Positions 1 to 64,000 are shown, numbered from the stretch's first letter. The stretch: 64,000 nucleotides of DNA from an uncultured Nitrospiraceae bacterium (GCA_963706325.1 CAVPLT010000001.1:320001-384000), one strand, 5' to 3'. A program made the numbers and translations. The notes: generated by a model not told the origin, from the letters alone.

Positions 1-195
1 AGCCCGGCGACCGCTGTGACCGGACATTGGCCGAAATGACGTCGCATCATCGCATCCTACCCAGGAGCTGTACTCAGTTCAACCCGTTTTTTGCCGTCTA
101 CTCGAGCAAGCAGGCGGCTGGTCGCTACACTGAACATGGCGCGTTCCACAACATTCGGTGACGTTCTCGGTTCGGCTAGGCATTTCGCGCACGCT

Positions 196-204
196 TGTTA
201 TAAT
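196..204 (+). promoter_or_regulatory. Extended -10 promoter TGtTATAAT, probably giving a leaderless tdh mRNA
   Basis: TATAAT at 199-204, ATG 6 nt downstream, no Shine-Dalgarno. Confidence 0.65.
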
Positions 205-210
205 GGGGCT

Positions 211-1245
211 ATGCGTGCGCTTGTCAAAACTTCCGCAGGGCCGGGGCTGACCTACACCAATCGCCCCGATCCAACGCCGGGACCATCTGACGCCGTCATT
301 CACATCAAAGCCACCTCGCTCTGCGGAACCGATGCCCATATTTACAATTGGGATGCCTGGGCCCACAGCCGTATCCATCCTCCGCGGACGATCGGACATG
401 AAATGTGCGGCGAGGTCGTCGCGATCGGCGCGGATGTCACGCTCGTGCGCGTGGGGGACTACGTTGCCGCAGAATCGCACTTGACCTGTGGCGCATGCTT
501 TCAATGCCGGACCGGGCAGGCGCACGTCTGCAAGAACTACCGTATTCTAGGCGTTGACCTGGATGGATCGTTTGCGGACTACGTGGTGCTTCCGGAGACA
601 GTGCTCTGGAAAACCTCACCCGATATCCCGCCGGAGTTAGCCTCTGTGCAGGAGCCCTTGGGTAACGCTGTGGATGCGGCTCTGGTGGAAGACCTGACCG
701 GCCACACGGTCTTGATCACCGGCTGCGGCCCTACCGGACTTTTCGCCGCCGCCGTGGCCCGCACTGCAGGAGCTGCCACGATTATCGCAACAGATGTCAG
801 CGACTATCGTCTTGGGTTGGCGAAGCAAGTCGGCGTCGATCACACGCTGAACGCACGGACCGATGGGCCTGAGACCATTGCCGCAGCGATTCTGGATATT
901 ACCGGAGGAGAAGGTGTCGATGCGTCGTTGGAAATGTCCGGCCATCCCACCGCGCTGCACCATGCCTTTCGATCCGTAAAAAACGGCGGGCGCGTGACCC
1001 TGTTCGGCATTCCAACCGGGCCCGTCACCTGCGATCTTGCCAACGAGGTGATCTTTAAAGGCATCCGGGTGCATGGCATTACCGGTCGACGTCTGTTTAG
1101 TACGTGGTATCGATTGGCAGGACTGTTCAAAGCCGGCCTCAACATCCGCCCGGTCATCACCCATACCTTTCCGCTGAAAGACTTCGCCCAAGGATTTGAA
1201 TTGATCAAGTCCGGCCAATGCGGCAAAGTAGTCTTGTTTCCGTGA
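211..1245 (+). CDS. tdh: L-threonine 3-dehydrogenase (Zn-dependent MDR family)
   Basis: Motifs CGTD, GHE, CGACFQC..C and GCGPTG; adjacent to kbl; ATG 211 chosen (MRALVK). Confidence 0.93.
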
Positions 1246-1327
1246 GATCTGCGACGTACGCCGTGAGGGCGGCTCACACCGCTCTCCGGTCGGCGAGACG
1301 CCTGACGCTTCACGTCTGACGACAAAT

Positions 1328-2518
1328 ATGGCTTACAATTCTCTCAAGAAAGCCACCGAGCAGCAGCTCACCGACATTCGCGCGGCCGGTCTCTACAAAA
1401 CCGAGCGAAAAATCTTAAGCCCCCAGAGCGGCGAGATTCGAGTGGCGCAGGGAGAAGTCCTGAACCTTTGTGCCAACAATTATCTCGGACTGGCGAATCA
1501 TCCAGAGGTGAAGCAAGCGGCCATCGATGGACTGAGGGACTACGGCTACGGGATGGCCTCGGTCCGCTTCATCTGCGGAACTCATCAACTGCACACGCAG
1601 CTCGAACAGGCCCTCAGTGCATTTTTCAACACCGCGGACACCATCCTCTACAGCTCATGCTTCGATGCGAACGGCGGCTTGTTCGAAACCCTGCTCGACG
1701 AACGAGACGCCGTCATCAGCGATGCCTTGAACCACGCGAGCCTGATCGACGGCATCCGGCTCTGCAAAGCCGCTCGCCTGCGTTATGCCCATGGCGATAT
1801 GACAGAGCTGGAAGCACGATTGGCCGAATCGGCAGCGAGTCGCGTCCGAATGATCGTCACGGATGGCGTGTTTTCGATGGACGGCGATCTAGCGAAACTG
1901 GACCGTATCGTCGAATTGGCTGATCGGTACGATGCCGCAGTCGTCGTGGATGACAGTCATGCCACCGGGGTTCTGGGCAGCGGCGGACGCGGCACGCCTG
2001 ACCACTTCGGAGTCGCCGGACGAATCGACCTGATCACCAGCACTCTGGGCAAAGCGCTCGGCGGCGCCACGGGCGGATTTACCACCGGACGAAAAGAACT
2101 CATTGAATTGTTGCGCCAGCGCTCGCGGCCTTATCTCTTCTCTAATAGCTTGCCACCGGTCATTGCCGCAGCCGCGTTGAAAGCGTTGACGCTGGTAGAG
2201 CAGGGCGACCGCTTGCGCGAGATGTTGACGGAGCAGGCGCGATGGTTCCGCGGGCAACTTACGGCCCTCGGATTCACCCTCGCGCCGGGCGCCCATCCCA
2301 TCATGCCGGTCATGCTCGGAGAAGCCACACTGGCGGCGCAAATGGCGGAGTTGCTGCTGCAAGAAGGCATCTATGTCGTGGGATTCAGTTACCCTGTAGT
2401 GCCGAAAGGACAGGCCCGCATCCGCCTGCAGCTATCCGCGGGGCATACGCGTCCGCAACTAGAACGGGCCGTCGCCGCATTCGCCAAGGTCGGCCGCGCA
2501 CTCAAGGTGATCCCGTAG
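1328..2518 (+). CDS. kbl: Glycine C-acetyltransferase (2-amino-3-ketobutyrate CoA ligase)
   Basis: [29 protein letters not shown] (PLP lysine), [11 protein letters not shown]. Confidence 0.95.
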
Positions 2519-2522
2519 ATCG

Positions 2523-3500
2523 TTACTCTCTGATCTGATTCCGCCGCTTTTGAATATAGGCGTTTTTGACGGCTGTATAGAGATCTAGCGTCGCTTCCTC
2601 CACCCCTTGAAACTTTTCCAGGTTTAACGAGCGGTCGTTCACGATCTCACCCACGCGCATACCGATCTGAGCGATCGACGACGTCGTCCGATTGGAATGG
2701 GCCACCAATGAGGGAATACCGTTCACTTCTATAATCGGAAAAACTAACCAGTTGATCGGATTCAGGGCAATATCTCCAAGATACCCAAAGAAGTCCCGTA
2801 CAGTGAACGGTTGAAGGAACGGCACCACGAGATAGGGTCCAGGTTTCACGCCATAATAGCCCAGGGTCTGTCCGGTGTCTTCCTCCGGCGTCGTAATGTT
2901 CAGCTCTCGAGCCACATCGACCACTCCGCCGAACCCGAAGGTGCTGTTCAACAAAAAGCGACCGACCTCAGTGCCGGCCCCGGCCAACTTACCTTGTGCC
3001 AGATTGTTAATGAGGCGCGATGGAAAACGAAAGTTGTAAAACACATTGCTGATGCCGATCTGAACCGGATTGGGCACCACGGCGTTGTAACCTTGCGCAA
3101 CGGGCTTGAGCACCCACCGGTCCACCTGTCGATTGAACTCAAACACCTTCGTGTTGACCGGCTCCCAAGGATCGTACTCTTCTCCCCCGGTAGGGTCATC
3201 GCTCCTCGCAAAGGGATCGTAAAATGGATCGTCCTCAGGCTGGTTTCCCGGTTCCGCCTGAACGGTTTCGACGGCATTGCCTGTCGCCTTGGGCTCGCTC
3301 TGAGAGGTCGAAGAGACAACCTTCCGCTTCTCCGCAGTGTTCGTTACAGCCTCCGCCACCGTAGGAGGCCCGACCTCGTCAGCGCCGGAAATCAAGGACG
3401 GGCGAGATGGCCCGCCTGCACAGCCAAACATGGCCACTACACCAACAGCGTATACCATTCCAACGAACCATCTCACGCTTACCGATGTCCGATGCACCAT
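2523..3500 (-). CDS. mlaA: VacJ/MlaA family lipoprotein
   Basis: DPWEPVN..FEFN, RFLLNST.G.GG, EDTGQTLG.YG..PGPYLV.PF; lipobox-like MFGC; AAGGAGG before ATG 3500. Confidence 0.88.
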   Translation of the reverse strand: MVHRTSVSVRWFVGMVYAVGVVAMFGCAGGPSRPSLISGADEVGPPTVAEAVTNTAEKRKVVSSTSQSEPKATGNAVETVQAEPGNQPEDDPFYDPFARSDDPTGGEEYDPWEPVNTKVFEFNRQVDRWVLKPVAQGYNAVVPNPVQIGISNVFYNFRFPSRLINNLAQGKLAGAGTEVGRFLLNSTFGFGGVVDVARELNITTPEEDTGQTLGYYGVKPGPYLVVPFLQPFTVRDFFGYLGDIALNPINWLVFPIIEVNGIPSLVAHSNRTTSSIAQIGMRVGEIVNDRSLNLEKFQGVEEATLDLYTAVKNAYIQKRRNQIRE

Positions 3501-3727
3501 GCCTCCTTTTTCGGGAGGCTCTCCTCCTCCCTCCCCATCACGCCGTAGCGTCACTTCTGCAGCAAGCAGACGCACTGTACCAGAATGGCCAGGTACCCGC
3601 CAGATGATGGAATCTCGTCAGGTTGTTTTCGAGGCCGAAGATACCTTGACCATACGTACCCCATCTTATCAAGCGAACGACTTGTGAACATAAAAAACGC
3701 AGAAGGTGCGACAAGTTTCTCCGGACA

Positions 3728-4489
3728 TCAGCGCTTCAGAACAGAGCTGATGAATTCAGAGAGCTTGGCGAAATAGGCCCTCCCTCCGACCGACGGCACA
3801 TCATTATGATTGGCCCCCCGCACAACGTAAAACTCCTTGGGGGGCTTCGCGGCGGCGAATGCGCGTTGGCCCAATTCCATCGGGATAATGTCATCTCGGT
3901 CGCCGTGGACGAACAGCTTCGGCAACGAGAGGTGAGGCAGCCGATCCTCCAATCGAAATGCGGCGCCCAGCAGCCAATGAAGGGGCAACCCTAGGTAGTG
4001 GTGGCGGGCCACCGCCTCGATGGAAGGAAAGCAGGATTCGAGCAGCAAACCCATTGCCGGCCGTTGCGCAGCCACTGCCCCGGCGATTGCGCCGCCCAAC
4101 GATCGGCCAAAGATCGCTAGACGCTCCGGCCTGATGCCGCGGATATGCCGAAGATAATCATAGGCGGCAAGCGCATCTAAATAGAGTCCATCCTCTGACG
4201 GTCGCCCTTGGCTTCGCCCGTACCCGCGATAGTCGAACAGAAACACCGACAGCCCCAGCCGATAGAGCGCCTGGAGATTTTCCAGCCGATCGATCAGGTT
4301 CCCCGCGTTGCCATGGCACCACAGCAGCATGGCGGAGGTGTTCGGCTGCTCCACGTACCAGCCGAACAGTTTCATTCCATCAGCCGACTGAAACCACACG
4401 TCCTCCAGCGGGAGTCCACTGACTTTGGCCCAATCGCGCTCCTCCCACGGATGCGGATGGTAGACAAAGATTTGATCAAGCAAGCTCAT
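3728..4489 (-). CDS. Alpha/beta hydrolase (ABHD13/YfhR-like)
   Basis: HGNAGN, DYRGYGRS, GRSLGG nucleophile elbow, HGDRD, GANHND. Confidence 0.88.
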   Translation of the reverse strand: MSLLDQIFVYHPHPWEERDWAKVSGLPLEDVWFQSADGMKLFGWYVEQPNTSAMLLWCHGNAGNLIDRLENLQALYRLGLSVFLFDYRGYGRSQGRPSEDGLYLDALAAYDYLRHIRGIRPERLAIFGRSLGGAIAGAVAAQRPAMGLLLESCFPSIEAVARHHYLGLPLHWLLGAAFRLEDRLPHLSLPKLFVHGDRDDIIPMELGQRAFAAAKPPKEFYVVRGANHNDVPSVGGRAYFAKLSEFISSVLKR

Positions 4490-4565
4490 GCTATGCGTGG
4501 CGCTGAAGGTGGTGAAGAAGTATTGGATGCTTGGCCCTGTGGCTGGTTCCGAGAACCAATGTCCA

Positions 4566-5228
4566 TTAAAAATGCAGGCCGATTCCGAACAGACCGTAAT
4601 GCGCGCGAAAGTCTACCGCCAAGCCCTCCCAGTGATAGTTCGCGGAAAAGTATCGATACTCTCCGAAGATAAATACTTTCGGACTGACCATAGTCCGCAC
4701 GCCGGCTAAGTACTGATGTCCGAGCGCACGGGCAGACTCGAAATCCTTATCGGCCCGTCCGGTAATATTGGGGTTGAGCAGAGTGCCCTGCGACCAACCG
4801 GTACCGATCCCGACGTAGGGCATGACCACCTCACCAGGATAGCGGAGGACCAGATTAAACATCGTATTGAGGATCAAGAAATTGGAACGACCAATGCCGT
4901 TGTCCTGTCCATTCGCGTTGTTTGGAAAAGACAGTGCCCCGCCATGAGCGGATGAATCCAGCTCAAGCCCAACCACCCTTTTGGTAAAATGCGGGAATAG
5001 CCCTACCTTGATCCCAGCGCCAATCCCCTGTTGGACTGAGGCGGGTACCGTCGTACCCTGATTGTATAGATTCTGATCACGGGGCCAGCTTCCCAGCATA
5101 TAGACACTGAGGTCGATGTCGCCGAATTCGGCATTGTGGCCAGCAGATGGAGTCCCCAGTGAAGAAAGCACGATGAGAACGCAAACGAGGAGCCACATAC
5201 TGCCTGTACCGTACCATGCAGGTGGCAA
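4566..5228 (-). CDS. Outer-membrane beta-barrel protein (OmpA-like barrel)
   Basis: Signal peptide, PYVGIG, FGEYRY, C-terminal aromatic signal IGLHF; start may be ATG ~5198. Confidence 0.75.
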   Translation of the reverse strand: MPPAWYGTGSMWLLVCVLIVLSSLGTPSAGHNAEFGDIDLSVYMLGSWPRDQNLYNQGTTVPASVQQGIGAGIKVGLFPHFTKRVVGLELDSSAHGGALSFPNNANGQDNGIGRSNFLILNTMFNLVLRYPGEVVMPYVGIGTGWSQGTLLNPNITGRADKDFESARALGHQYLAGVRTMVSPKVFIFGEYRYFSANYHWEGLAVDFRAHYGLFGIGLHF

Positions 5229-5241
5229 TGGAACGAAGAAA

Positions 5242-5281
5242 GAAAAAGGGTCTTCGGGATAAATCCCGAAGACCCTTTTTC
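5242..5281. terminator. Intrinsic terminator, probably bidirectional, downstream of the TRL gene
   Basis: GAAAAAGGGTCTTCGGGAT-AA-ATCCCGAAGACCCTTTTTC perfect inverted repeat with A/T tails. Confidence 0.85.
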
Positions 5282-5300
5282 AGAAGCACAGAAACGGAGA

Positions 5301-5628
5301 TCAGCTACCCTTCACGACCGTGCACCATTCGCCGATAATACCGAGAATGTTTTTAGCGGTGTGATCGACGGAGGCCACCGTCGTGATCCCGCCGGCCGCT
5401 TTGGCTGCCGTCACGCTGGCATCACCGGTTGCTACCCAGCCCAGAGATGGACTGGCCGCATGCTTTGCCTTCTTTGGTGGCAGTAGCATGGTCCGTCGCC
5501 GTATCACCATACTTCACTTCGGTGAAAATAAAGCCCGTCATCGGAGATGCCACGATCTGACAGCCGGTGAGGCTGAGATATGCGGCGCCGATCAAGGTCA
5601 AAGAACACAACGCGGTCAACTTCTTCAT
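5301..5628 (-). pseudogene. TRL-like family lipoprotein, split by a single extra base near 5445
   Basis: Frame 1 MKKL..LTGC..KEGKACGQSI continues in another frame as LGWVATGDASVTAAKAAGGIT.V.SVDH....CTVVKG; removing 1 nt gives a 108-aa ORF. Confidence 0.85.
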
Positions 5629-5702
5629 AAGGCCTCCCTCTCGAGGTTATGGTTAATGCCCCCCAACTGTGCCCGTAGCATTGGGGGTTCTACTGGGGGC
5701 GG

Positions 5703-5731
5703 AGTATAGGTAAGGCCCCCAATCTTGTCAA
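5703..5731 (-). promoter_or_regulatory. Sigma70 promoter TTGACA-N17-TATACT for the TRL gene
   Basis: -35 at 5731-5726, -10 at 5708-5703, 17-nt spacer. Confidence 0.8.
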
Positions 5732-5780
5732 TGCGAAACGAGAAGAGATCATGCATCATGTATTGAAAAAGAGCGACGAA

Positions 5781-6200
5781 TTAGAGATTCTGACTGCGCT
5801 TCTCGGGTTCCAGAGTAATACCAAATTCTTCAGGATCATGTTCCCATGCCGCCGAAGAGAGCAGTCCAAATAGCGGCAGAAGAAACAACGCCCCGCCGAC
5901 AACGTCTAAAATTCCCAGTGTACTCAGCTTGCGCGAAGCAGATCGATATTGAGTCTGATAGCCTGGCTTTTGAACTTCCAGCAAGAGATTTTCTCCCCTG
6001 TATACTTCAAAATGTAAAGGAGTCGTCCCCATAGGTCTCCCGCTCATAATAACTCGAGCGCCAGGAGGATCGGATGATACTCCAATCGTCTCACTTCGAG
6101 GACCGAATAAAGAACACCCAGAAAGATGGCATGAGATGACTGCGAAGGAGATTCCTCTCAGAATTAGAGCTCGGTTACAGTGCAATAGATGCATGACCAC
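5781..6200 (-). CDS. PEGA-domain lipoprotein with C-terminal hydrophobic segment
   Basis: LSGC lipobox; VSSDPPGARV..G..MGTTPL; KPGY. Confidence 0.78.
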   Translation of the reverse strand: MVMHLLHCNRALILRGISFAVISCHLSGCSLFGPRSETIGVSSDPPGARVIMSGRPMGTTPLHFEVYRGENLLLEVQKPGYQTQYRSASRKLSTLGILDVVGGALFLLPLFGLLSSAAWEHDPEEFGITLEPEKRSQNL

Positions 6201-6300
6201 CTCCAGGATACGTTATGATACCTATATCACAGGAATTAGTCACAGCAACAAAATACGATCTTTCTCATGTCTGGTTCTATATTCTTTCTGCGCCATCGAT

Positions 6301-8256
6301 TCAAAAAAACGCCTGCACGGTGAACAACACGTCGTTGTCATGGTCGCGGTGGTTGTATTCCATCCGTAACGCCCAATTTTGAGCGACTGTATAGCGTTGC
6401 GCCACCGACCACCTCAGGTCGTCGGACGTCTCTCCCAAGGCATACCGCAAATAGGTCGTCGAAGCCAACATCCGCCACCGTTCCGTGAGATCGGCGTAGA
6501 AACCTAGCGATGCGCCACCGCCGATGCGATGCCGTTCCTCATAGGCCCTGCTGTAATTCCCCTCCACCTCGGCAAACGCAAACCAGACCTCGCGGCGAAT
6601 CAGATGCGTGTCTGTGGCTGCGCCGATGCCGCCGCTGAGATTCCAATTGCTGCATAGGTCGCAGGTTCCATGTTTGATAGTCTGCATCCCGATATTAAAC
6701 TTCCAGGACGGGGCATGAAACAGCGAATCCACCGGCGAGATCGACATGACATTCATCAACGTCGCTCGCTCAACTCGCGTCTGATCGGCTCGATTATAGT
6801 GGCGCAGGCTGATCGAGCCGAGTTCAATCTGTGCGTCGGGCGTGTAGCCGGTCTCAGGGTCGAGCAGATCATGGTAGGCCGTCCGGAGGCTCACTTCTTC
6901 AAACGTATCGTTGTTGCGCCAGCCGCCGCCCACACTCACCCGGGAGGTCTTATGGCCCAATTCCGGCTGCAAGGCGAAGGGACGAATCGCGAGATCTTCC
7001 GACGGAATCCGCAACAGACTCCGCGCGGTCAAAATCTGCCTGTTCCGCTCTCTCGAAGCGACCGCCAAGTCCTCGTCACGTTCACCCCTGTACCGCACAT
7101 AGTCGGAGGCCACATCCAGCACGAACGCCTGACGAGGCAACGGCAACGCCCGAACCTCCTCCGACTGGCTGGCCGAGGCATCTCGCACCACTCGTTTCAC
7201 CAACATGTGTTCTTCGAGGGACAGATGTTCACGTTTGCGGCGGATGAGCGTCACCCGAGACGGACGGAATGAGATATCAGTCACCAATCCTGGTTGGGCT
7301 GCGAGCAGACGAACCGTGTCGGCCGGAACGGTCCAAAATACAAATCGGTCGGTCAGATGTAGCGAAGGGTCTGCATATTCCAATATCGACAACAGGTGAT
7401 ACGAGCAATTCTCCTTAAAGAAATAATAATCAAATGAAGCATTGCCGAGTTCCCAGGCATGCATGAGGAGCCGCCGAATCTGATCTCCATTAAAGCTCAG
7501 CCTGTACTCCCAGATGTCGCGGTTCTCGATATCCCGATACTCCTGCACCTTGAGGTAATAGGGAACGGTCGAGAAGTTTCCGCGGTAGCCGCCGAAAATA
7601 CCGCGTATCGGGTAATCGAGATTCGAGCCGGGAGGGACATCAGCGGCAAAATTAATGGTGTAGGCCAACAGCCGGGTTTGCGCCGTCTGCCCCCGTTGGT
7701 CGATCCGAAGAAAGGTATGCCCGAACATCGATGCCGGATTATTCATGAACGCGGCGGGGAAAATGAGCGAAACAGATTGCGCTTCGAATCCGGCAAACCA
7801 TTGATCGAACCGGTCACATTTCATTGGCGTGAGCCGGCTGTCGTCAAAGGCAAGCTGCTCTTTCAACCACGCGTACCGTGCGACAAATGCACATTGCGCA
7901 GGCTGCTTTGAACGGCCGACAAGGTCAGGCGAAAAGAATTGTGTCACGGTGGCGGCAAGTTCAGCGTCTGGATCAGTCTTGCCTTCCGGAGACATGAAGA
8001 AGCCGGGCTCATCCTGCTCGCTCTCGTAGCCCCCAAATAACTTGGCGCGATAATGCAACAAGAGATGCCATTCGCGCTGGTTCGCCAATCGAGCCTCGTG
8101 GGCTCGATGGAGGAGTTCCTGCAGGTACGGCGTGGTGGAGTCTTCCGCCTCGACGGAGGTCGTGAACAGGTAGACGGTCAGCAGGGCAACCAATATATGC
8201 ACGATTGAAAGCAGATACAAGAACAGGGCTCCGATCAGCGACCGGAGCCCTGTCAT
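6301..8256 (-). CDS. DUF4105 (Lnb N-terminal-like) domain protein with a predicted C-terminal beta-barrel
   Basis: W..LLHY, QCAFVARY.WL, PASMFGHTFLR, ENRDIWEY, Y.FFKENCSY; ends FTVQAFF. Confidence 0.82.
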   Translation of the reverse strand: MTGLRSLIGALFLYLLSIVHILVALLTVYLFTTSVEAEDSTTPYLQELLHRAHEARLANQREWHLLLHYRAKLFGGYESEQDEPGFFMSPEGKTDPDAELAATVTQFFSPDLVGRSKQPAQCAFVARYAWLKEQLAFDDSRLTPMKCDRFDQWFAGFEAQSVSLIFPAAFMNNPASMFGHTFLRIDQRGQTAQTRLLAYTINFAADVPPGSNLDYPIRGIFGGYRGNFSTVPYYLKVQEYRDIENRDIWEYRLSFNGDQIRRLLMHAWELGNASFDYYFFKENCSYHLLSILEYADPSLHLTDRFVFWTVPADTVRLLAAQPGLVTDISFRPSRVTLIRRKREHLSLEEHMLVKRVVRDASASQSEEVRALPLPRQAFVLDVASDYVRYRGERDEDLAVASRERNRQILTARSLLRIPSEDLAIRPFALQPELGHKTSRVSVGGGWRNNDTFEEVSLRTAYHDLLDPETGYTPDAQIELGSISLRHYNRADQTRVERATLMNVMSISPVDSLFHAPSWKFNIGMQTIKHGTCDLCSNWNLSGGIGAATDTHLIRREVWFAFAEVEGNYSRAYEERHRIGGGASLGFYADLTERWRMLASTTYLRYALGETSDDLRWSVAQRYTVAQNWALRMEYNHRDHDNDVLFTVQAFF

Positions 8257-8278
8257 CGGTGGTCAGAATGAAAGAAAC

Positions 8279-8785
8279 TTAACGGCTGACGGCCAGCGCA
8301 AGGACAGGACTCTTGCCGACGGCGTCATTCAGGGCCTTCACGAATGCTACAGAGGAGGTTTCACCCGCCTCGACCATGGCCGTATAACGCTCTTGGGTCA
8401 ACGCAAAGAAGTCGGTATGCTGTTCCGCCGGAATGCCCATGAGGGTTGCCAAAGAGGCCAGGTGCTCACCCTTGCCCTGAGCCATCTCCTGGGACAAATT
8501 GTCAAAATTCATATGGGCAAACACATTCGTCCTCTGATCCGCCATCACCTGGCCGTCGTTGGTGCAGCCAGACGTCCCGGAACTGATTGCGAATGTATTC
8601 ATTCCCGTAGCATTGGTTGTCACCATCATGACTTGCGGCGCGATGTTCTTCTGGTTCTTATAATCGGCCCAGGCCAACTTCCCAAGACCACAGCCGGGTC
8701 CCGTATCGGGATTTGCTGCCATGGCCAATCCGGCTTGTGACACTACCGCGACGGCGCCCAACACGACGAATAGTTTTCTGAACAT
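8279..8785 (-). CDS. DUF3015 family secreted protein
   Basis: Signal peptide, GPGCGLG, TFAISSGTSGC, LSQEMAQG.GEHL.SLA; AAGGAGG RBS. Confidence 0.85.
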   Translation of the reverse strand: MFRKLFVVLGAVAVVSQAGLAMAANPDTGPGCGLGKLAWADYKNQKNIAPQVMMVTTNATGMNTFAISSGTSGCTNDGQVMADQRTNVFAHMNFDNLSQEMAQGKGEHLASLATLMGIPAEQHTDFFALTQERYTAMVEAGETSSVAFVKALNDAVGKSPVLALAVSR

Positions 8786-8911
8786 ACGACCTCCTCCTTT
8801 GAACCAGTGAATGAATGTTCCAAACGGCTCTTTGCCTTCAACCTGTCGATATTATAACGAACCCATTCTGTCATGTAGAGCAGAAAAATTGCTTCCGCTC
8901 GATAGAATATG

Positions 8912-9397
8912 TCACTCAGCCCGGTCGGCCAACGTGATGTGCTGCGGTTCAATCGTCGCATGGTGGAGCAGCAGTAATCCGATCGCGCGTGGCAGATGAA
9001 ACCGTTTCGGCCCGGCAGAACCGGGATTGAACAGCAGCACCCCTTCCCGCCATTCGGCCTTCGGCTGATGAGTGTGCCCATAGATACAGATATCCGGATT
9101 CGTTCGCTTCAAGAAAGAGGCGCCGTCGCGCGTCAGCGTTCCTTTCTCATAGAGCCGATGATACAGCGCAATCCGATATCCTGCCAGTTCGATGACCTGC
9201 TCGACAGGAAATCCGCTCGCCTGAAATCCATCCACATTGCCGGATACCATCGTCACAGGCGCAATCTGTTCAAGCTGCTCAATGACCTCGCGCTTCCCGA
9301 TGTCTCCCGCGTGTAGAATATGCTCGACCCCGGCAAAGTGGCGGATGATCCCTCGATCAAATATCCCATGCGTATCCGAAATGATCCCGATGCGCAC
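8912..9397 (-). CDS. Metallophosphoesterase (YfcE family)
   Basis: SDTH, HAGD, GNVD, GHTH, NPGSAG. Confidence 0.9.
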   Translation of the reverse strand: MRIGIISDTHGIFDRGIIRHFAGVEHILHAGDIGKREVIEQLEQIAPVTMVSGNVDGFQASGFPVEQVIELAGYRIALYHRLYEKGTLTRDGASFLKRTNPDICIYGHTHQPKAEWREGVLLFNPGSAGPKRFHLPRAIGLLLLHHATIEPQHITLADRAE

Positions 9398-9412
9398 CTC
9401 GCGAACCTCGCA

Positions 9413-10546
9413 TTATTTGCCGGGATCCGCCTTAGCCAACGAATCCTGGACCGTCTTCCAATCGAATGTGAATGGCTGAGAACTTCGTGTCGGCAATGCC
9501 GCCAATTCTGCTTTCAATCGTTCCGCACGAGCCGCACTCATGGGGTGGGTCGAGAACAGCTCAACGCGGGCTTTGTCCTTGTCCGAGAGTCGCTCGAAAA
9601 ATCCGATCATTCCCTCCGGCGCGATGCGGGCATCGGACAAGAGGCGAATGCCTGTGAGATCCGCCTCGGTCTCCTGCTCACGACCGAACTTCAACGTCAC
9701 CAGGTTCAATCCAAGCTCCTTAGCCAACCCGATCAGACCCTGCTGGTCGCCCACGACGATACTGACCACCGCCGCTAATCCTAACATTTTGACCATCCGC
9801 GCAAGACCGTGCCGTTGCAGCACATGATTCAACTCATGACTCAACACACCGGCTACCTCTTCGCCGCTTTCCGCCTTCTTTATCAAGCCGGTGTACACGA
9901 CCACGTAGCCTCCCGGAAGGGCGAACGCGTTCACGACGGCGCTTTGCACGACAGAGACCTGAAACTTGTAGGGATTGTGAGAAATCTTGTCCGTCAGACG
10001 CTGCGTCATTTCCTGCACGGCGCTGACTGCATGCCCCTCCTTCAGAACTGTTTCTTTAGACAAGGCATCTTGATACACCGCCTCCCCGAGCTTCTGTTCC
10101 CACTCGATGGGGATCCGGGCGACCGCCCACTCGACGATGAGATCGGAACCGAACCAGAGCAAGAGAACAACTCCTGCCACAACTCCCACAGCACTGCCCC
10201 AAAACAAGCGACGGCTGTGCCGCGCGCGTCGAACATGTTCGGCTGCACGCTCCAAGGAGGCTGTCATCTCCGGCGGCGCCGTGCGACGAAAGGCGATGAT
10301 CAGAGCCGGATCTTTGAGGTACAGCGTCCGAGCCGACGCGTCGGTCATCCACGTCAGGACGAGCTGATCATGATCCAGCCCACCGGCTGCGACGGACAGG
10401 GCCGAGAAGGTGACGGACTCCTCTATCAACGGCGACCCATCGGGCGGTATGAGGCGTATTCCCTCCGACGTCAGCAGGACATGACAAGGCGCCCCTGCTC
10501 CGGGCAGACCGTCGCCGAAACACAGTGCATTGGAAGTAGGTTTCAT
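9413..10546 (-). CDS. M48 family Zn metallopeptidase
   Basis: NAFALPGG, HELNH (HExxH), FGREQETEAD, STHP; one TM segment. Confidence 0.9.
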   Translation of the reverse strand: MKPTSNALCFGDGLPGAGAPCHVLLTSEGIRLIPPDGSPLIEESVTFSALSVAAGGLDHDQLVLTWMTDASARTLYLKDPALIIAFRRTAPPEMTASLERAAEHVRRARHSRRLFWGSAVGVVAGVVLLLWFGSDLIVEWAVARIPIEWEQKLGEAVYQDALSKETVLKEGHAVSAVQEMTQRLTDKISHNPYKFQVSVVQSAVVNAFALPGGYVVVYTGLIKKAESGEEVAGVLSHELNHVLQRHGLARMVKMLGLAAVVSIVVGDQQGLIGLAKELGLNLVTLKFGREQETEADLTGIRLLSDARIAPEGMIGFFERLSDKDKARVELFSTHPMSAARAERLKAELAALPTRSSQPFTFDWKTVQDSLAKADPGK

Positions 10547-10559
10547 CGGACGCGAGCTT

Positions 10560-10684
10560 GCGGCTGCTCAAAATGGCTGTGAACGAGGCCGCAGGTGAAC
10601 GCAAACCGGAGGCGTACCCCCGAGGGTACGTTGAGGATTTGTCGTGAGCCGAGAACGATGTTCGCGGGCATTTTCATCAGCCGC
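10560..10684. repeat. ~125-bp intergenic palindromic repeat (REP/MITE-like), copy 1
   Basis: Terminal inverted repeat GCGGCTGCTCAAAATG / CATTTTCATCAGCCGC, central CGTACCC-GGGTACG hairpin; related copy at 60563-60683. Confidence 0.75.
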
Positions 10685-10694
10685 TGTGCAGACG

Positions 10695-11378
10695 CTATTC
10701 GGAGACGGGAATGAACTGACGTATCCAATTCCCAAAACTACCAGGGTTACGACTCTGGATGTATACGACGCCCGGACCGCGGAAGCGGCAGACCAGCCCT
10801 TCCCCCGACGTCAGGCTGGCGATCCAACCGGACGAAGCTTTCTCGATATTGTATGTCGTCGTGGAAGTCCATGCGACCAGATGGCTATTATCGACGATGT
10901 ATTCTTCATTCGGCTTGAGTTCGATTTTATGAATCGCGCCGAAGCTATTGAGCATGAGCTGCCCCATTCCACTAATCCTCAGAATGAAGAAGCCTTCCCC
11001 CCCCAGCAAGCCGCGCGTGAGGCTTTGCATTTTGCTCTCAATCTTCACGCCTTCGGCGCCGGCCAGGAATCCGTCTTTCTGCACCATATATTCATTCACG
11101 CCGTCGAGATCCATCAGGACAATTTCGCCGGGCACCGTCGGCGCTAACAAGACTTCTCCCGCGCCGCGGCTGGCCCGCAGCGTTTGAAAGAAAAACTTTT
11201 CGCCACTGAGCATCTTGCGCGACAAGGCGCCCAAAAAGCCGCCTTCCATTTTACTTTCGATATCGATGGTCGGCGACGCGGCCACCATGGCGCCGGATTC
11301 GGCTTTCACCGTTTCACCGTCAGCCAAGGAGACCCGCACCATCGGAAATGCGCCCGGATAGAGAATCTCGCTCTTCAT
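10695..11378 (-). CDS. TIGR00266/AIM24 family protein
   Basis: AESGAMV, SGEKFF, GGEGFF, VDNSHLVAW, SGEGLVCRFRGPG.VYIQSRN. Confidence 0.9.
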   Translation of the reverse strand: MKSEILYPGAFPMVRVSLADGETVKAESGAMVAASPTIDIESKMEGGFLGALSRKMLSGEKFFFQTLRASRGAGEVLLAPTVPGEIVLMDLDGVNEYMVQKDGFLAGAEGVKIESKMQSLTRGLLGGEGFFILRISGMGQLMLNSFGAIHKIELKPNEEYIVDNSHLVAWTSTTTYNIEKASSGWIASLTSGEGLVCRFRGPGVVYIQSRNPGSFGNWIRQFIPVSE

Positions 11379-11403
11379 GATGCTGCTGCCTCCTTAACAG
11401 AAC

Positions 11404-12885
11404 CTACCTGTGTATCCACCCATACAACCGATGACTGGGGTCAGCGCCTTCTTCCAAGTAACTCATCCGCATGCGCCCCACATAATCGGACGGCACCTGT
11501 TTGCGTACGGCGGCAACATCGACGCCAAAAAGTTTTGCGCCGTTCAAGCCAAAAATCTGGGCCTTGACCTCGCGGGTCAGGGGCACATATCCATGCTGTT
11601 CAATGAATTGATCCGGGATTTGAAATCGGCGAAAAGCCTCGATCTGCCACTGCGGGGTCCCCGACCAGATTGAGTCCGTTCCCCACAGCACATGGTCCAC
11701 ACCAAAGGCCTCAATAATTTGTCCGAGCAGATGGGCACAGACCGACGGATGTGCGGTGACCAGCTGGCCAAACGTTGAGCCCAGTTCCATATAGATATTC
11801 TGAATAGCCGGCTCGGCCTGTTTCATCCGGCAGAATTCCGTCGTCCAGGGGATGGCGCCAGTCTTGGCGAAGGTCTCGTCGACCGAGGCGGAGGTCAATA
11901 AACCGGAGTGATACACCAGAAATTGGAGATCGGGAAAATCCTTGGCAGCCTTGATGAGGTCGCGCGGATGGTTGTACTCGGGCACCGGACCAAGCGGGAG
12001 GCCTTTATGCACGCAGATACGTGGAATGTTCAGTTTCCTGGCCTGTTCCAGCATCGGATAGGCAATCTTCTCGTCGTCCATCCACCAGCCTTGCTCGAAC
12101 CCCACGGGGCAAGAGCCGGTGTAGCACTTCCAGGCATCGATCTTAAGGGTCTCGGCCTGCATGGCCATAAAGTCCAAATCTTTGAGCCCCAACTGCGGCG
12201 TGGCCAACCCATGCGCCAGCATACGCTGTGAGCCGGCGAGACGATTGATCTCATCCCGGATGTGCGCCATTTCTTTCGGGGGCACGACCGCTTCCTGGGG
12301 ATAGGGTCCGGGAGGGGTGCTGATTAACCCAATTGTCGTTTCACTGTCCAAAAATATTTCTTTGATAAAGTTCTGCCAGGAGAGATCGTCGATCGTGCCG
12401 CCATCGGCGGACAGCTTCGGATTCAATCCCGCCTCGCGGGTGCGTCGGCGTAACGACAAGAGAGCCTGCTTGGTTACCGCGCCTTTGCGCCTCGCCTCCG
12501 CGCCGGCCGAATCGTAATGGCTTCCCACATAATGGGTTTGCACATCAAAGATAAAATACGATTCGCCCGTACGTTCCGTGAAGGCCGCTGCCTCCACGGT
12601 TTCGATGTCCAGCACGTCGAAGAATTTTCCGAACACAGCATTCAGAGCCAAGAGCGCCGCCGCCATGCCACCGGTGGTACGCAGGAAGTCACGGCGCGTC
12701 AGACCTAGCGAGGCGGCAGCGTGATCGGCAGCGGTGATGACGAGACCCTCCACGCGGGCCTGCGCGGCTGTTTGAGGGTACGGGGCAAACTCCTCATTCG
12801 ACACCACTTGAGTAGGAATAGGCGAGGCCGATACGGCCCCTCGTGTGAGGCCCTTGCCGGCACCCATGCCGTTTGGTCGACTCAT
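11404..12885 (-). CDS. Amidohydrolase family protein with an internal Tat-like motif
   Basis: TRRDFLR, DVQTH, WKCYT, VHKG, YHSG, WGTDSIW. Confidence 0.82.
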   Translation of the reverse strand: MSRPNGMGAGKGLTRGAVSASPIPTQVVSNEEFAPYPQTAAQARVEGLVITAADHAAASLGLTRRDFLRTTGGMAAALLALNAVFGKFFDVLDIETVEAAAFTERTGESYFIFDVQTHYVGSHYDSAGAEARRKGAVTKQALLSLRRRTREAGLNPKLSADGGTIDDLSWQNFIKEIFLDSETTIGLISTPPGPYPQEAVVPPKEMAHIRDEINRLAGSQRMLAHGLATPQLGLKDLDFMAMQAETLKIDAWKCYTGSCPVGFEQGWWMDDEKIAYPMLEQARKLNIPRICVHKGLPLGPVPEYNHPRDLIKAAKDFPDLQFLVYHSGLLTSASVDETFAKTGAIPWTTEFCRMKQAEPAIQNIYMELGSTFGQLVTAHPSVCAHLLGQIIEAFGVDHVLWGTDSIWSGTPQWQIEAFRRFQIPDQFIEQHGYVPLTREVKAQIFGLNGAKLFGVDVAAVRKQVPSDYVGRMRMSYLEEGADPSHRLYGWIHR

Positions 12886-12912
12886 TGCGTTACATTTCCG
12901 AGATTGGGCTGG

Positions 12913-12941
12913 ATTCTGTGGAATGTCCTTAGCTCTGTCAA
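12913..12941 (-). promoter_or_regulatory. Sigma70-like promoter TTGACA-N17-CAGAAT for the amidohydrolase gene
   Basis: -35 at 12941-12936, -10 at 12918-12913. Confidence 0.55.
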
Positions 12942-12994
12942 GTCATAGCGAACCCTCGCCCTCATCAGAGAGTCTACTGCGCATCACCTATTTC

Positions 12995-13338
12995 ATGATT
13001 CTGTCCTCACGATCCCCGGTTGCTCAGCCAATACAGTCCGACTGGACACCTTCCTGCCTAAGATGGACGGAGACGTAGTCGGACACGTTTTTCATGGGCG
13101 CGCCAGCCACCTCTGAGGCCATCTGCAAAACCCTCATCAGCGCTGCGATCTGGCTATTTTGGATTTCTACGATCCGAAAGATCGGCAGAAGGCTTCATTG
13201 ATCCGTCGATCGCCGGGCAATCGCGACTGGGTTCCCATCCTCAACCTATTCATCTCCGTGGTCACCGATGTGCATCGCACCGGTTCTCACCCCGGCGACG
13301 TGAGCACATTGCCTCGAGCTGAAAAAGGCCCCTTATAG
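12995..13338 (+). pseudogene. Possible decayed response-regulator receiver domain
   Basis: Manual translation gives ..RCDLAILDFYDP...LIRRSPGNRDWVPILNL with an in-frame TGA and a frameshifted start. Confidence 0.4.
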
Positions 13339-13457
13339 CGGACCCGCCAGCGTCTACGCAAACGTGAGGGACAGATCGGGGTGAATTCGCACCCGAACTC
13401 AGCACACTCTTGCCCATCAATGTGGATGATAGCTGAAGAGGGACAGGACGCGTGGCT

Positions 13458-14006
13458 CTACTCAGGCCGTTGCTCCGGCGACGGTTCTCCTAACGATTGT
13501 TCTGCCCCGCTCCCGCCGTGCTGACGGCGAAGCTCGCGTCGATAGGCACGACGTTCATCGGGCGACATACTCTGAAATTTTTCCCGCAACGCCTTCCGCT
13601 GGTCCGGGGGAAGGGACTTGAACCATCGCCGGGCATTCTTCACCGACTCACGCTGCTCGGGCGGCAGTTGCTGAAAATGCTGATACCGCTCACGAAGCTG
13701 TTGTTGCTGCTCCGGCGGAAGCGTCCGCCACTGCTTGAAGCGCTGTTTCGCCTCTTGACGCTCCTCAGGCGTCATCGTTCCCCATTGTTGGGCGCCATTG
13801 CGTAATCGCTCCTGCTTACGCGGCGGGAACTGATCCCATGTTCCACTGAAACGCTGCAACAATTGTTGTTCGCCAGGACTCAGTCGGCTCCAAGGCACCC
13901 CCGCAGGCTCGCTCTGTGCCCAGGCCGAGCACACCCCGCATACCAGCAAGACCATACATATACCTAACGCTTTCATGGACCAGTCTGCACCCTTCTCGAC
14001 TCGCAT
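13458..14006 (-). CDS. DUF3106 domain secreted protein
   Basis: Repeated W..LSP.EQ / W..LPPEQ / F..LPPEQR helical units; signal peptide from M at 13976. Confidence 0.85.
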   Translation of the reverse strand: MRVEKGADWSMKALGICMVLLVCGVCSAWAQSEPAGVPWSRLSPGEQQLLQRFSGTWDQFPPRKQERLRNGAQQWGTMTPEERQEAKQRFKQWRTLPPEQQQQLRERYQHFQQLPPEQRESVKNARRWFKSLPPDQRKALREKFQSMSPDERRAYRRELRRQHGGSGAEQSLGEPSPEQRPE

Positions 14007-14264
14007 GATGTGTCAGGACTTGGATCAGGATCGACGAACTTCGGTCGCCTGCGACCACGTTTTTTCAGCATCTAGCCGGTTCGACAGGCGAACCGGGCGG
14101 AGCACTCAAAGAAAGATCGTCAGACGTTTCGAACGGATCCACCCACCGCCCCGCATCATGTACCAGGACCACAAAACATCCAGAATCAGTCTTCATTCCT
14201 ATTGTTCTCTGTACTGACCTGTGCCAACGCGTCACCCAGCCTGAGACCGACCCTCGACAGTCGG

Positions 14265-14624
14265 CTAGCCGGTCGTAGCGGGACCATCAGCCAGCCAGTC
14301 GTAGAATTCCAGATCCTCTGAGAGTTCTATATTCTCGGACGACTGCATCAGTTCGAGATCCTCGAGCAACGGGAGATGTGAATGGTTTCTCTCCGTGGAT
14401 GGCCATATCCATAGCGTGAGGGACAACCCAACCAACGAGGCCAGAGCCATTCCTCCGGCCCACTGGAGCCAGGGCCGCCGCGGTGATCCACGGTCCAATA
14501 CATTCAGTCGCGCGCGCTGCACCAGCAAAGTAGTCTGCTGATCGAGATCGTGCACACTCTGATCGAGAAGACGTTTGGCCGAGGCGGCCAAGGCATCTCT
14601 GTGCGAGTTCGACCGTTCACTCAT
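14265..14624 (-). CDS. Membrane-anchored anti-sigma factor (DUF3619-like)
   Basis: LLDQSV..LD....L..AR...L, one TM segment, [12 protein letters not shown] overlap with the sigma stop codon. Confidence 0.78.
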
Positions 14625-15238
14625 GGCCAATGTTCTCCTAATCGCTTTCTCAATACCTGCAATGCGCGGAAGAGATGCGTCTTGACGCTCCCTTCGGAGC
14701 AGCCCATCGCCTGCGCAGTCTGTGCCACATCTAGTTCCTCCCAGATGCGCAGGAGAAACGCTTGCTGTTGCCGCAACGGAAGGGCACGCAAGGCCACCTC
14801 GAGTGCGGCGCAGGCGCGCTTGCGCTGTAGGTCTTCATCCGGCGCCACCGCGGCTCGGTCAGGAACCTGATCCAGCGGGTCTTCACGTCCCTCGTCATCC
14901 TGCGAGCCATGAAAAAATTCTCTCAGACGGTTCCGCACCCTCGTCCGGCGGTACCAGTCGCGAATACGACTCTGCAGAATACAGTGAAAGAGCGGCCCCC
15001 ACTCACCTTCAGTCCTGTCACCATATTTCTGCACGAGCTTCAGCATCGCATCCTGCACGAGATCGAGCGCCTCGTCGTCATTCCCCGTGGCAATCTGTGC
15101 CATACGGAACGCCCGCCGCTCAATGCCTGCCAGGAACCGATCTAATGCCTGGGTTCGATCCAGAGATCCTGCTTTCTCACCCAGGCAAAGGCTGCCGGGT
15201 TGTCCATCTCTCGCGATATGGGCAGGACAAACGCTCAT
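14621..15238 (-). CDS. ECF RNA polymerase sigma factor
   Basis: [45 protein letters not shown]; start uncertain. Confidence 0.92.
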
Positions 15239-15670
15239 TGCCGTCTACCGCAGGACTACTCGATGAATGCTCAACCTGCGGGCCAACCAATGGCTCGGCC
15301 GCTGTCGCCACGGCCCAACCTGTCCACCTTCGCGATCACGAGAGCATGGAACCTTGCGCCCGTCAAGGATCCGACTTTTGGCTCCATCATCCTCAAATTC
15401 AAGCGACGGCTCACAAAACTCTCTTTCCTCAACAAACCACGCCGCCCTCCCTGCGCCCTTTCGATGATGCATAGTCTACCCTTTCGCTCTCCCACACGCG
15501 ATCGAATCAGCGCTTCTACAGAAGGAGAACGCACTGACGATTCGTGGGTTGACCGAGCGATCCTGGCCCAATCTGGAATGGACGGCCACAGCAAGTATTT
15601 CTGAATGGATAGATTTGTTTCGCTCGAGATGGGAGCTGCGAAAAGTGGCAAGGGGCAATGTTCCGATGAA

Positions 15671-18600
15671 TTATTTGTCGTTATTCACCTCGGCCATTCT
15701 TCTGCCGCCGGCCCATGCGGTCGGGGGAATTTGCACGACCACGTCGAACCGGTCCTGGGCATCATTGTCCCTCATGTCGCGACCCACACTGTAGAAGAGG
15801 CGCTTTTTCATATTGATCAGCATAGGAAGGCCTGTGAAAGGGTCATAGAGACCTTGTCCGGCCTTGGCGACTCTCGTGAGCAGATCCTGTTCCGGAGGAG
15901 TTCGGCGCAGCCAGGACTGCAGGGACGCCAGACGGAAACGCGCATCCGTTTCCATGACTCGGCCGGCATACGTTTCCCATGCCGGGAGCAAGTCGACGCC
16001 GACGAGGCTCTCGATGGGATTCATGATGAGATCTGTCAGACCGTACGGCGGCGTGCGCACAAACTGGAATTGTTTCGGCAAGTCGGCGTATCGACCTTCC
16101 GCCCCCGCCGCGCCTGCCGCCTCATAGTATTGCGCATAGGCATTAAATCGACGCTGTTTCGGCAACGGTAGGACGGCAGCGACGGAGCCATAAAACGGTC
16201 GGTTATCAGTCGCATCGTGGTTCATCGTCTGCTCCAGCGTCTGCGCGGCCAACACAAATTGGCTCTGCATCGGCCAGCGAATCGATTGCTCGGCCTGATC
16301 CAGCGGCCGCACGAGTTTCGCGAGCCGGCTAATCAGGCGGTCATCCAGATCAGGTCGTAGCAAGAGCCCGCTTGCAACGGCGATATCATCATTGAGAGCG
16401 TCACTGGCGAGCATTTTGACCGGCATGGTCTTGGCCTGACCCAGTACAGTCCGCCATGCTGTGAGATCCGACTCAAGTCGCGCGACCCCCATCTCCACAT
16501 CCTGCGCGAATCCTTCAGCAACATAGAGGCGGTGCGCATAGAGAATCACGCTACAGTTCGGACTGACCGGCTTCCCAAACCCCCAATCCTCGAAGGGCTT
16601 GGTGAGCCACTGCCGGTACCGGCCCGTAGCCACCCCGGCCTGCGACACCCAGGCCTTGACGCCGACGGCCTCCGCCCGCATCTGGGCCGCTGGATCAGAC
16701 GTCTTCATCCATTTGGCTATCACTGCAGGCGACGCGCCCTGCTGGAGGCCTGAGCCATTCCCCTCGTTCGATAAACAGGCATGAGCCAAGGCACGATCGG
16801 CATCCTCCACGCGTCGATCAATCCCCACCTGCATAGCATCCTCCGCAGGCAGAGCACCGAAGCCAAGCAAGATGAAATATCCGTTTTTCTGGGAATCCTG
16901 GAGCGTGTGTTGGGGAACAGAGGTCATGGTTCGATAGGCTGAATTGGGCTGTTCTTCAAGCGCCAGCCAGGTCAATGCGAGCGCCCCTACGGTACCCGCG
17001 ACGAGCATCAATGCGGCCCCGACCAGTGCCACCAGGAAAACAACCAGCGATTGCGTCGTTGATACCCCCGCGCCGATGAGTGAAGCCACGGCGCGACCGA
17101 TGTGGCGACACGCCTGACCCGCCGCTGGTTTACTTGGCTGTTTCCGCAGGGCAGGCTGGTCGGCAGGCAAGGACGTAGACTCGTCCGATTGCTCCACAAG
17201 GTGATCCGTCGGGAGAGCGGTCATCTCCGATCGCTTCTCCATGGACGGAGCGAGGAGAGATAGACACTCCTGGGGCATCATAGTCGCCTGGCTCGCTTCA
17301 GCCGGCGCTACGTCTTTAGACTTACTCAGCCAGCGCGCCAGCATGTTCCCGGTAGAAGCGCTCGGCATGGGCCTCGATAAGGAATCATCCCACAGAATCA
17401 GAGGTCCAGCCTCTGCGGTAGCCTCGGAGGTTGCCTCGGGGGTTGCCATTGATACAGGTGCGTCGGAGGGGGGCTCGACAGCCGGAGACTCTCCAGGCAC
17501 ATCCAGACTCTCTGCTCTGTGAGCCATCTCGGCGGCCCGCGAGGAGTCATTGAAGGGCCGATCCGGTTCATCCGCACGTCCGCCATCCGGCACAGCAGGT
17601 GAGAGTGGGGGGAGAGGTTCCGCTGCCGAAATCCCGGACACAACCGATACTTCACCTTCTGGAACTGCTTCTTCGCTCAGCGGAGGCGCGTCTGCGTCAA
17701 ACACAATAGCTTCCGGCATGCGTGCGTAATCTTGAGCCAATAGAGGTGACGTTTCTGCATTTGAAACCGGCGCAACGTCGTCTGCTTCCGAAGAAACGAT
17801 TTCAGAGGCCGCCGCAGCGTGGAGGACAGTCTGGTCGGCGGTGAATGGGGAAGCGGGTGAAGGAGCCGCCGCTTCAGGTGCAGTGGCCTGGACTGTGGGC
17901 TCTGGGACAGTCATCTGCACTAACGCCTGCGGCACCAGAGCGAGTGGCTCCGAGGCAAGGACCTCAAACGGTTCAGCGAGAGGCGCCGGACCCTGTTGCG
18001 CAGCGGCCTGTTCCATAGACGGAGTCGGCATGTCTAACAAGGGAGCGACTACGACTTCCATCAGTGACTCGGCGGACACCGGGGCAGGCTGTTCCTGGTC
18101 TAAGGTCGCCCTCGCCTCACTCCCGGCCAGCCGCAAGGGACGCTCTACCGGAGAGTCATTCCTTGCTTCGACGGGTAATTCTGGTTCGAATACCTCCGCG
18201 ACTATTGATCCTTCAACCGGTTCGACTGCCTCTGCAGGTATATGAATAGGTATGGGCTGCTGGTGCAATTCGATCGGAGCATCCAGGGCAAGGATTCGGA
18301 ACTCCGGGGTCGAGGGTGTTTCGATCCGAATGGCGCTGTCGACTACCGTCTCGTCCGCAAGAAGCGGCATAGCCGACACCGATGCGCGCCCGTCCTCCTC
18401 GGCAGGCAGGACCACGGTCGCATCCTGAGCGCTGTCCCCAACATCGGTAGAAACTGGTCCGAATTCCGGCTCGGGATCCTGTCGTGGAATCGTGACATCT
18501 TCAACCTCGATCTGCTCCCAAGGCATGGGCGCCGAAAGCGGAGGCGAATCACTGGCGAGACTCGCCAGAGACTCCAACGGCGGAGGTGCCAGCGAGAGCC

Positions 18601-20440
18601 ATGCTGTCTCTGAAGGGTCGGCAGGCGGCGTGGAAGTCGACGCCGATCCCGCGCGCCCATCAATAGCAGTAACGTCCTCGCTCTCTGCGGTCGACTGAGA
18701 CTGCGCAAGAGCGGGATCGGTCTGCATCGCGGCAACCGCCGTCAGAATATCTTCCCATGAGAGCCCTGACGAAGAGGTAAATGAGGAAGTGGCGGTGGGG
18801 GGATCCGCGGGTGTCCCGGCATCGAGTGCGTGATCCGTCGCGAAGAGTTCCTGGCTCAGCGGCGCTTCCACTATTCCTGCATCACCCTGTACTTCGGCTT
18901 CTGAAATCACTGGCGCTGGTGTCTCTTCAACTTGGTCCCAGGGCATTGAGACCGGGCTCATCGGCGCTTCTGTGATGGGGTGAACACTGGCAGTTCTCAG
19001 CACCTCAATCGTTGGAGAGGATGGCTCCTCAATCGCTAGTGGGGATCGCTCAGTCTCTTCGGTTGGCGCAGACACCACCTCATTCCCCGTCGGCCCGTCA
19101 CAGCCTCCCACCATTGAACTTCCCGTAACCGCCGCATCAACCTGGTCCATAGTCATACCAGCGAGACTTTCTGGACGCTGCTCAACCGGGGGGGACCCTT
19201 CTACCGGCATCTCGATCACTGGTTCCGGAATCCTAGCGACCGGAGGAGGAGGATCGGGGCACCCTGATAATGCTGGAAGCACCTCGGCAACGGTCGAAGC
19301 CTGACTCTCTGCTGTCAACGAATACTCGGGAGCTGCATCTTCAATCTGATCCCATAGCATCGGGGCTGAGTTCTGCGGTTTTTCTGTAATCGAATGGGTG
19401 TTACCCAAGGATTGCGCTTCAATGGCTGTCTTCGAATCCTCCGCCGCCGACGCTGTAGCGCACGCCGAATCGAGTATCGGAACTCCGTTCTGCGCGGTGA
19501 CTTGAGTCGGCTCTGTCGTTCTAGACACGGACGACGACGATAACGGCTCAGAGGGTCTCTGAAACCTCATCGCCATAGATGATTCTTCGACCCGGATGGT
19601 CGTCTGATCGGTGGCGATCTCTTGTCCCACAATCTCGGTAATTGAATCCCCTATGGCGAAGGGGACATCCGCGGCTATCCCATCGATCGAACCTTCTGTC
19701 GGTGGAATCGGGGCCCCGGCTGCAGGAATCGTCTCCGGCGGCGAATCCATTTGTTCCCATGGCATGGCGCCCGCTACCGTATGGTCGGCAAGCGACTCGG
19801 CAGGTACGGCGGTCTGGGGAAGGTCGCGCTCCGACTCAGCCGCCGCAGGCTGAGGAATGGCCTGCAATATCTGCCCCGTGACGGTATCGAACATGGCCGC
19901 AAAGCGGAAGGCAACCGGACTTCCTGGAGCGATGGATCGAATTCGGCCGAACAATTCTCCCGCCCGGTTCGGATGGTCTGTGTCCGGGTCTTCCAACAGG
20001 ACTTCAAGCGCCTTTCCGTACTCTGCTACCGCCGCCATGACGTCGCCCTTATCCTCATACACGCGTCCCAGCATTTCCAGGAACGGTACACAGCGGGGCC
20101 CTGCCGTCAGGTATTCACGCAAGAGGGATTCGGCCAGCCAATAGTCCTGGCGCTCCATCGCCTCACGAGCCAGCGATTCGAACGCGGTCCGCGCACTCAT
20201 GAGGCTTCCAAGTCGCAGGTGGAGAGTGGCGAAGAGTCGCCGAGCTTCGGCATTGAGCGGATCGAGCGCGAGCAAGTCCTTCAGCACTGTAGAGGCTCGA
20301 CCATACTTGCCGGCGTTCATTTGTGTAATGGCATCTTCGAGCAACGCCGACTTCTTGTTGTAGCCGATGGCGCCCTTTTTTTGGACTTTCGAAGGGGTCT
20401 TCTTATCTGATTTGAGAGGAGTTTTTTTATCGGATCGCAC
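15671..20440 (-). CDS. Large TPR protein: N-terminal TPR, long acidic Pro/Glu/Ala-rich linker, TM segment, C-terminal globular domain
   Basis: 1589-aa ORF; TPR-like helices (LALDPLNAEARRLFATLHLRLG); low-complexity middle; hydrophobic segment ~16960-17080. Confidence 0.8.
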   Translation of the reverse strand: MRSDKKTPLKSDKKTPSKVQKKGAIGYNKKSALLEDAITQMNAGKYGRASTVLKDLLALDPLNAEARRLFATLHLRLGSLMSARTAFESLAREAMERQDYWLAESLLREYLTAGPRCVPFLEMLGRVYEDKGDVMAAVAEYGKALEVLLEDPDTDHPNRAGELFGRIRSIAPGSPVAFRFAAMFDTVTGQILQAIPQPAAAESERDLPQTAVPAESLADHTVAGAMPWEQMDSPPETIPAAGAPIPPTEGSIDGIAADVPFAIGDSITEIVGQEIATDQTTIRVEESSMAMRFQRPSEPLSSSSVSRTTEPTQVTAQNGVPILDSACATASAAEDSKTAIEAQSLGNTHSITEKPQNSAPMLWDQIEDAAPEYSLTAESQASTVAEVLPALSGCPDPPPPVARIPEPVIEMPVEGSPPVEQRPESLAGMTMDQVDAAVTGSSMVGGCDGPTGNEVVSAPTEETERSPLAIEEPSSPTIEVLRTASVHPITEAPMSPVSMPWDQVEETPAPVISEAEVQGDAGIVEAPLSQELFATDHALDAGTPADPPTATSSFTSSSGLSWEDILTAVAAMQTDPALAQSQSTAESEDVTAIDGRAGSASTSTPPADPSETAWLSLAPPPLESLASLASDSPPLSAPMPWEQIEVEDVTIPRQDPEPEFGPVSTDVGDSAQDATVVLPAEEDGRASVSAMPLLADETVVDSAIRIETPSTPEFRILALDAPIELHQQPIPIHIPAEAVEPVEGSIVAEVFEPELPVEARNDSPVERPLRLAGSEARATLDQEQPAPVSAESLMEVVVAPLLDMPTPSMEQAAAQQGPAPLAEPFEVLASEPLALVPQALVQMTVPEPTVQATAPEAAAPSPASPFTADQTVLHAAAASEIVSSEADDVAPVSNAETSPLLAQDYARMPEAIVFDADAPPLSEEAVPEGEVSVVSGISAAEPLPPLSPAVPDGGRADEPDRPFNDSSRAAEMAHRAESLDVPGESPAVEPPSDAPVSMATPEATSEATAEAGPLILWDDSLSRPMPSASTGNMLARWLSKSKDVAPAEASQATMMPQECLSLLAPSMEKRSEMTALPTDHLVEQSDESTSLPADQPALRKQPSKPAAGQACRHIGRAVASLIGAGVSTTQSLVVFLVALVGAALMLVAGTVGALALTWLALEEQPNSAYRTMTSVPQHTLQDSQKNGYFILLGFGALPAEDAMQVGIDRRVEDADRALAHACLSNEGNGSGLQQGASPAVIAKWMKTSDPAAQMRAEAVGVKAWVSQAGVATGRYRQWLTKPFEDWGFGKPVSPNCSVILYAHRLYVAEGFAQDVEMGVARLESDLTAWRTVLGQAKTMPVKMLASDALNDDIAVASGLLLRPDLDDRLISRLAKLVRPLDQAEQSIRWPMQSQFVLAAQTLEQTMNHDATDNRPFYGSVAAVLPLPKQRRFNAYAQYYEAAGAAGAEGRYADLPKQFQFVRTPPYGLTDLIMNPIESLVGVDLLPAWETYAGRVMETDARFRLASLQSWLRRTPPEQDLLTRVAKAGQGLYDPFTGLPMLINMKKRLFYSVGRDMRDNDAQDRFDVVVQIPPTAWAGGRRMAEVNNDK

Positions 20441-20990
20441 GGTATAGCCTTAGAAACGTTAGGTTTTTTCAACGACTGATGTTGTTTGTCGGGGCACTGC
20501 CAGGAGCAACTTGCTAGGGCATGACCACGGCCGCAGGAAAAGAAAAAACCCTCCGAATGGGAGCAAAATGGGTGCCTTACCCACTGTATGGTTCTCCTTA
20601 GTGCCGGACCTCACTGAGAGGAGGGAATGAGCACCGTTCTCCCCTGCATGTCAATATTCCGACAAGGGATCTGATATGGCCATGTGTTTATTCTTTTCGG
20701 CATTACCTGGCTCGATCTTAATTGGGGGTTCACCTGAGTCAGAGAGGGCACAGGACGGCGCATTTCCTCAAAGCTGAGAGTAGGCCGGCAGCGTTATGCC
20801 ACGTTCAAAAGGATTATAAGGAGGGGGGCGCGGATGAAGCACTTGGTGTGAGGCGGCCACGGGGAGGAGGCGGGGCGCGTACAACGGTGAATCAGGAGAA
20901 CCTGGCGACTGCGCCTCGCTGGGCGCCTGAACAGCCGTTTATTGATCAAGGAAAGTTCCGTATACTCCGCTCAAAGGATTCGCCTTGCCT

Positions 20991-21815
20991 ATGCGACGAA
21001 TTATTATCTTTACAGATCTCGACGGGAGCCTGCTCGACGCCACCAGGTATTCGTTCGACGCTGCGAAGGCTGCCCTTTCTCTCATTGAGAGGCTCGGCGC
21101 AGCGCTGATTTTAGTTTCCAGTAAGACCCGGGCAGAAATGGAACCGCTTCGCCTGCGGCTGAATTATTTCCATCCCTTTATCGTGGAGAACGGCGGGGCG
21201 CTCTTTGTCCCGAAGGGCTACTTTCCGTTTCCGATCGAGGGCTCGACTCCCAATGGGGAATATGAGGTCGTCGTCATTGGAGAACCCTATGACGCCCTGC
21301 GGGCAGCCCTGAAGGAAATCGGTCAAGAGTTGGGTTGTCGCCTGCAGGGATTTGGAGATCTCTCCATCGAAGATATCGCGCGGCTCACCGAATTGTCACC
21401 TGCCGATGCAGCCCTGGCCACACAGCGAGAGTACGATGAACCATTTGTGGCTATGGAGGGCGAGATCGCGTGGAGTCGTCTTCTAAAGGCAGCGGAGGCA
21501 CGCGGCTTACAATGTACGCGAGGAGGACGGTTCTACCACTTGATGGGATCGAACGATAAGGGCATCGCGAGCCAACGGCTCATGGCTTGGTATAGACGTC
21601 TCGCGAGACATGATGGGCAGGGGATGATCACGATCGGGATCGGAGACAGTCTCAACGATCTCCCCATGCTGAGAGTGGTGGATTGTCCCATCCTCGTCCA
21701 GAAACCTGACCGTTCCTACGATCCGGACGTGCAGCTGCCCCACCTCATCCGAGCCGACGGGGTTGGCCCGGTGGGATGGAATCGAAGCCTCATGGATCTC
21801 TTGCCTACTCTCTGA
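20991..21815 (+). CDS. mpgP: Mannosyl/glucosyl-3-phosphoglycerate phosphatase (HAD IIB)
   Basis: FTDLDGSLLD, SSKTRAE, ENGG, REYDEPF, GGRFYH, DKG, GDSLNDLPML. Confidence 0.88.
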   Translation: MRRIIIFTDLDGSLLDATRYSFDAAKAALSLIERLGAALILVSSKTRAEMEPLRLRLNYFHPFIVENGGALFVPKGYFPFPIEGSTPNGEYEVVVIGEPYDALRAALKEIGQELGCRLQGFGDLSIEDIARLTELSPADAALATQREYDEPFVAMEGEIAWSRLLKAAEARGLQCTRGGRFYHLMGSNDKGIASQRLMAWYRRLARHDGQGMITIGIGDSLNDLPMLRVVDCPILVQKPDRSYDPDVQLPHLIRADGVGPVGWNRSLMDLLPTL

Positions 21816-21870
21816 CGAGGGGCTAACTGACACTCCCGTACCACCCTGAGCCATCGCAATGATTGACGCA

Positions 21871-22092
21871 CTACACCCTCTTCCGCGACGTTTCGGGACG
21901 TCGACGACACTGCAGGCCTAAGAAAATCCCACCGGCGAAACCTAGTCCTGCGGCGAGTGCCACAAGGCTCACCAGGGATCCATTGAATGTAAACGGGCGA
22001 CGGTGTTGCGGATAACGGGGAACCGAGGCTTCTCCTCCCAACCAGCGACGCGCCTTGGCCTCTGCGTCGACGTCCGAGATATGCTTATTCAT
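21871..22092 (-). CDS. Small hypothetical membrane protein
   Basis: One TM segment; co-oriented with the upstream operon. Confidence 0.55.
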   Translation of the reverse strand: MNKHISDVDAEAKARRWLGGEASVPRYPQHRRPFTFNGSLVSLVALAAGLGFAGGIFLGLQCRRRPETSRKRV

Positions 22093-22134
22093 GCCATGTC
22101 CTTTGATCCTCGAATTCCCAACCACAGCCACATC

Positions 22135-22842
22135 CTATAGATGGCGCAAGTCATCTGGCGCTCCGTCGGGTGAGCGAATGGAGAGCCCACGCTCGAGATA
22201 ATCCTTGGCCAAATCTTTTGCGCCCAGCCCAAACGCGATTGCCCCGGCCAGGACAATCCCTCCGAGCGTAATGCCGAAACCTACGACCACGATATTCTGG
22301 GCAATGCCAAGCTGCTCCAGCGCCATGGCGACGGCCAGTAATTGAATGCCCCAGCGGGAACAGGTGGCCACAAGCCGGGCGGGAGGGAGCCCGGCGTTCA
22401 CCGCTGCAATCAACACCGCCTGCGACACAAAGTTCGACAACAACCAGCCGGCGACGAGAATAAGTCCCCCCGTCACGAGATGGGGGACATAGGCCAGGAA
22501 GGACTTGGCAAAATCATTGATCGGCTGGAGATTGAGCGCCCCCAAGGCAGCGACGGTCGCAAAAATCATAACCAGCCAATAGGCGGCTTGCCCCACCAAC
22601 CGCGAGGGATCCGTTTTAACGCCCCCGCGTAACAGTGCGCCCGTGACCCCCAAGCGGTCGAAGAGCCGGTCTAGCCCGATCACCCGCAGCAACCGCTCCA
22701 GAGCCTGACTGGCTGTCCATGCCACCAGCAGCCCAGCAAAGAAAATGATGGACATTGCTAAGAGGCTCGGCAAGACCGCGAGTACCTGTCTCGCCATCAA
22801 CTCCAAAGGATCGAGCAGACCCTTTTCAAAAAATTCTTTCAT
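22135..22842 (-). CDS. Mechanosensitive-channel-associated TM-helix protein (CmpX-like)
   Basis: Two TM-helix repeats (LPSLLA; YVPHLV), AIAFGLGAKD; lacks the cytoplasmic MscS cage. Confidence 0.78.
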   Translation of the reverse strand: MKEFFEKGLLDPLELMARQVLAVLPSLLAMSIIFFAGLLVAWTASQALERLLRVIGLDRLFDRLGVTGALLRGGVKTDPSRLVGQAAYWLVMIFATVAALGALNLQPINDFAKSFLAYVPHLVTGGLILVAGWLLSNFVSQAVLIAAVNAGLPPARLVATCSRWGIQLLAVAMALEQLGIAQNIVVVGFGITLGGIVLAGAIAFGLGAKDLAKDYLERGLSIRSPDGAPDDLRHL

Positions 22843-22898
22843 ATTCCCTCCTCCGGCTTCTACCGCAGCCTGCCTTCAGATGGATCGAATCGCAAGCC

Positions 22899-24200
22899 TC
22901 ATCCGGCGTGGGGTTCATTCCACCGCGCCACCAAATAGGACTTGTCCTTTTCAAAAGCCTGGCTCAGCGCTTCGATGCGCCCTTCGGCTTCGCTCGACGT
23001 GAGTCCTTGCGTATCCAACACGAACGAGGCGGTCCGCCCGAGATATAAGGGGGTGAACGCCTTCAACACGTGATCGCGTGGGAGCACCCGATTTCGATAG
23101 GCGACGGCCGCATCATAGACGACTCGCGCCCACAGATTGTCAGGGATTCTGAACTCCTGCAAGGAACAGGTCCCCAAGAGGCGCAGACTCTGTCTGGTCC
23201 CCGGCGCCAAAATCTGGTCCCAAATCACGCCCAGATCGCTCAAGCCTTGCCGAAACGTGCTGATCATGCGATCGACGTTGACGTTAACCGGCTCGACCCC
23301 CACTTCATACTGAAATCCGAACAGCGGCACCGCGTTTGAGCCCTCGGTTTTAGCCCAGACAGCATAATGCTCTTCCATCAGCGCGAAGACGGCGCCGAGC
23401 ACCTGAACCAACATGGCCGACAAGTCCGCAGCGGGATCTTTCGGATTGTGAATTTTCGCGCCGAGAAAACTTTGGCAGACCCGAGCGCCGCTGGCAATGG
23501 CTTCCGTCGTCATCCAGATGTCGATGCCGAACTTGGCAACTTCCGACTCCCAAACATGTTTGTCCAAATAGTGCTGAGCCAACGGACCTGAAAAGCCGAA
23601 ATCTCCGCCGATCGGTTGCCTGATTCGATGGCCGTAGAGTGTTCGCGTCAGTGGGTACACGATACTGTTCGTGATGGTCCCATCGTACTTGTGACGCAAA
23701 TAGTAAGGCGCCACATAGTCGAACCCCTGCTCGAACACCGGACTCACCAGCAGTTCAATCCATTCCGGTGTGATACTTCGCAGATCTGAATCCACCACCG
23801 CGCAGGCTTTGGCTTTCAAGCGACGGGCGATTTCGAAAATGGTGCGAAATGCGCTCCCCTTCCCGGGGATGCCGTGATATGGCGTGATGATTTTATGGAG
23901 CGAGCTCTGCTGATCACCGATAAAAAGCGTTTTCAAATCGACCACGGCCTGCGCAACCACATCCTGCGTGCCGTCCGTCGAGCCACCGTCCGAATTGACT
24001 AAGACGGCGCGGGCTTGGGGGAAATATTTTGCCAGACCGGCGCTGACCGCCCTGACGACATGCCCGATCGTTTCAACATTGTTGAAACTGGGAATCCCGA
24101 CCAAAATGTCCGTGTGGGCGAATTGGTCGACCTGCGCTTCGGTTTCGGGGGTCAGGGGGGCGGTATGGGCAGCGTCAGAAACGTTAGGAGCAGGCGTCAT
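22899..24200 (-). CDS. GT-A glycosyltransferase of the glucosyl-/mannosylglycerate synthase type
   Basis: GIPSFNN..TI, DGGSTDGT, PGKGSA, VDSDLRSI, RHKYDGTITN, RQPIGGDF, FGIDIWMT, KIHNPKD. Confidence 0.82.
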   Translation of the reverse strand: MTPAPNVSDAAHTAPLTPETEAQVDQFAHTDILVGIPSFNNVETIGHVVRAVSAGLAKYFPQARAVLVNSDGGSTDGTQDVVAQAVVDLKTLFIGDQQSSLHKIITPYHGIPGKGSAFRTIFEIARRLKAKACAVVDSDLRSITPEWIELLVSPVFEQGFDYVAPYYLRHKYDGTITNSIVYPLTRTLYGHRIRQPIGGDFGFSGPLAQHYLDKHVWESEVAKFGIDIWMTTEAIASGARVCQSFLGAKIHNPKDPAADLSAMLVQVLGAVFALMEEHYAVWAKTEGSNAVPLFGFQYEVGVEPVNVNVDRMISTFRQGLSDLGVIWDQILAPGTRQSLRLLGTCSLQEFRIPDNLWARVVYDAAVAYRNRVLPRDHVLKAFTPLYLGRTASFVLDTQGLTSSEAEGRIEALSQAFEKDKSYLVARWNEPHAG

Positions 24201-24432
24201 GGATTGATTCTCGTACGCCTCCGCCTCATGACCTGTCTATGACATAGAAAACTGGGTTGGCGAAAGGCCGGTGTGTGTCACACTGACTCTAAGCGTAAGA
24301 GACACCATCTCGCATGAAGATGTCAAGCAATCACGACCCAAAGATGCGTCGAAATAGCGTGATGCGCCGGTGTGAAAGACGCGTGATTGACGTGCAGGAA
24401 CAAGCGGCGGGAATGAGGACGGCGCAATGTCG

Positions 24433-24798
24433 CTATCCGCCGTCGGATATCACGATCTGTTCATTCCGATCCAAACTGAACGACGGAAACAGATCGTGGG
24501 CATTGACGTAATTGCTGAGCCGAAGTTGGTCGTCGGCGTCCATTAGAATAGGGTCGACCCCCAACCTCGACTCGTTCGCCCAGCGTATCGTCGCAAGTCT
24601 TACCGAGAGGGGCTTAGACTCCCCTGGGATGTGCAGATGCAACTGGAGCAGATCCCCGGCTTGTAAGCCTTTGAGTCCGGTTCGTGACCAGCCTGGGATG
24701 GAGAGATCGAGCATCCGACCGTTCCAAATGAGGAGACCGTCTTCGGAACGCGATCCGGTGCACTCAACGATAAAGCGTGGGCGACTCTGTTGTTCCAT
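24433..24798 (-). CDS. PilZ domain protein (degenerate RxxxR)
   Basis: QQSRPRF, DLSIPGW, ATIRW....LGV. Confidence 0.72.
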   Translation of the reverse strand: MEQQSRPRFIVECTGSRSEDGLLIWNGRMLDLSIPGWSRTGLKGLQAGDLLQLHLHIPGESKPLSVRLATIRWANESRLGVDPILMDADDQLRLSNYVNAHDLFPSFSLDRNEQIVISDGG

Positions 24799-25015
24799 CC
24801 ATTTCCCCAAGCACACACTTGGGGAGAATATGAAAAACAATGGATACGCTGATAGTCCCCGAAAGTGGGGGATGAAAAGTCATGCTCTGTGTTCGGTTAC
24901 GAGGGGCCACGGAACCGACACGAATTACGATGGGTAGTACGACGAACCGGGTGAGGTTACGATCGAAAAATCGCGAACCACACACCACGAAGAGTTCGGA
25001 ATGGAAGAGCGATGG

Positions 25016-25363
25016 TCACGCCGCCGAGGGGGAATCCGATGCTGGCCCGAGCATCGAGTCCACAAACTTGCGGATGCGCGCTTCAGCAGCGGCGTTCATA
25101 TGTACAATTTCAAGACCAAACTGGCGTCCATTCACCCACTGCACCAGCACTCCTTCAATATCGATGGCTCTGGGCTGGTCAGGCAAAAAAACTCGCAAGG
25201 TAAGTTTCATGCCGACCGTCACAGGCTTGTCCCCCTCGATTCGCCACCCTTTTGCGGAAAGATCGCAGACCTCACCGGTCCCGACCAGGCCCTCTCCCAA
25301 GTAATAGAGAAAACAACTGACCGGCACACGCGAATGCGAACGATTTGAATGTGGTGTGGCCAT
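25016..25363 (-). CDS. PilZ domain protein
   Basis: RSHSR, DLSAKGWRI, VQWV....FGL. Confidence 0.85.
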   Translation of the reverse strand: MATPHSNRSHSRVPVSCFLYYLGEGLVGTGEVCDLSAKGWRIEGDKPVTVGMKLTLRVFLPDQPRAIDIEGVLVQWVNGRQFGLEIVHMNAAAEARIRKFVDSMLGPASDSPSAA

Positions 25364-25514
25364 TGGTTCGTGACAAGACAGTGCACTTAACGAGATCCAT
25401 CTCGGCTACACTCCAGTCTACCCATCTGAGGAGTGAAGGGCCAAGAATATTCCCTTTCCCACCATAACCGGTGGAAAATGGACCAGAGTCGCAGGTGGCA
25501 AGGAGAAATTGCGG

Positions 25515-25895
25515 CTAGATGAGGGCCGTCACAAATTGTTCGAGGCGAGCATGCTCCTCGGCCTTAATCGAACTGACCGTGATACCGAACTCTTGCCCAC
25601 GCGACCAACAGACAGTTGCGCGATCAATAAAAACCGTCGGATGCTGACCGGGAAGGAAGATGCAGAGCGTAACCACCATGCCAGGCTCAACCGGGTGTGT
25701 CCCATCGATACGCCAGCCGTTGAGCGACAAGTTCCAAGCGATGCCGGTTCCTTGGAACTCGTTACTGGAGTAATAGACTGAACACTGAACGGGAAAACGG
25801 CGGAATGACCGCACATGAAACCTGGTACCCGCAGCTGCGCCTGGATGAAGTGACGCCAATGAAGAAGCCTGTTTGCTGCCACTGGCCATTGTCAT
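25515..25895 (-). CDS. PilZ domain protein
   Basis: RSFRRF, NLSLNGWRI, ATVCWSRGQEFGI; start at ATG 25895 or 25889. Confidence 0.85.
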   Translation of the reverse strand: MTMASGSKQASSLASLHPGAAAGTRFHVRSFRRFPVQCSVYYSSNEFQGTGIAWNLSLNGWRIDGTHPVEPGMVVTLCIFLPGQHPTVFIDRATVCWSRGQEFGITVSSIKAEEHARLEQFVTALI

Positions 25896-25927
25896 TCCAC
25901 CAGAGTTGCGGTTGGGATGCCATGCGT

Positions 25928-25950
25928 TGGGGTGAGTGACGGGTTTCGAA
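25928..25950 (-). repeat. attR: 23-bp duplicate of the tRNA-His 3' end
   Basis: TGGGGTGAGTGACGGGTTTCGAA identical to 41396-41418. Confidence 0.93.
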
Positions 25951-26174
25951 TTGCTTCCGACACCCCTGCCCGCGTTGAAAATCAAGCACTTACATCTGCA
26001 AATTCGTGCAGAATCCCGCAAATCATACGCAAATCCGCAACCAGACGCAACCGCCCTTCCGATGGAGAAGGCGTCGCGCCTATGAATAAACGGAAGCCGT
26101 GATCGATGTGTCGCACTGATCAGCCGAACCCTCGAGTTGCGTAGTGATAATCACAAGGAGAGGTTGGTACAACT

Positions 26175-26786
26175 ATGAACAATGACGCGACGCGAACCTC
26201 AACTCTGACCACCAAAGAAGAAGCTTTCTGCCTAGCTGTCATGGCTGGGGGAAATCCGTCGAATGCTTACCGAATAGCATACAGACCCCAGCGGGCAAAG
26301 GCCAAAACCATTCATGAAATGACCTCGCGCCTCATGGCGAAACGCAAGCTTCGCGCAAGGTTGGCTGAGCTCATGCAGCCAGTGATTCAACAAGCGCGAA
26401 TAAGCCGCGAGGAATGGCTCGAACGAGTGGCTCGTATTTGCCTGGCCGATGTGCGCAAAATATTCGACTCGCATGGCAATCCGAAAGAAGTCACGGAACT
26501 CGACGAGAACGAGGCAGCGGCTATCGCAGCCTTCGAGTGCTGCGAAGACTTCGCCGGGAAGGGCGAGGAGCGCAGAGCGTGCGGTTATACACGAAGATTT
26601 AAGATGGCTGATAAGCTGAAAGCGTTGGAATTGTACGGCAAAGCCATGGGCTATTTTGTCGAACGTCAGGAGTTGACAAGAAAATCCGGCCCGCCGATTG
26701 TCCTCACAGTAAACTTTGTAGATCCGGAACACGCCCCAATGCTATCGGATGATCCCTCCAAGGCGTTGTCAGTCATTTCGCTTTGA
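26175..26786 (+). CDS. Terminase small subunit
   Basis: LT.KEEAFC......N.S.AYR.AY, SRLM....L.A.L.EL, RI..ADVRKIFD..G..K...ELD...A.AIA, DKLKALELYGK; AAGGAG RBS. Confidence 0.85.
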   Translation: MNNDATRTSTLTTKEEAFCLAVMAGGNPSNAYRIAYRPQRAKAKTIHEMTSRLMAKRKLRARLAELMQPVIQQARISREEWLERVARICLADVRKIFDSHGNPKEVTELDENEAAAIAAFECCEDFAGKGEERRACGYTRRFKMADKLKALELYGKAMGYFVERQELTRKSGPPIVLTVNFVDPEHAPMLSDDPSKALSVISL

Positions 26787-26852
26787 AAGTTCCTCGAAGG
26801 CGGGCAAATTTTCCGAATTGTCTTCCGGGCGCCCCTGATGCTCGCATAAGAG

Positions 26853-26871
26853 TGGTGTCCCCAACGGGATT
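26853..26871 (-). repeat. tRNA-Glu-like 3'-end fragment (att relic)
   Basis: Reverse complement AATCCCGTTGGGGACACCA matches a T-arm 3' half, acceptor strand and CCA. Confidence 0.6.
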
Positions 26872-26987
26872 TTCCAAAGGGGAAGCCAAAATATGTGCTT
26901 TTCGATCGATGTTATAGCATTCGCTGCGTAGGAATTGAGCTATTAACGACGGTCGTAAAGGGCAAGCAAGTGCCGTCTTAGAGGTGC

Positions 26988-27209
26988 CTACCGATCCGTT
27001 TGAAGCGTGACAGGGAGTCGGGAATGGCTGAACTCAGTCCCTTCCGCTGCTCGCAACGGTTCTGTAAAGCAATGTTCGAGTAGGCTCCCGGCGTAGTATT
27101 TCACTAACGCAAGCTCCTCACCGGTCAACGGTTCATCAAGCAGAGCTGGGGACAACAGGGTCTCAGAGACGACGATGTACTCGTGAACTTCTTTTCTCAG
27201 TGGATTCAT
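26988..27209 (-). CDS. Small hypothetical protein
   Basis: 73-aa ORF with AAGGGA RBS; amphipathic helical composition. Confidence 0.55.
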   Translation of the reverse strand: MNPLRKEVHEYIVVSETLLSPALLDEPLTGEELALVKYYAGSLLEHCFTEPLRAAEGTEFSHSRLPVTLQTDR

Positions 27210-27326
27210 GTCGGGTCCCTTTCATGGACATTGGATGCGAGCGGCTAATCGCCCTAACAATCGCGTGTAGGTTCAACACACGATTGGAGTTCCACTGCCG
27301 CAAATGGATATCCTCTCTGACGTGCC

Positions 27327-27587
27327 TCAATGGAAGGTGGAAGACGGGCAGCGTGAGAGACTTGGAACAGGCTTCAGTTCCGACAACAGAGAGGACATTC
27401 GCCGAACAACGCTCCCTTGAGTAGCCGTGATGCGGGCAGGTCGTGTCTCGCGTCTGTTGGCTCGCATCACCGGATCATCGATGCAGCCACAGTTCACGCA
27501 TCGCGTACTCGGCATTCTTTCTTGGACACCCTCTTTAGAAACCCACCAGTTCTGCATCAGCAAACCGCCACAGCGTCTACACAGCAT
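27327..27587 (-). CDS. Small Zn-ribbon protein (CxxC...CxxCG)
   Basis: CRRCGGLL...RCVNCG..DD; GAGGAGG RBS; paralog at 33988. Confidence 0.72.
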   Translation of the reverse strand: MLCRRCGGLLMQNWWVSKEGVQERMPSTRCVNCGCIDDPVMRANRRETRPARITATQGSVVRRMSSLLSELKPVPSLSRCPSSTFH

Positions 27588-28071
27588 GGTTGGTCCTCCT
27601 CATTCGGAGTCACAGTTCTCGGACACTTTCCACGAGATCGACGTCCTCATGCGTCTATTCTGGGCCGAAAGAGGCGAGGCGACTGATCAAAACGGACCAC
27701 TTCAGGAAATGTTGTCGAGAAAGACGAGCGAGCCATCAACCTCGGCAGAGAGCATTGAGTCATACATGATGGCATTACGAGGACTGCTGCGCACAACTCA
27801 TTCGATCACCCGAACGTTGATGATGTCCCTCCCCGAGAATGGGCGAGAGGTCATAGTCCAATCCATCATTTATCGCGTGTTTCATTGTCTGGCTCATACT
27901 TGGAGTCTTTGACGAAAGACAACTTCGCGATGCACAGGTGATCGGCCGAGCGTGACTCGTCTGTTGACTGTCAGGAGGACGGTGGCCATAACATGTGCGT
28001 GATATAAGGCAATGTATCGGGCAGGTAGCGAGGTAGTGCAGCAGTCTCTTCACCGGCCTACCAGGCAATCT

Positions 28072-28443
28072 TCAGTCCGTATCCAGGACTTCTTGGATGA
28101 CGGTCCGCAGTCCGTCCGGAGTCAGGGCTTCTTTGCGGATAAACGCACGAGCACCGGCAGTCAGAATGTCCGTTCTGATATCGTGAGTGATGTCGGCGGA
28201 CATGCCCACGACCACCGTGTCGGGTGAGAGACATCGAATCAGACGGGTGGCCTGGATGCCGTTCAGCTTTGGCATGTGAACATCCATGAGTACGACAGTA
28301 GGCCGGAGGGACTCGGCTAACTGCACCACAGCCTGCCCGTCGGCTGCCTCCCCCACGACCTTGACGGCACGCAGTCCGTGCAAGCCCGCCTCCAGGGTCC
28401 GCCTAATGAGGGCATCGTCATCAGCAATTATCACCGTGATCAT
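28072..28443 (-). CDS. Stand-alone NarL-type response regulator receiver domain
   Basis: IADDD, VVGEAADG, LMDVHMP.LNGI, GARAFIRK; no output domain. Confidence 0.85.
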   Translation of the reverse strand: MITVIIADDDALIRRTLEAGLHGLRAVKVVGEAADGQAVVQLAESLRPTVVLMDVHMPKLNGIQATRLIRCLSPDTVVVGMSADITHDIRTDILTAGARAFIRKEALTPDGLRTVIQEVLDTD

Positions 28444-28823
28444 AATCTGTGTCCTCAGGACAACTCTCTTGAGCGATCCGTGAGTGGTAAGGATGGAACG
28501 GTGGTGCTATTGCCGCTACTGGGTGAAGCCCTTGAAGGGGCGGTCTGCCTATGCCACGGTGAACGAAGAATTATCAGTACGCCAGTGAGGACACCAGGAT
28601 CGAGGTGAAAAGACATTCATCACTGGAATGGAGCGAGTCGTCGTACAATTTAGTGGTCGGCCGCCGGCCACGGATCTGGACGGAATATGATCGCCTTAAA
28701 AGGGCTTCTCAACTTGTTGCTATCAGGAAATACGAAGTGAGATTGATTGCCTGAAAAGCCTTGCTAGAAGCTGATTTACGGATCCCCGAGTGTGATGGGT
28801 TCGTATTAAGACACATCGGCAAT

Positions 28824-28858
28824 CGGGACCAAAACCGTGCCCAAAACCGTGACCAAAC
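28824..28858. repeat. Triple 12-bp tandem repeat
   Basis: CGGGACCAAAAC CGTGCCCAAAAC CGTGACCAAAC. Confidence 0.7.
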
Positions 28859-29515
28859 GATCTGCCTTCTTTCCAACTCCTTGGGTTGTAATCCCCCACC
28901 TTGGGTTCGCTTGGATTTTCGTCAAAGTAGTTACATGAGAACGGAGCTTCCCGTTCCATGTGCCGAGCCGCAACGGTCGCCTGAACAATCCGAGGGTGAT
29001 TTTTGGGCTAAGGATTTTGTTCCGTTCCTGATTTCACACTTGAAGTCACAATTAGACCAGACGGTGTCCGATTGGACAATTCAGGTTTTTGCAGAACATT
29101 TCTGAGGGAGACAGCCTCTCAGAGCCTTCCCCCTCGCACAGCCCTCGGCGCAAAAGCACTCAAGAAGCGGCGTTGATTGCAGCAGTGAAATATGAAAAAC
29201 TGGTGCGCTGTGTAGGCTGGCGGATGGTCACCGAGAGACAAGGTGTAGGCAGGATCACCGTTGGTGAGGTAGATCCAGACGACTACCATGCCGATACAAG
29301 GCGCTGCCGCAACGGTAATAGACCGACGATGTGTTGATCGATCTCGGCGGGCGCATCCATGAGCAAACAAACTGGAAGATTACCCAACCGAACAGCACCA
29401 TAGAGAAAGGTTTCAGTACCTATTTGACAAACTGGGGGACCTGTACCCTTTGAGGAGCGAAAATGAGTCACGGGATTTTGTATTCGCGTGGGAAGGGGGA
29501 ATAGTAAAAGTCGCT

Positions 29516-31084
29516 ATGCAAGTCCGGTTTTGGCCAGGAAATGTAACGGACGCTGGGTGCGTTCTGCTCGTCGGCCTTTTACTAGCAACCTGGTTCATAC
29601 CAGTCATGCCATTAGAGGCAAAAGGGGAAATCAACGCCATACAACGAGAAAATGCGCGCGCCGGGACATCGGCATGGCGTTTAACGAGCCCGGCATTGAA
29701 ACGTGAGATCGAAGGCTATGCCTCCCTCACCAGTGTAATTCGCGGACAGGAGATCGCGTTCTATATCCACACTCAGGAGAGTTCCTATAGCCTCACTGTC
29801 TACCGAATGGGCTGGTACGGTGGCGCCGGCGCGAGAGGGGTGTATGGTCCTGTGACCCTCCGAGGAGTATCGCAGCCGATGCCGTCGATGGATCCTCGGA
29901 CGGGGCTCGTCGAATGCGCATGGCAGGATCCGTATCGCCTGGTGGTCGGCGGAGAGAGTGATCAGGATGAATGGCTCAGCGGGATCTATCTCGCCAAATT
30001 GACCGCGGGCACCAGTGGCGCACAGGCGTATATCATTTTTGTCGTTCGGGATGAGCTACGTCCCTCTGACTTCCTATTCCAATCCAGCGTCACGACCTAC
30101 CAGGCCTATAATAATTGGGGCGGAAAATCGCTCTACGACTTCAACAGTGCGAGAGGGCGGGCCTACAAAGTGTCATTTAACCGGCCCTATGCGATCAGTA
30201 GCAACCCTGCCGCTGCTTATGGCAATGGCGCCGGAGACTTTTTGACCAACAATGCCGTGCCCCTTACGGATGCATCCTCACCGTCGGGTTGGGAATACAA
30301 TATGGTGCGATGGATGGAACGGCAGGGCTATGACGTCACCTATAGCACGAACATAGACACCCATGCGGATGCCGGGAGCCTGGAGCGCCATATGGGCTGG
30401 CTTTCGGTGGGACATGATGAGTATTGGACGTGGCAAATGCGCGCCCACGTTGAAGGCGCCAGGGACCGCGGAGTGCACCTCGGATTTTTCTCGGGCAACG
30501 TATGTTATTGGCAGATCCGGTTGGAACCGAGCGCCATCACGGGAGAGGCCGATCGCACCATGGTTTCGTACAAAGACGATGCGCCGATGCACGATCCCTA
30601 TGCTAGTGAAGAACTGGGGAAACGACATCTGATGACGGTGCGTTGGCGTGACCAACCAGTCAACCGGCCTGAGGAGTCGCTCATCGGTGTCATGTACGAC
30701 GGCAATCCCGTTGATGGCGATATTGTCATCACCACACCTGATCACTGGGCCATGAGCGGCACGGGGATTCGGGCAGGAGATAAACTCCCCCGCCTTCTGG
30801 GATATGAGGCCGACCGGGACTTTGGCCAGGCTCCGCCAGGCACCACAATTCTCGCCGAATCTCCCTATCTGTTTGAGGGTCACTCGCATGTGGCTCATAT
30901 GACAAGTTATACGCTAGCTAACGGAGCGACCGTGTTCGCGGCTGGTACGATTCAATGGAGCTGGGGGCTCGACGATTTCAATGTACCGCACCTACGAAAG
31001 TCCAGCCTCAATCCGAACGTGCAACGGATCACGGCGAATGTCCTTGCACGTTTTCGAGGAGATGCCGCATCCCCCGCTCGATAA
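29516..31084 (+). CDS. Secreted DUF6605 / N,N-dimethylformamidase beta-subunit-like protein
   Basis: IEGYAS.TSV, YRMGWYGGAGAR, TYQAYNNWGGKSLY, VSFNRPY, SVGHDEYW, GYEAD, FAAGTIQWSWGLD. Confidence 0.8.
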   Translation: MQVRFWPGNVTDAGCVLLVGLLLATWFIPVMPLEAKGEINAIQRENARAGTSAWRLTSPALKREIEGYASLTSVIRGQEIAFYIHTQESSYSLTVYRMGWYGGAGARGVYGPVTLRGVSQPMPSMDPRTGLVECAWQDPYRLVVGGESDQDEWLSGIYLAKLTAGTSGAQAYIIFVVRDELRPSDFLFQSSVTTYQAYNNWGGKSLYDFNSARGRAYKVSFNRPYAISSNPAAAYGNGAGDFLTNNAVPLTDASSPSGWEYNMVRWMERQGYDVTYSTNIDTHADAGSLERHMGWLSVGHDEYWTWQMRAHVEGARDRGVHLGFFSGNVCYWQIRLEPSAITGEADRTMVSYKDDAPMHDPYASEELGKRHLMTVRWRDQPVNRPEESLIGVMYDGNPVDGDIVITTPDHWAMSGTGIRAGDKLPRLLGYEADRDFGQAPPGTTILAESPYLFEGHSHVAHMTSYTLANGATVFAAGTIQWSWGLDDFNVPHLRKSSLNPNVQRITANVLARFRGDAASPAR

Positions 31085-31115
31085 TACCGTGTAACGGGTC
31101 TCTCTCAGGGGGTTT

Positions 31116-32168
31116 ATGAAAATTGCCCAGGTGGTTCATCTCGGCGTGAGTGTCCCTCCCGAAAAATATGGTGGGACGGAACGAGTGGTGTACCATCTGA
31201 CAGAAGAACTGGTCCGCCTCGGTCACGACGTCACTTTGTTCGGCAGCGGCGATTCGATCACGAGCGCGAAGCTGGTACCGATGTGTGACCGTGCGCTGAG
31301 CCATACGCCGTCCATAAACCGGGATGCGATGTTGTTCCGCATGCTCGAATATGTCTGGAACGTCTCTCATGAGTTCGAGATCATCCATTCTCATTTGGAC
31401 TTCGTCGGATTTTCCTTCGCCCGCCGTTCCGAAGTCCCTATCATCACCACCTTGCATGGGTATCTAGGTGCACCGGAGTTGGCTGAGGTCTATCGGGAGT
31501 ACTGGGAGATCCCGCTCGTGTCCATTTCCTATTCGCAACGGGCGCCCTTCCCCTCCAATAATTGGAAGGCGAATGTCTACCACGGGCTCCCGACCGATCT
31601 GTATCAATTTCATCCGAGGTCAGAAGGATACCTGGCGTTCGTGGGGAGGATGTCGCCGGAGAAATCCCCGGATGTCGCGATCCGGATCGCGCAACAACTG
31701 CGCATGCCATTGCGGATGGCGGCCAAAGTGGACCCAGTGGACCAGGAATACTTCGACACCGAGATCGTGCCTCTCCTTGCAGATCCGCTGATCCAATTTA
31801 TCGGGGAGATCACGGATAGTGAGAAGGCCGAGTTTCTCGGGAATGCATGCGCGGCGCTCTGCCCCTATCGTCCCGAGTCATTCGGCTTGGTGCTGATCGA
31901 GGCGCTGGCCTGCGGCACTCCAGTCGTGACTTATCGCCATGGGTCGTTTCCCGAGATCATCGACCACGAATTAACAGGATTTCTCTGCACAAATGAGCAG
32001 GAGATGGTGGAAGCCGTCCGCCGCATCGGCGAGATCGATCGAGGTCGATGCCGCAGGACCTTCGAAGACCGCTTCACCGCTCAGCGCATGACCAAAGATT
32101 ATGTGCAACTGTATGAGAACATGGTTCAGGAAGCGGCGGTAAAAACACTCGCCGGCTCGAACGAGTGA
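31116..32168 (+). CDS. Glycosyltransferase family 4
   Basis: PP..YGGTERVV..L, GHDVTLF, GRMSPEK, ESFGLVLIEALACGTPV. Confidence 0.92.
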   Translation: MKIAQVVHLGVSVPPEKYGGTERVVYHLTEELVRLGHDVTLFGSGDSITSAKLVPMCDRALSHTPSINRDAMLFRMLEYVWNVSHEFEIIHSHLDFVGFSFARRSEVPIITTLHGYLGAPELAEVYREYWEIPLVSISYSQRAPFPSNNWKANVYHGLPTDLYQFHPRSEGYLAFVGRMSPEKSPDVAIRIAQQLRMPLRMAAKVDPVDQEYFDTEIVPLLADPLIQFIGEITDSEKAEFLGNACAALCPYRPESFGLVLIEALACGTPVVTYRHGSFPEIIDHELTGFLCTNEQEMVEAVRRIGEIDRGRCRRTFEDRFTAQRMTKDYVQLYENMVQEAAVKTLAGSNE

Positions 32169-32480
32169 TGCTGATCCTGATCAGGGAGACGGCCGAGGAA
32201 GCCAGTAGCACAGCGGCGGATCTGGTCGGTCGGGCGATCAGGAAGAATCCGGCCCTGAGGCCGGCCTTGCCGCGGGTAAAACGCCGATCGGACTGTACCG
32301 GAAGCTGGTCGAACTGCATCAGACTGACGATCTCGATTTCTCCGCCGTTCACCTCTTCAGCCACGATGACTTGGTTGGGCTGCCGAGTCACAGCCCGAAC
32401 AGTTACGGTGCCTTCTTTCGCCGGCATCTTATTGACCATATCCCCTTCGAGCCAGCCCACTTCCATTTCTTGAGGGGTGA
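32168..32480 (+). pseudogene. nagB: Glucosamine-6-phosphate deaminase, frameshifted and truncated
   Basis: AADLV..AIRKNP, then after a frameshift near 32260 GLAAGKTPIGLYRKLVELH...LDFS.V..F..D..VGL....PNSY..F...HL.DHI; TGATG coupling to the GT4 gene. Confidence 0.75.
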
Positions 32481-32553
32481 GACCAAGGAGAACTCTTTGT
32501 CGTTTTTACATGCGAAATGCAGAGCGGCCACCGCCGGGCAAAGGGACTACTTG

Positions 32554-33048
32554 CTATGTTTGTGAGCCGCGGTGTGCCGCCTCGATTGTCGCGATGTCGA
32601 TCTTTTTCATGTGCATCATCGCATCAAAGGCGCGCTTGGCGGCGGCGGGATTGGGATCGGTCCACGCTTTCATCAGGGCCACCGGCGTAATCTGCCATGA
32701 CACCCCCCATTTGTCTCGGCACCAGCCGCACTCACTCTCTTCGCCGCCGTTGCCGACGATCGCGGTCCAGTACCGATCGGTTTCGGCCTGGTCCTCTGTG
32801 GCGACCTGAAACGAGAAGGCTTCATTGTGCTTGAACTCCGGACCGCCATTGAGCCCGAGGCAGGGGATTCCCATTACACTAAACTCGACGGTCAGCACAT
32901 CCCCCTTTTTGCCAGACGGATAGTTTCCCGGTGCCGTATGCACCGCACCCACAGAGGAATTGGGAAAGGTCTTCGCGTAAAACCGCGCCGCGTCCTCGGC
33001 GTCGCCATCATACCAAAGGCAAATCGTGTTCTTGGCTGGCTTGGACAT
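32554..33048 (-). CDS. VOC family protein (PhnB/3-dmu-9 type)
   Basis: CLWYD..AE.AA.FY, LNGGP.F...EAFS, DQAETDRYW, CGWC.DKWGVSWQI, MKKIDIA. Confidence 0.9.
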   Translation of the reverse strand: MSKPAKNTICLWYDGDAEDAARFYAKTFPNSSVGAVHTAPGNYPSGKKGDVLTVEFSVMGIPCLGLNGGPEFKHNEAFSFQVATEDQAETDRYWTAIVGNGGEESECGWCRDKWGVSWQITPVALMKAWTDPNPAAAKRAFDAMMHMKKIDIATIEAAHRGSQT

Positions 33049-33987
33049 CTCGCTCCTCCATTGTAGTTCTCGATCGAACGTGAATCAGAAGGCAACTCTA
33101 GGGCAGTGACGCCGTTAGGTGCCATGTTCTGCATGTGCGGGAGTTCTGGAAAGGCAGGAACGGCGGACTTATGGTTCCGGAATCTGAGAGGGCTTAACCA
33201 CTACCTCGGTGCATTCCGCCTCGATGAAGGCCGCCGTTGCATCGCGTCTCTCTGAGCGTTTGCTCAACCCCCGTGATTCCTTTATCCCGAAAATCCACAA
33301 TCTCTTTATCTATTACAGATAGGTTCGCAAAGGATTGTCGGCACTTACGGTCTGCCAATGCCCGCAGATGTTGTTTCACGATCGCATGTTGTTTGCTATG
33401 AGCGGCCTCGCGAATCGAGTTCAGCCCGGCCGTGTCGCCCAAGGCCTTCGTAGCCTCCAATAACTCTGATCAAAGACGGCCTTCAATTGTTCGACACTGT
33501 GAGCTCGCGCAGGAGGCGAATTGAACAGCAGGACACCTATGCATACATAGAAAAAGTACTGCGCTCTCATGGGCAAGCCGCCTTTCGTGTCGCGATCGCG
33601 GGCCGAGTATATCGTATTTGGGTTCCTATTGTACCCAACCTCGACGGTCCGGGTCCCGGACGACAGACGGTAACCCTCTCTGGTGGCCTTTCGCCCTCAT
33701 TACCGAGCCGGGCTCTTGAGGGCCGTGGGTCACCGCTCTGCATTCCCACGGCGGCACCGGTCGCGGATCAATTCATCCGTCTCTTTCCCTCCCTGCGCCT
33801 GACCGTCCACTCCTAAGCGCGAGTCCTTCAAGTACCCCAAAACCATCAGCCGAAGCCAGCCTTCCGCCTTGTAACGCCATGGCCCTCTGCATGGAAGTTT
33901 CCCTCCTAAGGAGTACTGCTTTCCGGTCTATCGCATTCGCGCCCACGGGATAAGCTTTAAGTATCACATGTCACAAGGAGGCGATGC

Positions 33988-34194
33988 ATGAGCTGTCCAC
34001 GATGCGAAGGGTTGATGGTGGGGGATTTGAGCTGTGATCTTGAAGAGACACAAGGAATGTGGGTGACCACGACCCGGTGCATGAATTGCGGCCATGTGAC
34101 AGACGCCACAATCGAGAAGCATCGCATGCAATCGAGCGGACATGGGGGAATGGGGCAACCCCTGCCAGTGATGGCACAGGCTCAGAATGCTTAG
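33988..34194 (+). CDS. Small Zn-ribbon protein
   Basis: CPRCEGLM...RCMNCGH..D; AAGGAGG RBS. Confidence 0.75.
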   Translation: MSCPRCEGLMVGDLSCDLEETQGMWVTTTRCMNCGHVTDATIEKHRMQSSGHGGMGQPLPVMAQAQNA

Positions 34195-34350
34195 GGCACT
34201 GCAGTGACGAAGGCGTGTTCTGGCTGTGGACACTCTACCAACGCGGTACATCCTCGGTGTCATGACCGGTAGAAGGTTCACTGTTACAGGTAGTGTGTTA
34301 ACTGGCGACCACACGAGATCCCACATCGCCTGTCGCTGAGGAGGACCATC

Positions 34351-34845
34351 ATGTTGCACCGAACTGTGCTCTGTCTCGCGTTGGGCGCCCTCCTGACCGG
34401 AGGACTCGAAGGCTGTACAATGATGAAGAGCGGCTCATCGACGCTGTTACCGAGTAGTGCCTATTTTGCCGCCGATGCAGGGGAATTACCCCTGCTGCAA
34501 GTCATTGCCCAGGCGCAAGACACCCGCCTCAAAAGTTGCTACAAAGGCCCGGCCTGTGAAGAGGCGTACTATACCCGTGGGTTGGTCGCCCTGTTTGAAA
34601 ACCGTGCCGATGCCATTCGACTGTTTCAGGAGCTGCACACGGCAATGCCGAAGAGCCGCTATGACGGCTCCACCATTGGCTGGTTGAACCTCTTACAGGA
34701 TCCGTCGCGGACCTCCAGTTCCACCCAGGCGTTACGGGCCCAGCTGAAGCAGGAAATACTGCGCACGCTCTTAGGGCGCCCCGACCTGAGGACCGCACGA
34801 AGTCTGGACGAACACGACGTGCGTGTTGCAGAGCTCAGCCGGTAG
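34351..34845 (+). CDS. Hypothetical lipoprotein with a TPR-like helix pair
   Basis: LEGC lipobox; AYYTRGLVALFE....A...FQEL....P.S.Y; GAGGAGG RBS. Confidence 0.7.
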   Translation: MLHRTVLCLALGALLTGGLEGCTMMKSGSSTLLPSSAYFAADAGELPLLQVIAQAQDTRLKSCYKGPACEEAYYTRGLVALFENRADAIRLFQELHTAMPKSRYDGSTIGWLNLLQDPSRTSSSTQALRAQLKQEILRTLLGRPDLRTARSLDEHDVRVAELSR

Positions 34846-34960
34846 TCACGTTTCATGGCGCGGGGACATGTGAGGCTTGAGAGTGTGCCGAACGCTGAGG
34901 TTGAAACATGGAGCTGGAAACGCCAAGGATTGGACACACGTCTGCTGACATGACGACGCC

Positions 34961-35461
34961 CTACTGTCTGACGGCTTTCCGCTCTGTGCCGGAGGCATGC
35001 TGTCGCCACTCCCACGGCGAGACTGAGTAAGGAGCGACCCATAGCCCACGCTTCGCTTCCCGTGCCTGCCGTTCCAGCTCCCCCAATCGAAAATCCTTCG
35101 AGTACTTTCGAAACCACCACGCCAAGCCCGCATTGATGAGTTCTTGATTGAGGCTCCGCCCGTCCGGCAAGAGGACTTCCGTCAGGCGCCGGCCATAACG
35201 GTCGCGCCGACCTCCTACACCGTGACATCTTGCCCGAAGGCCAGTTCTGACGTGTATTCGTTCGCTCGTGTGCCGAAGGGCTGGCGCTTCTCAGGGCAAT
35301 CGATGCCTAAGAGGCGAATTTGCACGGCCTTGCCCTCATACATCACGCGAAGGGAGTCGCCACCAATGACGCCCACCACTTTCCCTACAAACTAAGCTTG
35401 GGCTAGGATGGGCCCCCAAGACAAACATCAGTAGCCATGTGAGCGATTTCAAGGACACCAT
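34961..35461 (-). pseudogene. Thermonuclease (SNase) family pseudogene
   Basis: GKVVGV..GDSL.V, IRL.GIDCPEK.QPFG, LNQEL..AGLAW, AR..KRGLW; TAG at 35215-35217 and frameshifts near 35390 and 35200. Confidence 0.85.
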
Positions 35462-35542
35462 GCTGGAAGGATTATATAAAGTGTCTCGCACCAGTTGCAT
35501 CTCTCCTTTCGTCCTGGAAAGCGCTTGGTGGAAGGAGGAAGC

Positions 35543-36916
35543 ATGTATTTGCATGCGGTATTCGCCCTAATCGCGCTACTAATCGGATGCGGCGAGCTCG
35601 ATCGTACGAAAGGCAGGGGCAGCGTGCGACCTTATGCGGGCGTCGGGGACCAGAGCGCCGATTATTCCGTTGCTGTGGAAGGGCAAAATGTTGCGGTTAA
35701 TGCGTGGAGTCATGCCGGCAGAATAGCCCACTATGCTCATTTTGAGTTTACTGGAACAGTGACCATTGAAATCACCAATAAGCTCGGGGATTTCGGATCA
35801 GCGAGCATAAGTCCAAAACGGTTTTCCATTTCCCCCACGATTTCCGGAAGCAAGGCCATATTCACCCTGAGCACTCCTAGAAAACTGGTTATCTATGCCG
35901 GCGAAACCAGGCTTTTCATTTTTGCCGAAGGCCCGCAAACAACTCCATCGCAGTCGGACCTGCTCCCCGGCACACTCAACACCGACTACGCGCTAAGCTA
36001 CGCTGGGGAGACAGCCCCCACTTCCACGAGCGGCCCCCTCACGTTTCTTTCAAACCCCCTGAAGGAGGCGAGGATGGTCGGTCGTGGAACCTATCAACGG
36101 GGCGACACCTTTGAGCTCTACAACATGGACAACTTCAGAATGGAAGGCGTGGTTTATCGCCAAACATCCGCAAATGCATGGGCAATGATACCGCGATACC
36201 TTACAAACTCGGTTCTTTCAAACGTCAAGATACTGTCCCAGTTCGGCACCATGAACACTGACGGCATCGATGTGGATAACAGCCACCATCTGTTGATTGA
36301 AGATGTCTTCGTCTTCTCCGGAGACGACTCCATTTGTCTGAAAGGGATGCCGTTTCGTTTCCCCTATGGCCCTGCGCCGACCTACGGCGTTCCTCAGCCG
36401 GCCGTGCCTGTTCATGACATCACCGTTCGCAATGCCGTGCTTCTTTCGACTTGGAATGCCATGCAGTTCGGCCCTGAGGACGCCTCTGATATTTACAACG
36501 TTTCATTTGAAAACATCGATGTCCTCGAAGCTTACTCGGGCATTTCGGTTTCGCCGGTGACGAGCCTGCAGAATATTCACTACAACAACGTCAGAATCGA
36601 GAGTACATGGTCACAATTATTCATGAACATTGAGCATGAAAATACCACCAAGCAAGGGACCATGTATGTGGACAATCTGATCGTTGACCAACCTAAAGGG
36701 ATTTCCATCACCAGCTACCCCCAGAGGCTGGACATCTATTTCACCAATCTCACGGTCGCAGGCAGGCCTATCGCCAGTCTGGATGATTTGCGGCAAGTTG
36801 CAGGGAGCGGGAACGTCATTGTGAGTGGAGATGTCGAACTCCATTTTGAGAACAATCTTCCGCCGTTACCCGTTGCCGATACAACCCTATCCGCCGCCCC
36901 GAATGGAAGCGATTAA
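35543..36916 (+). CDS. Lipoprotein with a pectin-lyase-fold GH28-like domain
   Basis: LIGC lipobox; NTDGIDV, GDDSICLK; beta-helix repeats; AAGGAGG RBS. Confidence 0.72.
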   Translation: MYLHAVFALIALLIGCGELDRTKGRGSVRPYAGVGDQSADYSVAVEGQNVAVNAWSHAGRIAHYAHFEFTGTVTIEITNKLGDFGSASISPKRFSISPTISGSKAIFTLSTPRKLVIYAGETRLFIFAEGPQTTPSQSDLLPGTLNTDYALSYAGETAPTSTSGPLTFLSNPLKEARMVGRGTYQRGDTFELYNMDNFRMEGVVYRQTSANAWAMIPRYLTNSVLSNVKILSQFGTMNTDGIDVDNSHHLLIEDVFVFSGDDSICLKGMPFRFPYGPAPTYGVPQPAVPVHDITVRNAVLLSTWNAMQFGPEDASDIYNVSFENIDVLEAYSGISVSPVTSLQNIHYNNVRIESTWSQLFMNIEHENTTKQGTMYVDNLIVDQPKGISITSYPQRLDIYFTNLTVAGRPIASLDDLRQVAGSGNVIVSGDVELHFENNLPPLPVADTTLSAAPNGSD

Positions 36917-37369
36917 CAGGGATGAATGTAAATCACGTGCGTAAAAAAAGGCAGGCCGATGAAACCGGACAACTCAGTGACGCCAGAAGTTGATGGCGTC
37001 TGCTCCCTCATCTCTCTCCCGCCGAAAGGAGCGTGGGAATTAACTCCACTAGTTGCTCCGTGAGGAGCCGCACGGCCTCTGCCACTCGCCTCTGCTTACA
37101 GTTTTCAGGCGGGAAGGGCGAGACCACGTGGGATTACTGTTCAAACTATCGATCCAGGCCGCTTCATTTCCGGGCGGTCATCCATCCAAGGCAACGGTGT
37201 CTAGCACAGAGCTACTGGGGCCAACGCAGTGAGAAGAAAAAGCCAACAATCTTCCCTCAGCGGAAAGGCCCATGACTTGAGCTCGCGCTCGGGTCAGGAC
37301 CGCAGAAGTGCGACTAAGAGGCACACAGTCACATACTGATAGGGCCACATGACTCACCGGCCGTGCGGA

Positions 37370-38353
37370 CTAATGGAGTTGCTCCAGAGTCATACGCGAT
37401 TTCTGCGCATGGAGGACCGTTGTCCGATGTGGGCGCCCCTTGGGGCGATACAGTGCGTTGGGATGGCCTACAATCTGAACCGTGGCAAACCCTAGGCGTT
37501 TCAGCATCTGCTCCAGGCATACCTTGTTCGGATACCACCAGGTGCGCCAGTCGAGTGTGGGCGTGGCACCTCCAGCATATACCATACTAGGTCGGGCATG
37601 ATCGTCCTCATCCGCCAGGTGCTCGGTGATGACAAAGGTGCCTCGGCAGAAGGGAGCTAATACGGCGAGCACCTTGAGCGGGGCGAAGGTATGTAACAAG
37701 ACGTCGCCGAGAAAGATCAGGTCAAATGGCTCCGCCCCTAATTTCTGAGTGGTTAACTCATACACCGTGGAGTACACGCGTTGAACCTGAGACTGTAGAA
37801 GCTTGTGGCACAGTTGAAAGGGTCCGTCCAAGTGATAGTGATACACGGCGTCCACAGTGTTGACGCGATGCTGCTCCATTAAGCCTTTTAGGGTGCGATC
37901 TCGATCTTCACCAGTTGGCATATCCCAGTCAGTGATGGCGGGCAGCTCAACAGAGACGACGCGGGCCCCGCGTCTTTCAAATTCGAACGCAAAAAAGCCT
38001 GTTGCAGACCCGACGTCCAAGACGTTCATGCCCTTCATGGACACTGGGAAGTGGTAGGCCGCCAAGCTCGCTCGATAATCGAAATCACCAGGAGTAACTA
38101 GGCCGTTGCCCAAGTCGATGGTGTGGTACCAGTAATACTTCTCGATATCGTCATGGCCCAAGCCACGGGCCTTTTGGTGGAAGTCCCGCAGATTCTGCTC
38201 ATAGTCCCGTACGTGCTGCTGGCTCACGCGGTCACAACTCGGGTCAGGCGCTGAGCTGGTACGGTTTTTCTGTACCGCACTCCCGAGCGTATCCCACAAA
38301 CCCGTGAAGCCCTTGTCTGCAATAACTCGTGCGATCTTTTGGTGAAGCAGCAT
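37370..38353 (-). CDS. Class I SAM-dependent methyltransferase (DUF1698/CmoB-like)
   Basis: WYHTIDLG.G.VTPG, VLDVGSATGFFAFEFERRGA, FDLIFLGDVL.H, WW.PN. Confidence 0.82.
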   Translation of the reverse strand: MLLHQKIARVIADKGFTGLWDTLGSAVQKNRTSSAPDPSCDRVSQQHVRDYEQNLRDFHQKARGLGHDDIEKYYWYHTIDLGNGLVTPGDFDYRASLAAYHFPVSMKGMNVLDVGSATGFFAFEFERRGARVVSVELPAITDWDMPTGEDRDRTLKGLMEQHRVNTVDAVYHYHLDGPFQLCHKLLQSQVQRVYSTVYELTTQKLGAEPFDLIFLGDVLLHTFAPLKVLAVLAPFCRGTFVITEHLADEDDHARPSMVYAGGATPTLDWRTWWYPNKVCLEQMLKRLGFATVQIVGHPNALYRPKGRPHRTTVLHAQKSRMTLEQLH

Positions 38354-39591
38354 AAACTCTCCTATATGCGACCATTCCAGGGGGCCGAAGCGCTCTGGAG
38401 GGGCTCAACCGGAAGGCGCGAGGTGTATGGATAAGCATACACTAACTTTTTGGCGTTAGAATCGCAATGAGGAAAGTGTTGGCACCCACCAGCTCATCGC
38501 CCAGAGGGCCTCTCCGGGGGAACCCCCCTTTAACCCTGTCCGCGAGTGGTCGCCGCTGTCTGCAGGTTGTCAGCATCTGGGAACCGATACACCGCGAAGG
38601 CAGCGACCGCCACGCCGAAGAAGAACCCAACGCCTATCGGCCACATCACGCCTTTCATGGGATCGTCGGATGTCGTGATCACAGATAGGGAGCGGGTCGT
38701 CGTCATAATTCGTAGCCGGCCGCCAGCCACGGATCGGACGGTGTTGGGTTTTCAACACGCGAAGGCCGCTAGGGGCTCCTTATCGGTCGTTTATGTCGCC
38801 TAGGTTGTTCAGCAGAATGTGAGGAAGAAGACTCGATTAGGCCGCGCCATGATTCGCCGAGTTCTTTCGCTTAATTCGTTTATTTCGTAAAGGGAAGCGG
38901 TACCGGCGGCCGGGGGATCCGGGCTGGGTAGGGTTCTATCTCGCGAAGGCCGGGGAAGGGGTAGTTCCGTGGAATCTCCCCTATCCCAGCACCTCCATGT
39001 CGAGACACTCTGTCGGATATGTCGGGTTCGTTGGAGGAGAGATTGTCCGACATTTGACTCATAGAGCGGCTTCTGTCGGGTTTGTCGGGTCCTCGCTAGT
39101 ATGAATCGGCCGAAATTCAATGAAGCCTGGCCATGGAGATGTGTGTAGCTAGCGCATGGGTACCCTAAAGGCCAGGGTGGCCTGCCGACGAAGGCGGAGG
39201 GGTGTTCCTGCCAGGAAGGCAGCAAATCATCTCAGAGGGCAGAATATGTTGACCTTCGAGCCTGCTACGACCGACCCCGAAGACACGGACAACCCACGGA
39301 CAGTGCCTTAGACTCTTCAAGAGAGACAATGCCTTACGAACGCCCGTTGGGTTCATACCCCAACGGTATTCTTCCATCAGTTCTTGCCCAAGACCACGTT
39401 AGTGTTTCATTAGCAGGAAAGGAGTACGTAGAGACAAATCCATGGAAAATAAAGACTTGAAATTAGATGAATGTCGAAGGGGGACTTCGGCAACTGCTAA
39501 CCTCCCCAAATTTCGGGCAGCGCGAATTTGCGCGACGCGGGCGCAAAGGAAGGGTGCCCGTGGAGGTGGCCTCAGAGCGGCTGGGGCCTAA

Positions 39592-39890
39592 GCGAATTTA
39601 AATCTTGCTGAAGTGCACGCTGCTGCCTCGATGCAGCAGGAGGCCGCGGCGAAAATAGGAAAGTTACTGCACGGACAACACTGGGAAGGGATCGTGCTTG
39701 ATAGCCAATCGCGAATAAGATGGAGGTGGAAGACCGAAACAGGACTCCCTATTAGCGGGTCCGCAAAAGAAGAGCCAACCGGAGAGAACGTGCTGGCATT
39801 TAGCCTCATTTAGACTATGGCTATGTCTTTAAACCAGACGAGTATTGAACTTATGGTTTTCGACGAGGAGCATGGACATGAACTCCAGGG
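39592..39890 (+). pseudogene. Possible C-terminal remnant of an SbcC/SMC-type ABC ATPase
   Basis: GENVLAFSLI*TMAMSLNQTSIELMVFDE resembles a degenerate signature and Walker B region; internal stop. Confidence 0.4.
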
Positions 39891-40064
39891 GTCCAATGGC
39901 TGGCTATGCACAATTCGCTACCCCCTAGTTAGTTGTGGTCTGGTCGATGCTGGTACCTACAGAACTCCTTATTAACGTCTGAAATTTCTCCTCGAATTTA
40001 TCACGAACTCGCTCCTAGGGGCTTGCCTACTACTATCGACTCTCTAGTCACATCACTATAGTGA

Positions 40065-40400
40065 ATGACTGAATTACAAAAATTACCGCTTGTTTCCCTG
40101 GCCGAGGTGCAGGCCAGTTCCGAAGCCGAGGGACATCCCATTCTCCTGGCATTTGACGACGGTACGGGGCCAGGGGGGACGTACTGGAAGGCTGGTGATC
40201 CGGGGGAGTAGACGATTACCGTGACGTTCCGCGAGCCCTTCACACTTGTCCAGGTCACCATGGAAGTGGAAGAACGAGAGGGTTGCACGCACTCAGGAAG
40301 TGCAGCTCTCCTCGTCGGCGGATGGAGGACAGACGTATCGCGAACTCGTTCGTCAGGAATTCAATTTTAGCCCGGATGGGGCAACGTGGGAGAAAGAAAC
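40065..40400 (+). pseudogene. Discoidin/F5/8-type-C-like carbohydrate-binding protein pseudogene
   Basis: SSEAEGHPI..AFD...GPGGT.W.A..PGE*TI...F; RTQEVQLS.S.DGG.TYREL.RQEFNFSP.GATWE.E; TAG at 40209-40211 and a frameshift near 40280. Confidence 0.65.
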
Positions 40401-41453
40401 AAACGAGGAAGCGAGGATCACTCTACCCTGGCGGATTACACCAAGATCCTCAATCGTGACATCGTCCCCTCGTTACGAGGTCTCGACCTGCAGGACATCA
40501 CCCGCGAGAAGGTCAAAGCCCTGGCCCTGGCTGGCCTCCAAAAAGGACAATCGGCCAAAACCGTACAGAACATCGTCCGATGCCTCAGCAGCCTCCTGAG
40601 TCATGCTGTTGAGGATGGACATGTGACGGCGAACACTGCTCTCAAGTCAGGAAAGTTTCTGCCGAAGGTCGGCAAGCGTCACCATATCGCCCCTCTCACA
40701 CGGGAAGAGGTCGCCCTGCTGATCGAGACCGCCAAGGCGAAACTTCCCCGCTACTATCCCTTATTCCTGTGTGCGGTCCGGACCGGCTTACGCATGGGCG
40801 AGCTGCTAGCGCTCCAGTGGGGTGATATCGACTGGCAAGGCCGGTTCATTGAGGTGCAGCGCAATTTCACACACTGGAAGCTAACGACCCCAAAGAGTGG
40901 CGAGAGTCGTCGCGTCGATATGTCGCGAGAGCTGGGCCAAACATTGAAGGATTTACGGACCGAGCAACAGATCGAAGCCGCGGCGCGTGGATGGAAGGAT
41001 CTTCCACCGTGGGTCTTCTGTAGCGAAGTGGGCGGGCTCCTCCACCCACACAATCTACGGGACCGCGTGTTTTATGGATTGCTGACCAAAGCTGGGCTTA
41101 GGAAGGTCCGGTTTCATGATTTGCGGCACACCTTCGCCTCCCTGCTGCTCCAGCAAGGTGAGAGCCTCGTGTATGTGAAGGAACAAATGGGGCACTCGTC
41201 GATTCAGGTGACCGTGGATCTCTACGGGCATCTGATTCCGGGCGGGAATAAACAGGCGGTGGATCGACTCGATACGCCGATGGAAACGAGCCGCTTTGAG
41301 GGCTATTCCGCAACCCCGGCGCAACCAGCCCCACCCGTGATGAGGCCTACGTCGTCAGATTCTGTGGAGTATTCAGTAGTTACGGGGAGAGGGCGTGGGG
41401 TGAGTGACGGGTTTCGAACCCGCGACCTCCGGATCCACAATCCGGCGCTCTAA
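40386..41453 (+). CDS. Tyrosine recombinase/integrase, N-terminus apparently truncated; ORF reads through the att core into the antisense tRNA
   Basis: TGLRMGELLAL (R), TPKSG (K), FHDLRHT (HxxR), MGHSS (H), DLYGH (Y). Confidence 0.92.
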   Translation: MGERNKRGSEDHSTLADYTKILNRDIVPSLRGLDLQDITREKVKALALAGLQKGQSAKTVQNIVRCLSSLLSHAVEDGHVTANTALKSGKFLPKVGKRHHIAPLTREEVALLIETAKAKLPRYYPLFLCAVRTGLRMGELLALQWGDIDWQGRFIEVQRNFTHWKLTTPKSGESRRVDMSRELGQTLKDLRTEQQIEAAARGWKDLPPWVFCSEVGGLLHPHNLRDRVFYGLLTKAGLRKVRFHDLRHTFASLLLQQGESLVYVKEQMGHSSIQVTVDLYGHLIPGGNKQAVDRLDTPMETSRFEGYSATPAQPAPPVMRPTSSDSVEYSVVTGRGRGVSDGFRTRDLRIHNPAL

Positions 41454-41473
41454 CCAACTGAGCTACACCCACC
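41396..41473 (-). tRNA. tRNA-His (GTG)
   Basis: G-1 GTGGGTG acceptor, CCGGA-TTGTGGA-TCCGG anticodon arm, GGTTCGAAACC T-arm, C73 discriminator and encoded CCA. Confidence 0.97.
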
Positions 41474-41584
41474 ACGCAAGGGCGCACAGCGAACGCGCAT
41501 CTTAACAAACCGCGAAGAACAGTCGCAACCACCTTGCGGCCAACCGGACTGATGCCGGCCGAGCGCTGTACCGAGATGGTCGCG

Positions 41585-42304
41585 TCACCCTCGTCGGTTG
41601 TCGAAGGCGTCCTGCATTTCGGCTAAGATAGCGGCGGCGGCGAAGGGGGGATCTTCGGCGTCGCGAATGGGACGGCCGATCACCAGGTAATCGGCGCCGG
41701 CGGCAATGGTTTGAGTGGGTGTGGTCACGCGTGCATGGTCATCGGTCCCTTTTCCGGCCGGTCTGACCCCTGGCGTAACGATAAGCAGATCGGACCCTAC
41801 CTTGGCACGAATGGCCTGCGGCTCTTCTCCGGAAGCGACCACTCCGTCACAGCCCACCTCCGCAGCCAATGTAGCTCTGGCCGTCACGAGATCCTGGACA
41901 GTCCGCTGAATGCCCATATCGCGTAAATCCTGCCCATCGAAATTGGTGAGCACCGTGACGGCTAATAACTTGAGCGCGGATTGGCCTCGTCCCTGCACCG
42001 CCGCAATCAAGGCTTTTCGATTCGCATGAACGGTCAGGAATGTTGCACCCATGGCAGCCACCCGAGTCGTGGCGCGCCGGACGGTCTCTTCGATGTCTAG
42101 AAACTTGAGATCGAGAAACACCCGTTTCCCACGATCAACCAGTCTTCGCACAACATCCGGTCCCGCCACCGTATAGAGCTCCAAGCCGACTTTCACAAAT
42201 CGAACCTGCTCTCCCATACGATCGACTAACGCCTCGGCCTCCACGGCGGAAGGGACATCCAGCGCCACAATCAAACGGTCTCGTGCGTCAATCCTCGTGA
42301 TCAT
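41585..42304 (-). CDS. pyrF: Orotidine-5'-phosphate decarboxylase
   Basis: LIVALD, KVGLEL, FLDLKFLDI..TV, VTPGVR, GADYLVIGRPI. Confidence 0.96.
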   Translation of the reverse strand: MITRIDARDRLIVALDVPSAVEAEALVDRMGEQVRFVKVGLELYTVAGPDVVRRLVDRGKRVFLDLKFLDIEETVRRATTRVAAMGATFLTVHANRKALIAAVQGRGQSALKLLAVTVLTNFDGQDLRDMGIQRTVQDLVTARATLAAEVGCDGVVASGEEPQAIRAKVGSDLLIVTPGVRPAGKGTDDHARVTTPTQTIAAGADYLVIGRPIRDAEDPPFAAAAILAEMQDAFDNRRG

Positions 42305-42419
42305 ACCTACGCCACGACTACCGAGACTCCCCGGAAGCCCAGCTGATTCCTTTCCGTCTCCTTGACCTGTCTTCTCGTCCTATGCTACAAACTCAGGCTT
42401 TGAACGTAGGAGAATCCGT

Positions 42420-42695
42420 ATGCCTGTTGTCCACAAGTCCACGATTCGCCGTGCCCGCCAATCTGAGAAACGCCGGTTGCGCAATCGCGCTACGCTCAGT
42501 TCAGTCAGAAGTGTCCTTCGCAAGGTCCAGGAGGCCATCGCTGCCAAGAAGCCGGATGAAGCGAAGGCCACCTTGCGAGCTGCCACTGCAGCACTGAGCA
42601 AAGCGGTGACTAAGGGTGTCCTGAAGCCCAATACGGCCTCGCGTCGCGTGTCCCGGCTCACCGTGCGGGTGAACGCCCTCACCGCTTCCGCGTAA
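42420..42695 (+). CDS. rpsT: 30S ribosomal protein S20
   Basis: KSTIRRARQSEKRRLRNR, KAVTKGVLKPNTASRRVSRL. Confidence 0.95.
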   Translation: MPVVHKSTIRRARQSEKRRLRNRATLSSVRSVLRKVQEAIAAKKPDEAKATLRAATAALSKAVTKGVLKPNTASRRVSRLTVRVNALTASA

Positions 42696-43788
42696 CCGTT
42701 CTGATATTCGACACCGGTCTCGAGCCCGCCTGGCGCGGGGCCGGTTTCGTCGACTGCCCCAGCGTGACATGCGGCGCTTGTTTCGATGGCTCGCCGCAGA
42801 GCCGAAACAAGAGGTCTTCCATCACGCGAAGCGGGGAACTGCCGCTCCCTCCTTTGAGCCTCGAGTCGGTTTCCATAAACCACTGAACGGCCTGACTTAA
42901 GTGGACATCGGAGAATTGCTCCAAAAATCTTCGCACCCGCGATGGATCCATGCGAAGCGTGCGAGCAGCCTCCGCTTCCCGGCCGCTTGACCTGAGCTGC
43001 TCTTTCGTTTTCCACAGCCGCCGATATTGCCAAACCAATGCCCCCAGGATCCGTAACGGAGCCTCTCCATTTTCCACATTTCTGGCAAGAATCCGGAGTG
43101 CTCGCCCATGGTCATGCGCACCGATGGCGTTCATCAAGTCGAACACCGATGCTCCGGGCTCAGTTCCCCGCAGCGCCTCAACATCCGCCGACTGCACGGT
43201 CTTGTCAGCCGGCACATAGGCGGCCAATTTCTCAAGCTCTCTCCGCACGGCATAGAGCGATTCGCTCCCCGCCTCCTTGAGCAACTGGGCCGCTTCTTCG
43301 CCGATCCGCACACCCAGTGCCGCCGCTTCCTGACGGATCCATGCGGCAAACTGGGCGTCGCGCAATGGGGCGCATGTGACAGTCACAGCTTTCTTGGCCA
43401 ACGCTTGTGTCCACTTGAGTCGACCATCCAGTTTCGCGCCCACAATGATCAGCGTTGTCGTCTCGTTCGGGGCCGATAGATAGGATAAGAGCCTCTCCCC
43501 TTCCCTCGCAGGCAGCTTTTCTAAGGATTTATAGACAATGACGCGACGAGCGGTGAAGACAGGGATTTCTGCCGCACAGGCTAAGACGTCTTCTACGGAG
43601 GAATCGTCACCGTGGAAGACATCGTAATTGAATCCACTGTCCCACGCCTCTCCCAGCGCTGCTTGTCGAAGAATGGAAACGGATTGGTCGCGCAGGTAAT
43701 CCTCTTCGCCGACAACAGAGTAGAGCGGCAGCACCCCGCTATGCGCGAGAGACTGCGACAGGTCCATGCTCATGACTGCGACACTCAT
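42679..43788 (-). CDS. holA: DNA polymerase III delta subunit
   Basis: LY.VVGEEDYL, P.F..RRVI, ELEKL..Y, VFDL..AI, D..LKGG; holA-lptE-leuS synteny. Confidence 0.92.
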   Translation of the reverse strand: MSVAVMSMDLSQSLAHSGVLPLYSVVGEEDYLRDQSVSILRQAALGEAWDSGFNYDVFHGDDSSVEDVLACAAEIPVFTARRVIVYKSLEKLPAREGERLLSYLSAPNETTTLIIVGAKLDGRLKWTQALAKKAVTVTCAPLRDAQFAAWIRQEAAALGVRIGEEAAQLLKEAGSESLYAVRRELEKLAAYVPADKTVQSADVEALRGTEPGASVFDLMNAIGAHDHGRALRILARNVENGEAPLRILGALVWQYRRLWKTKEQLRSSGREAEAARTLRMDPSRVRRFLEQFSDVHLSQAVQWFMETDSRLKGGSGSSPLRVMEDLLFRLCGEPSKQAPHVTLGQSTKPAPRQAGSRPVSNIRTVTRKR

Positions 43789-43809
43789 GTGTAACGGCTC
43801 GCTGTCATC

Positions 43810-44511
43810 TTATCGCCCAGCGTCGGGCTGGGCATTGGTGGACGATGCCGCATCCGCCTTGATTGGGCGCTTGAGCGCCTTGTCTAACTCGCCGGTATCC
43901 TGAAACAACAGGAATCGTGATGCTAAATCTTCCGCGATGAAACGACCCGCCTGCTCCAACGCCCGGTTTTGCAACACGCGGTTGAATTGCAGATCTTGCG
44001 TCAGGAAAAACTCCGACGTCCCTTTTGCAATCTGAGACCAGACGACTTTTTTCGTTTTCGCCTCCTCAATCCTGACACTCACCAGCATTTCTACTCGACT
44101 TTCAAATGTCGTAGTCTGATCGAAGCTCAGGGTCGGTAAGGAAATCTGCATGATTGACCCTGACAGAAAAAGTTCGGCCCCTCCGGACGGCCCGACGATC
44201 TCCGCCCCCGCTCCGGACGAAAACTCTCGGCGCAGGTAATTGGCCAACTTGATTTCAAAGTTCGGCTCATAGGTACTGTTGGAGATAGGAAGAATCGCGA
44301 GCCGTGGCGCCTGTGGCCGCTTGGTCTCTGACTCCGGCGCACCACCGATCGTGGGACCGGGGCCTTGTACTCGAAACTGGTAGCCGCAGGAGGCCACATT
44401 CATCGCCAATAGGCACACAGCCACAGACCCCACGCCCAAAGCAATGTGATGTCCGGCACGTTGGCCCGTCGCTTTATGACCTGTTCTTTCCCACACGGCA
44501 TCACACCACAA
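43810..44511 (-). CDS. lptE: LPS assembly lipoprotein LptE
   Basis: ASCGYQF lipobox, N.TYEP..E; position between leuS and holA; start uncertain. Confidence 0.82.
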
Positions 44512-46936
44512 AGTTGATCAATTTCTTCTCAACATAAATGACTTTCTTGGGCGCTTTCCCCTGTAACCACTCGGCAACTTCCTTCTTAGCCAATGGCTCC
44601 AGCTGCTCGCGCGATGCCCCGGCATCAAGCTCCAGTTTTCCCCGCAGACGCCCGTTGACCTGAATCGGGATGGTCAGGCGGTCGCTGACCACCAAAGCCG
44701 GATCAAACTGGGGCCAGAGTTGCTGTCCGACGCTTGGCTCCTGCCCGAGACGTGCCCACAGCTCTTCGCTCAAGTGCGGCGCAAACGGAGAAAGCAGTGA
44801 GACAAATGGCTCGAGCAAGCGACGCGACCGCTGCTCCAGCTTGGTCATTTCATTCGTAAATACCATCATCTGCGAGATCGCCGTATTGAATCGCAATGCC
44901 TCAATATCGTCCGTCACCTTCTTAATGGTGTAATGCAGCAGTCGCTGTTGCTCAGGCGTCGGCTCCGCATCCACGACCGCCCCGCTCAAGGCTCCGTCCT
45001 CGCCGATCATCAGCCGCCAGACCCGATCGAGGAACCGCGTAATGCCCTCGACTCCGCGAGTACTCCAGGGCTTCATCGATTCCAGAGGTCCCATAAACAT
45101 TTCGTACAGCCGCACCGCATCGGCCCCGAACTGGTCGATCATCTCGTCAGGGTTTACGACATTGCCGCGTGACTTGGACATCTTCTGATTGTCTTCCCCT
45201 AAGACGATCCCCTGGTGCACCAACTTTCTGAACGGCTCCGGGGTACTGACCACGCCCGCATCGAACAACACCTTGTGCCAGAACCGGCTATAGAGGAGGT
45301 GCAAGACCGCATGTTCGCTGCCGCCGATATAGAGATCGACCGGCATCCAGTATTGTTCCTTGTCCGGATCGACCAGCTGCTGCGCGTTCTTCGGATCGAT
45401 GAACCGCAAATAATACCAGCAGGAGCCGGCCCACTGAGGCATGGTGTTCGTTTCACGTCGCGCTGCCTTGCCGGTGTAGGGATCAGTGATCTCCAACCAT
45501 TCATGGAGATTAGCCAACGGGCTTTCGCCGCTCCCGGAAGGTTTGAAGTTCTTCGTCTCCGGCAATACCAGAGGCAGCTGCTCCTCCGGCAACGGTCGGG
45601 GATCCCCATCGACCCACACGATCGGAAAGGGCTCTCCCCAGTAACGCTGCCTGGCAAAGAGCCAGTCACGGAGCTTGTAATTGATGGTCTTCTTGCCCTT
45701 GCCCTTGCTTTCAAGCCAGGCCGTCATTTTGGGAATGGCCTCGCTGGGCAACGAACCATCAAGAGACAATGACCCATCCGGCGTGGTGGAATTGATCACG
45801 CGGCCTCGATCGGTGTCCGTGAAGGCTGCTTGCTCGACCTGTCCGCCCTGAATGACCTCGCGAATCGGCAAGTGGTATTGCCGGGCAAAGGTCCAGTCGC
45901 GCTCGTCATGGGCCGGCACGGCCATAATGGCTCCGGTGCCATAACTCATCAGGACGTAGTCGGCGATCCAGATCGGCAGACGCTCCTGGTTTACCGGATT
46001 GATGGCATACCCACCGGTGAAGACCCCGCTTTTGACCTTGTCTAATTCCTGGCGTTGCAGATCGCTCTTGCGGATGGCCGCGTCGCGATATTCAGTAACC
46101 TGTGTCCGTTGTGACTGAGTCGTCACCACCTCCACCAGCGGGTGCTCAGGCGCCAACACCATGTAGGTGGCGCCGAACAACGTATCGGGACGGGTCGTGA
46201 ACACGCGCAAATTGCCGGTAGCATCGGCCAAGGCAAAATCTACTTCAGCTCCGATCGACCGGCCAATCCAATTTTTTTGCATCTCCAATGTGCTGGCCGG
46301 CCATTCGACTAATTTCAGATCATCGAGCAGCCGCTCCGCATAGGCAGTGATCTTCAACACCCATTGCTTCATGGGCTTGCGAATGACGTCGAACCCGCCG
46401 ACTTCGCTTTTGCCATCCACAATCTCCTCGTTGGCCAGCACGGTCGCCAATGCGGGGCACCAATTGACCGGCACCTCGGCCACATAGGCCAGACCCCGTT
46501 CGAAGAGCTTGAGGAAAATCCACTGCGTCCAGCGATAGTAGTCCTGATCGGTCGTGCTGAGTTCGCGATCCCAATCGTAGGAGAGTCCGACTCGTTTCAT
46601 CTGGCGCTTGAAGGTCGCGATATTTTGGGCGGTCGTGATGGCAGGATGTACGCCGGTTTTCACCGCATATTGCTCGGCTGGCAATCCGAACGCATCCCAA
46701 CCCATGGGATGCAACACGTTAAAACCGCGCATCCGTTTATAGCGAGACACGATGTCTGTGGCGGTGTACCCTTCCAGGTGCCCGACATGCAGGCCCGACC
46801 CTGAGGGGTATGGAAACATGTCGAGGCAGTAGAACTTAGGCTTCGCAGGATCATCCATCGCGCGAAACGGACGGTGTGTTTCCCAGTAGGCCTGCCACTT
46901 CGATTCAAGGGCCTGATGATCGTAAGTTTTGCTCAT
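44501..46936 (-). CDS. leuS: Leucine-tRNA ligase
   Basis: [41 protein letters not shown]; start MSKTYD at 46936. Confidence 0.98.
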
Positions 46937-47168
46937 GGTGCTGCAGCTGTATTGGAAATGCGGCGACTCTCGGTTCCCGATAAAAGAACGGACGACTCTA
47001 GCATACGCCGATCGGAGCGACAAGGACGAGCCGAGCAGGACACGTCGCTGCGATCTGGGCTGCGCAGGCTTGATCCGCTGGCGACTCTTGTTGAAATGGC
47101 CGGCAGACGAGTCGTCGGAAATCGGGAGGCGGTATGGCCCCAACCACGAAGGAGGTTCACGCGCGCTT

Positions 47169-47822
47169 ATGTATGCGACGTACATATTCCCACGACTCAT
47201 GGATTGGGTGCTGCGCAGCGAACGGTTCCAAGCCGAACGCCGGCAACTGCTCACGTCGGCGCGCGGCATGGTCCTGGAAATCGGCTTCGGCACCGGGCTG
47301 AACCTGCCGCATTACCCCCAAGCGGTCACGGCGCTCCACACCGTCGACCCCTCACCCATGTTGCCGCACCGGGTGGCCTGTCGGGTGGCTCAGACGCCCT
47401 TCCCCGTCCACATTCAACGGGTGAGCGCAGAAGGCTTGTCTTACGGCGATGCCACATTCGATTGCGCCGTCAGCACCTTCACGCTCTGCACGATTCCGGA
47501 CGCGGTCACGGCGTTATGCGAGGTCCGACGGGTCCTGAAACCGGAGGGCCGCTTTCTCTTCCTTGAGCATGGCCGCAGCGACGATTCCACGATCGCCACG
47601 TGGCAGGATCGACTCAATCCCATCCAAAACTGGTTCGGCTGCGGCTGCAATCTGAATCGACGCATCGATCAATTGATACGTGAAGCCGGTCTGCAATTGG
47701 ACTATGTAGATCGATATGTCCTCTCCGGCGTACCAAGAATCGGCGGAGAAATGTATCGAGGAGCGGCCTTGCGCCATAACGATGACCCGGCCTCTATACC
47801 TCCGGGTCACAATTCCACTTAA
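47169..47822 (+). CDS. Class I SAM-dependent methyltransferase (METTL7-like)
   Basis: [42 protein letters not shown]. Confidence 0.88.
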
Positions 47823-47979
47823 ATTGAATCACCGGCCGTAATTTGTACAGTGAGTCACGGCGCGCATTCTCTCTTGCTCTTTTGTGCCTGCCAAAAAACT
47901 GCGCGACCTATTTGATCGTCCGAGTAACTCATCAACCACTTTGGTCAGGTCACGCCGGGCCTAGCCGATAGTATTGAGT

Positions 47980-48666
47980 TCACCCGGGCAGGATCGCACG
48001 GAAACTTTCAATGGAGTCAAAACGCGCCGAGGGGACGGCAGAGGCCTGAGAACTCGACTTTGAACGATGAAATATCCGGCCGATGCCGAAGTGTTCGGCC
48101 GCCGCCAGGCATTGCTCATCGTCATCGATGTAGAGGGCTTTCGCGGGATCAAAGCCGACGAGCCGGCGGCAGCTCGGCCAATATTCCGATCGCATCTTGA
48201 GCCATCCGACTTCGAAAGCGTCCACGATGCGATCCACTTGTTGGTCCAGCCCGGTTTTGGCTGTTTTGACATCTACCCCGGCCCGATGGGCGTTCGTCAA
48301 AATGGTCACCCGTTTGCCCAATCGACGCAGGGACAGCAAAAATTCTTCGGCATCGGGTAGAAATCCGATCATGTGGTCGAGTTCGCGATGCATCGCCACT
48401 ACATCCAACTCCACCCGCTCCGTCCAGTAGTGCAGATCAGTCCAGGCCAATTCGCCTTCCACGGAACGGTACATCGTCATCAAACGATCGCGGGCGTCCT
48501 CAAACGCCAGCGCATGCTTGACTGCATACCGTCGGGGCAGCTCTTCTTCAAAAAAAAAGTTGTCGAAATGGCGATCGAGCAGGGTGCCGTCCATGTCGAG
48601 CAAGACATCGTCGATCCGGCTCCAATCGACGGGTTGAGGGGTGATTGCCGGGCGGTTTTGCAACAT
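47980..48666 (-). CDS. HAD hydrolase, YrfG-like GMP/IMP nucleotidase
   Basis: LLDMDGTLLD.HFDN.F, LTNAH, IDDDE..L..A..FGI. Confidence 0.82.
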   Translation of the reverse strand: MLQNRPAITPQPVDWSRIDDVLLDMDGTLLDRHFDNFFFEEELPRRYAVKHALAFEDARDRLMTMYRSVEGELAWTDLHYWTERVELDVVAMHRELDHMIGFLPDAEEFLLSLRRLGKRVTILTNAHRAGVDVKTAKTGLDQQVDRIVDAFEVGWLKMRSEYWPSCRRLVGFDPAKALYIDDDEQCLAAAEHFGIGRIFHRSKSSSQASAVPSARFDSIESFRAILPG

Positions 48667-48743
48667 GATGGCAGTATAACGGAGGCCGATGGCCAAGACG
48701 AGTCATTGTGTTCGGCGAAATCTCTATGCTACCGTTCCCCACC

Positions 48744-50120
48744 ATGTCGCGTACCAAATCAGCCCACGGTCCTGTCGCGCCGCTGTTTACCCTTGAGGGT
48801 GGACGCCTGCCCATTATCGCGATCATCGGTCGCCCCAACGTCGGCAAATCGACCCTGTTCAACCGGATTCTCGGCACGCGCGCGGCGATCGTCGACGATG
48901 TGCCGGGCGTGACCAGAGATCGCAACTATGCCGACAGCGCCTATCGTAATCGGCAGTTTCGCCTGGTCGATACCGGAGGCCTTGATCCCACGGCCAACGA
49001 GGGCATGTTGAATTTGATCCGGCAACAGTCCCAGCTCGCCATTGCCGAGGCTGATATTCTGGTCCTCGTCCTCGATGCCCGGGCAGGACTCACCCCGCCG
49101 GATGAAGAAGTCGTGCGGACGCTGCGCGGGACAGACAAACCGGTCTTTTTTGTGATCAACAAGATCGATACGCCGAAAGCCGATCCGCTCATCGCCGATT
49201 TTTATCGGCTGGGACAGGACCAGCTCTACCCGTTGTCGGCCGAACATGGAATCGGGGTCGCCGAGTTGCTGGATGATCTCTTCGCGCACATGGCCGAGCC
49301 GCCCGACGAAGAGACACATACCGACATTCCACGCATTGCCATCGTCGGACGTCCCAATGTCGGCAAATCCACCTTGGTGAATTCCGTCCTGGGCGAAGCG
49401 CGTGTCGTCGTGAGCGATGTGCCGGGGACCACCCGTGATCCGGTGGATTCTGTCGCCACGTTCAAAGACCGGCAATATGTGCTGACTGACACGGCCGGCA
49501 TCCGACGTCGAGGCCGTGTCGAACGCGGCATCGAAGGGTACAGTGTCGCGCGATCGTTGCGGGCTATCGGCCGTTCGGACGTGGCAGTTCTCCTGCTCGA
49601 TGCGGAAGAAGGGGTCACCGAACAGGATACCAAGATTGCCGGACTTGTCCTCAAGCAAGGACGCGCCTGCATCCTGGTCGTCAACAAATGGGACCTCAAA
49701 TCCGACGACGTGGGGGCAAGGGAGGCGTATAAAGAAAACCTGGAACGCCGCTTCCCCTTCCTCGCCTGGGCGCCGGTGCTGTTCATCTCTGCCCTAGAGC
49801 CGGACTTTCTTCGCGGCTTGTTCGCATTGATCGATCAAGTCTATTTCTCATTCTGCAAGCGAGTTCCGACCGGCACCCTGAATCAATTCTTCCAATCACT
49901 TCTCGAAGAGCACCCTCTGCCGGTCAGGAAGGGAAAGCCGGCCAAAGTGAGCAAATCGGCCTTCGTGACACAGGTCGCGACCCGACCACCGGGATTTGCT
50001 CTTTTTGTCGGACACCCCGATGACATGACCCCTGCCTATCTCCGCTTCCTCGAAAACCAAATCCGGAAAGAGTATCGTTTTTCAGGCACACCCCTTCGCC
50101 TGATGGTACGTAAAAAGTGA
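48744..50120 (+). CDS. der: Ribosome biogenesis GTPase Der (EngA)
   Basis: Two GRPNVGKS P-loops, DTGG/DTAG, NKID/NKWD, KH-like C-terminus. Confidence 0.97.
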   Translation: MSRTKSAHGPVAPLFTLEGGRLPIIAIIGRPNVGKSTLFNRILGTRAAIVDDVPGVTRDRNYADSAYRNRQFRLVDTGGLDPTANEGMLNLIRQQSQLAIAEADILVLVLDARAGLTPPDEEVVRTLRGTDKPVFFVINKIDTPKADPLIADFYRLGQDQLYPLSAEHGIGVAELLDDLFAHMAEPPDEETHTDIPRIAIVGRPNVGKSTLVNSVLGEARVVVSDVPGTTRDPVDSVATFKDRQYVLTDTAGIRRRGRVERGIEGYSVARSLRAIGRSDVAVLLLDAEEGVTEQDTKIAGLVLKQGRACILVVNKWDLKSDDVGAREAYKENLERRFPFLAWAPVLFISALEPDFLRGLFALIDQVYFSFCKRVPTGTLNQFFQSLLEEHPLPVRKGKPAKVSKSAFVTQVATRPPGFALFVGHPDDMTPAYLRFLENQIRKEYRFSGTPLRLMVRKK

Positions 50121-50318
50121 GGCGGCTTTGCCAAAGCGATACGTGTTCGACACAATCGGATACAGGTCGCTTCTCCACTTGTGGTTCCCCAATCACATTG
50201 TATTGAACATTTCTTAGCATTCCTTCCCCTCCCTCCGGTCCACACCGAGGCTCGACTTTTGCTTCTCTCCTATCGCATGAACGGCGATCCGCACCGATGG
50301 GCGCTAGGAAAAGTAGGC

Positions 50319-50714
50319 ATGATGTACAGCCGCCACCCGCAGATAACCGTCCGCACAACCCCCTCGTCCAAAACCCAAGTCATCGTCCTCTCAATGGACT
50401 GTCACATTCTGCACGTCACCGACGGGGCAGGAGACCTGGCGCACCTGCTCAACAAAGGAGCTGGCCGAATGCTGAGCCACACCCCACGATCGCCCCTGCC
50501 CCATCCGCTCCTGGATGTGTTTCACACTGTCCTCGCCATACTTGAGAAGCACATCGCTGCCGAAGATTGGAATCCCTTCGAAGTCGATCACCTCGCTCAC
50601 TCGGTGGACGGTACCGTGCGACTTCGAGGATTCGGGATTCCCGATCAGGCCCGACGCCAACAGTCACGCGTGGTCCTCACGCTTCAAGAGCCGGCCTGCC
50701 GTTCGCCACTGTAA
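50319..50714 (+). CDS. Hypothetical protein (PAS-like N-terminus)
   Basis: VIVLSMDCHILHV; ORF with plausible composition; start uncertain. Confidence 0.5.
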   Translation: MMYSRHPQITVRTTPSSKTQVIVLSMDCHILHVTDGAGDLAHLLNKGAGRMLSHTPRSPLPHPLLDVFHTVLAILEKHIAAEDWNPFEVDHLAHSVDGTVRLRGFGIPDQARRQQSRVVLTLQEPACRSPL

Positions 50715-50913
50715 ACCTCAGTCCCATTCGCCCGCGAGCCCACGGCACGCACCTCCAAGGCCTTTCAACTTGACTCCCCTGGATCAGCATGTTATTCGCA
50801 CATGTAGCGCGGTACCGCCGCATGGCCGGACGACAAGAGCCTTCTCATAACAATTCGGCTCTATCACCACTCATCGACATGACACCATCCATCTCGATAG
50901 GTCTGTAGGCAAC

Positions 50914-51930
50914 ATGGTCAACTTCGTGGTCGCGTTTTGGCGTCTTTCCTTCCGGCCGGTCGCTTGCAGTGCCCTGCTCTCGCTGACCTCACTTACTCCC
51001 TTCACGTGGGCCGAGACCATTGAGCCTCCCGCCGTCGAACCGGCTCCGGCTGCCGAACTGAGTGAGCCGGTTGCACCGGAGCCGCCGGAGCCAGCCATCG
51101 CCCCCATCTCCCCTTCAGTCGAAATCTCCGGTTCCATCTGGAGATCGAAGCCGGGCATTGTCTTTCTGCAAACTCCGATCGGGCCACTATCGCTCAGCTC
51201 AAAAACGGCCCTGCGTGACATCCGGAGTTCTCAGAAAATCACGCTGTGGATTCATGGAGCCACCACCGTCATCGATATACGTGAGCGAGGGGCCGGCACC
51301 CTCATCCATCGTTATGTCACCGCCATGCCAAGCTTTGCGTCTCCGGAAAAAACCACCGTGAGAGTCTGGACGCCGGATGGCGAGCAAACCCTGGCGCTCG
51401 GAGCATTCGGGGACAAAATTGCCGGACGCCCTGACCACCTCCCCTTCACCGTCGAAGTCGACAAGTCCGGCAACGTCCGCGGCCTGCATGACGTGCAATT
51501 CGACCTGCAAGTGAATCAGATTCCACGAACCGTGTCACAGGTGAGCCTGCTGTTGAACGGCACGGTCTCGAAGGTGAAATCAAATTATGTGTTCCTGAAC
51601 ACTCCGCTCGGTATCGTGACGGTGAGCGGGAAAACAGGCGTGCGAAACGCCAAGGCCGGACAGGAGATGTCGGTGTGGATCCACGAGCGACACGTGGCCA
51701 TCGACTTGTATCACAATGGCCTTTCCACCCCCTCCCGCAGGTTCTTATCCGGTCCGCTCGCCTACGCCGCCGGCGAGCCCAACCAGCTCATCATGCAGAC
51801 TCCCGAAGGAGAGAAATCCATCCCCTTCACGCAGCGGCCCGCCTCCCTCGCCACGCTGAAGGAAGGCTCTCCGATCACCGTCGAACTCAACCAGCAAGGC
51901 GAGCTCGTCGATATCCGCCGCGTCAACTAA
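50914..51930 (+). CDS. Secreted hypothetical protein with two internal ~125-aa beta-rich repeats
   Basis: Signal peptide, Pro/Glu linker, VFLQTPIG / VFLNTPLG and TPDGE / TPEGE duplications. Confidence 0.75.
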   Translation: MVNFVVAFWRLSFRPVACSALLSLTSLTPFTWAETIEPPAVEPAPAAELSEPVAPEPPEPAIAPISPSVEISGSIWRSKPGIVFLQTPIGPLSLSSKTALRDIRSSQKITLWIHGATTVIDIRERGAGTLIHRYVTAMPSFASPEKTTVRVWTPDGEQTLALGAFGDKIAGRPDHLPFTVEVDKSGNVRGLHDVQFDLQVNQIPRTVSQVSLLLNGTVSKVKSNYVFLNTPLGIVTVSGKTGVRNAKAGQEMSVWIHERHVAIDLYHNGLSTPSRRFLSGPLAYAAGEPNQLIMQTPEGEKSIPFTQRPASLATLKEGSPITVELNQQGELVDIRRVN

Positions 51931-51966
51931 TACTTCCGGATTGGTCTTCTCCCTGATTCCCGTTGC

Positions 51967-51995
51967 TTGACAGGGTCCAATGCCGCCCGTAGACT
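51967..51995 (+). promoter_or_regulatory. Sigma70 promoter TTGACA-N17-TAGACT for the ECF operon
   Basis: -35 at 51967-51972, -10 at 51990-51995, ATG at 52006. Confidence 0.7.
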
Positions 51996-52005
51996 CGCCC
52001 CGCCT

Positions 52006-52638
52006 ATGATTCCAGAGAAGAAAAGTCGACAGGGGAAGAACGACGGCCCTGCTCCTTCGAACTCCCGCTCCGGTTCATTCGATCAACTCTATCGCGACCA
52101 CATCGACATCATGTACCGGTTCGCCTATCGCCTCTGCGGTGAAGCCGAAGCGGCGAAAGATCTCGTCCAGGAAACTTTCCTTAACGCCTATCGCGCCTAT
52201 GACCGCTTTCGCGGAGACGCGCAGGTTTCGACTTGGCTGTATGCCATCGCATCACACGCCTGCCTGCGCATGCGCCGAAAACGCAAGGGAGAACCGGATC
52301 GCGAATTATCTCTCGAAGAATTTGTGCCGACCTCGGAAGGCGAGTTCGCCTTGCAGATTCCAATGGAAGGGCTCAGTCCGCAGGAAGCTTTAGAGAATAA
52401 AGAACTGCGCCAGATTCTGGACCGCGCCATTGCGAAGCTCCCGCGAAAATACCGGATGGTCTTAGTGCTCCGCGATATGGAAGGCTTGAGCGCGAAAGAA
52501 GTGGGAGGCATTCTAGGACTGAACGAACGCGCGATCAAGTCTCGGCTTCATCGAGCCCGGCTCTTTGTCAGGAAAGAACTCAGCGGCAGAGGGCTGGCGA
52601 ATGACGCGAATCGTGGCGCTCACACCCCGCTCGAATAG
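52006..52638 (+). CDS. ECF RNA polymerase sigma factor
   Basis: AKDLVQETFL.AY, STWLY.IA, LP.KYR.VLVLRDMEGLS, KSRLHRAR. Confidence 0.93.
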   Translation: MIPEKKSRQGKNDGPAPSNSRSGSFDQLYRDHIDIMYRFAYRLCGEAEAAKDLVQETFLNAYRAYDRFRGDAQVSTWLYAIASHACLRMRRKRKGEPDRELSLEEFVPTSEGEFALQIPMEGLSPQEALENKELRQILDRAIAKLPRKYRMVLVLRDMEGLSAKEVGGILGLNERAIKSRLHRARLFVRKELSGRGLANDANRGAHTPLE

Positions 52639-52663
52639 TTTGGTATAGTCAAGAAGGAACGCC

Positions 52664-52963
52664 ATGGCTGACCGAGTACGCACATATCCGGGCACCCGCA
52701 AGCCGACCCCTCACCAGGGCCACGGAAAACGAAACTGTGTCAAGATTTTGGAACGACTGTCGGCGTATTTAGATGACGAACTGTCCGGCGACATCTGCCT
52801 GGAAATCCGCAGTCACCTCGGCAGTTGTCCGAATTGCGAAGTGTTCCTCGATTCGCTACGACACACGGTACAGCTCTGTCAGCACCGACCCTCTCCCTCA
52901 CTGTCCGCCAAAGACCGTGCAACGCTCCGGCGCGAGATTTTGAAAGGCGCGGCATCCGCGTGA
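52664..52963 (+). CDS. zf-HC2 (ZAS) cytoplasmic anti-sigma factor
   Basis: C......LSAYLDDEL, HLGSCPNC (HxxxCxxC); no TM segment. Confidence 0.88.
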   Translation: MADRVRTYPGTRKPTPHQGHGKRNCVKILERLSAYLDDELSGDICLEIRSHLGSCPNCEVFLDSLRHTVQLCQHRPSPSLSAKDRATLRREILKGAASA

Positions 52964-52969
52964 CCGGTC

Positions 52970-53455
52970 GTGATGCGTGGCCTCATGACGCAAACTGTGA
53001 AAAGCCGAAAGGCGCCGGGTGAGGGACCGCGCCCGATTGGAGAGGTGAGGCCTTCGGCGAAATGGCGAATCCCTCGCATTCCCGACTGTCTGCTGGTGCT
53101 CTTTCTCTGCGTCTGCAGCGGAGGCGGCGTGCTGCTGGCTCAAACGACGGAGGAGCTTGATCGCGGCCGCTACCTCTATCACGAGCATTGCGTCGACTGT
53201 CATGGTGCGACCGGGAAGGGTGACGGCAGCAAATCTCCGTTTCTGTCGCCTCGACCAGGCAATCTTATTTCTGCCGCCACGTCCGCCAAGACAGACAAAG
53301 AACTGCTGCGAATTATCGCCCAGGGCAAGTCCCGCACCGCGATGCCGGCCTGGCAAGACGTGCTGCCCGCTGATGACCAGCAGGCGGTACTTCAATACAT
53401 CCGCTCGTTAATTCGATTTACCCGTCAGCCGACATCAGCCGCAGCAATCCCTTAA
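52970..53455 (+). CDS. Monoheme c-type cytochrome
   Basis: GRYLY...CVDCHG..GKGDG, TAMPAW (Met axial ligand); start uncertain. Confidence 0.88.
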   Translation: MMRGLMTQTVKSRKAPGEGPRPIGEVRPSAKWRIPRIPDCLLVLFLCVCSGGGVLLAQTTEELDRGRYLYHEHCVDCHGATGKGDGSKSPFLSPRPGNLISAATSAKTDKELLRIIAQGKSRTAMPAWQDVLPADDQQAVLQYIRSLIRFTRQPTSAAAIP

Positions 53456-53541
53456 ACATGCCTCTGCCTAGACACCTCTTTCGTCTGAAAAGAGTCACGT
53501 GCTACAGTGGCATTCTTTTCTTGTTACCGGAGGTCGTTCGC

Positions 53542-55251
53542 ATGATTCGCGGGAACCTGTTCCACCGACGACAGACGATTGCCATTATCACTTTCGCATG
53601 CTCACTCGTTATCTGGAATGGATCTGCCGACTCGGCCCTGGCAGCCGGCGGGAAAACCCATTCCGTGACGGCCCCGCCGAAACGCACCCCGGCCGTTCAG
53701 ACCGCACTGCGGTACGCCGAAGCCGTTGCTCACGGAGATCGCGTGACGGCCGGACAATTGGACTTCGCCTGCCAATATCGGTTCATCACAGGCTCGCCGA
53801 CGAAGGTGAAACAATTTGCTCCCGCCGGGGATCCTTCTTACGAGTCGTGCTGGCACACGCTGACCGAGGCGCACGCGCCGATGCTCAAGCGAACCGACAC
53901 CGTCATGGACGTCATCTGGCCGAGCACCGGACCCTTGGTGTTCTTTGGGGACGATCTGCCGAGAGCGCCGGCCTCTGCCTTCGTGATGGATGTCCTGGGA
54001 GTCTCACCTCCTGGAAGCGGCCTGCAGGCGACGGTCATCAATAGCCGCACGATTCCAGCCGGTTCGTTCCGTCTCACGTCTAAAGGCAAAGTCCTGGGGG
54101 TGCCGACGACGTTAGTTCAAATATCCGTGCAGTATCATGATCCCCTGACCTCACCGGTCACCTACGCAGCGGGCAATGTCAAATGGACCAACACCATCAA
54201 ACGTCCACGCAAGTCGTTGAAATCCGTTACGACCCAGTGGGTCGTCTTCACGGGACTAAAACGATATGGCTTCCCGGGAGATGCCGCAGTGTTCAACTTG
54301 CCCGTCGCGTCAGACCCCGAGGCCCTCGGCATGGTTGCAGAAAAAATTCCGTTCGCCACTGAAAGCAGCCGGGCATTGCCTGAATCTTTGAAATGGTGGG
54401 GACCGGACGATCAACCGGGCACCTTGACCGCCGCTGCGGCACGCGCGGCCAGCTTCCCCGATTTACGCGACCGCGTGGCGTTGCTCAACCGAGTGTTGCT
54501 CATCGATCCTCAACAGCCTGACGCTCTCACGGTGTTAACGCGACACCTCTACAGCGTGCTCCTGCATGAGGGCCGAAGTAGCCATCAGCTGAGCATCAAG
54601 AATCCCTCCTTGGGCATCGTGGTGGACGAGTTCTATTGGAACATCTACGCCCAAGGGGCCCGCATGGACCTCTCCAATGCGATGGAAATGGGCGGCCTCT
54701 CAGAACCGACACCGGCGGACTTCCTCTATCGCTTGATACCAGCGCTGCAAATGTTGGTCGCCATCAGACCGGAACAGCTCGACAATCGTTTTCGCCTGGG
54801 AGTCGCATACCGCTGGAACAATGATCAGGTACCGATGGTGGAAACCTTCGAGGCACTGGTCAGAGACATCCCTGATAGCCGGAAGACCCCCAAGGCCGAA
54901 GCCTTGCTTCAATTGGCCTGGTCGCGCATCAACAAAGTCTCATGGAACCGAATTCTGCATGATCCCGAGACACCGCGAGCCTATGCCGACGCCGAGGCCT
55001 CCTTGGCGAATGCCGAAATTCCTCTCGACAAATTTTTGGCCGAGTACACCCTGGCCTATAGCATGATCTTTTTGCCGAACTATGGGGACAAAACGAAAAT
55101 GCTTCAGCATCTGACCGAGGCCAAACGCTGGTTTGACGAAGTGCCGGGCAATACCATTGAGATATGGCGCTACTTTATGAAGGCGGAATTGCTTCATGCC
55201 GTACTCGACGCCGATCCGTTGTTCAACCCAATCTTGGCCACCATTTCCTAG
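53542..55251 (+). CDS. Secreted hypothetical protein with a C-terminal TPR-like region
   Basis: Signal peptide; LNRVLLIDPQQPDAL and RFRLGVAYRW helices; GGAGG RBS. Confidence 0.7.
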   Translation: MIRGNLFHRRQTIAIITFACSLVIWNGSADSALAAGGKTHSVTAPPKRTPAVQTALRYAEAVAHGDRVTAGQLDFACQYRFITGSPTKVKQFAPAGDPSYESCWHTLTEAHAPMLKRTDTVMDVIWPSTGPLVFFGDDLPRAPASAFVMDVLGVSPPGSGLQATVINSRTIPAGSFRLTSKGKVLGVPTTLVQISVQYHDPLTSPVTYAAGNVKWTNTIKRPRKSLKSVTTQWVVFTGLKRYGFPGDAAVFNLPVASDPEALGMVAEKIPFATESSRALPESLKWWGPDDQPGTLTAAAARAASFPDLRDRVALLNRVLLIDPQQPDALTVLTRHLYSVLLHEGRSSHQLSIKNPSLGIVVDEFYWNIYAQGARMDLSNAMEMGGLSEPTPADFLYRLIPALQMLVAIRPEQLDNRFRLGVAYRWNNDQVPMVETFEALVRDIPDSRKTPKAEALLQLAWSRINKVSWNRILHDPETPRAYADAEASLANAEIPLDKFLAEYTLAYSMIFLPNYGDKTKMLQHLTEAKRWFDEVPGNTIEIWRYFMKAELLHAVLDADPLFNPILATIS

Positions 55252-55264
55252 CTCGGAACAACTG

Positions 55265-55495
55265 ATGACCATTGAAGACCGAAGGTCCTCTGAAGTACGC
55301 AAAGGCGGCTATACAACTCACTTTCGATCGACATCCCGTAAACTCAGCAGCCCTGGGATTGTGGATGCCTTCGGCGGAGCGATGTTTTTGTTGCCTCTCC
55401 TCGGCCTATTTGCCCCGGGAGCCTGGGAGCGGGACCCTTCGGCCTTCAACCTGACGCTCGAACCAGACCCGAATCAGCCTGTCCAGGCTCAGTAG
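55265..55495 (+). pseudogene. 5'-truncated paralog of the PEGA lipoprotein at 5781-6200
   Basis: EVRKGGYTTHFRSTSRKLSSPGIVDAFGGAMFLLPLLGLFAPGAWERDP aligns with EVQKPGYQTQYRSASRKLSTLGILDVVGGALFLLPLFGLLSSAAWEHDP. Confidence 0.78.
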
Positions 55496-55545
55496 CAGTG
55501 CAGCATCTGTTGCATCATCCTTCACCGCTCCAAAGGTAGACCATT

Positions 55546-56601
55546 ATGATCGATGTCAAAGCTTACGCCGCGATGAACGCTACGACTCCGCTTGCACCGT
55601 TCACATGTTCTCGTCGCGAGGTGGGACGGCACGATGTACTCATCGATATCCACTACTGCGGCGTGTGTCATTCGGATGTGCACCAGGCACGGGATGAATG
55701 GGGCGGCTCGCTCTTCCCCATGGTGCCCGGGCATGAAATCGTGGGTACGGTCGAAAAGGTCGGCGCCTCGGCCAAACAATTTAAAGTCGGGCAAATGGTA
55801 GGGGTCGGTTGTTTTGTCGATTCCTGTAGAACGTGCCCCGCCTGCAAGAAAGGCCTGGAGCAATATTGCGAGGGGCATCTGAGCTTTACGTATAACGGGA
55901 CGGAACGGGACGGCGTCACGCCCACCTACGGCGGCTATTCCACTAAGGTCGTGGTTGATCAACGCTATGTCGTGCGGATTCCCAAACGGTTGCGCCCGGA
56001 GGAAGCCGCCCCACTCTTGTGCGCGGGCATTACGACCTATTCACCCCTGCGACATTGGCACGTCGGCAAGAAACATCGTTTGGCCGTAGTCGGACTCGGA
56101 GGCTTAGGGCACATGGCCGTAAAAATCGGCAATGCCCTGGGCGCCCACGTGACCGCCCTAAGTCACTCTGACAAGAAACAAGCCGATGCCAAGCGATTAG
56201 GGGCACGTGACTTTCATAACACATCGACAGGGGAGACGTTTGCGGCACTGGCCAGACAGTTCGACTTCATTCTGGACACCGTCTCAGCGCCGCATGATTT
56301 AAATGCCTACCTCGAGTTGCTGAAGACCGACGGCACGATGATCCTCGTGGGTGTACCGGAGAAGCCCGCTTCGCTGCAGGCGTTTCCCCTGATCCTCAAA
56401 AGACGCCGCATCGCCGGCTCCATCATCGGCGGCATCAAGGAGACCCAGGAGATGCTCGACTTCTGCGCGAAACACAAGTTCGGAGCGGACGTCGAAGTCA
56501 TTCCCATCCAACAGATCAACGCCGCCTACGACCGCCTCATCCGCGGCGACGTGCGCTATCGCTTCGTGATCGATATGCAATCGCTCAAACAGAACACGTA
56601 G
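55546..56601 (+). CDS. NADP-dependent alcohol dehydrogenase (cinnamyl-alcohol/YahK type)
   Basis: CGVCHSD, PGHE, C..C..C..GLEQYC, APLLCAGITTYSPL, GLGGLGHM. Confidence 0.93.
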   Translation: MIDVKAYAAMNATTPLAPFTCSRREVGRHDVLIDIHYCGVCHSDVHQARDEWGGSLFPMVPGHEIVGTVEKVGASAKQFKVGQMVGVGCFVDSCRTCPACKKGLEQYCEGHLSFTYNGTERDGVTPTYGGYSTKVVVDQRYVVRIPKRLRPEEAAPLLCAGITTYSPLRHWHVGKKHRLAVVGLGGLGHMAVKIGNALGAHVTALSHSDKKQADAKRLGARDFHNTSTGETFAALARQFDFILDTVSAPHDLNAYLELLKTDGTMILVGVPEKPASLQAFPLILKRRRIAGSIIGGIKETQEMLDFCAKHKFGADVEVIPIQQINAAYDRLIRGDVRYRFVIDMQSLKQNT

Positions 56602-56888
56602 CATATCGCCCGACAACACCACTTCAACTGAGAGCGGTGCATTTTTTTGTCGCACCTGGCGAACAGCTCAGCAGGTCGCTCACCCAGCACCACTTGGGCA
56701 CTATGCATGCGTGACGAGCGCTTCCCCTCTATCCGTTACCCGCCTGCCCATGTGGCGCGCAGCGTGCTACTCACCTAAGCGATGCCTGCTATGGTCCGCG
56801 AGGTGCGCGACACGAAGAATAATGAGCATCATGCTTATTCACGCCGGCGAGACAGTGAGCCAGCCGTGTCTTCGAAGGTCAGGCCGCC

Positions 56889-58265
56889 CTATCTCTTTCT
56901 CTTTTCCATCTTTGCCAACTCCTCCAGATAATGCACAAAGGCTTTCATGCCGCCGGAGGCTTGGCCCCAGTCGAAGTACTCGTTCGGCGCATGATACCCA
57001 TGTTCGGGTAGACTGAGCCCCATGAACAAGATCGGCACCTTCCACGCTTTCTGCATCGTCACCACGGCGCCGATCGAGCCACCTTCTCGGATAAATGCCG
57101 GTTCCTTCCCGAAGCCTGCTTTCACCGACCGCTTCACCGCTTCGACATAGGGCCCGTCGAAGACCCCGCGGAACGGCTGCAGCATGCCCTCACGCTCGAC
57201 CTTCACGTCAGGATTGAGCTTGGCGACATGCTGCTTTAAAAGCGCAAAGGTTTTCTCCGGGGTTTGGTTCGGCACTAGGCGCATACTGACTTTGAGTTCA
57301 CCATGTCCCGGCACCACCGTCTTCACCCCTGGCCCATGATAGCCGCCGACGAGACCATGCACTTCAAACGTCGGCGCGGCCCAAATGCGGCGCATGACGT
57401 CTGCCGGCTCGTGCGTGCGGAGCGTCTTGAACCCATAGGCTTGCTTAAAGCGACTGACCTGGAAACCCGATCTGAGGAAGCTCTTGATCTCCGCCTTCGT
57501 GGGCTCAACCACATCCTGATAAAATCCCGGGATCTTCACCTTCCCGGTCTTCGCATCCACACAGGCGTGAACGATGTCCATTAACTCTGCCAGCGGATTG
57601 CGAGCCGCGCCGCCCGTCACACCAGAGTGAGCATCCTTAGACCCGGTTCGCAGGACAAGCCGCGCGCCGAGCAAACCACGCAATCCGTAGGGCATCGCCG
57701 GCTGAGTTTTCGACAACCAGATGGTGTCCGAAATCACCACCGAATCCGGGCGAGGAATCGCCACGCGGTTTCTGATCGCTGCCGCAAAGCTGGGGCTCCC
57801 GTTTTCTTCTTCCAGTTCCCATAGGAAGCGCACATTGATCGGCACGCTCTGCTCAATGGCATACCGCGCTCCGAACAAGGCGGCGAAGGCCGGACCCTTG
57901 TCATCGGTCGCTCCACGCCCGCGGTAGATGCCATTGTCCTTCTGAAACGCAAAGGGGGCCTGTTTCCACTCCGGCTCTTGCGCCGGCTGCACGTCCATAT
58001 GGTTATAAATGGTCACCGTCGGGTAGGCCGGATTGATCATCCAGCCGCCCGATACCACCGGATAGCCCGGCGTCTCGACCACCTGCGCCTCCGCCCCGAC
58101 ATCCCGCAGGTATTGCGCTGCAAGTTCGGCCATGCGACGCACATCCGGGGCATATGTGGGATCCATACTGATCGACGGAATCTCGACGGCCTGCCCCAGC
58201 ATGTCTTCGTAACGTGGACGAATGTCTTTGATATAGGTATCCAACTGCCCTTCGAATTCTCGCAT
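56889..58265 (-). CDS. M20/M25/M40 family metallo-dipeptidase
   Basis: YNHMDVQP, GRGATDDKG, EEENGS, HSG..GG, REGGSI, HAPNE. Confidence 0.92.
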   Translation of the reverse strand: MREFEGQLDTYIKDIRPRYEDMLGQAVEIPSISMDPTYAPDVRRMAELAAQYLRDVGAEAQVVETPGYPVVSGGWMINPAYPTVTIYNHMDVQPAQEPEWKQAPFAFQKDNGIYRGRGATDDKGPAFAALFGARYAIEQSVPINVRFLWELEEENGSPSFAAAIRNRVAIPRPDSVVISDTIWLSKTQPAMPYGLRGLLGARLVLRTGSKDAHSGVTGGAARNPLAELMDIVHACVDAKTGKVKIPGFYQDVVEPTKAEIKSFLRSGFQVSRFKQAYGFKTLRTHEPADVMRRIWAAPTFEVHGLVGGYHGPGVKTVVPGHGELKVSMRLVPNQTPEKTFALLKQHVAKLNPDVKVEREGMLQPFRGVFDGPYVEAVKRSVKAGFGKEPAFIREGGSIGAVVTMQKAWKVPILFMGLSLPEHGYHAPNEYFDWGQASGGMKAFVHYLEELAKMEKRKR

Positions 58266-58364
58266 CGTGCTGCCTCCTCATGACCGGCGGCGATTATATC
58301 GACTCGACGAGAGAAAGCACAGAACGACGGCGATGATCGGCGCAAAGAATGGTAGAATGCGGTC

Positions 58365-58853
58365 ATGAGCGACGGTTCCTCTCAGCTTGCGCATGGCCTA
58401 CGTACATGGCTCATCTGCGGCCTCCTCGGCCTGGCACTCGGCTTGGCCATGAATCACTCCCTCGCCTCGGCTGAGGAAACTGTCACCGTGCAAGAAATTC
58501 TCGCGGACCCGGCACTCTTTCACTTGCGGCAAATCACGTTGCGCGGAACCGTGCGCAACGTCCAGCCACTTGATCCGTATGAAATCCCGGCCGGCTCCAC
58601 CTGTTACGGCGGCTACCTGTTCGGCTTGGAGGACGATACGGCCATGCTGCCCGTGGCCGTGCCGGGGCTTTGCGGAGTTCCGATGGTCAAGGATCCGGAC
58701 GTGGAAGATGGCGCGCGCGTGGCGGTGGAAGCCACCGTTCAAGCTCCCAGTCATGGCGGCTACGCGTTGAGCTTTAAAGGCGGAAAGATTGCGATGGATC
58801 AAGAGGGGGTCGTGCAGGCGATTGCCAATCGCATTACGCCGTTGATTGAATAA
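58365..58853 (+). CDS. Secreted OB-fold-like hypothetical protein
   Basis: Signal peptide; TVQEILADP..F....ITLRGTV; F.LEDDT..LPV. Confidence 0.65.
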   Translation: MSDGSSQLAHGLRTWLICGLLGLALGLAMNHSLASAEETVTVQEILADPALFHLRQITLRGTVRNVQPLDPYEIPAGSTCYGGYLFGLEDDTAMLPVAVPGLCGVPMVKDPDVEDGARVAVEATVQAPSHGGYALSFKGGKIAMDQEGVVQAIANRITPLIE

Positions 58854-58857
58854 GACC

Positions 58858-59808
58858 ATGACGTATCCTCTCAGTGAATCTTCTCCCGCACTGTCAGCCC
58901 CTTCCCGGACGCGCGTGGGCTGGATCGGCACCGGCGTCATGGGGGCGCCTATGTGCCACCATCTCCAGCAAGCGCATTACCGGGTCACCATCTATACAAG
59001 AAATCGAAGCAAAGCCTCCCTGGTGCTTGCCAAGGGAGCGACGTGGGCCGACTCCCCCGCCGCCGTGGCCGAGCAGACAGACGTTGTCATCACGATGGTA
59101 GGATTTCCCGCCGATGTCCGCGAGGTCTACTTCGGAGAGCACGGACTGTTGCCCGCCGCGCGACCGGGCATGGTGCTGATCGACATGACCACGACTGAGC
59201 CCTCACTGGCACAGGAAATCTCTCTCACAGCCCAAACACAGGGAGCGTTTGCCGTCGACGCCCCCGTCTCCGGGGGTGATGTCGGGGCGAGAAATGCCAC
59301 TCTCTCCATCATGGTCGGGGGAGCCACCAAAGCGGTCCAGGCCGTCATGCCATTGCTCGAATGCCTCGGCAAGAAGATCGTCCATCAGGGCGACTCCGGG
59401 ATGGGACAACATGCCAAGCTTTGCAATCAAATCGTCATCGCCGGCACGATGATCGGCGTGTGCGAGAGTCTGTTATACGGCTACAAGGCGGGGCTGCAGC
59501 TAGATCGCATGCTTGATTCTATTCGCGGCGGCGCCGCGGCCTGTTGGACGCTGGAGCATCTCGCACCACGAATACTCGAGCGCAATTTCGATCCCGGTTT
59601 CTTCGTCGAACATTTTATCAAAGACATGGGCATTGCGCTGGAGGAAGCGCGAAGGCGGCAACTCACCTTGCCGGGTCTGGCCCTCGCGCATCGTCTCTAC
59701 GAACGAGTGCAGGCACTCGGCCACGGTCGAGCAGGCACCCATGCCCTTATGTTGGCGCTCGAAGATCTGTCGCACATCGACTTGCCCAATCCTCCCGCCT
59801 CACCATGA
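58858..59808 (+). CDS. NAD(P)-dependent oxidoreductase (3-hydroxyisobutyrate dehydrogenase/GarR family)
   Basis: GWIGTGVMG, DAPVSGGDVGA, KLCNQI, PGFFVEHFIKD. Confidence 0.92.
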   Translation: MTYPLSESSPALSAPSRTRVGWIGTGVMGAPMCHHLQQAHYRVTIYTRNRSKASLVLAKGATWADSPAAVAEQTDVVITMVGFPADVREVYFGEHGLLPAARPGMVLIDMTTTEPSLAQEISLTAQTQGAFAVDAPVSGGDVGARNATLSIMVGGATKAVQAVMPLLECLGKKIVHQGDSGMGQHAKLCNQIVIAGTMIGVCESLLYGYKAGLQLDRMLDSIRGGAAACWTLEHLAPRILERNFDPGFFVEHFIKDMGIALEEARRRQLTLPGLALAHRLYERVQALGHGRAGTHALMLALEDLSHIDLPNPPASP

Positions 59809-59821
59809 CCAGAGGAATTCT

Positions 59822-60553
59822 ATGAAAATACTGGCTCCGTCCATCTTCCTCGGATTCATTGTGCTGCTGACTGTGTCCGGTTGTAGCAGCAGTCGCGGCC
59901 TCAGCCACCAGGCGCTGCAGCAATCCTTTCATGAGCATCCCGACGTCGTCACCGACCAGGACGTCGCAAAAACCCTGGCGCTGCAGGGGCACTTACCTGC
60001 GCCCTATCGCCTGGCCATTTTCTATAAATACAAAGATTTTCCCGGCAGCCCCACGTTGCGAAAAGTCGATTGGATCAGTGCGGACGCTGAACGCCTCCAG
60101 CGAGCGCTCGAGCCGGTCAAGGAGGAAGGCATTCTTCAGCAGAGCTTTCTGCTCGCCAATTCAAGCGTACAGGGCACAACCTTTCGCGACATTCGTCTGG
60201 CCGCAGCCAGATACAATGCCGACGCGATTCTTCTGATCGATGGCGCGGCCGCGGTGGATCGATACAACAACGGTCATGCCTGGTGGTATGCGACCGGCCT
60301 CGGCGTCTACCTTGCACATGGTACCGAAAGCCACGCGCTGTTCATGATGGAAGGCACCTTGTGGGATGTGCGCTCCGGTTATCTGTACGGGACGCAAACC
60401 GCACAGGGCGAGACAACCCTCATCGGTCCGGCGTCGTCGCTTGATGACAAGGCCGCAATTGCCGAGGCCAAGGATGTAGCGATGGAACGATTCGGCAAAG
60501 AACTAGCCGATATGTTGCGGGTACTGAGAGAGAAGCAACGAGGTTCCAAGTGA
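59822..60553 (+). CDS. Hypothetical lipoprotein (rhombotarget-lipoprotein-like)
   Basis: VSGC lipobox; IRLAAARYNADAIL, LWDVRSGYLY. Confidence 0.68.
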   Translation: MKILAPSIFLGFIVLLTVSGCSSSRGLSHQALQQSFHEHPDVVTDQDVAKTLALQGHLPAPYRLAIFYKYKDFPGSPTLRKVDWISADAERLQRALEPVKEEGILQQSFLLANSSVQGTTFRDIRLAAARYNADAILLIDGAAAVDRYNNGHAWWYATGLGVYLAHGTESHALFMMEGTLWDVRSGYLYGTQTAQGETTLIGPASSLDDKAAIAEAKDVAMERFGKELADMLRVLREKQRGSK

Positions 60554-60562
60554 GCGGCGGCG

Positions 60563-60683
60563 CGGGCTCTCAAAATACTCTCTGGCAAGGCCGCATTGAG
60601 TGAGCGACTGAAGCGTACTCCCGGCAGTACGTCGAAGTCATGAACGAAACGAGAACGAAGCCCGAAGCCATTTTCAGCGCCCG
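60563..60683. repeat. ~120-bp intergenic palindromic repeat, copy 2
   Basis: CGGGC.CTCAAAAT ... CATTTTCAGCGCCCG; shares AGGCCGCA, GCGTAC..GTACGT and CGAGAACGA with 10560-10684. Confidence 0.7.
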
Positions 60684-60684
60684 G

Positions 60685-61845
60685 TCACGGACTATCGAAG
60701 GTCCAGAGGATTCCGACCAACAGTAGGTGCTGATTCGGAGTCAGGCCGATTACGCCGGGCTGGATTTCGCCTCCCTTGAAGAAGCCGCCTCCCGCTCCGG
60801 TTGATTCATCCCACCGATGCTCGAGCCGTACAATTGTATTGGTCCACTTGTAGGGAAGCCGGTATTCCACGGTGGACGTGATGGCCTTTACAAATTGCTC
60901 CGAACCGGTCCAGCGACCATTGCGATCCCAAAAGACTTCCGGTCGGACCGCCACGGTCCATGGGCCCGCCACATGCCATCGCGCCACGACGGCCCCACCG
61001 GTCACGAACGCCCTCGGACTTCCCGGACGATTCGCGATATTCTCGGTCCCGATATCGTAGGACCCAGCAATCGTCAGATCGTCGCCTTTCCATTCCACGA
61101 TATGGTTGGCGTAGAAACGCCAGAATTCAAACGCCGCGTTGGTTTGATCGGGGCCGGCGTACAGTGTCTGCGTCAGGGTAAGACGCGACGTGGCCTTGTA
61201 CGCCCACTGGCCGCCGTAACTCGGCTGATCGTTGGGGTGCGACAGATGGGCATACCCGTTCACGATGAACGCAGTGACCGTGAGATTGTCGCTGACGGGA
61301 TACTTGGCGTTCACACCGAACATCATGTAGGGCGTGTTGTCCGCGATCCAGGAGCGTGTGTAATGCGCATTGTCTTTGGCGTAGAGCGATTCATAGCCGA
61401 TGAGGCTGTTGAACAACCCGGCGGTCACCGTGAGGCCCCTTCCAAGCGGGGCAAGATACGAGACATTCGCGCGATGGATGTGCCGAAGGGTGTCAGCCCC
61501 ACTGACCTCAGGCTCACCTTGTAGAAAAGCAAACCTTTCGGAGTCGTATCCTCCTTGCACCCCGAGTTCCAGGCCCCAGCGGGATGATTCGTTCACATCC
61601 TTGCGAATATAGGCGAGCGCCATATTGGGCGCGAATTCGTTATGGCGGGCCGCGGTCGCACGATTGCGCCACAGATGGTTTTCCGGAAAATTAAAGTTGA
61701 GGACATAACTGACATCGAGATAGGCGCCGTAATGCCAGAGACCGGTCTCGGTCGCCGAGGTCGGATCGCGAGCGACGGTACCCTCGCTCGCGTGCGCCGG
61801 TGCGATCAACAGCCAGAAGAAAACTACCAGGCAGATTCGGCTCAT
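60685..61845 (-). CDS. Outer-membrane beta-barrel porin (BBP2/DUF1597-like)
   Basis: Signal peptide; YLDVSY..NFN.P, GLFNSLIGYE, YTRS; start could be 61911. Confidence 0.8.
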   Translation of the reverse strand: MSRICLVVFFWLLIAPAHASEGTVARDPTSATETGLWHYGAYLDVSYVLNFNFPENHLWRNRATAARHNEFAPNMALAYIRKDVNESSRWGLELGVQGGYDSERFAFLQGEPEVSGADTLRHIHRANVSYLAPLGRGLTVTAGLFNSLIGYESLYAKDNAHYTRSWIADNTPYMMFGVNAKYPVSDNLTVTAFIVNGYAHLSHPNDQPSYGGQWAYKATSRLTLTQTLYAGPDQTNAAFEFWRFYANHIVEWKGDDLTIAGSYDIGTENIANRPGSPRAFVTGGAVVARWHVAGPWTVAVRPEVFWDRNGRWTGSEQFVKAITSTVEYRLPYKWTNTIVRLEHRWDESTGAGGGFFKGGEIQPGVIGLTPNQHLLLVGILWTFDSP

Positions 61846-61972
61846 CTCACCTGGGAAAACAGGCCCCGCAGCTTGACCGATATCATTGCGAAAGGGCAGA
61901 AAAGGTTTCATCTCAGGTTCATCGTCTAACCGGGTTCGCGCTCATCACGAAATCGACTCTACGTCATGCCGT

Positions 61973-62020
61973 ATCAAAACAGGATTAAAACCGATCTCGA
62001 AGACATAAAAGATCCGTAAA
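61973..62020 (-). promoter_or_regulatory. Two KdpE-type direct-repeat boxes upstream of the porin gene
   Basis: Minus strand TTTACG-N5-TTTATG (62020-62004) and TTTAAT-N5-TTTGAT (61989-61973). Confidence 0.6.
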
Positions 62021-62035
62021 AGTCGGCGGGAGCAC

Positions 62036-62743
62036 TCATTCCGTCCGGAGACGATAGCCGACACCCAGCTCCGTCACGAGATGGCGAGGCTGAGCGGGAT
62101 CGGCTTCGACCTTACTCCTCAATTGCCGCATGTACACACGCACATAGTGCCCCTCCTCGATATGGAGGGGACCCCACACTTCTTTAAGCAACTGACGATG
62201 CGTCACCACCTTTCCGGCATACCGTACGAGCGTTGTGAGCAACTTATATTCGATAGGCGTAAGGTGGACCTCTGTTCCTGAGATGAAGACCTGCCTTCGC
62301 CCCAAGTCGACGCTGAGATCGCCGAAGGTGCATACCGTATCGATCTGGTCCCCCGCCGGACGATTGGCATGTCTCAAGGCTGCCCGCATGCGGGCCAGCA
62401 ACTCGTCCATGCCAAACGGTTTGGTGACGTAGTCATCAGCGCCGATATCAAAGGCTTCCACCTTGGCCTGTTCTTGGTCGCGCGCGGAAAGCACAATGAT
62501 GGGCAAATTGGACCAAGCACGAATTTTCTCAATCACCGTCGTGCCGTTCATGTCGGGAAGTCCGAGATCGAGTAGGATAAGGTCGGGATTGCGGGCGGAG
62601 GCTTGCGCCAGTCCATCCGATCCGGTGGTTGCCTCGTACAACCGATAGCCACACGACGGGAGTGTCGTGCGTAGAAATCGTCGAATTTCCGCTTCATCCT
62701 CGATGAGCAGCACGGTCACGTCATGGGGCGTCGTGGAGGGCAT
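62036..62743 (-). CDS. kdpE: KDP operon response regulator
   Basis: IEDEAEIRRFL, LLDLGLPD, GADDYVTKPFG, HLTPIEY.LL, VTHRQLLKEVWG, TELGVGYR. Confidence 0.92.
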   Translation of the reverse strand: MPSTTPHDVTVLLIEDEAEIRRFLRTTLPSCGYRLYEATTGSDGLAQASARNPDLILLDLGLPDMNGTTVIEKIRAWSNLPIIVLSARDQEQAKVEAFDIGADDYVTKPFGMDELLARMRAALRHANRPAGDQIDTVCTFGDLSVDLGRRQVFISGTEVHLTPIEYKLLTTLVRYAGKVVTHRQLLKEVWGPLHIEEGHYVRVYMRQLRSKVEADPAQPRHLVTELGVGYRLRTE

Positions 62744-62756
62744 GTGTAAAGAGATC

Positions 62757-64000
62757 CTAGGTTGCTGCGCGATCGGGCCCATTCGTCTCCGGTTCGACCG
62801 TCGGCTGATTTTTTTCCGTCGGAAGCGTAAAGCGGAAAACCGATCCGCCGCCGGAGCGTGTTTCCACCCAAATACGCCCGCCGTGGGATTCGATGATGCC
62901 CCGGCAGATCGTCAATCCCAGTCCGACGCCACCCTCCCGATCGGGATGGAGTTGATAAAATTTTTCGAAAATCCGTCGCTCCTCTCCTTGCGGAATACCG
63001 GACCCTCGATCCGCGACTTCCATCAGGATCACCCCATCCTTCACCGACGCCGTCACATCGATGGCTGAAGCCGGAGGAGAATATTTCGCGGCATTTTCCA
63101 GCAAATTAATCAGTACTTGTTCGATCAGGACGCCATCGACGAACACTAGGGGGAGATTGACCGGAAATGCTGTCGACACTGGATGCGTCGAGAGGCGCGG
63201 TCGCACGCGGTCCAGCGCCGTGCCGACTATTTCCTCCAGCGCGTGCCATTCCTTGCGCAGTTGCATGGCTCCCGCTTCCAATCTCGTCATATCGAGCAAA
63301 TTTTTCAGCAACCGATCCAATCGACCAGCTTCATCACTGATGGACCGGACCAGGCCCTGCTGACTCTCGGCCGACAAGGGCCGGGTGGTGTTTAGCAACG
63401 CGCTGCTTGCGCCCACAATCGTCGCCAACGGCGTCCGCAAGTCGTGGGAGACCGAGCTCAGGACGGCATTGCGCATGCGCTCCGTTTCAGTCTGCACGTG
63501 AGCTTCTTGTGTTTCTTCCGCCGCTCGCGCGCGTTCCAACGCCAGCGCCATTTGATTCGCGAAGGTCTCGAGGAGATGCAGCTGCTCCGGATCGAGCAAT
63601 TCGGCGGGGCGAGAGAATCGCACTGCCAGGACACCGACCGCACCATGAGACCCTGACAACGGCAGATACAGCGAGTCCGATCCAGAAAGGGTGTTGGTGC
63701 CGTGACCGGCGGGTTCTTTATGGTCGAAGGCCCATTGGGAGATTCCGGCCTCCTTCGGATCCAGGTCGAAATGCAGCGCGTCGCCTCGATGAAGATGCAC
63801 CCGTCCGTCCCGATCAGGAAGAAACACCGCCACCTGGCAATGGAATACGTCGTGGATATGGCGGGACGCCACGGAAGCCAGTTTGTCCACTCCACGTTGA
63901 GTGATCAATTCCCTGCTCATGGCATAGAGCGCGGCGGTTCGTTTCTCACGAATCAAGGCCGCCTCGGCCTGCTGGCTCTTGTGAGACGCGAGTCGACTGA
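62757..64000 (-). CDS. kdpD: Osmosensitive K+ channel sensor kinase, partial (5' end beyond window)
   Basis: GAF domain (AGHGTNTL), E..RNAVLSSVSHDLRTPL, NLLDMTRLE, N/G boxes; adjacent to kdpE. Confidence 0.92.
   Translation of the reverse strand, partial: SRLASHKSQQAEAALIREKRTAALYAMSRELITQRGVDKLASVASRHIHDVFHCQVAVFLPDRDGRVHLHRGDALHFDLDPKEAGISQWAFDHKEPAGHGTNTLSGSDSLYLPLSGSHGAVGVLAVRFSRPAELLDPEQLHLLETFANQMALALERARAAEETQEAHVQTETERMRNAVLSSVSHDLRTPLATIVGASSALLNTTRPLSAESQQGLVRSISDEAGRLDRLLKNLLDMTRLEAGAMQLRKEWHALEEIVGTALDRVRPRLSTHPVSTAFPVNLPLVFVDGVLIEQVLINLLENAAKYSPPASAIDVTASVKDGVILMEVADRGSGIPQGEERRIFEKFYQLHPDREGGVGLGLTICRGIIESHGGRIWVETRSGGGSVFRFTLPTEKNQPTVEPETNGPDRAAT

Follow-up and report, generated by a model that had tools for sequence, protein, structure and literature searches.

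Why should the gene for a tyrosine integrase run straight through the attachment site at which its product acts, and does the open frame waiting on the far side of that site serve the protein, the next gene or nothing at all? The question is raised by a satellite-like island of 15.5 kb, inserted at a tRNA-His gene within the window analysed here (a stretch of 64,000 nucleotides from an uncultured Nitrospiraceae bacterium). The island is bounded by a 23-bp exact direct repeat (100% identity; 25928-25950 and 41396-41418), which corresponds to the 3' end of tRNA-His(GTG) from the CCA end through the T-loop. The intact tRNA gene occupies the minus strand (41396..41472), the first 23 nt of this interval on the plus strand forming the attL core, and the far-end core, attR (25928..25950, plus strand), is a copy, displaced from the gene, of the tRNA's final 23 nt. 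The integrase (int) ORF (40386-41453) contains no stop ahead of the core; it encodes GVSDGFR across the core and then ends in TRDLRIHNPAL, an integrated-state tail of 11 residues which, together with the stop, is supplied by the antisense of tRNA-His. At the opposite end, an ORF at 25917-26102 encodes GVSDGFR followed by 50 other residues in the same register, such that translation of the P' arm in the register of Int (25950..26102, plus strand) would furnish a 50-codon tail after GVSDGFR in the excised circle. In the window copy, the stop of this P' tail overlaps the GTG (as GTGA) of a six-codon stub ORF. It is geometrically certain that recombination between the repeats would exchange the C-terminus of Int. 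An earlier note on this DNA had proposed both a core lying inside int, with the same frame open at the far end, and the resulting swap; the exact repeat and the ORF translations confirm the first, and the repeat together with the register shared by the two ends supports the second. Taken alone, the window proves little about the open frame, since one open 50-codon frame has a chance of ~13% at its base composition.

Judged from its sequence, the copy in the window is a relic, a decayed island. Its tyrosine integrase (40386..41453, plus strand; PF00589, E=1.1e-24) is truncated at the 5' end, comprising 355 aa versus 424 aa in homologues, and still possesses the catalytic R, HxxR and Y, which are invariant across 60 homologues. 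Alignment begins at residue 78 of homologue P0001, the first 77 residues being missing, and a search of the whole 4.2-Mb genome with the Int N-terminus (residues 1-82) returned no close match (best E 0.66). A model of a full-length homologue matches the folds of Tn1549 and lambda Int, and in the P0001 model residues 1-50 form a confidently predicted three-strand-plus-helix domain, whose fold suggests a role in arm binding; this arm-binding-type domain is present in homologues and absent from the window copy. In its place, the truncated int is fused to a broken fragment of an unrelated gene (40060..40400, plus strand), which exhibits stops and frameshifts in three-frame translation and has a second copy on contig C2 (tblastx match). 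An assembly artefact as the cause of this truncation is ruled out, because contigs of runs X2, X3, X4, X5 and X11, originating from three studies, bridge the junction. In sister populations the int frame is broken further along, ahead of the HxxR and Tyr codons, by the loss of 1 nt at 41094, a deletion present in X3, X4, X9 and protein P0042, and a loose contig end at the same position in run X15 is compatible with it. Besides int, the small terminase subunit gene (terS, 26175..26786, plus strand; PF03592, E=6.6e-16), which starts 72 nt beyond the stub ORF, is the only satellite core gene remaining. The interval between them (26787..40059) is cargo, encoding a response regulator, a DMFA2-like protein, a glycosyltransferase, a PF06983 protein, split nuclease fragments, a GH28-like protein and a methyltransferase, and no match to xis, rep or dnaB was found within the island. 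The window copy very probably encodes no active integrase, appears dead as an autonomous element and is a poor experimental subject.

The organisation of the family is better seen in five relatives of 12-16 kb for which both ends were fetched (L109, L110, L111, L115 and L116). These share the order rep-dnaB-HTH_17-int running into the core, with TSCPD and/or terS near the opposite end (core-arm-TSCPD/terS), and their HTH_17 gene is excisionase-like (xis). Int, HTH and DnaB are found in 5/5 of these intact elements and TerS matches in 4/5, a gene content which, for the integrase, regulator, replication and terminase genes compared, is like that of the phage-inducible chromosomal islands (PICIs), as far as these are described in the accessible part of PMC10085698; the window copy retains only terS and a truncated int. 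Crossing of the core is common amongst the wider set of relatives. A tRNA lies directly downstream in 65 of the best 80 genome loci, and 53 of these 65 read through the core, 2 stop within it and 10 stop ahead of it; similarly, the best 120 of 4656 homologous proteins comprise 83 that read across a His-type core, 15 that end within the core, 20 devoid of a core and 2 missing their C-terminus. Both sets had been ordered by their likeness to a read-through query and are hence biased toward read-through. The targets of the loci include tRNA-His, -Met, -Arg, -Lys, -Thr and -Leu, entered in three different frames, and the integrated ends of Int change with the target (-PAL, -QAL, -PSL, -ALSN, -FGL). 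On the sequences compared, read-through of the att core is a trait of the family, in keeping with the expectation that homologues would mostly not stop ahead of it.

There are, nevertheless, members that depart from this pattern. The 15 proteins that end inside the core have neither swap nor coupling, and wherever the T-loop supplies a TGA the protein stops there in both states. In the tRNA-Arg clade 6/7 left ends stop ahead of the arm repeats, and the frame of a C2 island at tRNA-Ser closes five codons beyond the core. Four two-ended elements (L002, L008, L010 and L013) have an early stop, two of which, L002 and L008, carry a full-length int but an attP tail of just 19 residues. No match to rep, dnaB, terS or TSCPD was found in these four, which fits, without proving, the view that they have decayed.

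Left ends of the family were gathered by a DNA pattern rather than by protein, yielding 26 matches in 401 genomes, 29 in metagenomes, where the pattern demanded intact arm repeats, and two more. Those with the standard arm and spacing numbered 45, or 38 after collapse at 95% identity. The 38 exclude nine matches whose arms are partial or of another kind, as well as the frameshifted L104 and L105, whilst left ends with an RSGDF-type arm at tRNA-His, and four from tRNA-Met sites, were assigned to other integrase families and set aside. Of the 38 arms, 35 are open in the Int frame, so that the openness which had been claimed for the attP side extends to relatives, and 33 are open in frame +1. Judged from these relatives, the open far-end frame of the window is not a matter of chance. 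Much of the openness is explained by an A/C-rich arm, because frame +1 is nearly as open and has a similar deficit of stops; the T content of the arms is 16-18%. A column-shuffle null gave 4 stops against 11.8 expected in the Int frame and 5 against 11.4 in frame +1, and was dropped as a test of selection given the like deficit in frame +1.

This near-equality of the two frames, together with the low T content, is what a neutral origin would produce: an ancestral int lost its stop, T-poor arms lie open in two frames by happenstance, the arrangement was inherited, and the frame closes at the first TGA, which is often within the ATGA of the next gene. The loss of read-through in the tRNA-Arg clade, the in-core stops, the early closure at the tRNA-Ser island and the fact that the sequences are not independent all accord with such an origin. 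A pairwise count of one-sided stops does separate the frames, however. In the P' arm the Int frame has 2 against 8.5 expected (P about 0.01), versus 5 against 6.8 and 28 against 16.6 in the other frames, and in the P arm it has 3 against 9.8 (P 0.012) with neither of the other frames depleted, although kinship was controlled by disjoint pairs alone, so that relatedness makes these P values overstated, and the P-arm sample was drawn in order of its similarity to a query that itself reads through. This deficit of stops in the Int frame remains suggestive rather than firm, because the column-shuffle null failed to distinguish the Int frame and frame +1. A deficit confined to the Int frame of both arms is, even so, not what neutral read-through predicts, nor is the finding that early stops sit in elements devoid of replication and packaging genes; in view of these points, and of the end point of the frame described below, we regard a neutral origin as unlikely.

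If the frame is kept open, its amino acids seem not to be the reason. The dN/dS ratio is 0.98 for the P' arm (19 disjoint pairs of 38 sequences) and 0.81 for the P arm (9 pairs of 19 sequences), versus 0.03 for the catalytic domain as a control, and variability in the arms is even across codon positions. What is invariant within the tails coincides with apparent DNA sites. The P arm inside the int ORF (41274..41395, plus strand) spans ~41 codons past the last conserved motif, DRLD, and contains two arm repeats (41309, 41320) together with an IHF-like site that has 2 mismatches (41370). In the P' arm, the site WATCAANNNNTTR (25980..25992, plus strand) is an exact match to the IHF consensus and encodes 'NQAL' of the tail; exact matches number 103 in the 4.2-Mb genome, and a site with 0-2 mismatches is found at the same offset in 38/38 relatives. 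Beyond it, four copies of an arm-type repeat, CGCAA(AT/CC), at 26017..26052 (plus strand) encode 'RKSATRRN' and are presumably bound by Int. Across the genome, the paired CGCAACC repeat is confined to four places, namely both ends of the window island and both ends of the C2 island. The invariant tail residues fall on the IHF consensus and the CGCAACC repeats, where synonymous sites are invariant too, including those of several arm-repeat codons in 38/38. This suggests that the tails encoded by the two arms are not functional protein: their amino acids appear to be free whilst openness is kept.

These observations bear directly on whether the swap is a switch of the protein, as is established for myxophage Mx8, whose attP lies within int (PMC6070905, PMC4701971, PMC4383910). 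According to the accessible parts of these reports, the coding sequence of the tyrosine integrase of Mx8 (and Mx9) spans attP, as it does here, and integration creates a new, shorter 3' end; the likeness in layout drawn by the earlier note thus holds, with the core within the int ORF and the alternative end open. In Mx8, 112 residues are exchanged for 13 and the enzyme becomes less active (PMC4701971, in the part available), whereas here ~50-55 residues are exchanged for 11, far beyond the catalytic Tyr. A comparable switch, in which the attP and integrated tails alter the activity or half-life of Int, for instance through a degron or a contact with DNA or Int, could draw on this precedent, on the certainty of the swap, on the depletion of stops in both arms and on a dN/dS of 0.66 in the region after the arm, albeit in a subset chosen for being open; length or terminal residues alone could, in addition, matter without conservation of sequence. 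The arm ratios near one and the placement of invariant residues on IHF and arm-repeat DNA weigh against it. So do the terminal residues of the attP tails, which vary and track the downstream Shine-Dalgarno sequence, the integrated tails, which are set in three different frames by whichever tRNA is targeted, and the predicted disorder of the tail region (residues 368-424 of P0001, pLDDT below 50). The attP tail is not conserved as a protein, and no ssrA-like tag was found on either tail, the host tag being ANQELALAA, with its -ALAA end unlike -PAL, and the integrated ends -PAL, -QAL, -PSL or -ALSN, whilst the attP ends are variable and mostly acidic. Together with the homologues, this host tag points to a Nitrospira as the bearer of the island. 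We consider a switch of this kind improbable. With it falls the particular form that had been suggested, a contrast between a hydrophobic -PAL and a basic -KRKP end: the exchange of tails stands, but a role for their chemistry is not supported, given arm ratios of 0.8-1.0. The basic end in -KRKP is peculiar to the window and an exception amongst attP tails, of which 28 of 35 long examples are net acidic over their last 10 residues owing to the downstream Shine-Dalgarno sequence, and the -PAL end is dictated by the tRNA antisense and differs wherever the target does.

The place at which the attP-side frame ends points to a different role. In 30/38 left ends the first Int-frame stop past the arm overlaps with a start codon (15 and 12 for the other frames), and in 26/38 with a start led by a Shine-Dalgarno sequence (0 and 5). 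A TSCPD gene was located independently, by tblastn, in 18/39 left ends; core and start are separated by 185, 182, 170 or 149 nt, distances that are all 2 mod 3, and the start overlaps the Int stop in 17/18. Three independent changes in arm-TSCPD length are all in phase, for which our arithmetic gives ~1/27 by chance. A more distant clade that targets tRNA-Met (Int ~44% identical) behaves similarly: 10/19 core matches carry the same arm, and these left ends, two of which are near-identical, are open in 10/10, with eight overlapping a start and two having an ATG 3-4 nt later. Frame +1 is also open in this clade (9/9), and its stop test was not significant (0 vs 1.2, P 0.29). Finally, in 5/5 complete elements, those in which a single stretch contains a full int together with xis, rep and dnaB, the frame is open and its stop overlaps a start. 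Length changes that are all multiples of three, and a stop/start overlap that recurs in a distant clade at another tRNA and with different downstream ORFs, also weigh against neutral read-through.

We propose that, in the excised circle, translation of Int continues across attP and is coupled to that of the first left-end gene, a reading that the arrangement of these genes makes somewhat probable. Circularisation would join the rep-dnaB-xis-int-core end to the core-arm-TSCPD/terS end as one operon, and a single transcript would then extend from xis and int through attP into the left-end genes. A ribosome would traverse ~100 codons of attP and re-initiate on the first of these genes, so that excision would turn on, through translational coupling, the TSCPD and packaging genes, whilst integration would cut the link, leaving Int with a harmless end in antisense tRNA. 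In this proposal, the exchange of C-termini is real but likely a by-product. Tentatively, and with a little less confidence, the proposal may be extended to a whole, widespread satellite family of Nitrospirota and Acidobacteriota that translates the entire attP, that is both arms, the IHF sites and the core, as ~100 codons of junk protein serving as a bridge for ribosomes, with excision completing the operon and turning on the TSCPD and packaging genes.

Direct traces of the circular form were sought in several ways. Neither the 41418-to-25951 joint nor an empty site was found in contigs of 8 runs over 24500-43000, although contigs drop rare forms. Viral contigs gave 0 matches to a core-plus-non-tRNA pattern; they contain seven Int relatives, none in the attP form, of which three are linked to tRNA-Met, one has a His tail at a contig end, one is cut short and two are distant. 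Amongst long proteins, a search with the attP tail gave four short matches and no full-length attP-form Int, which is weak evidence. Scans for promoters at both island ends found nothing. Natural P-core-P' joints do exist, in P0123 (an ORF composed of an Int end, the core and the P' tail), L155, L185 and L188; tandem integration explains these as well as circles do.

The att-in-int layout is already known from Mx8. An attP inside int has so far been read, after Mx8, as a change of the enzyme; the sequence signal here points elsewhere, the comparison being one of layout, in that the tails are arm DNA free of amino-acid constraint and the attP form stops on the next start. Two other systems, each described here from the accessible parts of the sources, share elements of the proposal. 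In mycobacteriophage BPs (PMC3694055) attP also lies inside a coding sequence whose C-terminus is changed on integration, but the gene is that of the repressor and the end removed is an ssrA-like degradation tag, whereas here the gene is int. In ICEKp1 and ICEclc (PMC13023037) the joining of ends on excision rewires expression across the att site, as proposed here; that switch acts on transcription and has int itself under its control, whereas the putative link described above is translational and leads from int into the gene on the other side of attP. A search of literature titles and abstract openings, with few subscription papers covered, found nothing on this satellite family or on translational coupling across attP. 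Should the coupling be true, it would provide a satellite with a simple means of silencing its late genes until excision. For annotators, the overlap of these integrases with tRNA genes is genuine, and conserved-looking tails such as SATPAQP and RKSATSRNQ are translated DNA binding sites rather than protein motifs.

The genome that carries the window holds a second island (contig C2, 103900-122520, minus strand), which encodes an integrase of the same family as that of the window and lies at a tRNA-Ser(TGA) gene, with a 42 bp repeat corresponding to sequence from the 5' end of the tRNA. The integrase of this island is frameshifted and the core is read through in the sense direction. The gene fragment to which the window's integrase is fused is present a second time in this island. 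A further, decayed integrase of this family is located on contig C4 (1014600-1015200), where its frame continues into what appears to be a remnant of tRNA-Thr type, read in antisense.

The tRNA-His core is also employed by a second integrase family, unrelated to that of the window, and tandem islands occupy tRNA-His in several genomes (loci L094, L096, L098, L099, L119, L120 and L125 for both observations). Two other tRNA-His islands, L107 (9.3 kb) and L108 (5.8 kb), possess att cores with no integrase match in either, and L107 retains sequence of the P arm (the integrase-side attachment arm), which together suggests that these are non-autonomous elements.

At the opposite, left end, the usual first gene of window-type islands is a stand-alone TSCPD-domain gene (PF12637), decayed in many cases; in the intact islands L115 and L116 it is the first gene past the P' arm. 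Long low-complexity proteins are encoded near the left end of three intact islands (L109:787-2280, L110:763-2406 and L116:1408-2526), and the two of these that were checked gave no Pfam match; we would guess that they are possibly virion ejection proteins.

In the window, the far att site is flanked by three tandem PilZ-domain genes (24433-26021), a flank that recurs in several relatives. Within the island cargo, a staphylococcal-nuclease-like gene is split into two fragments (34961-35379), a further sign of decay.
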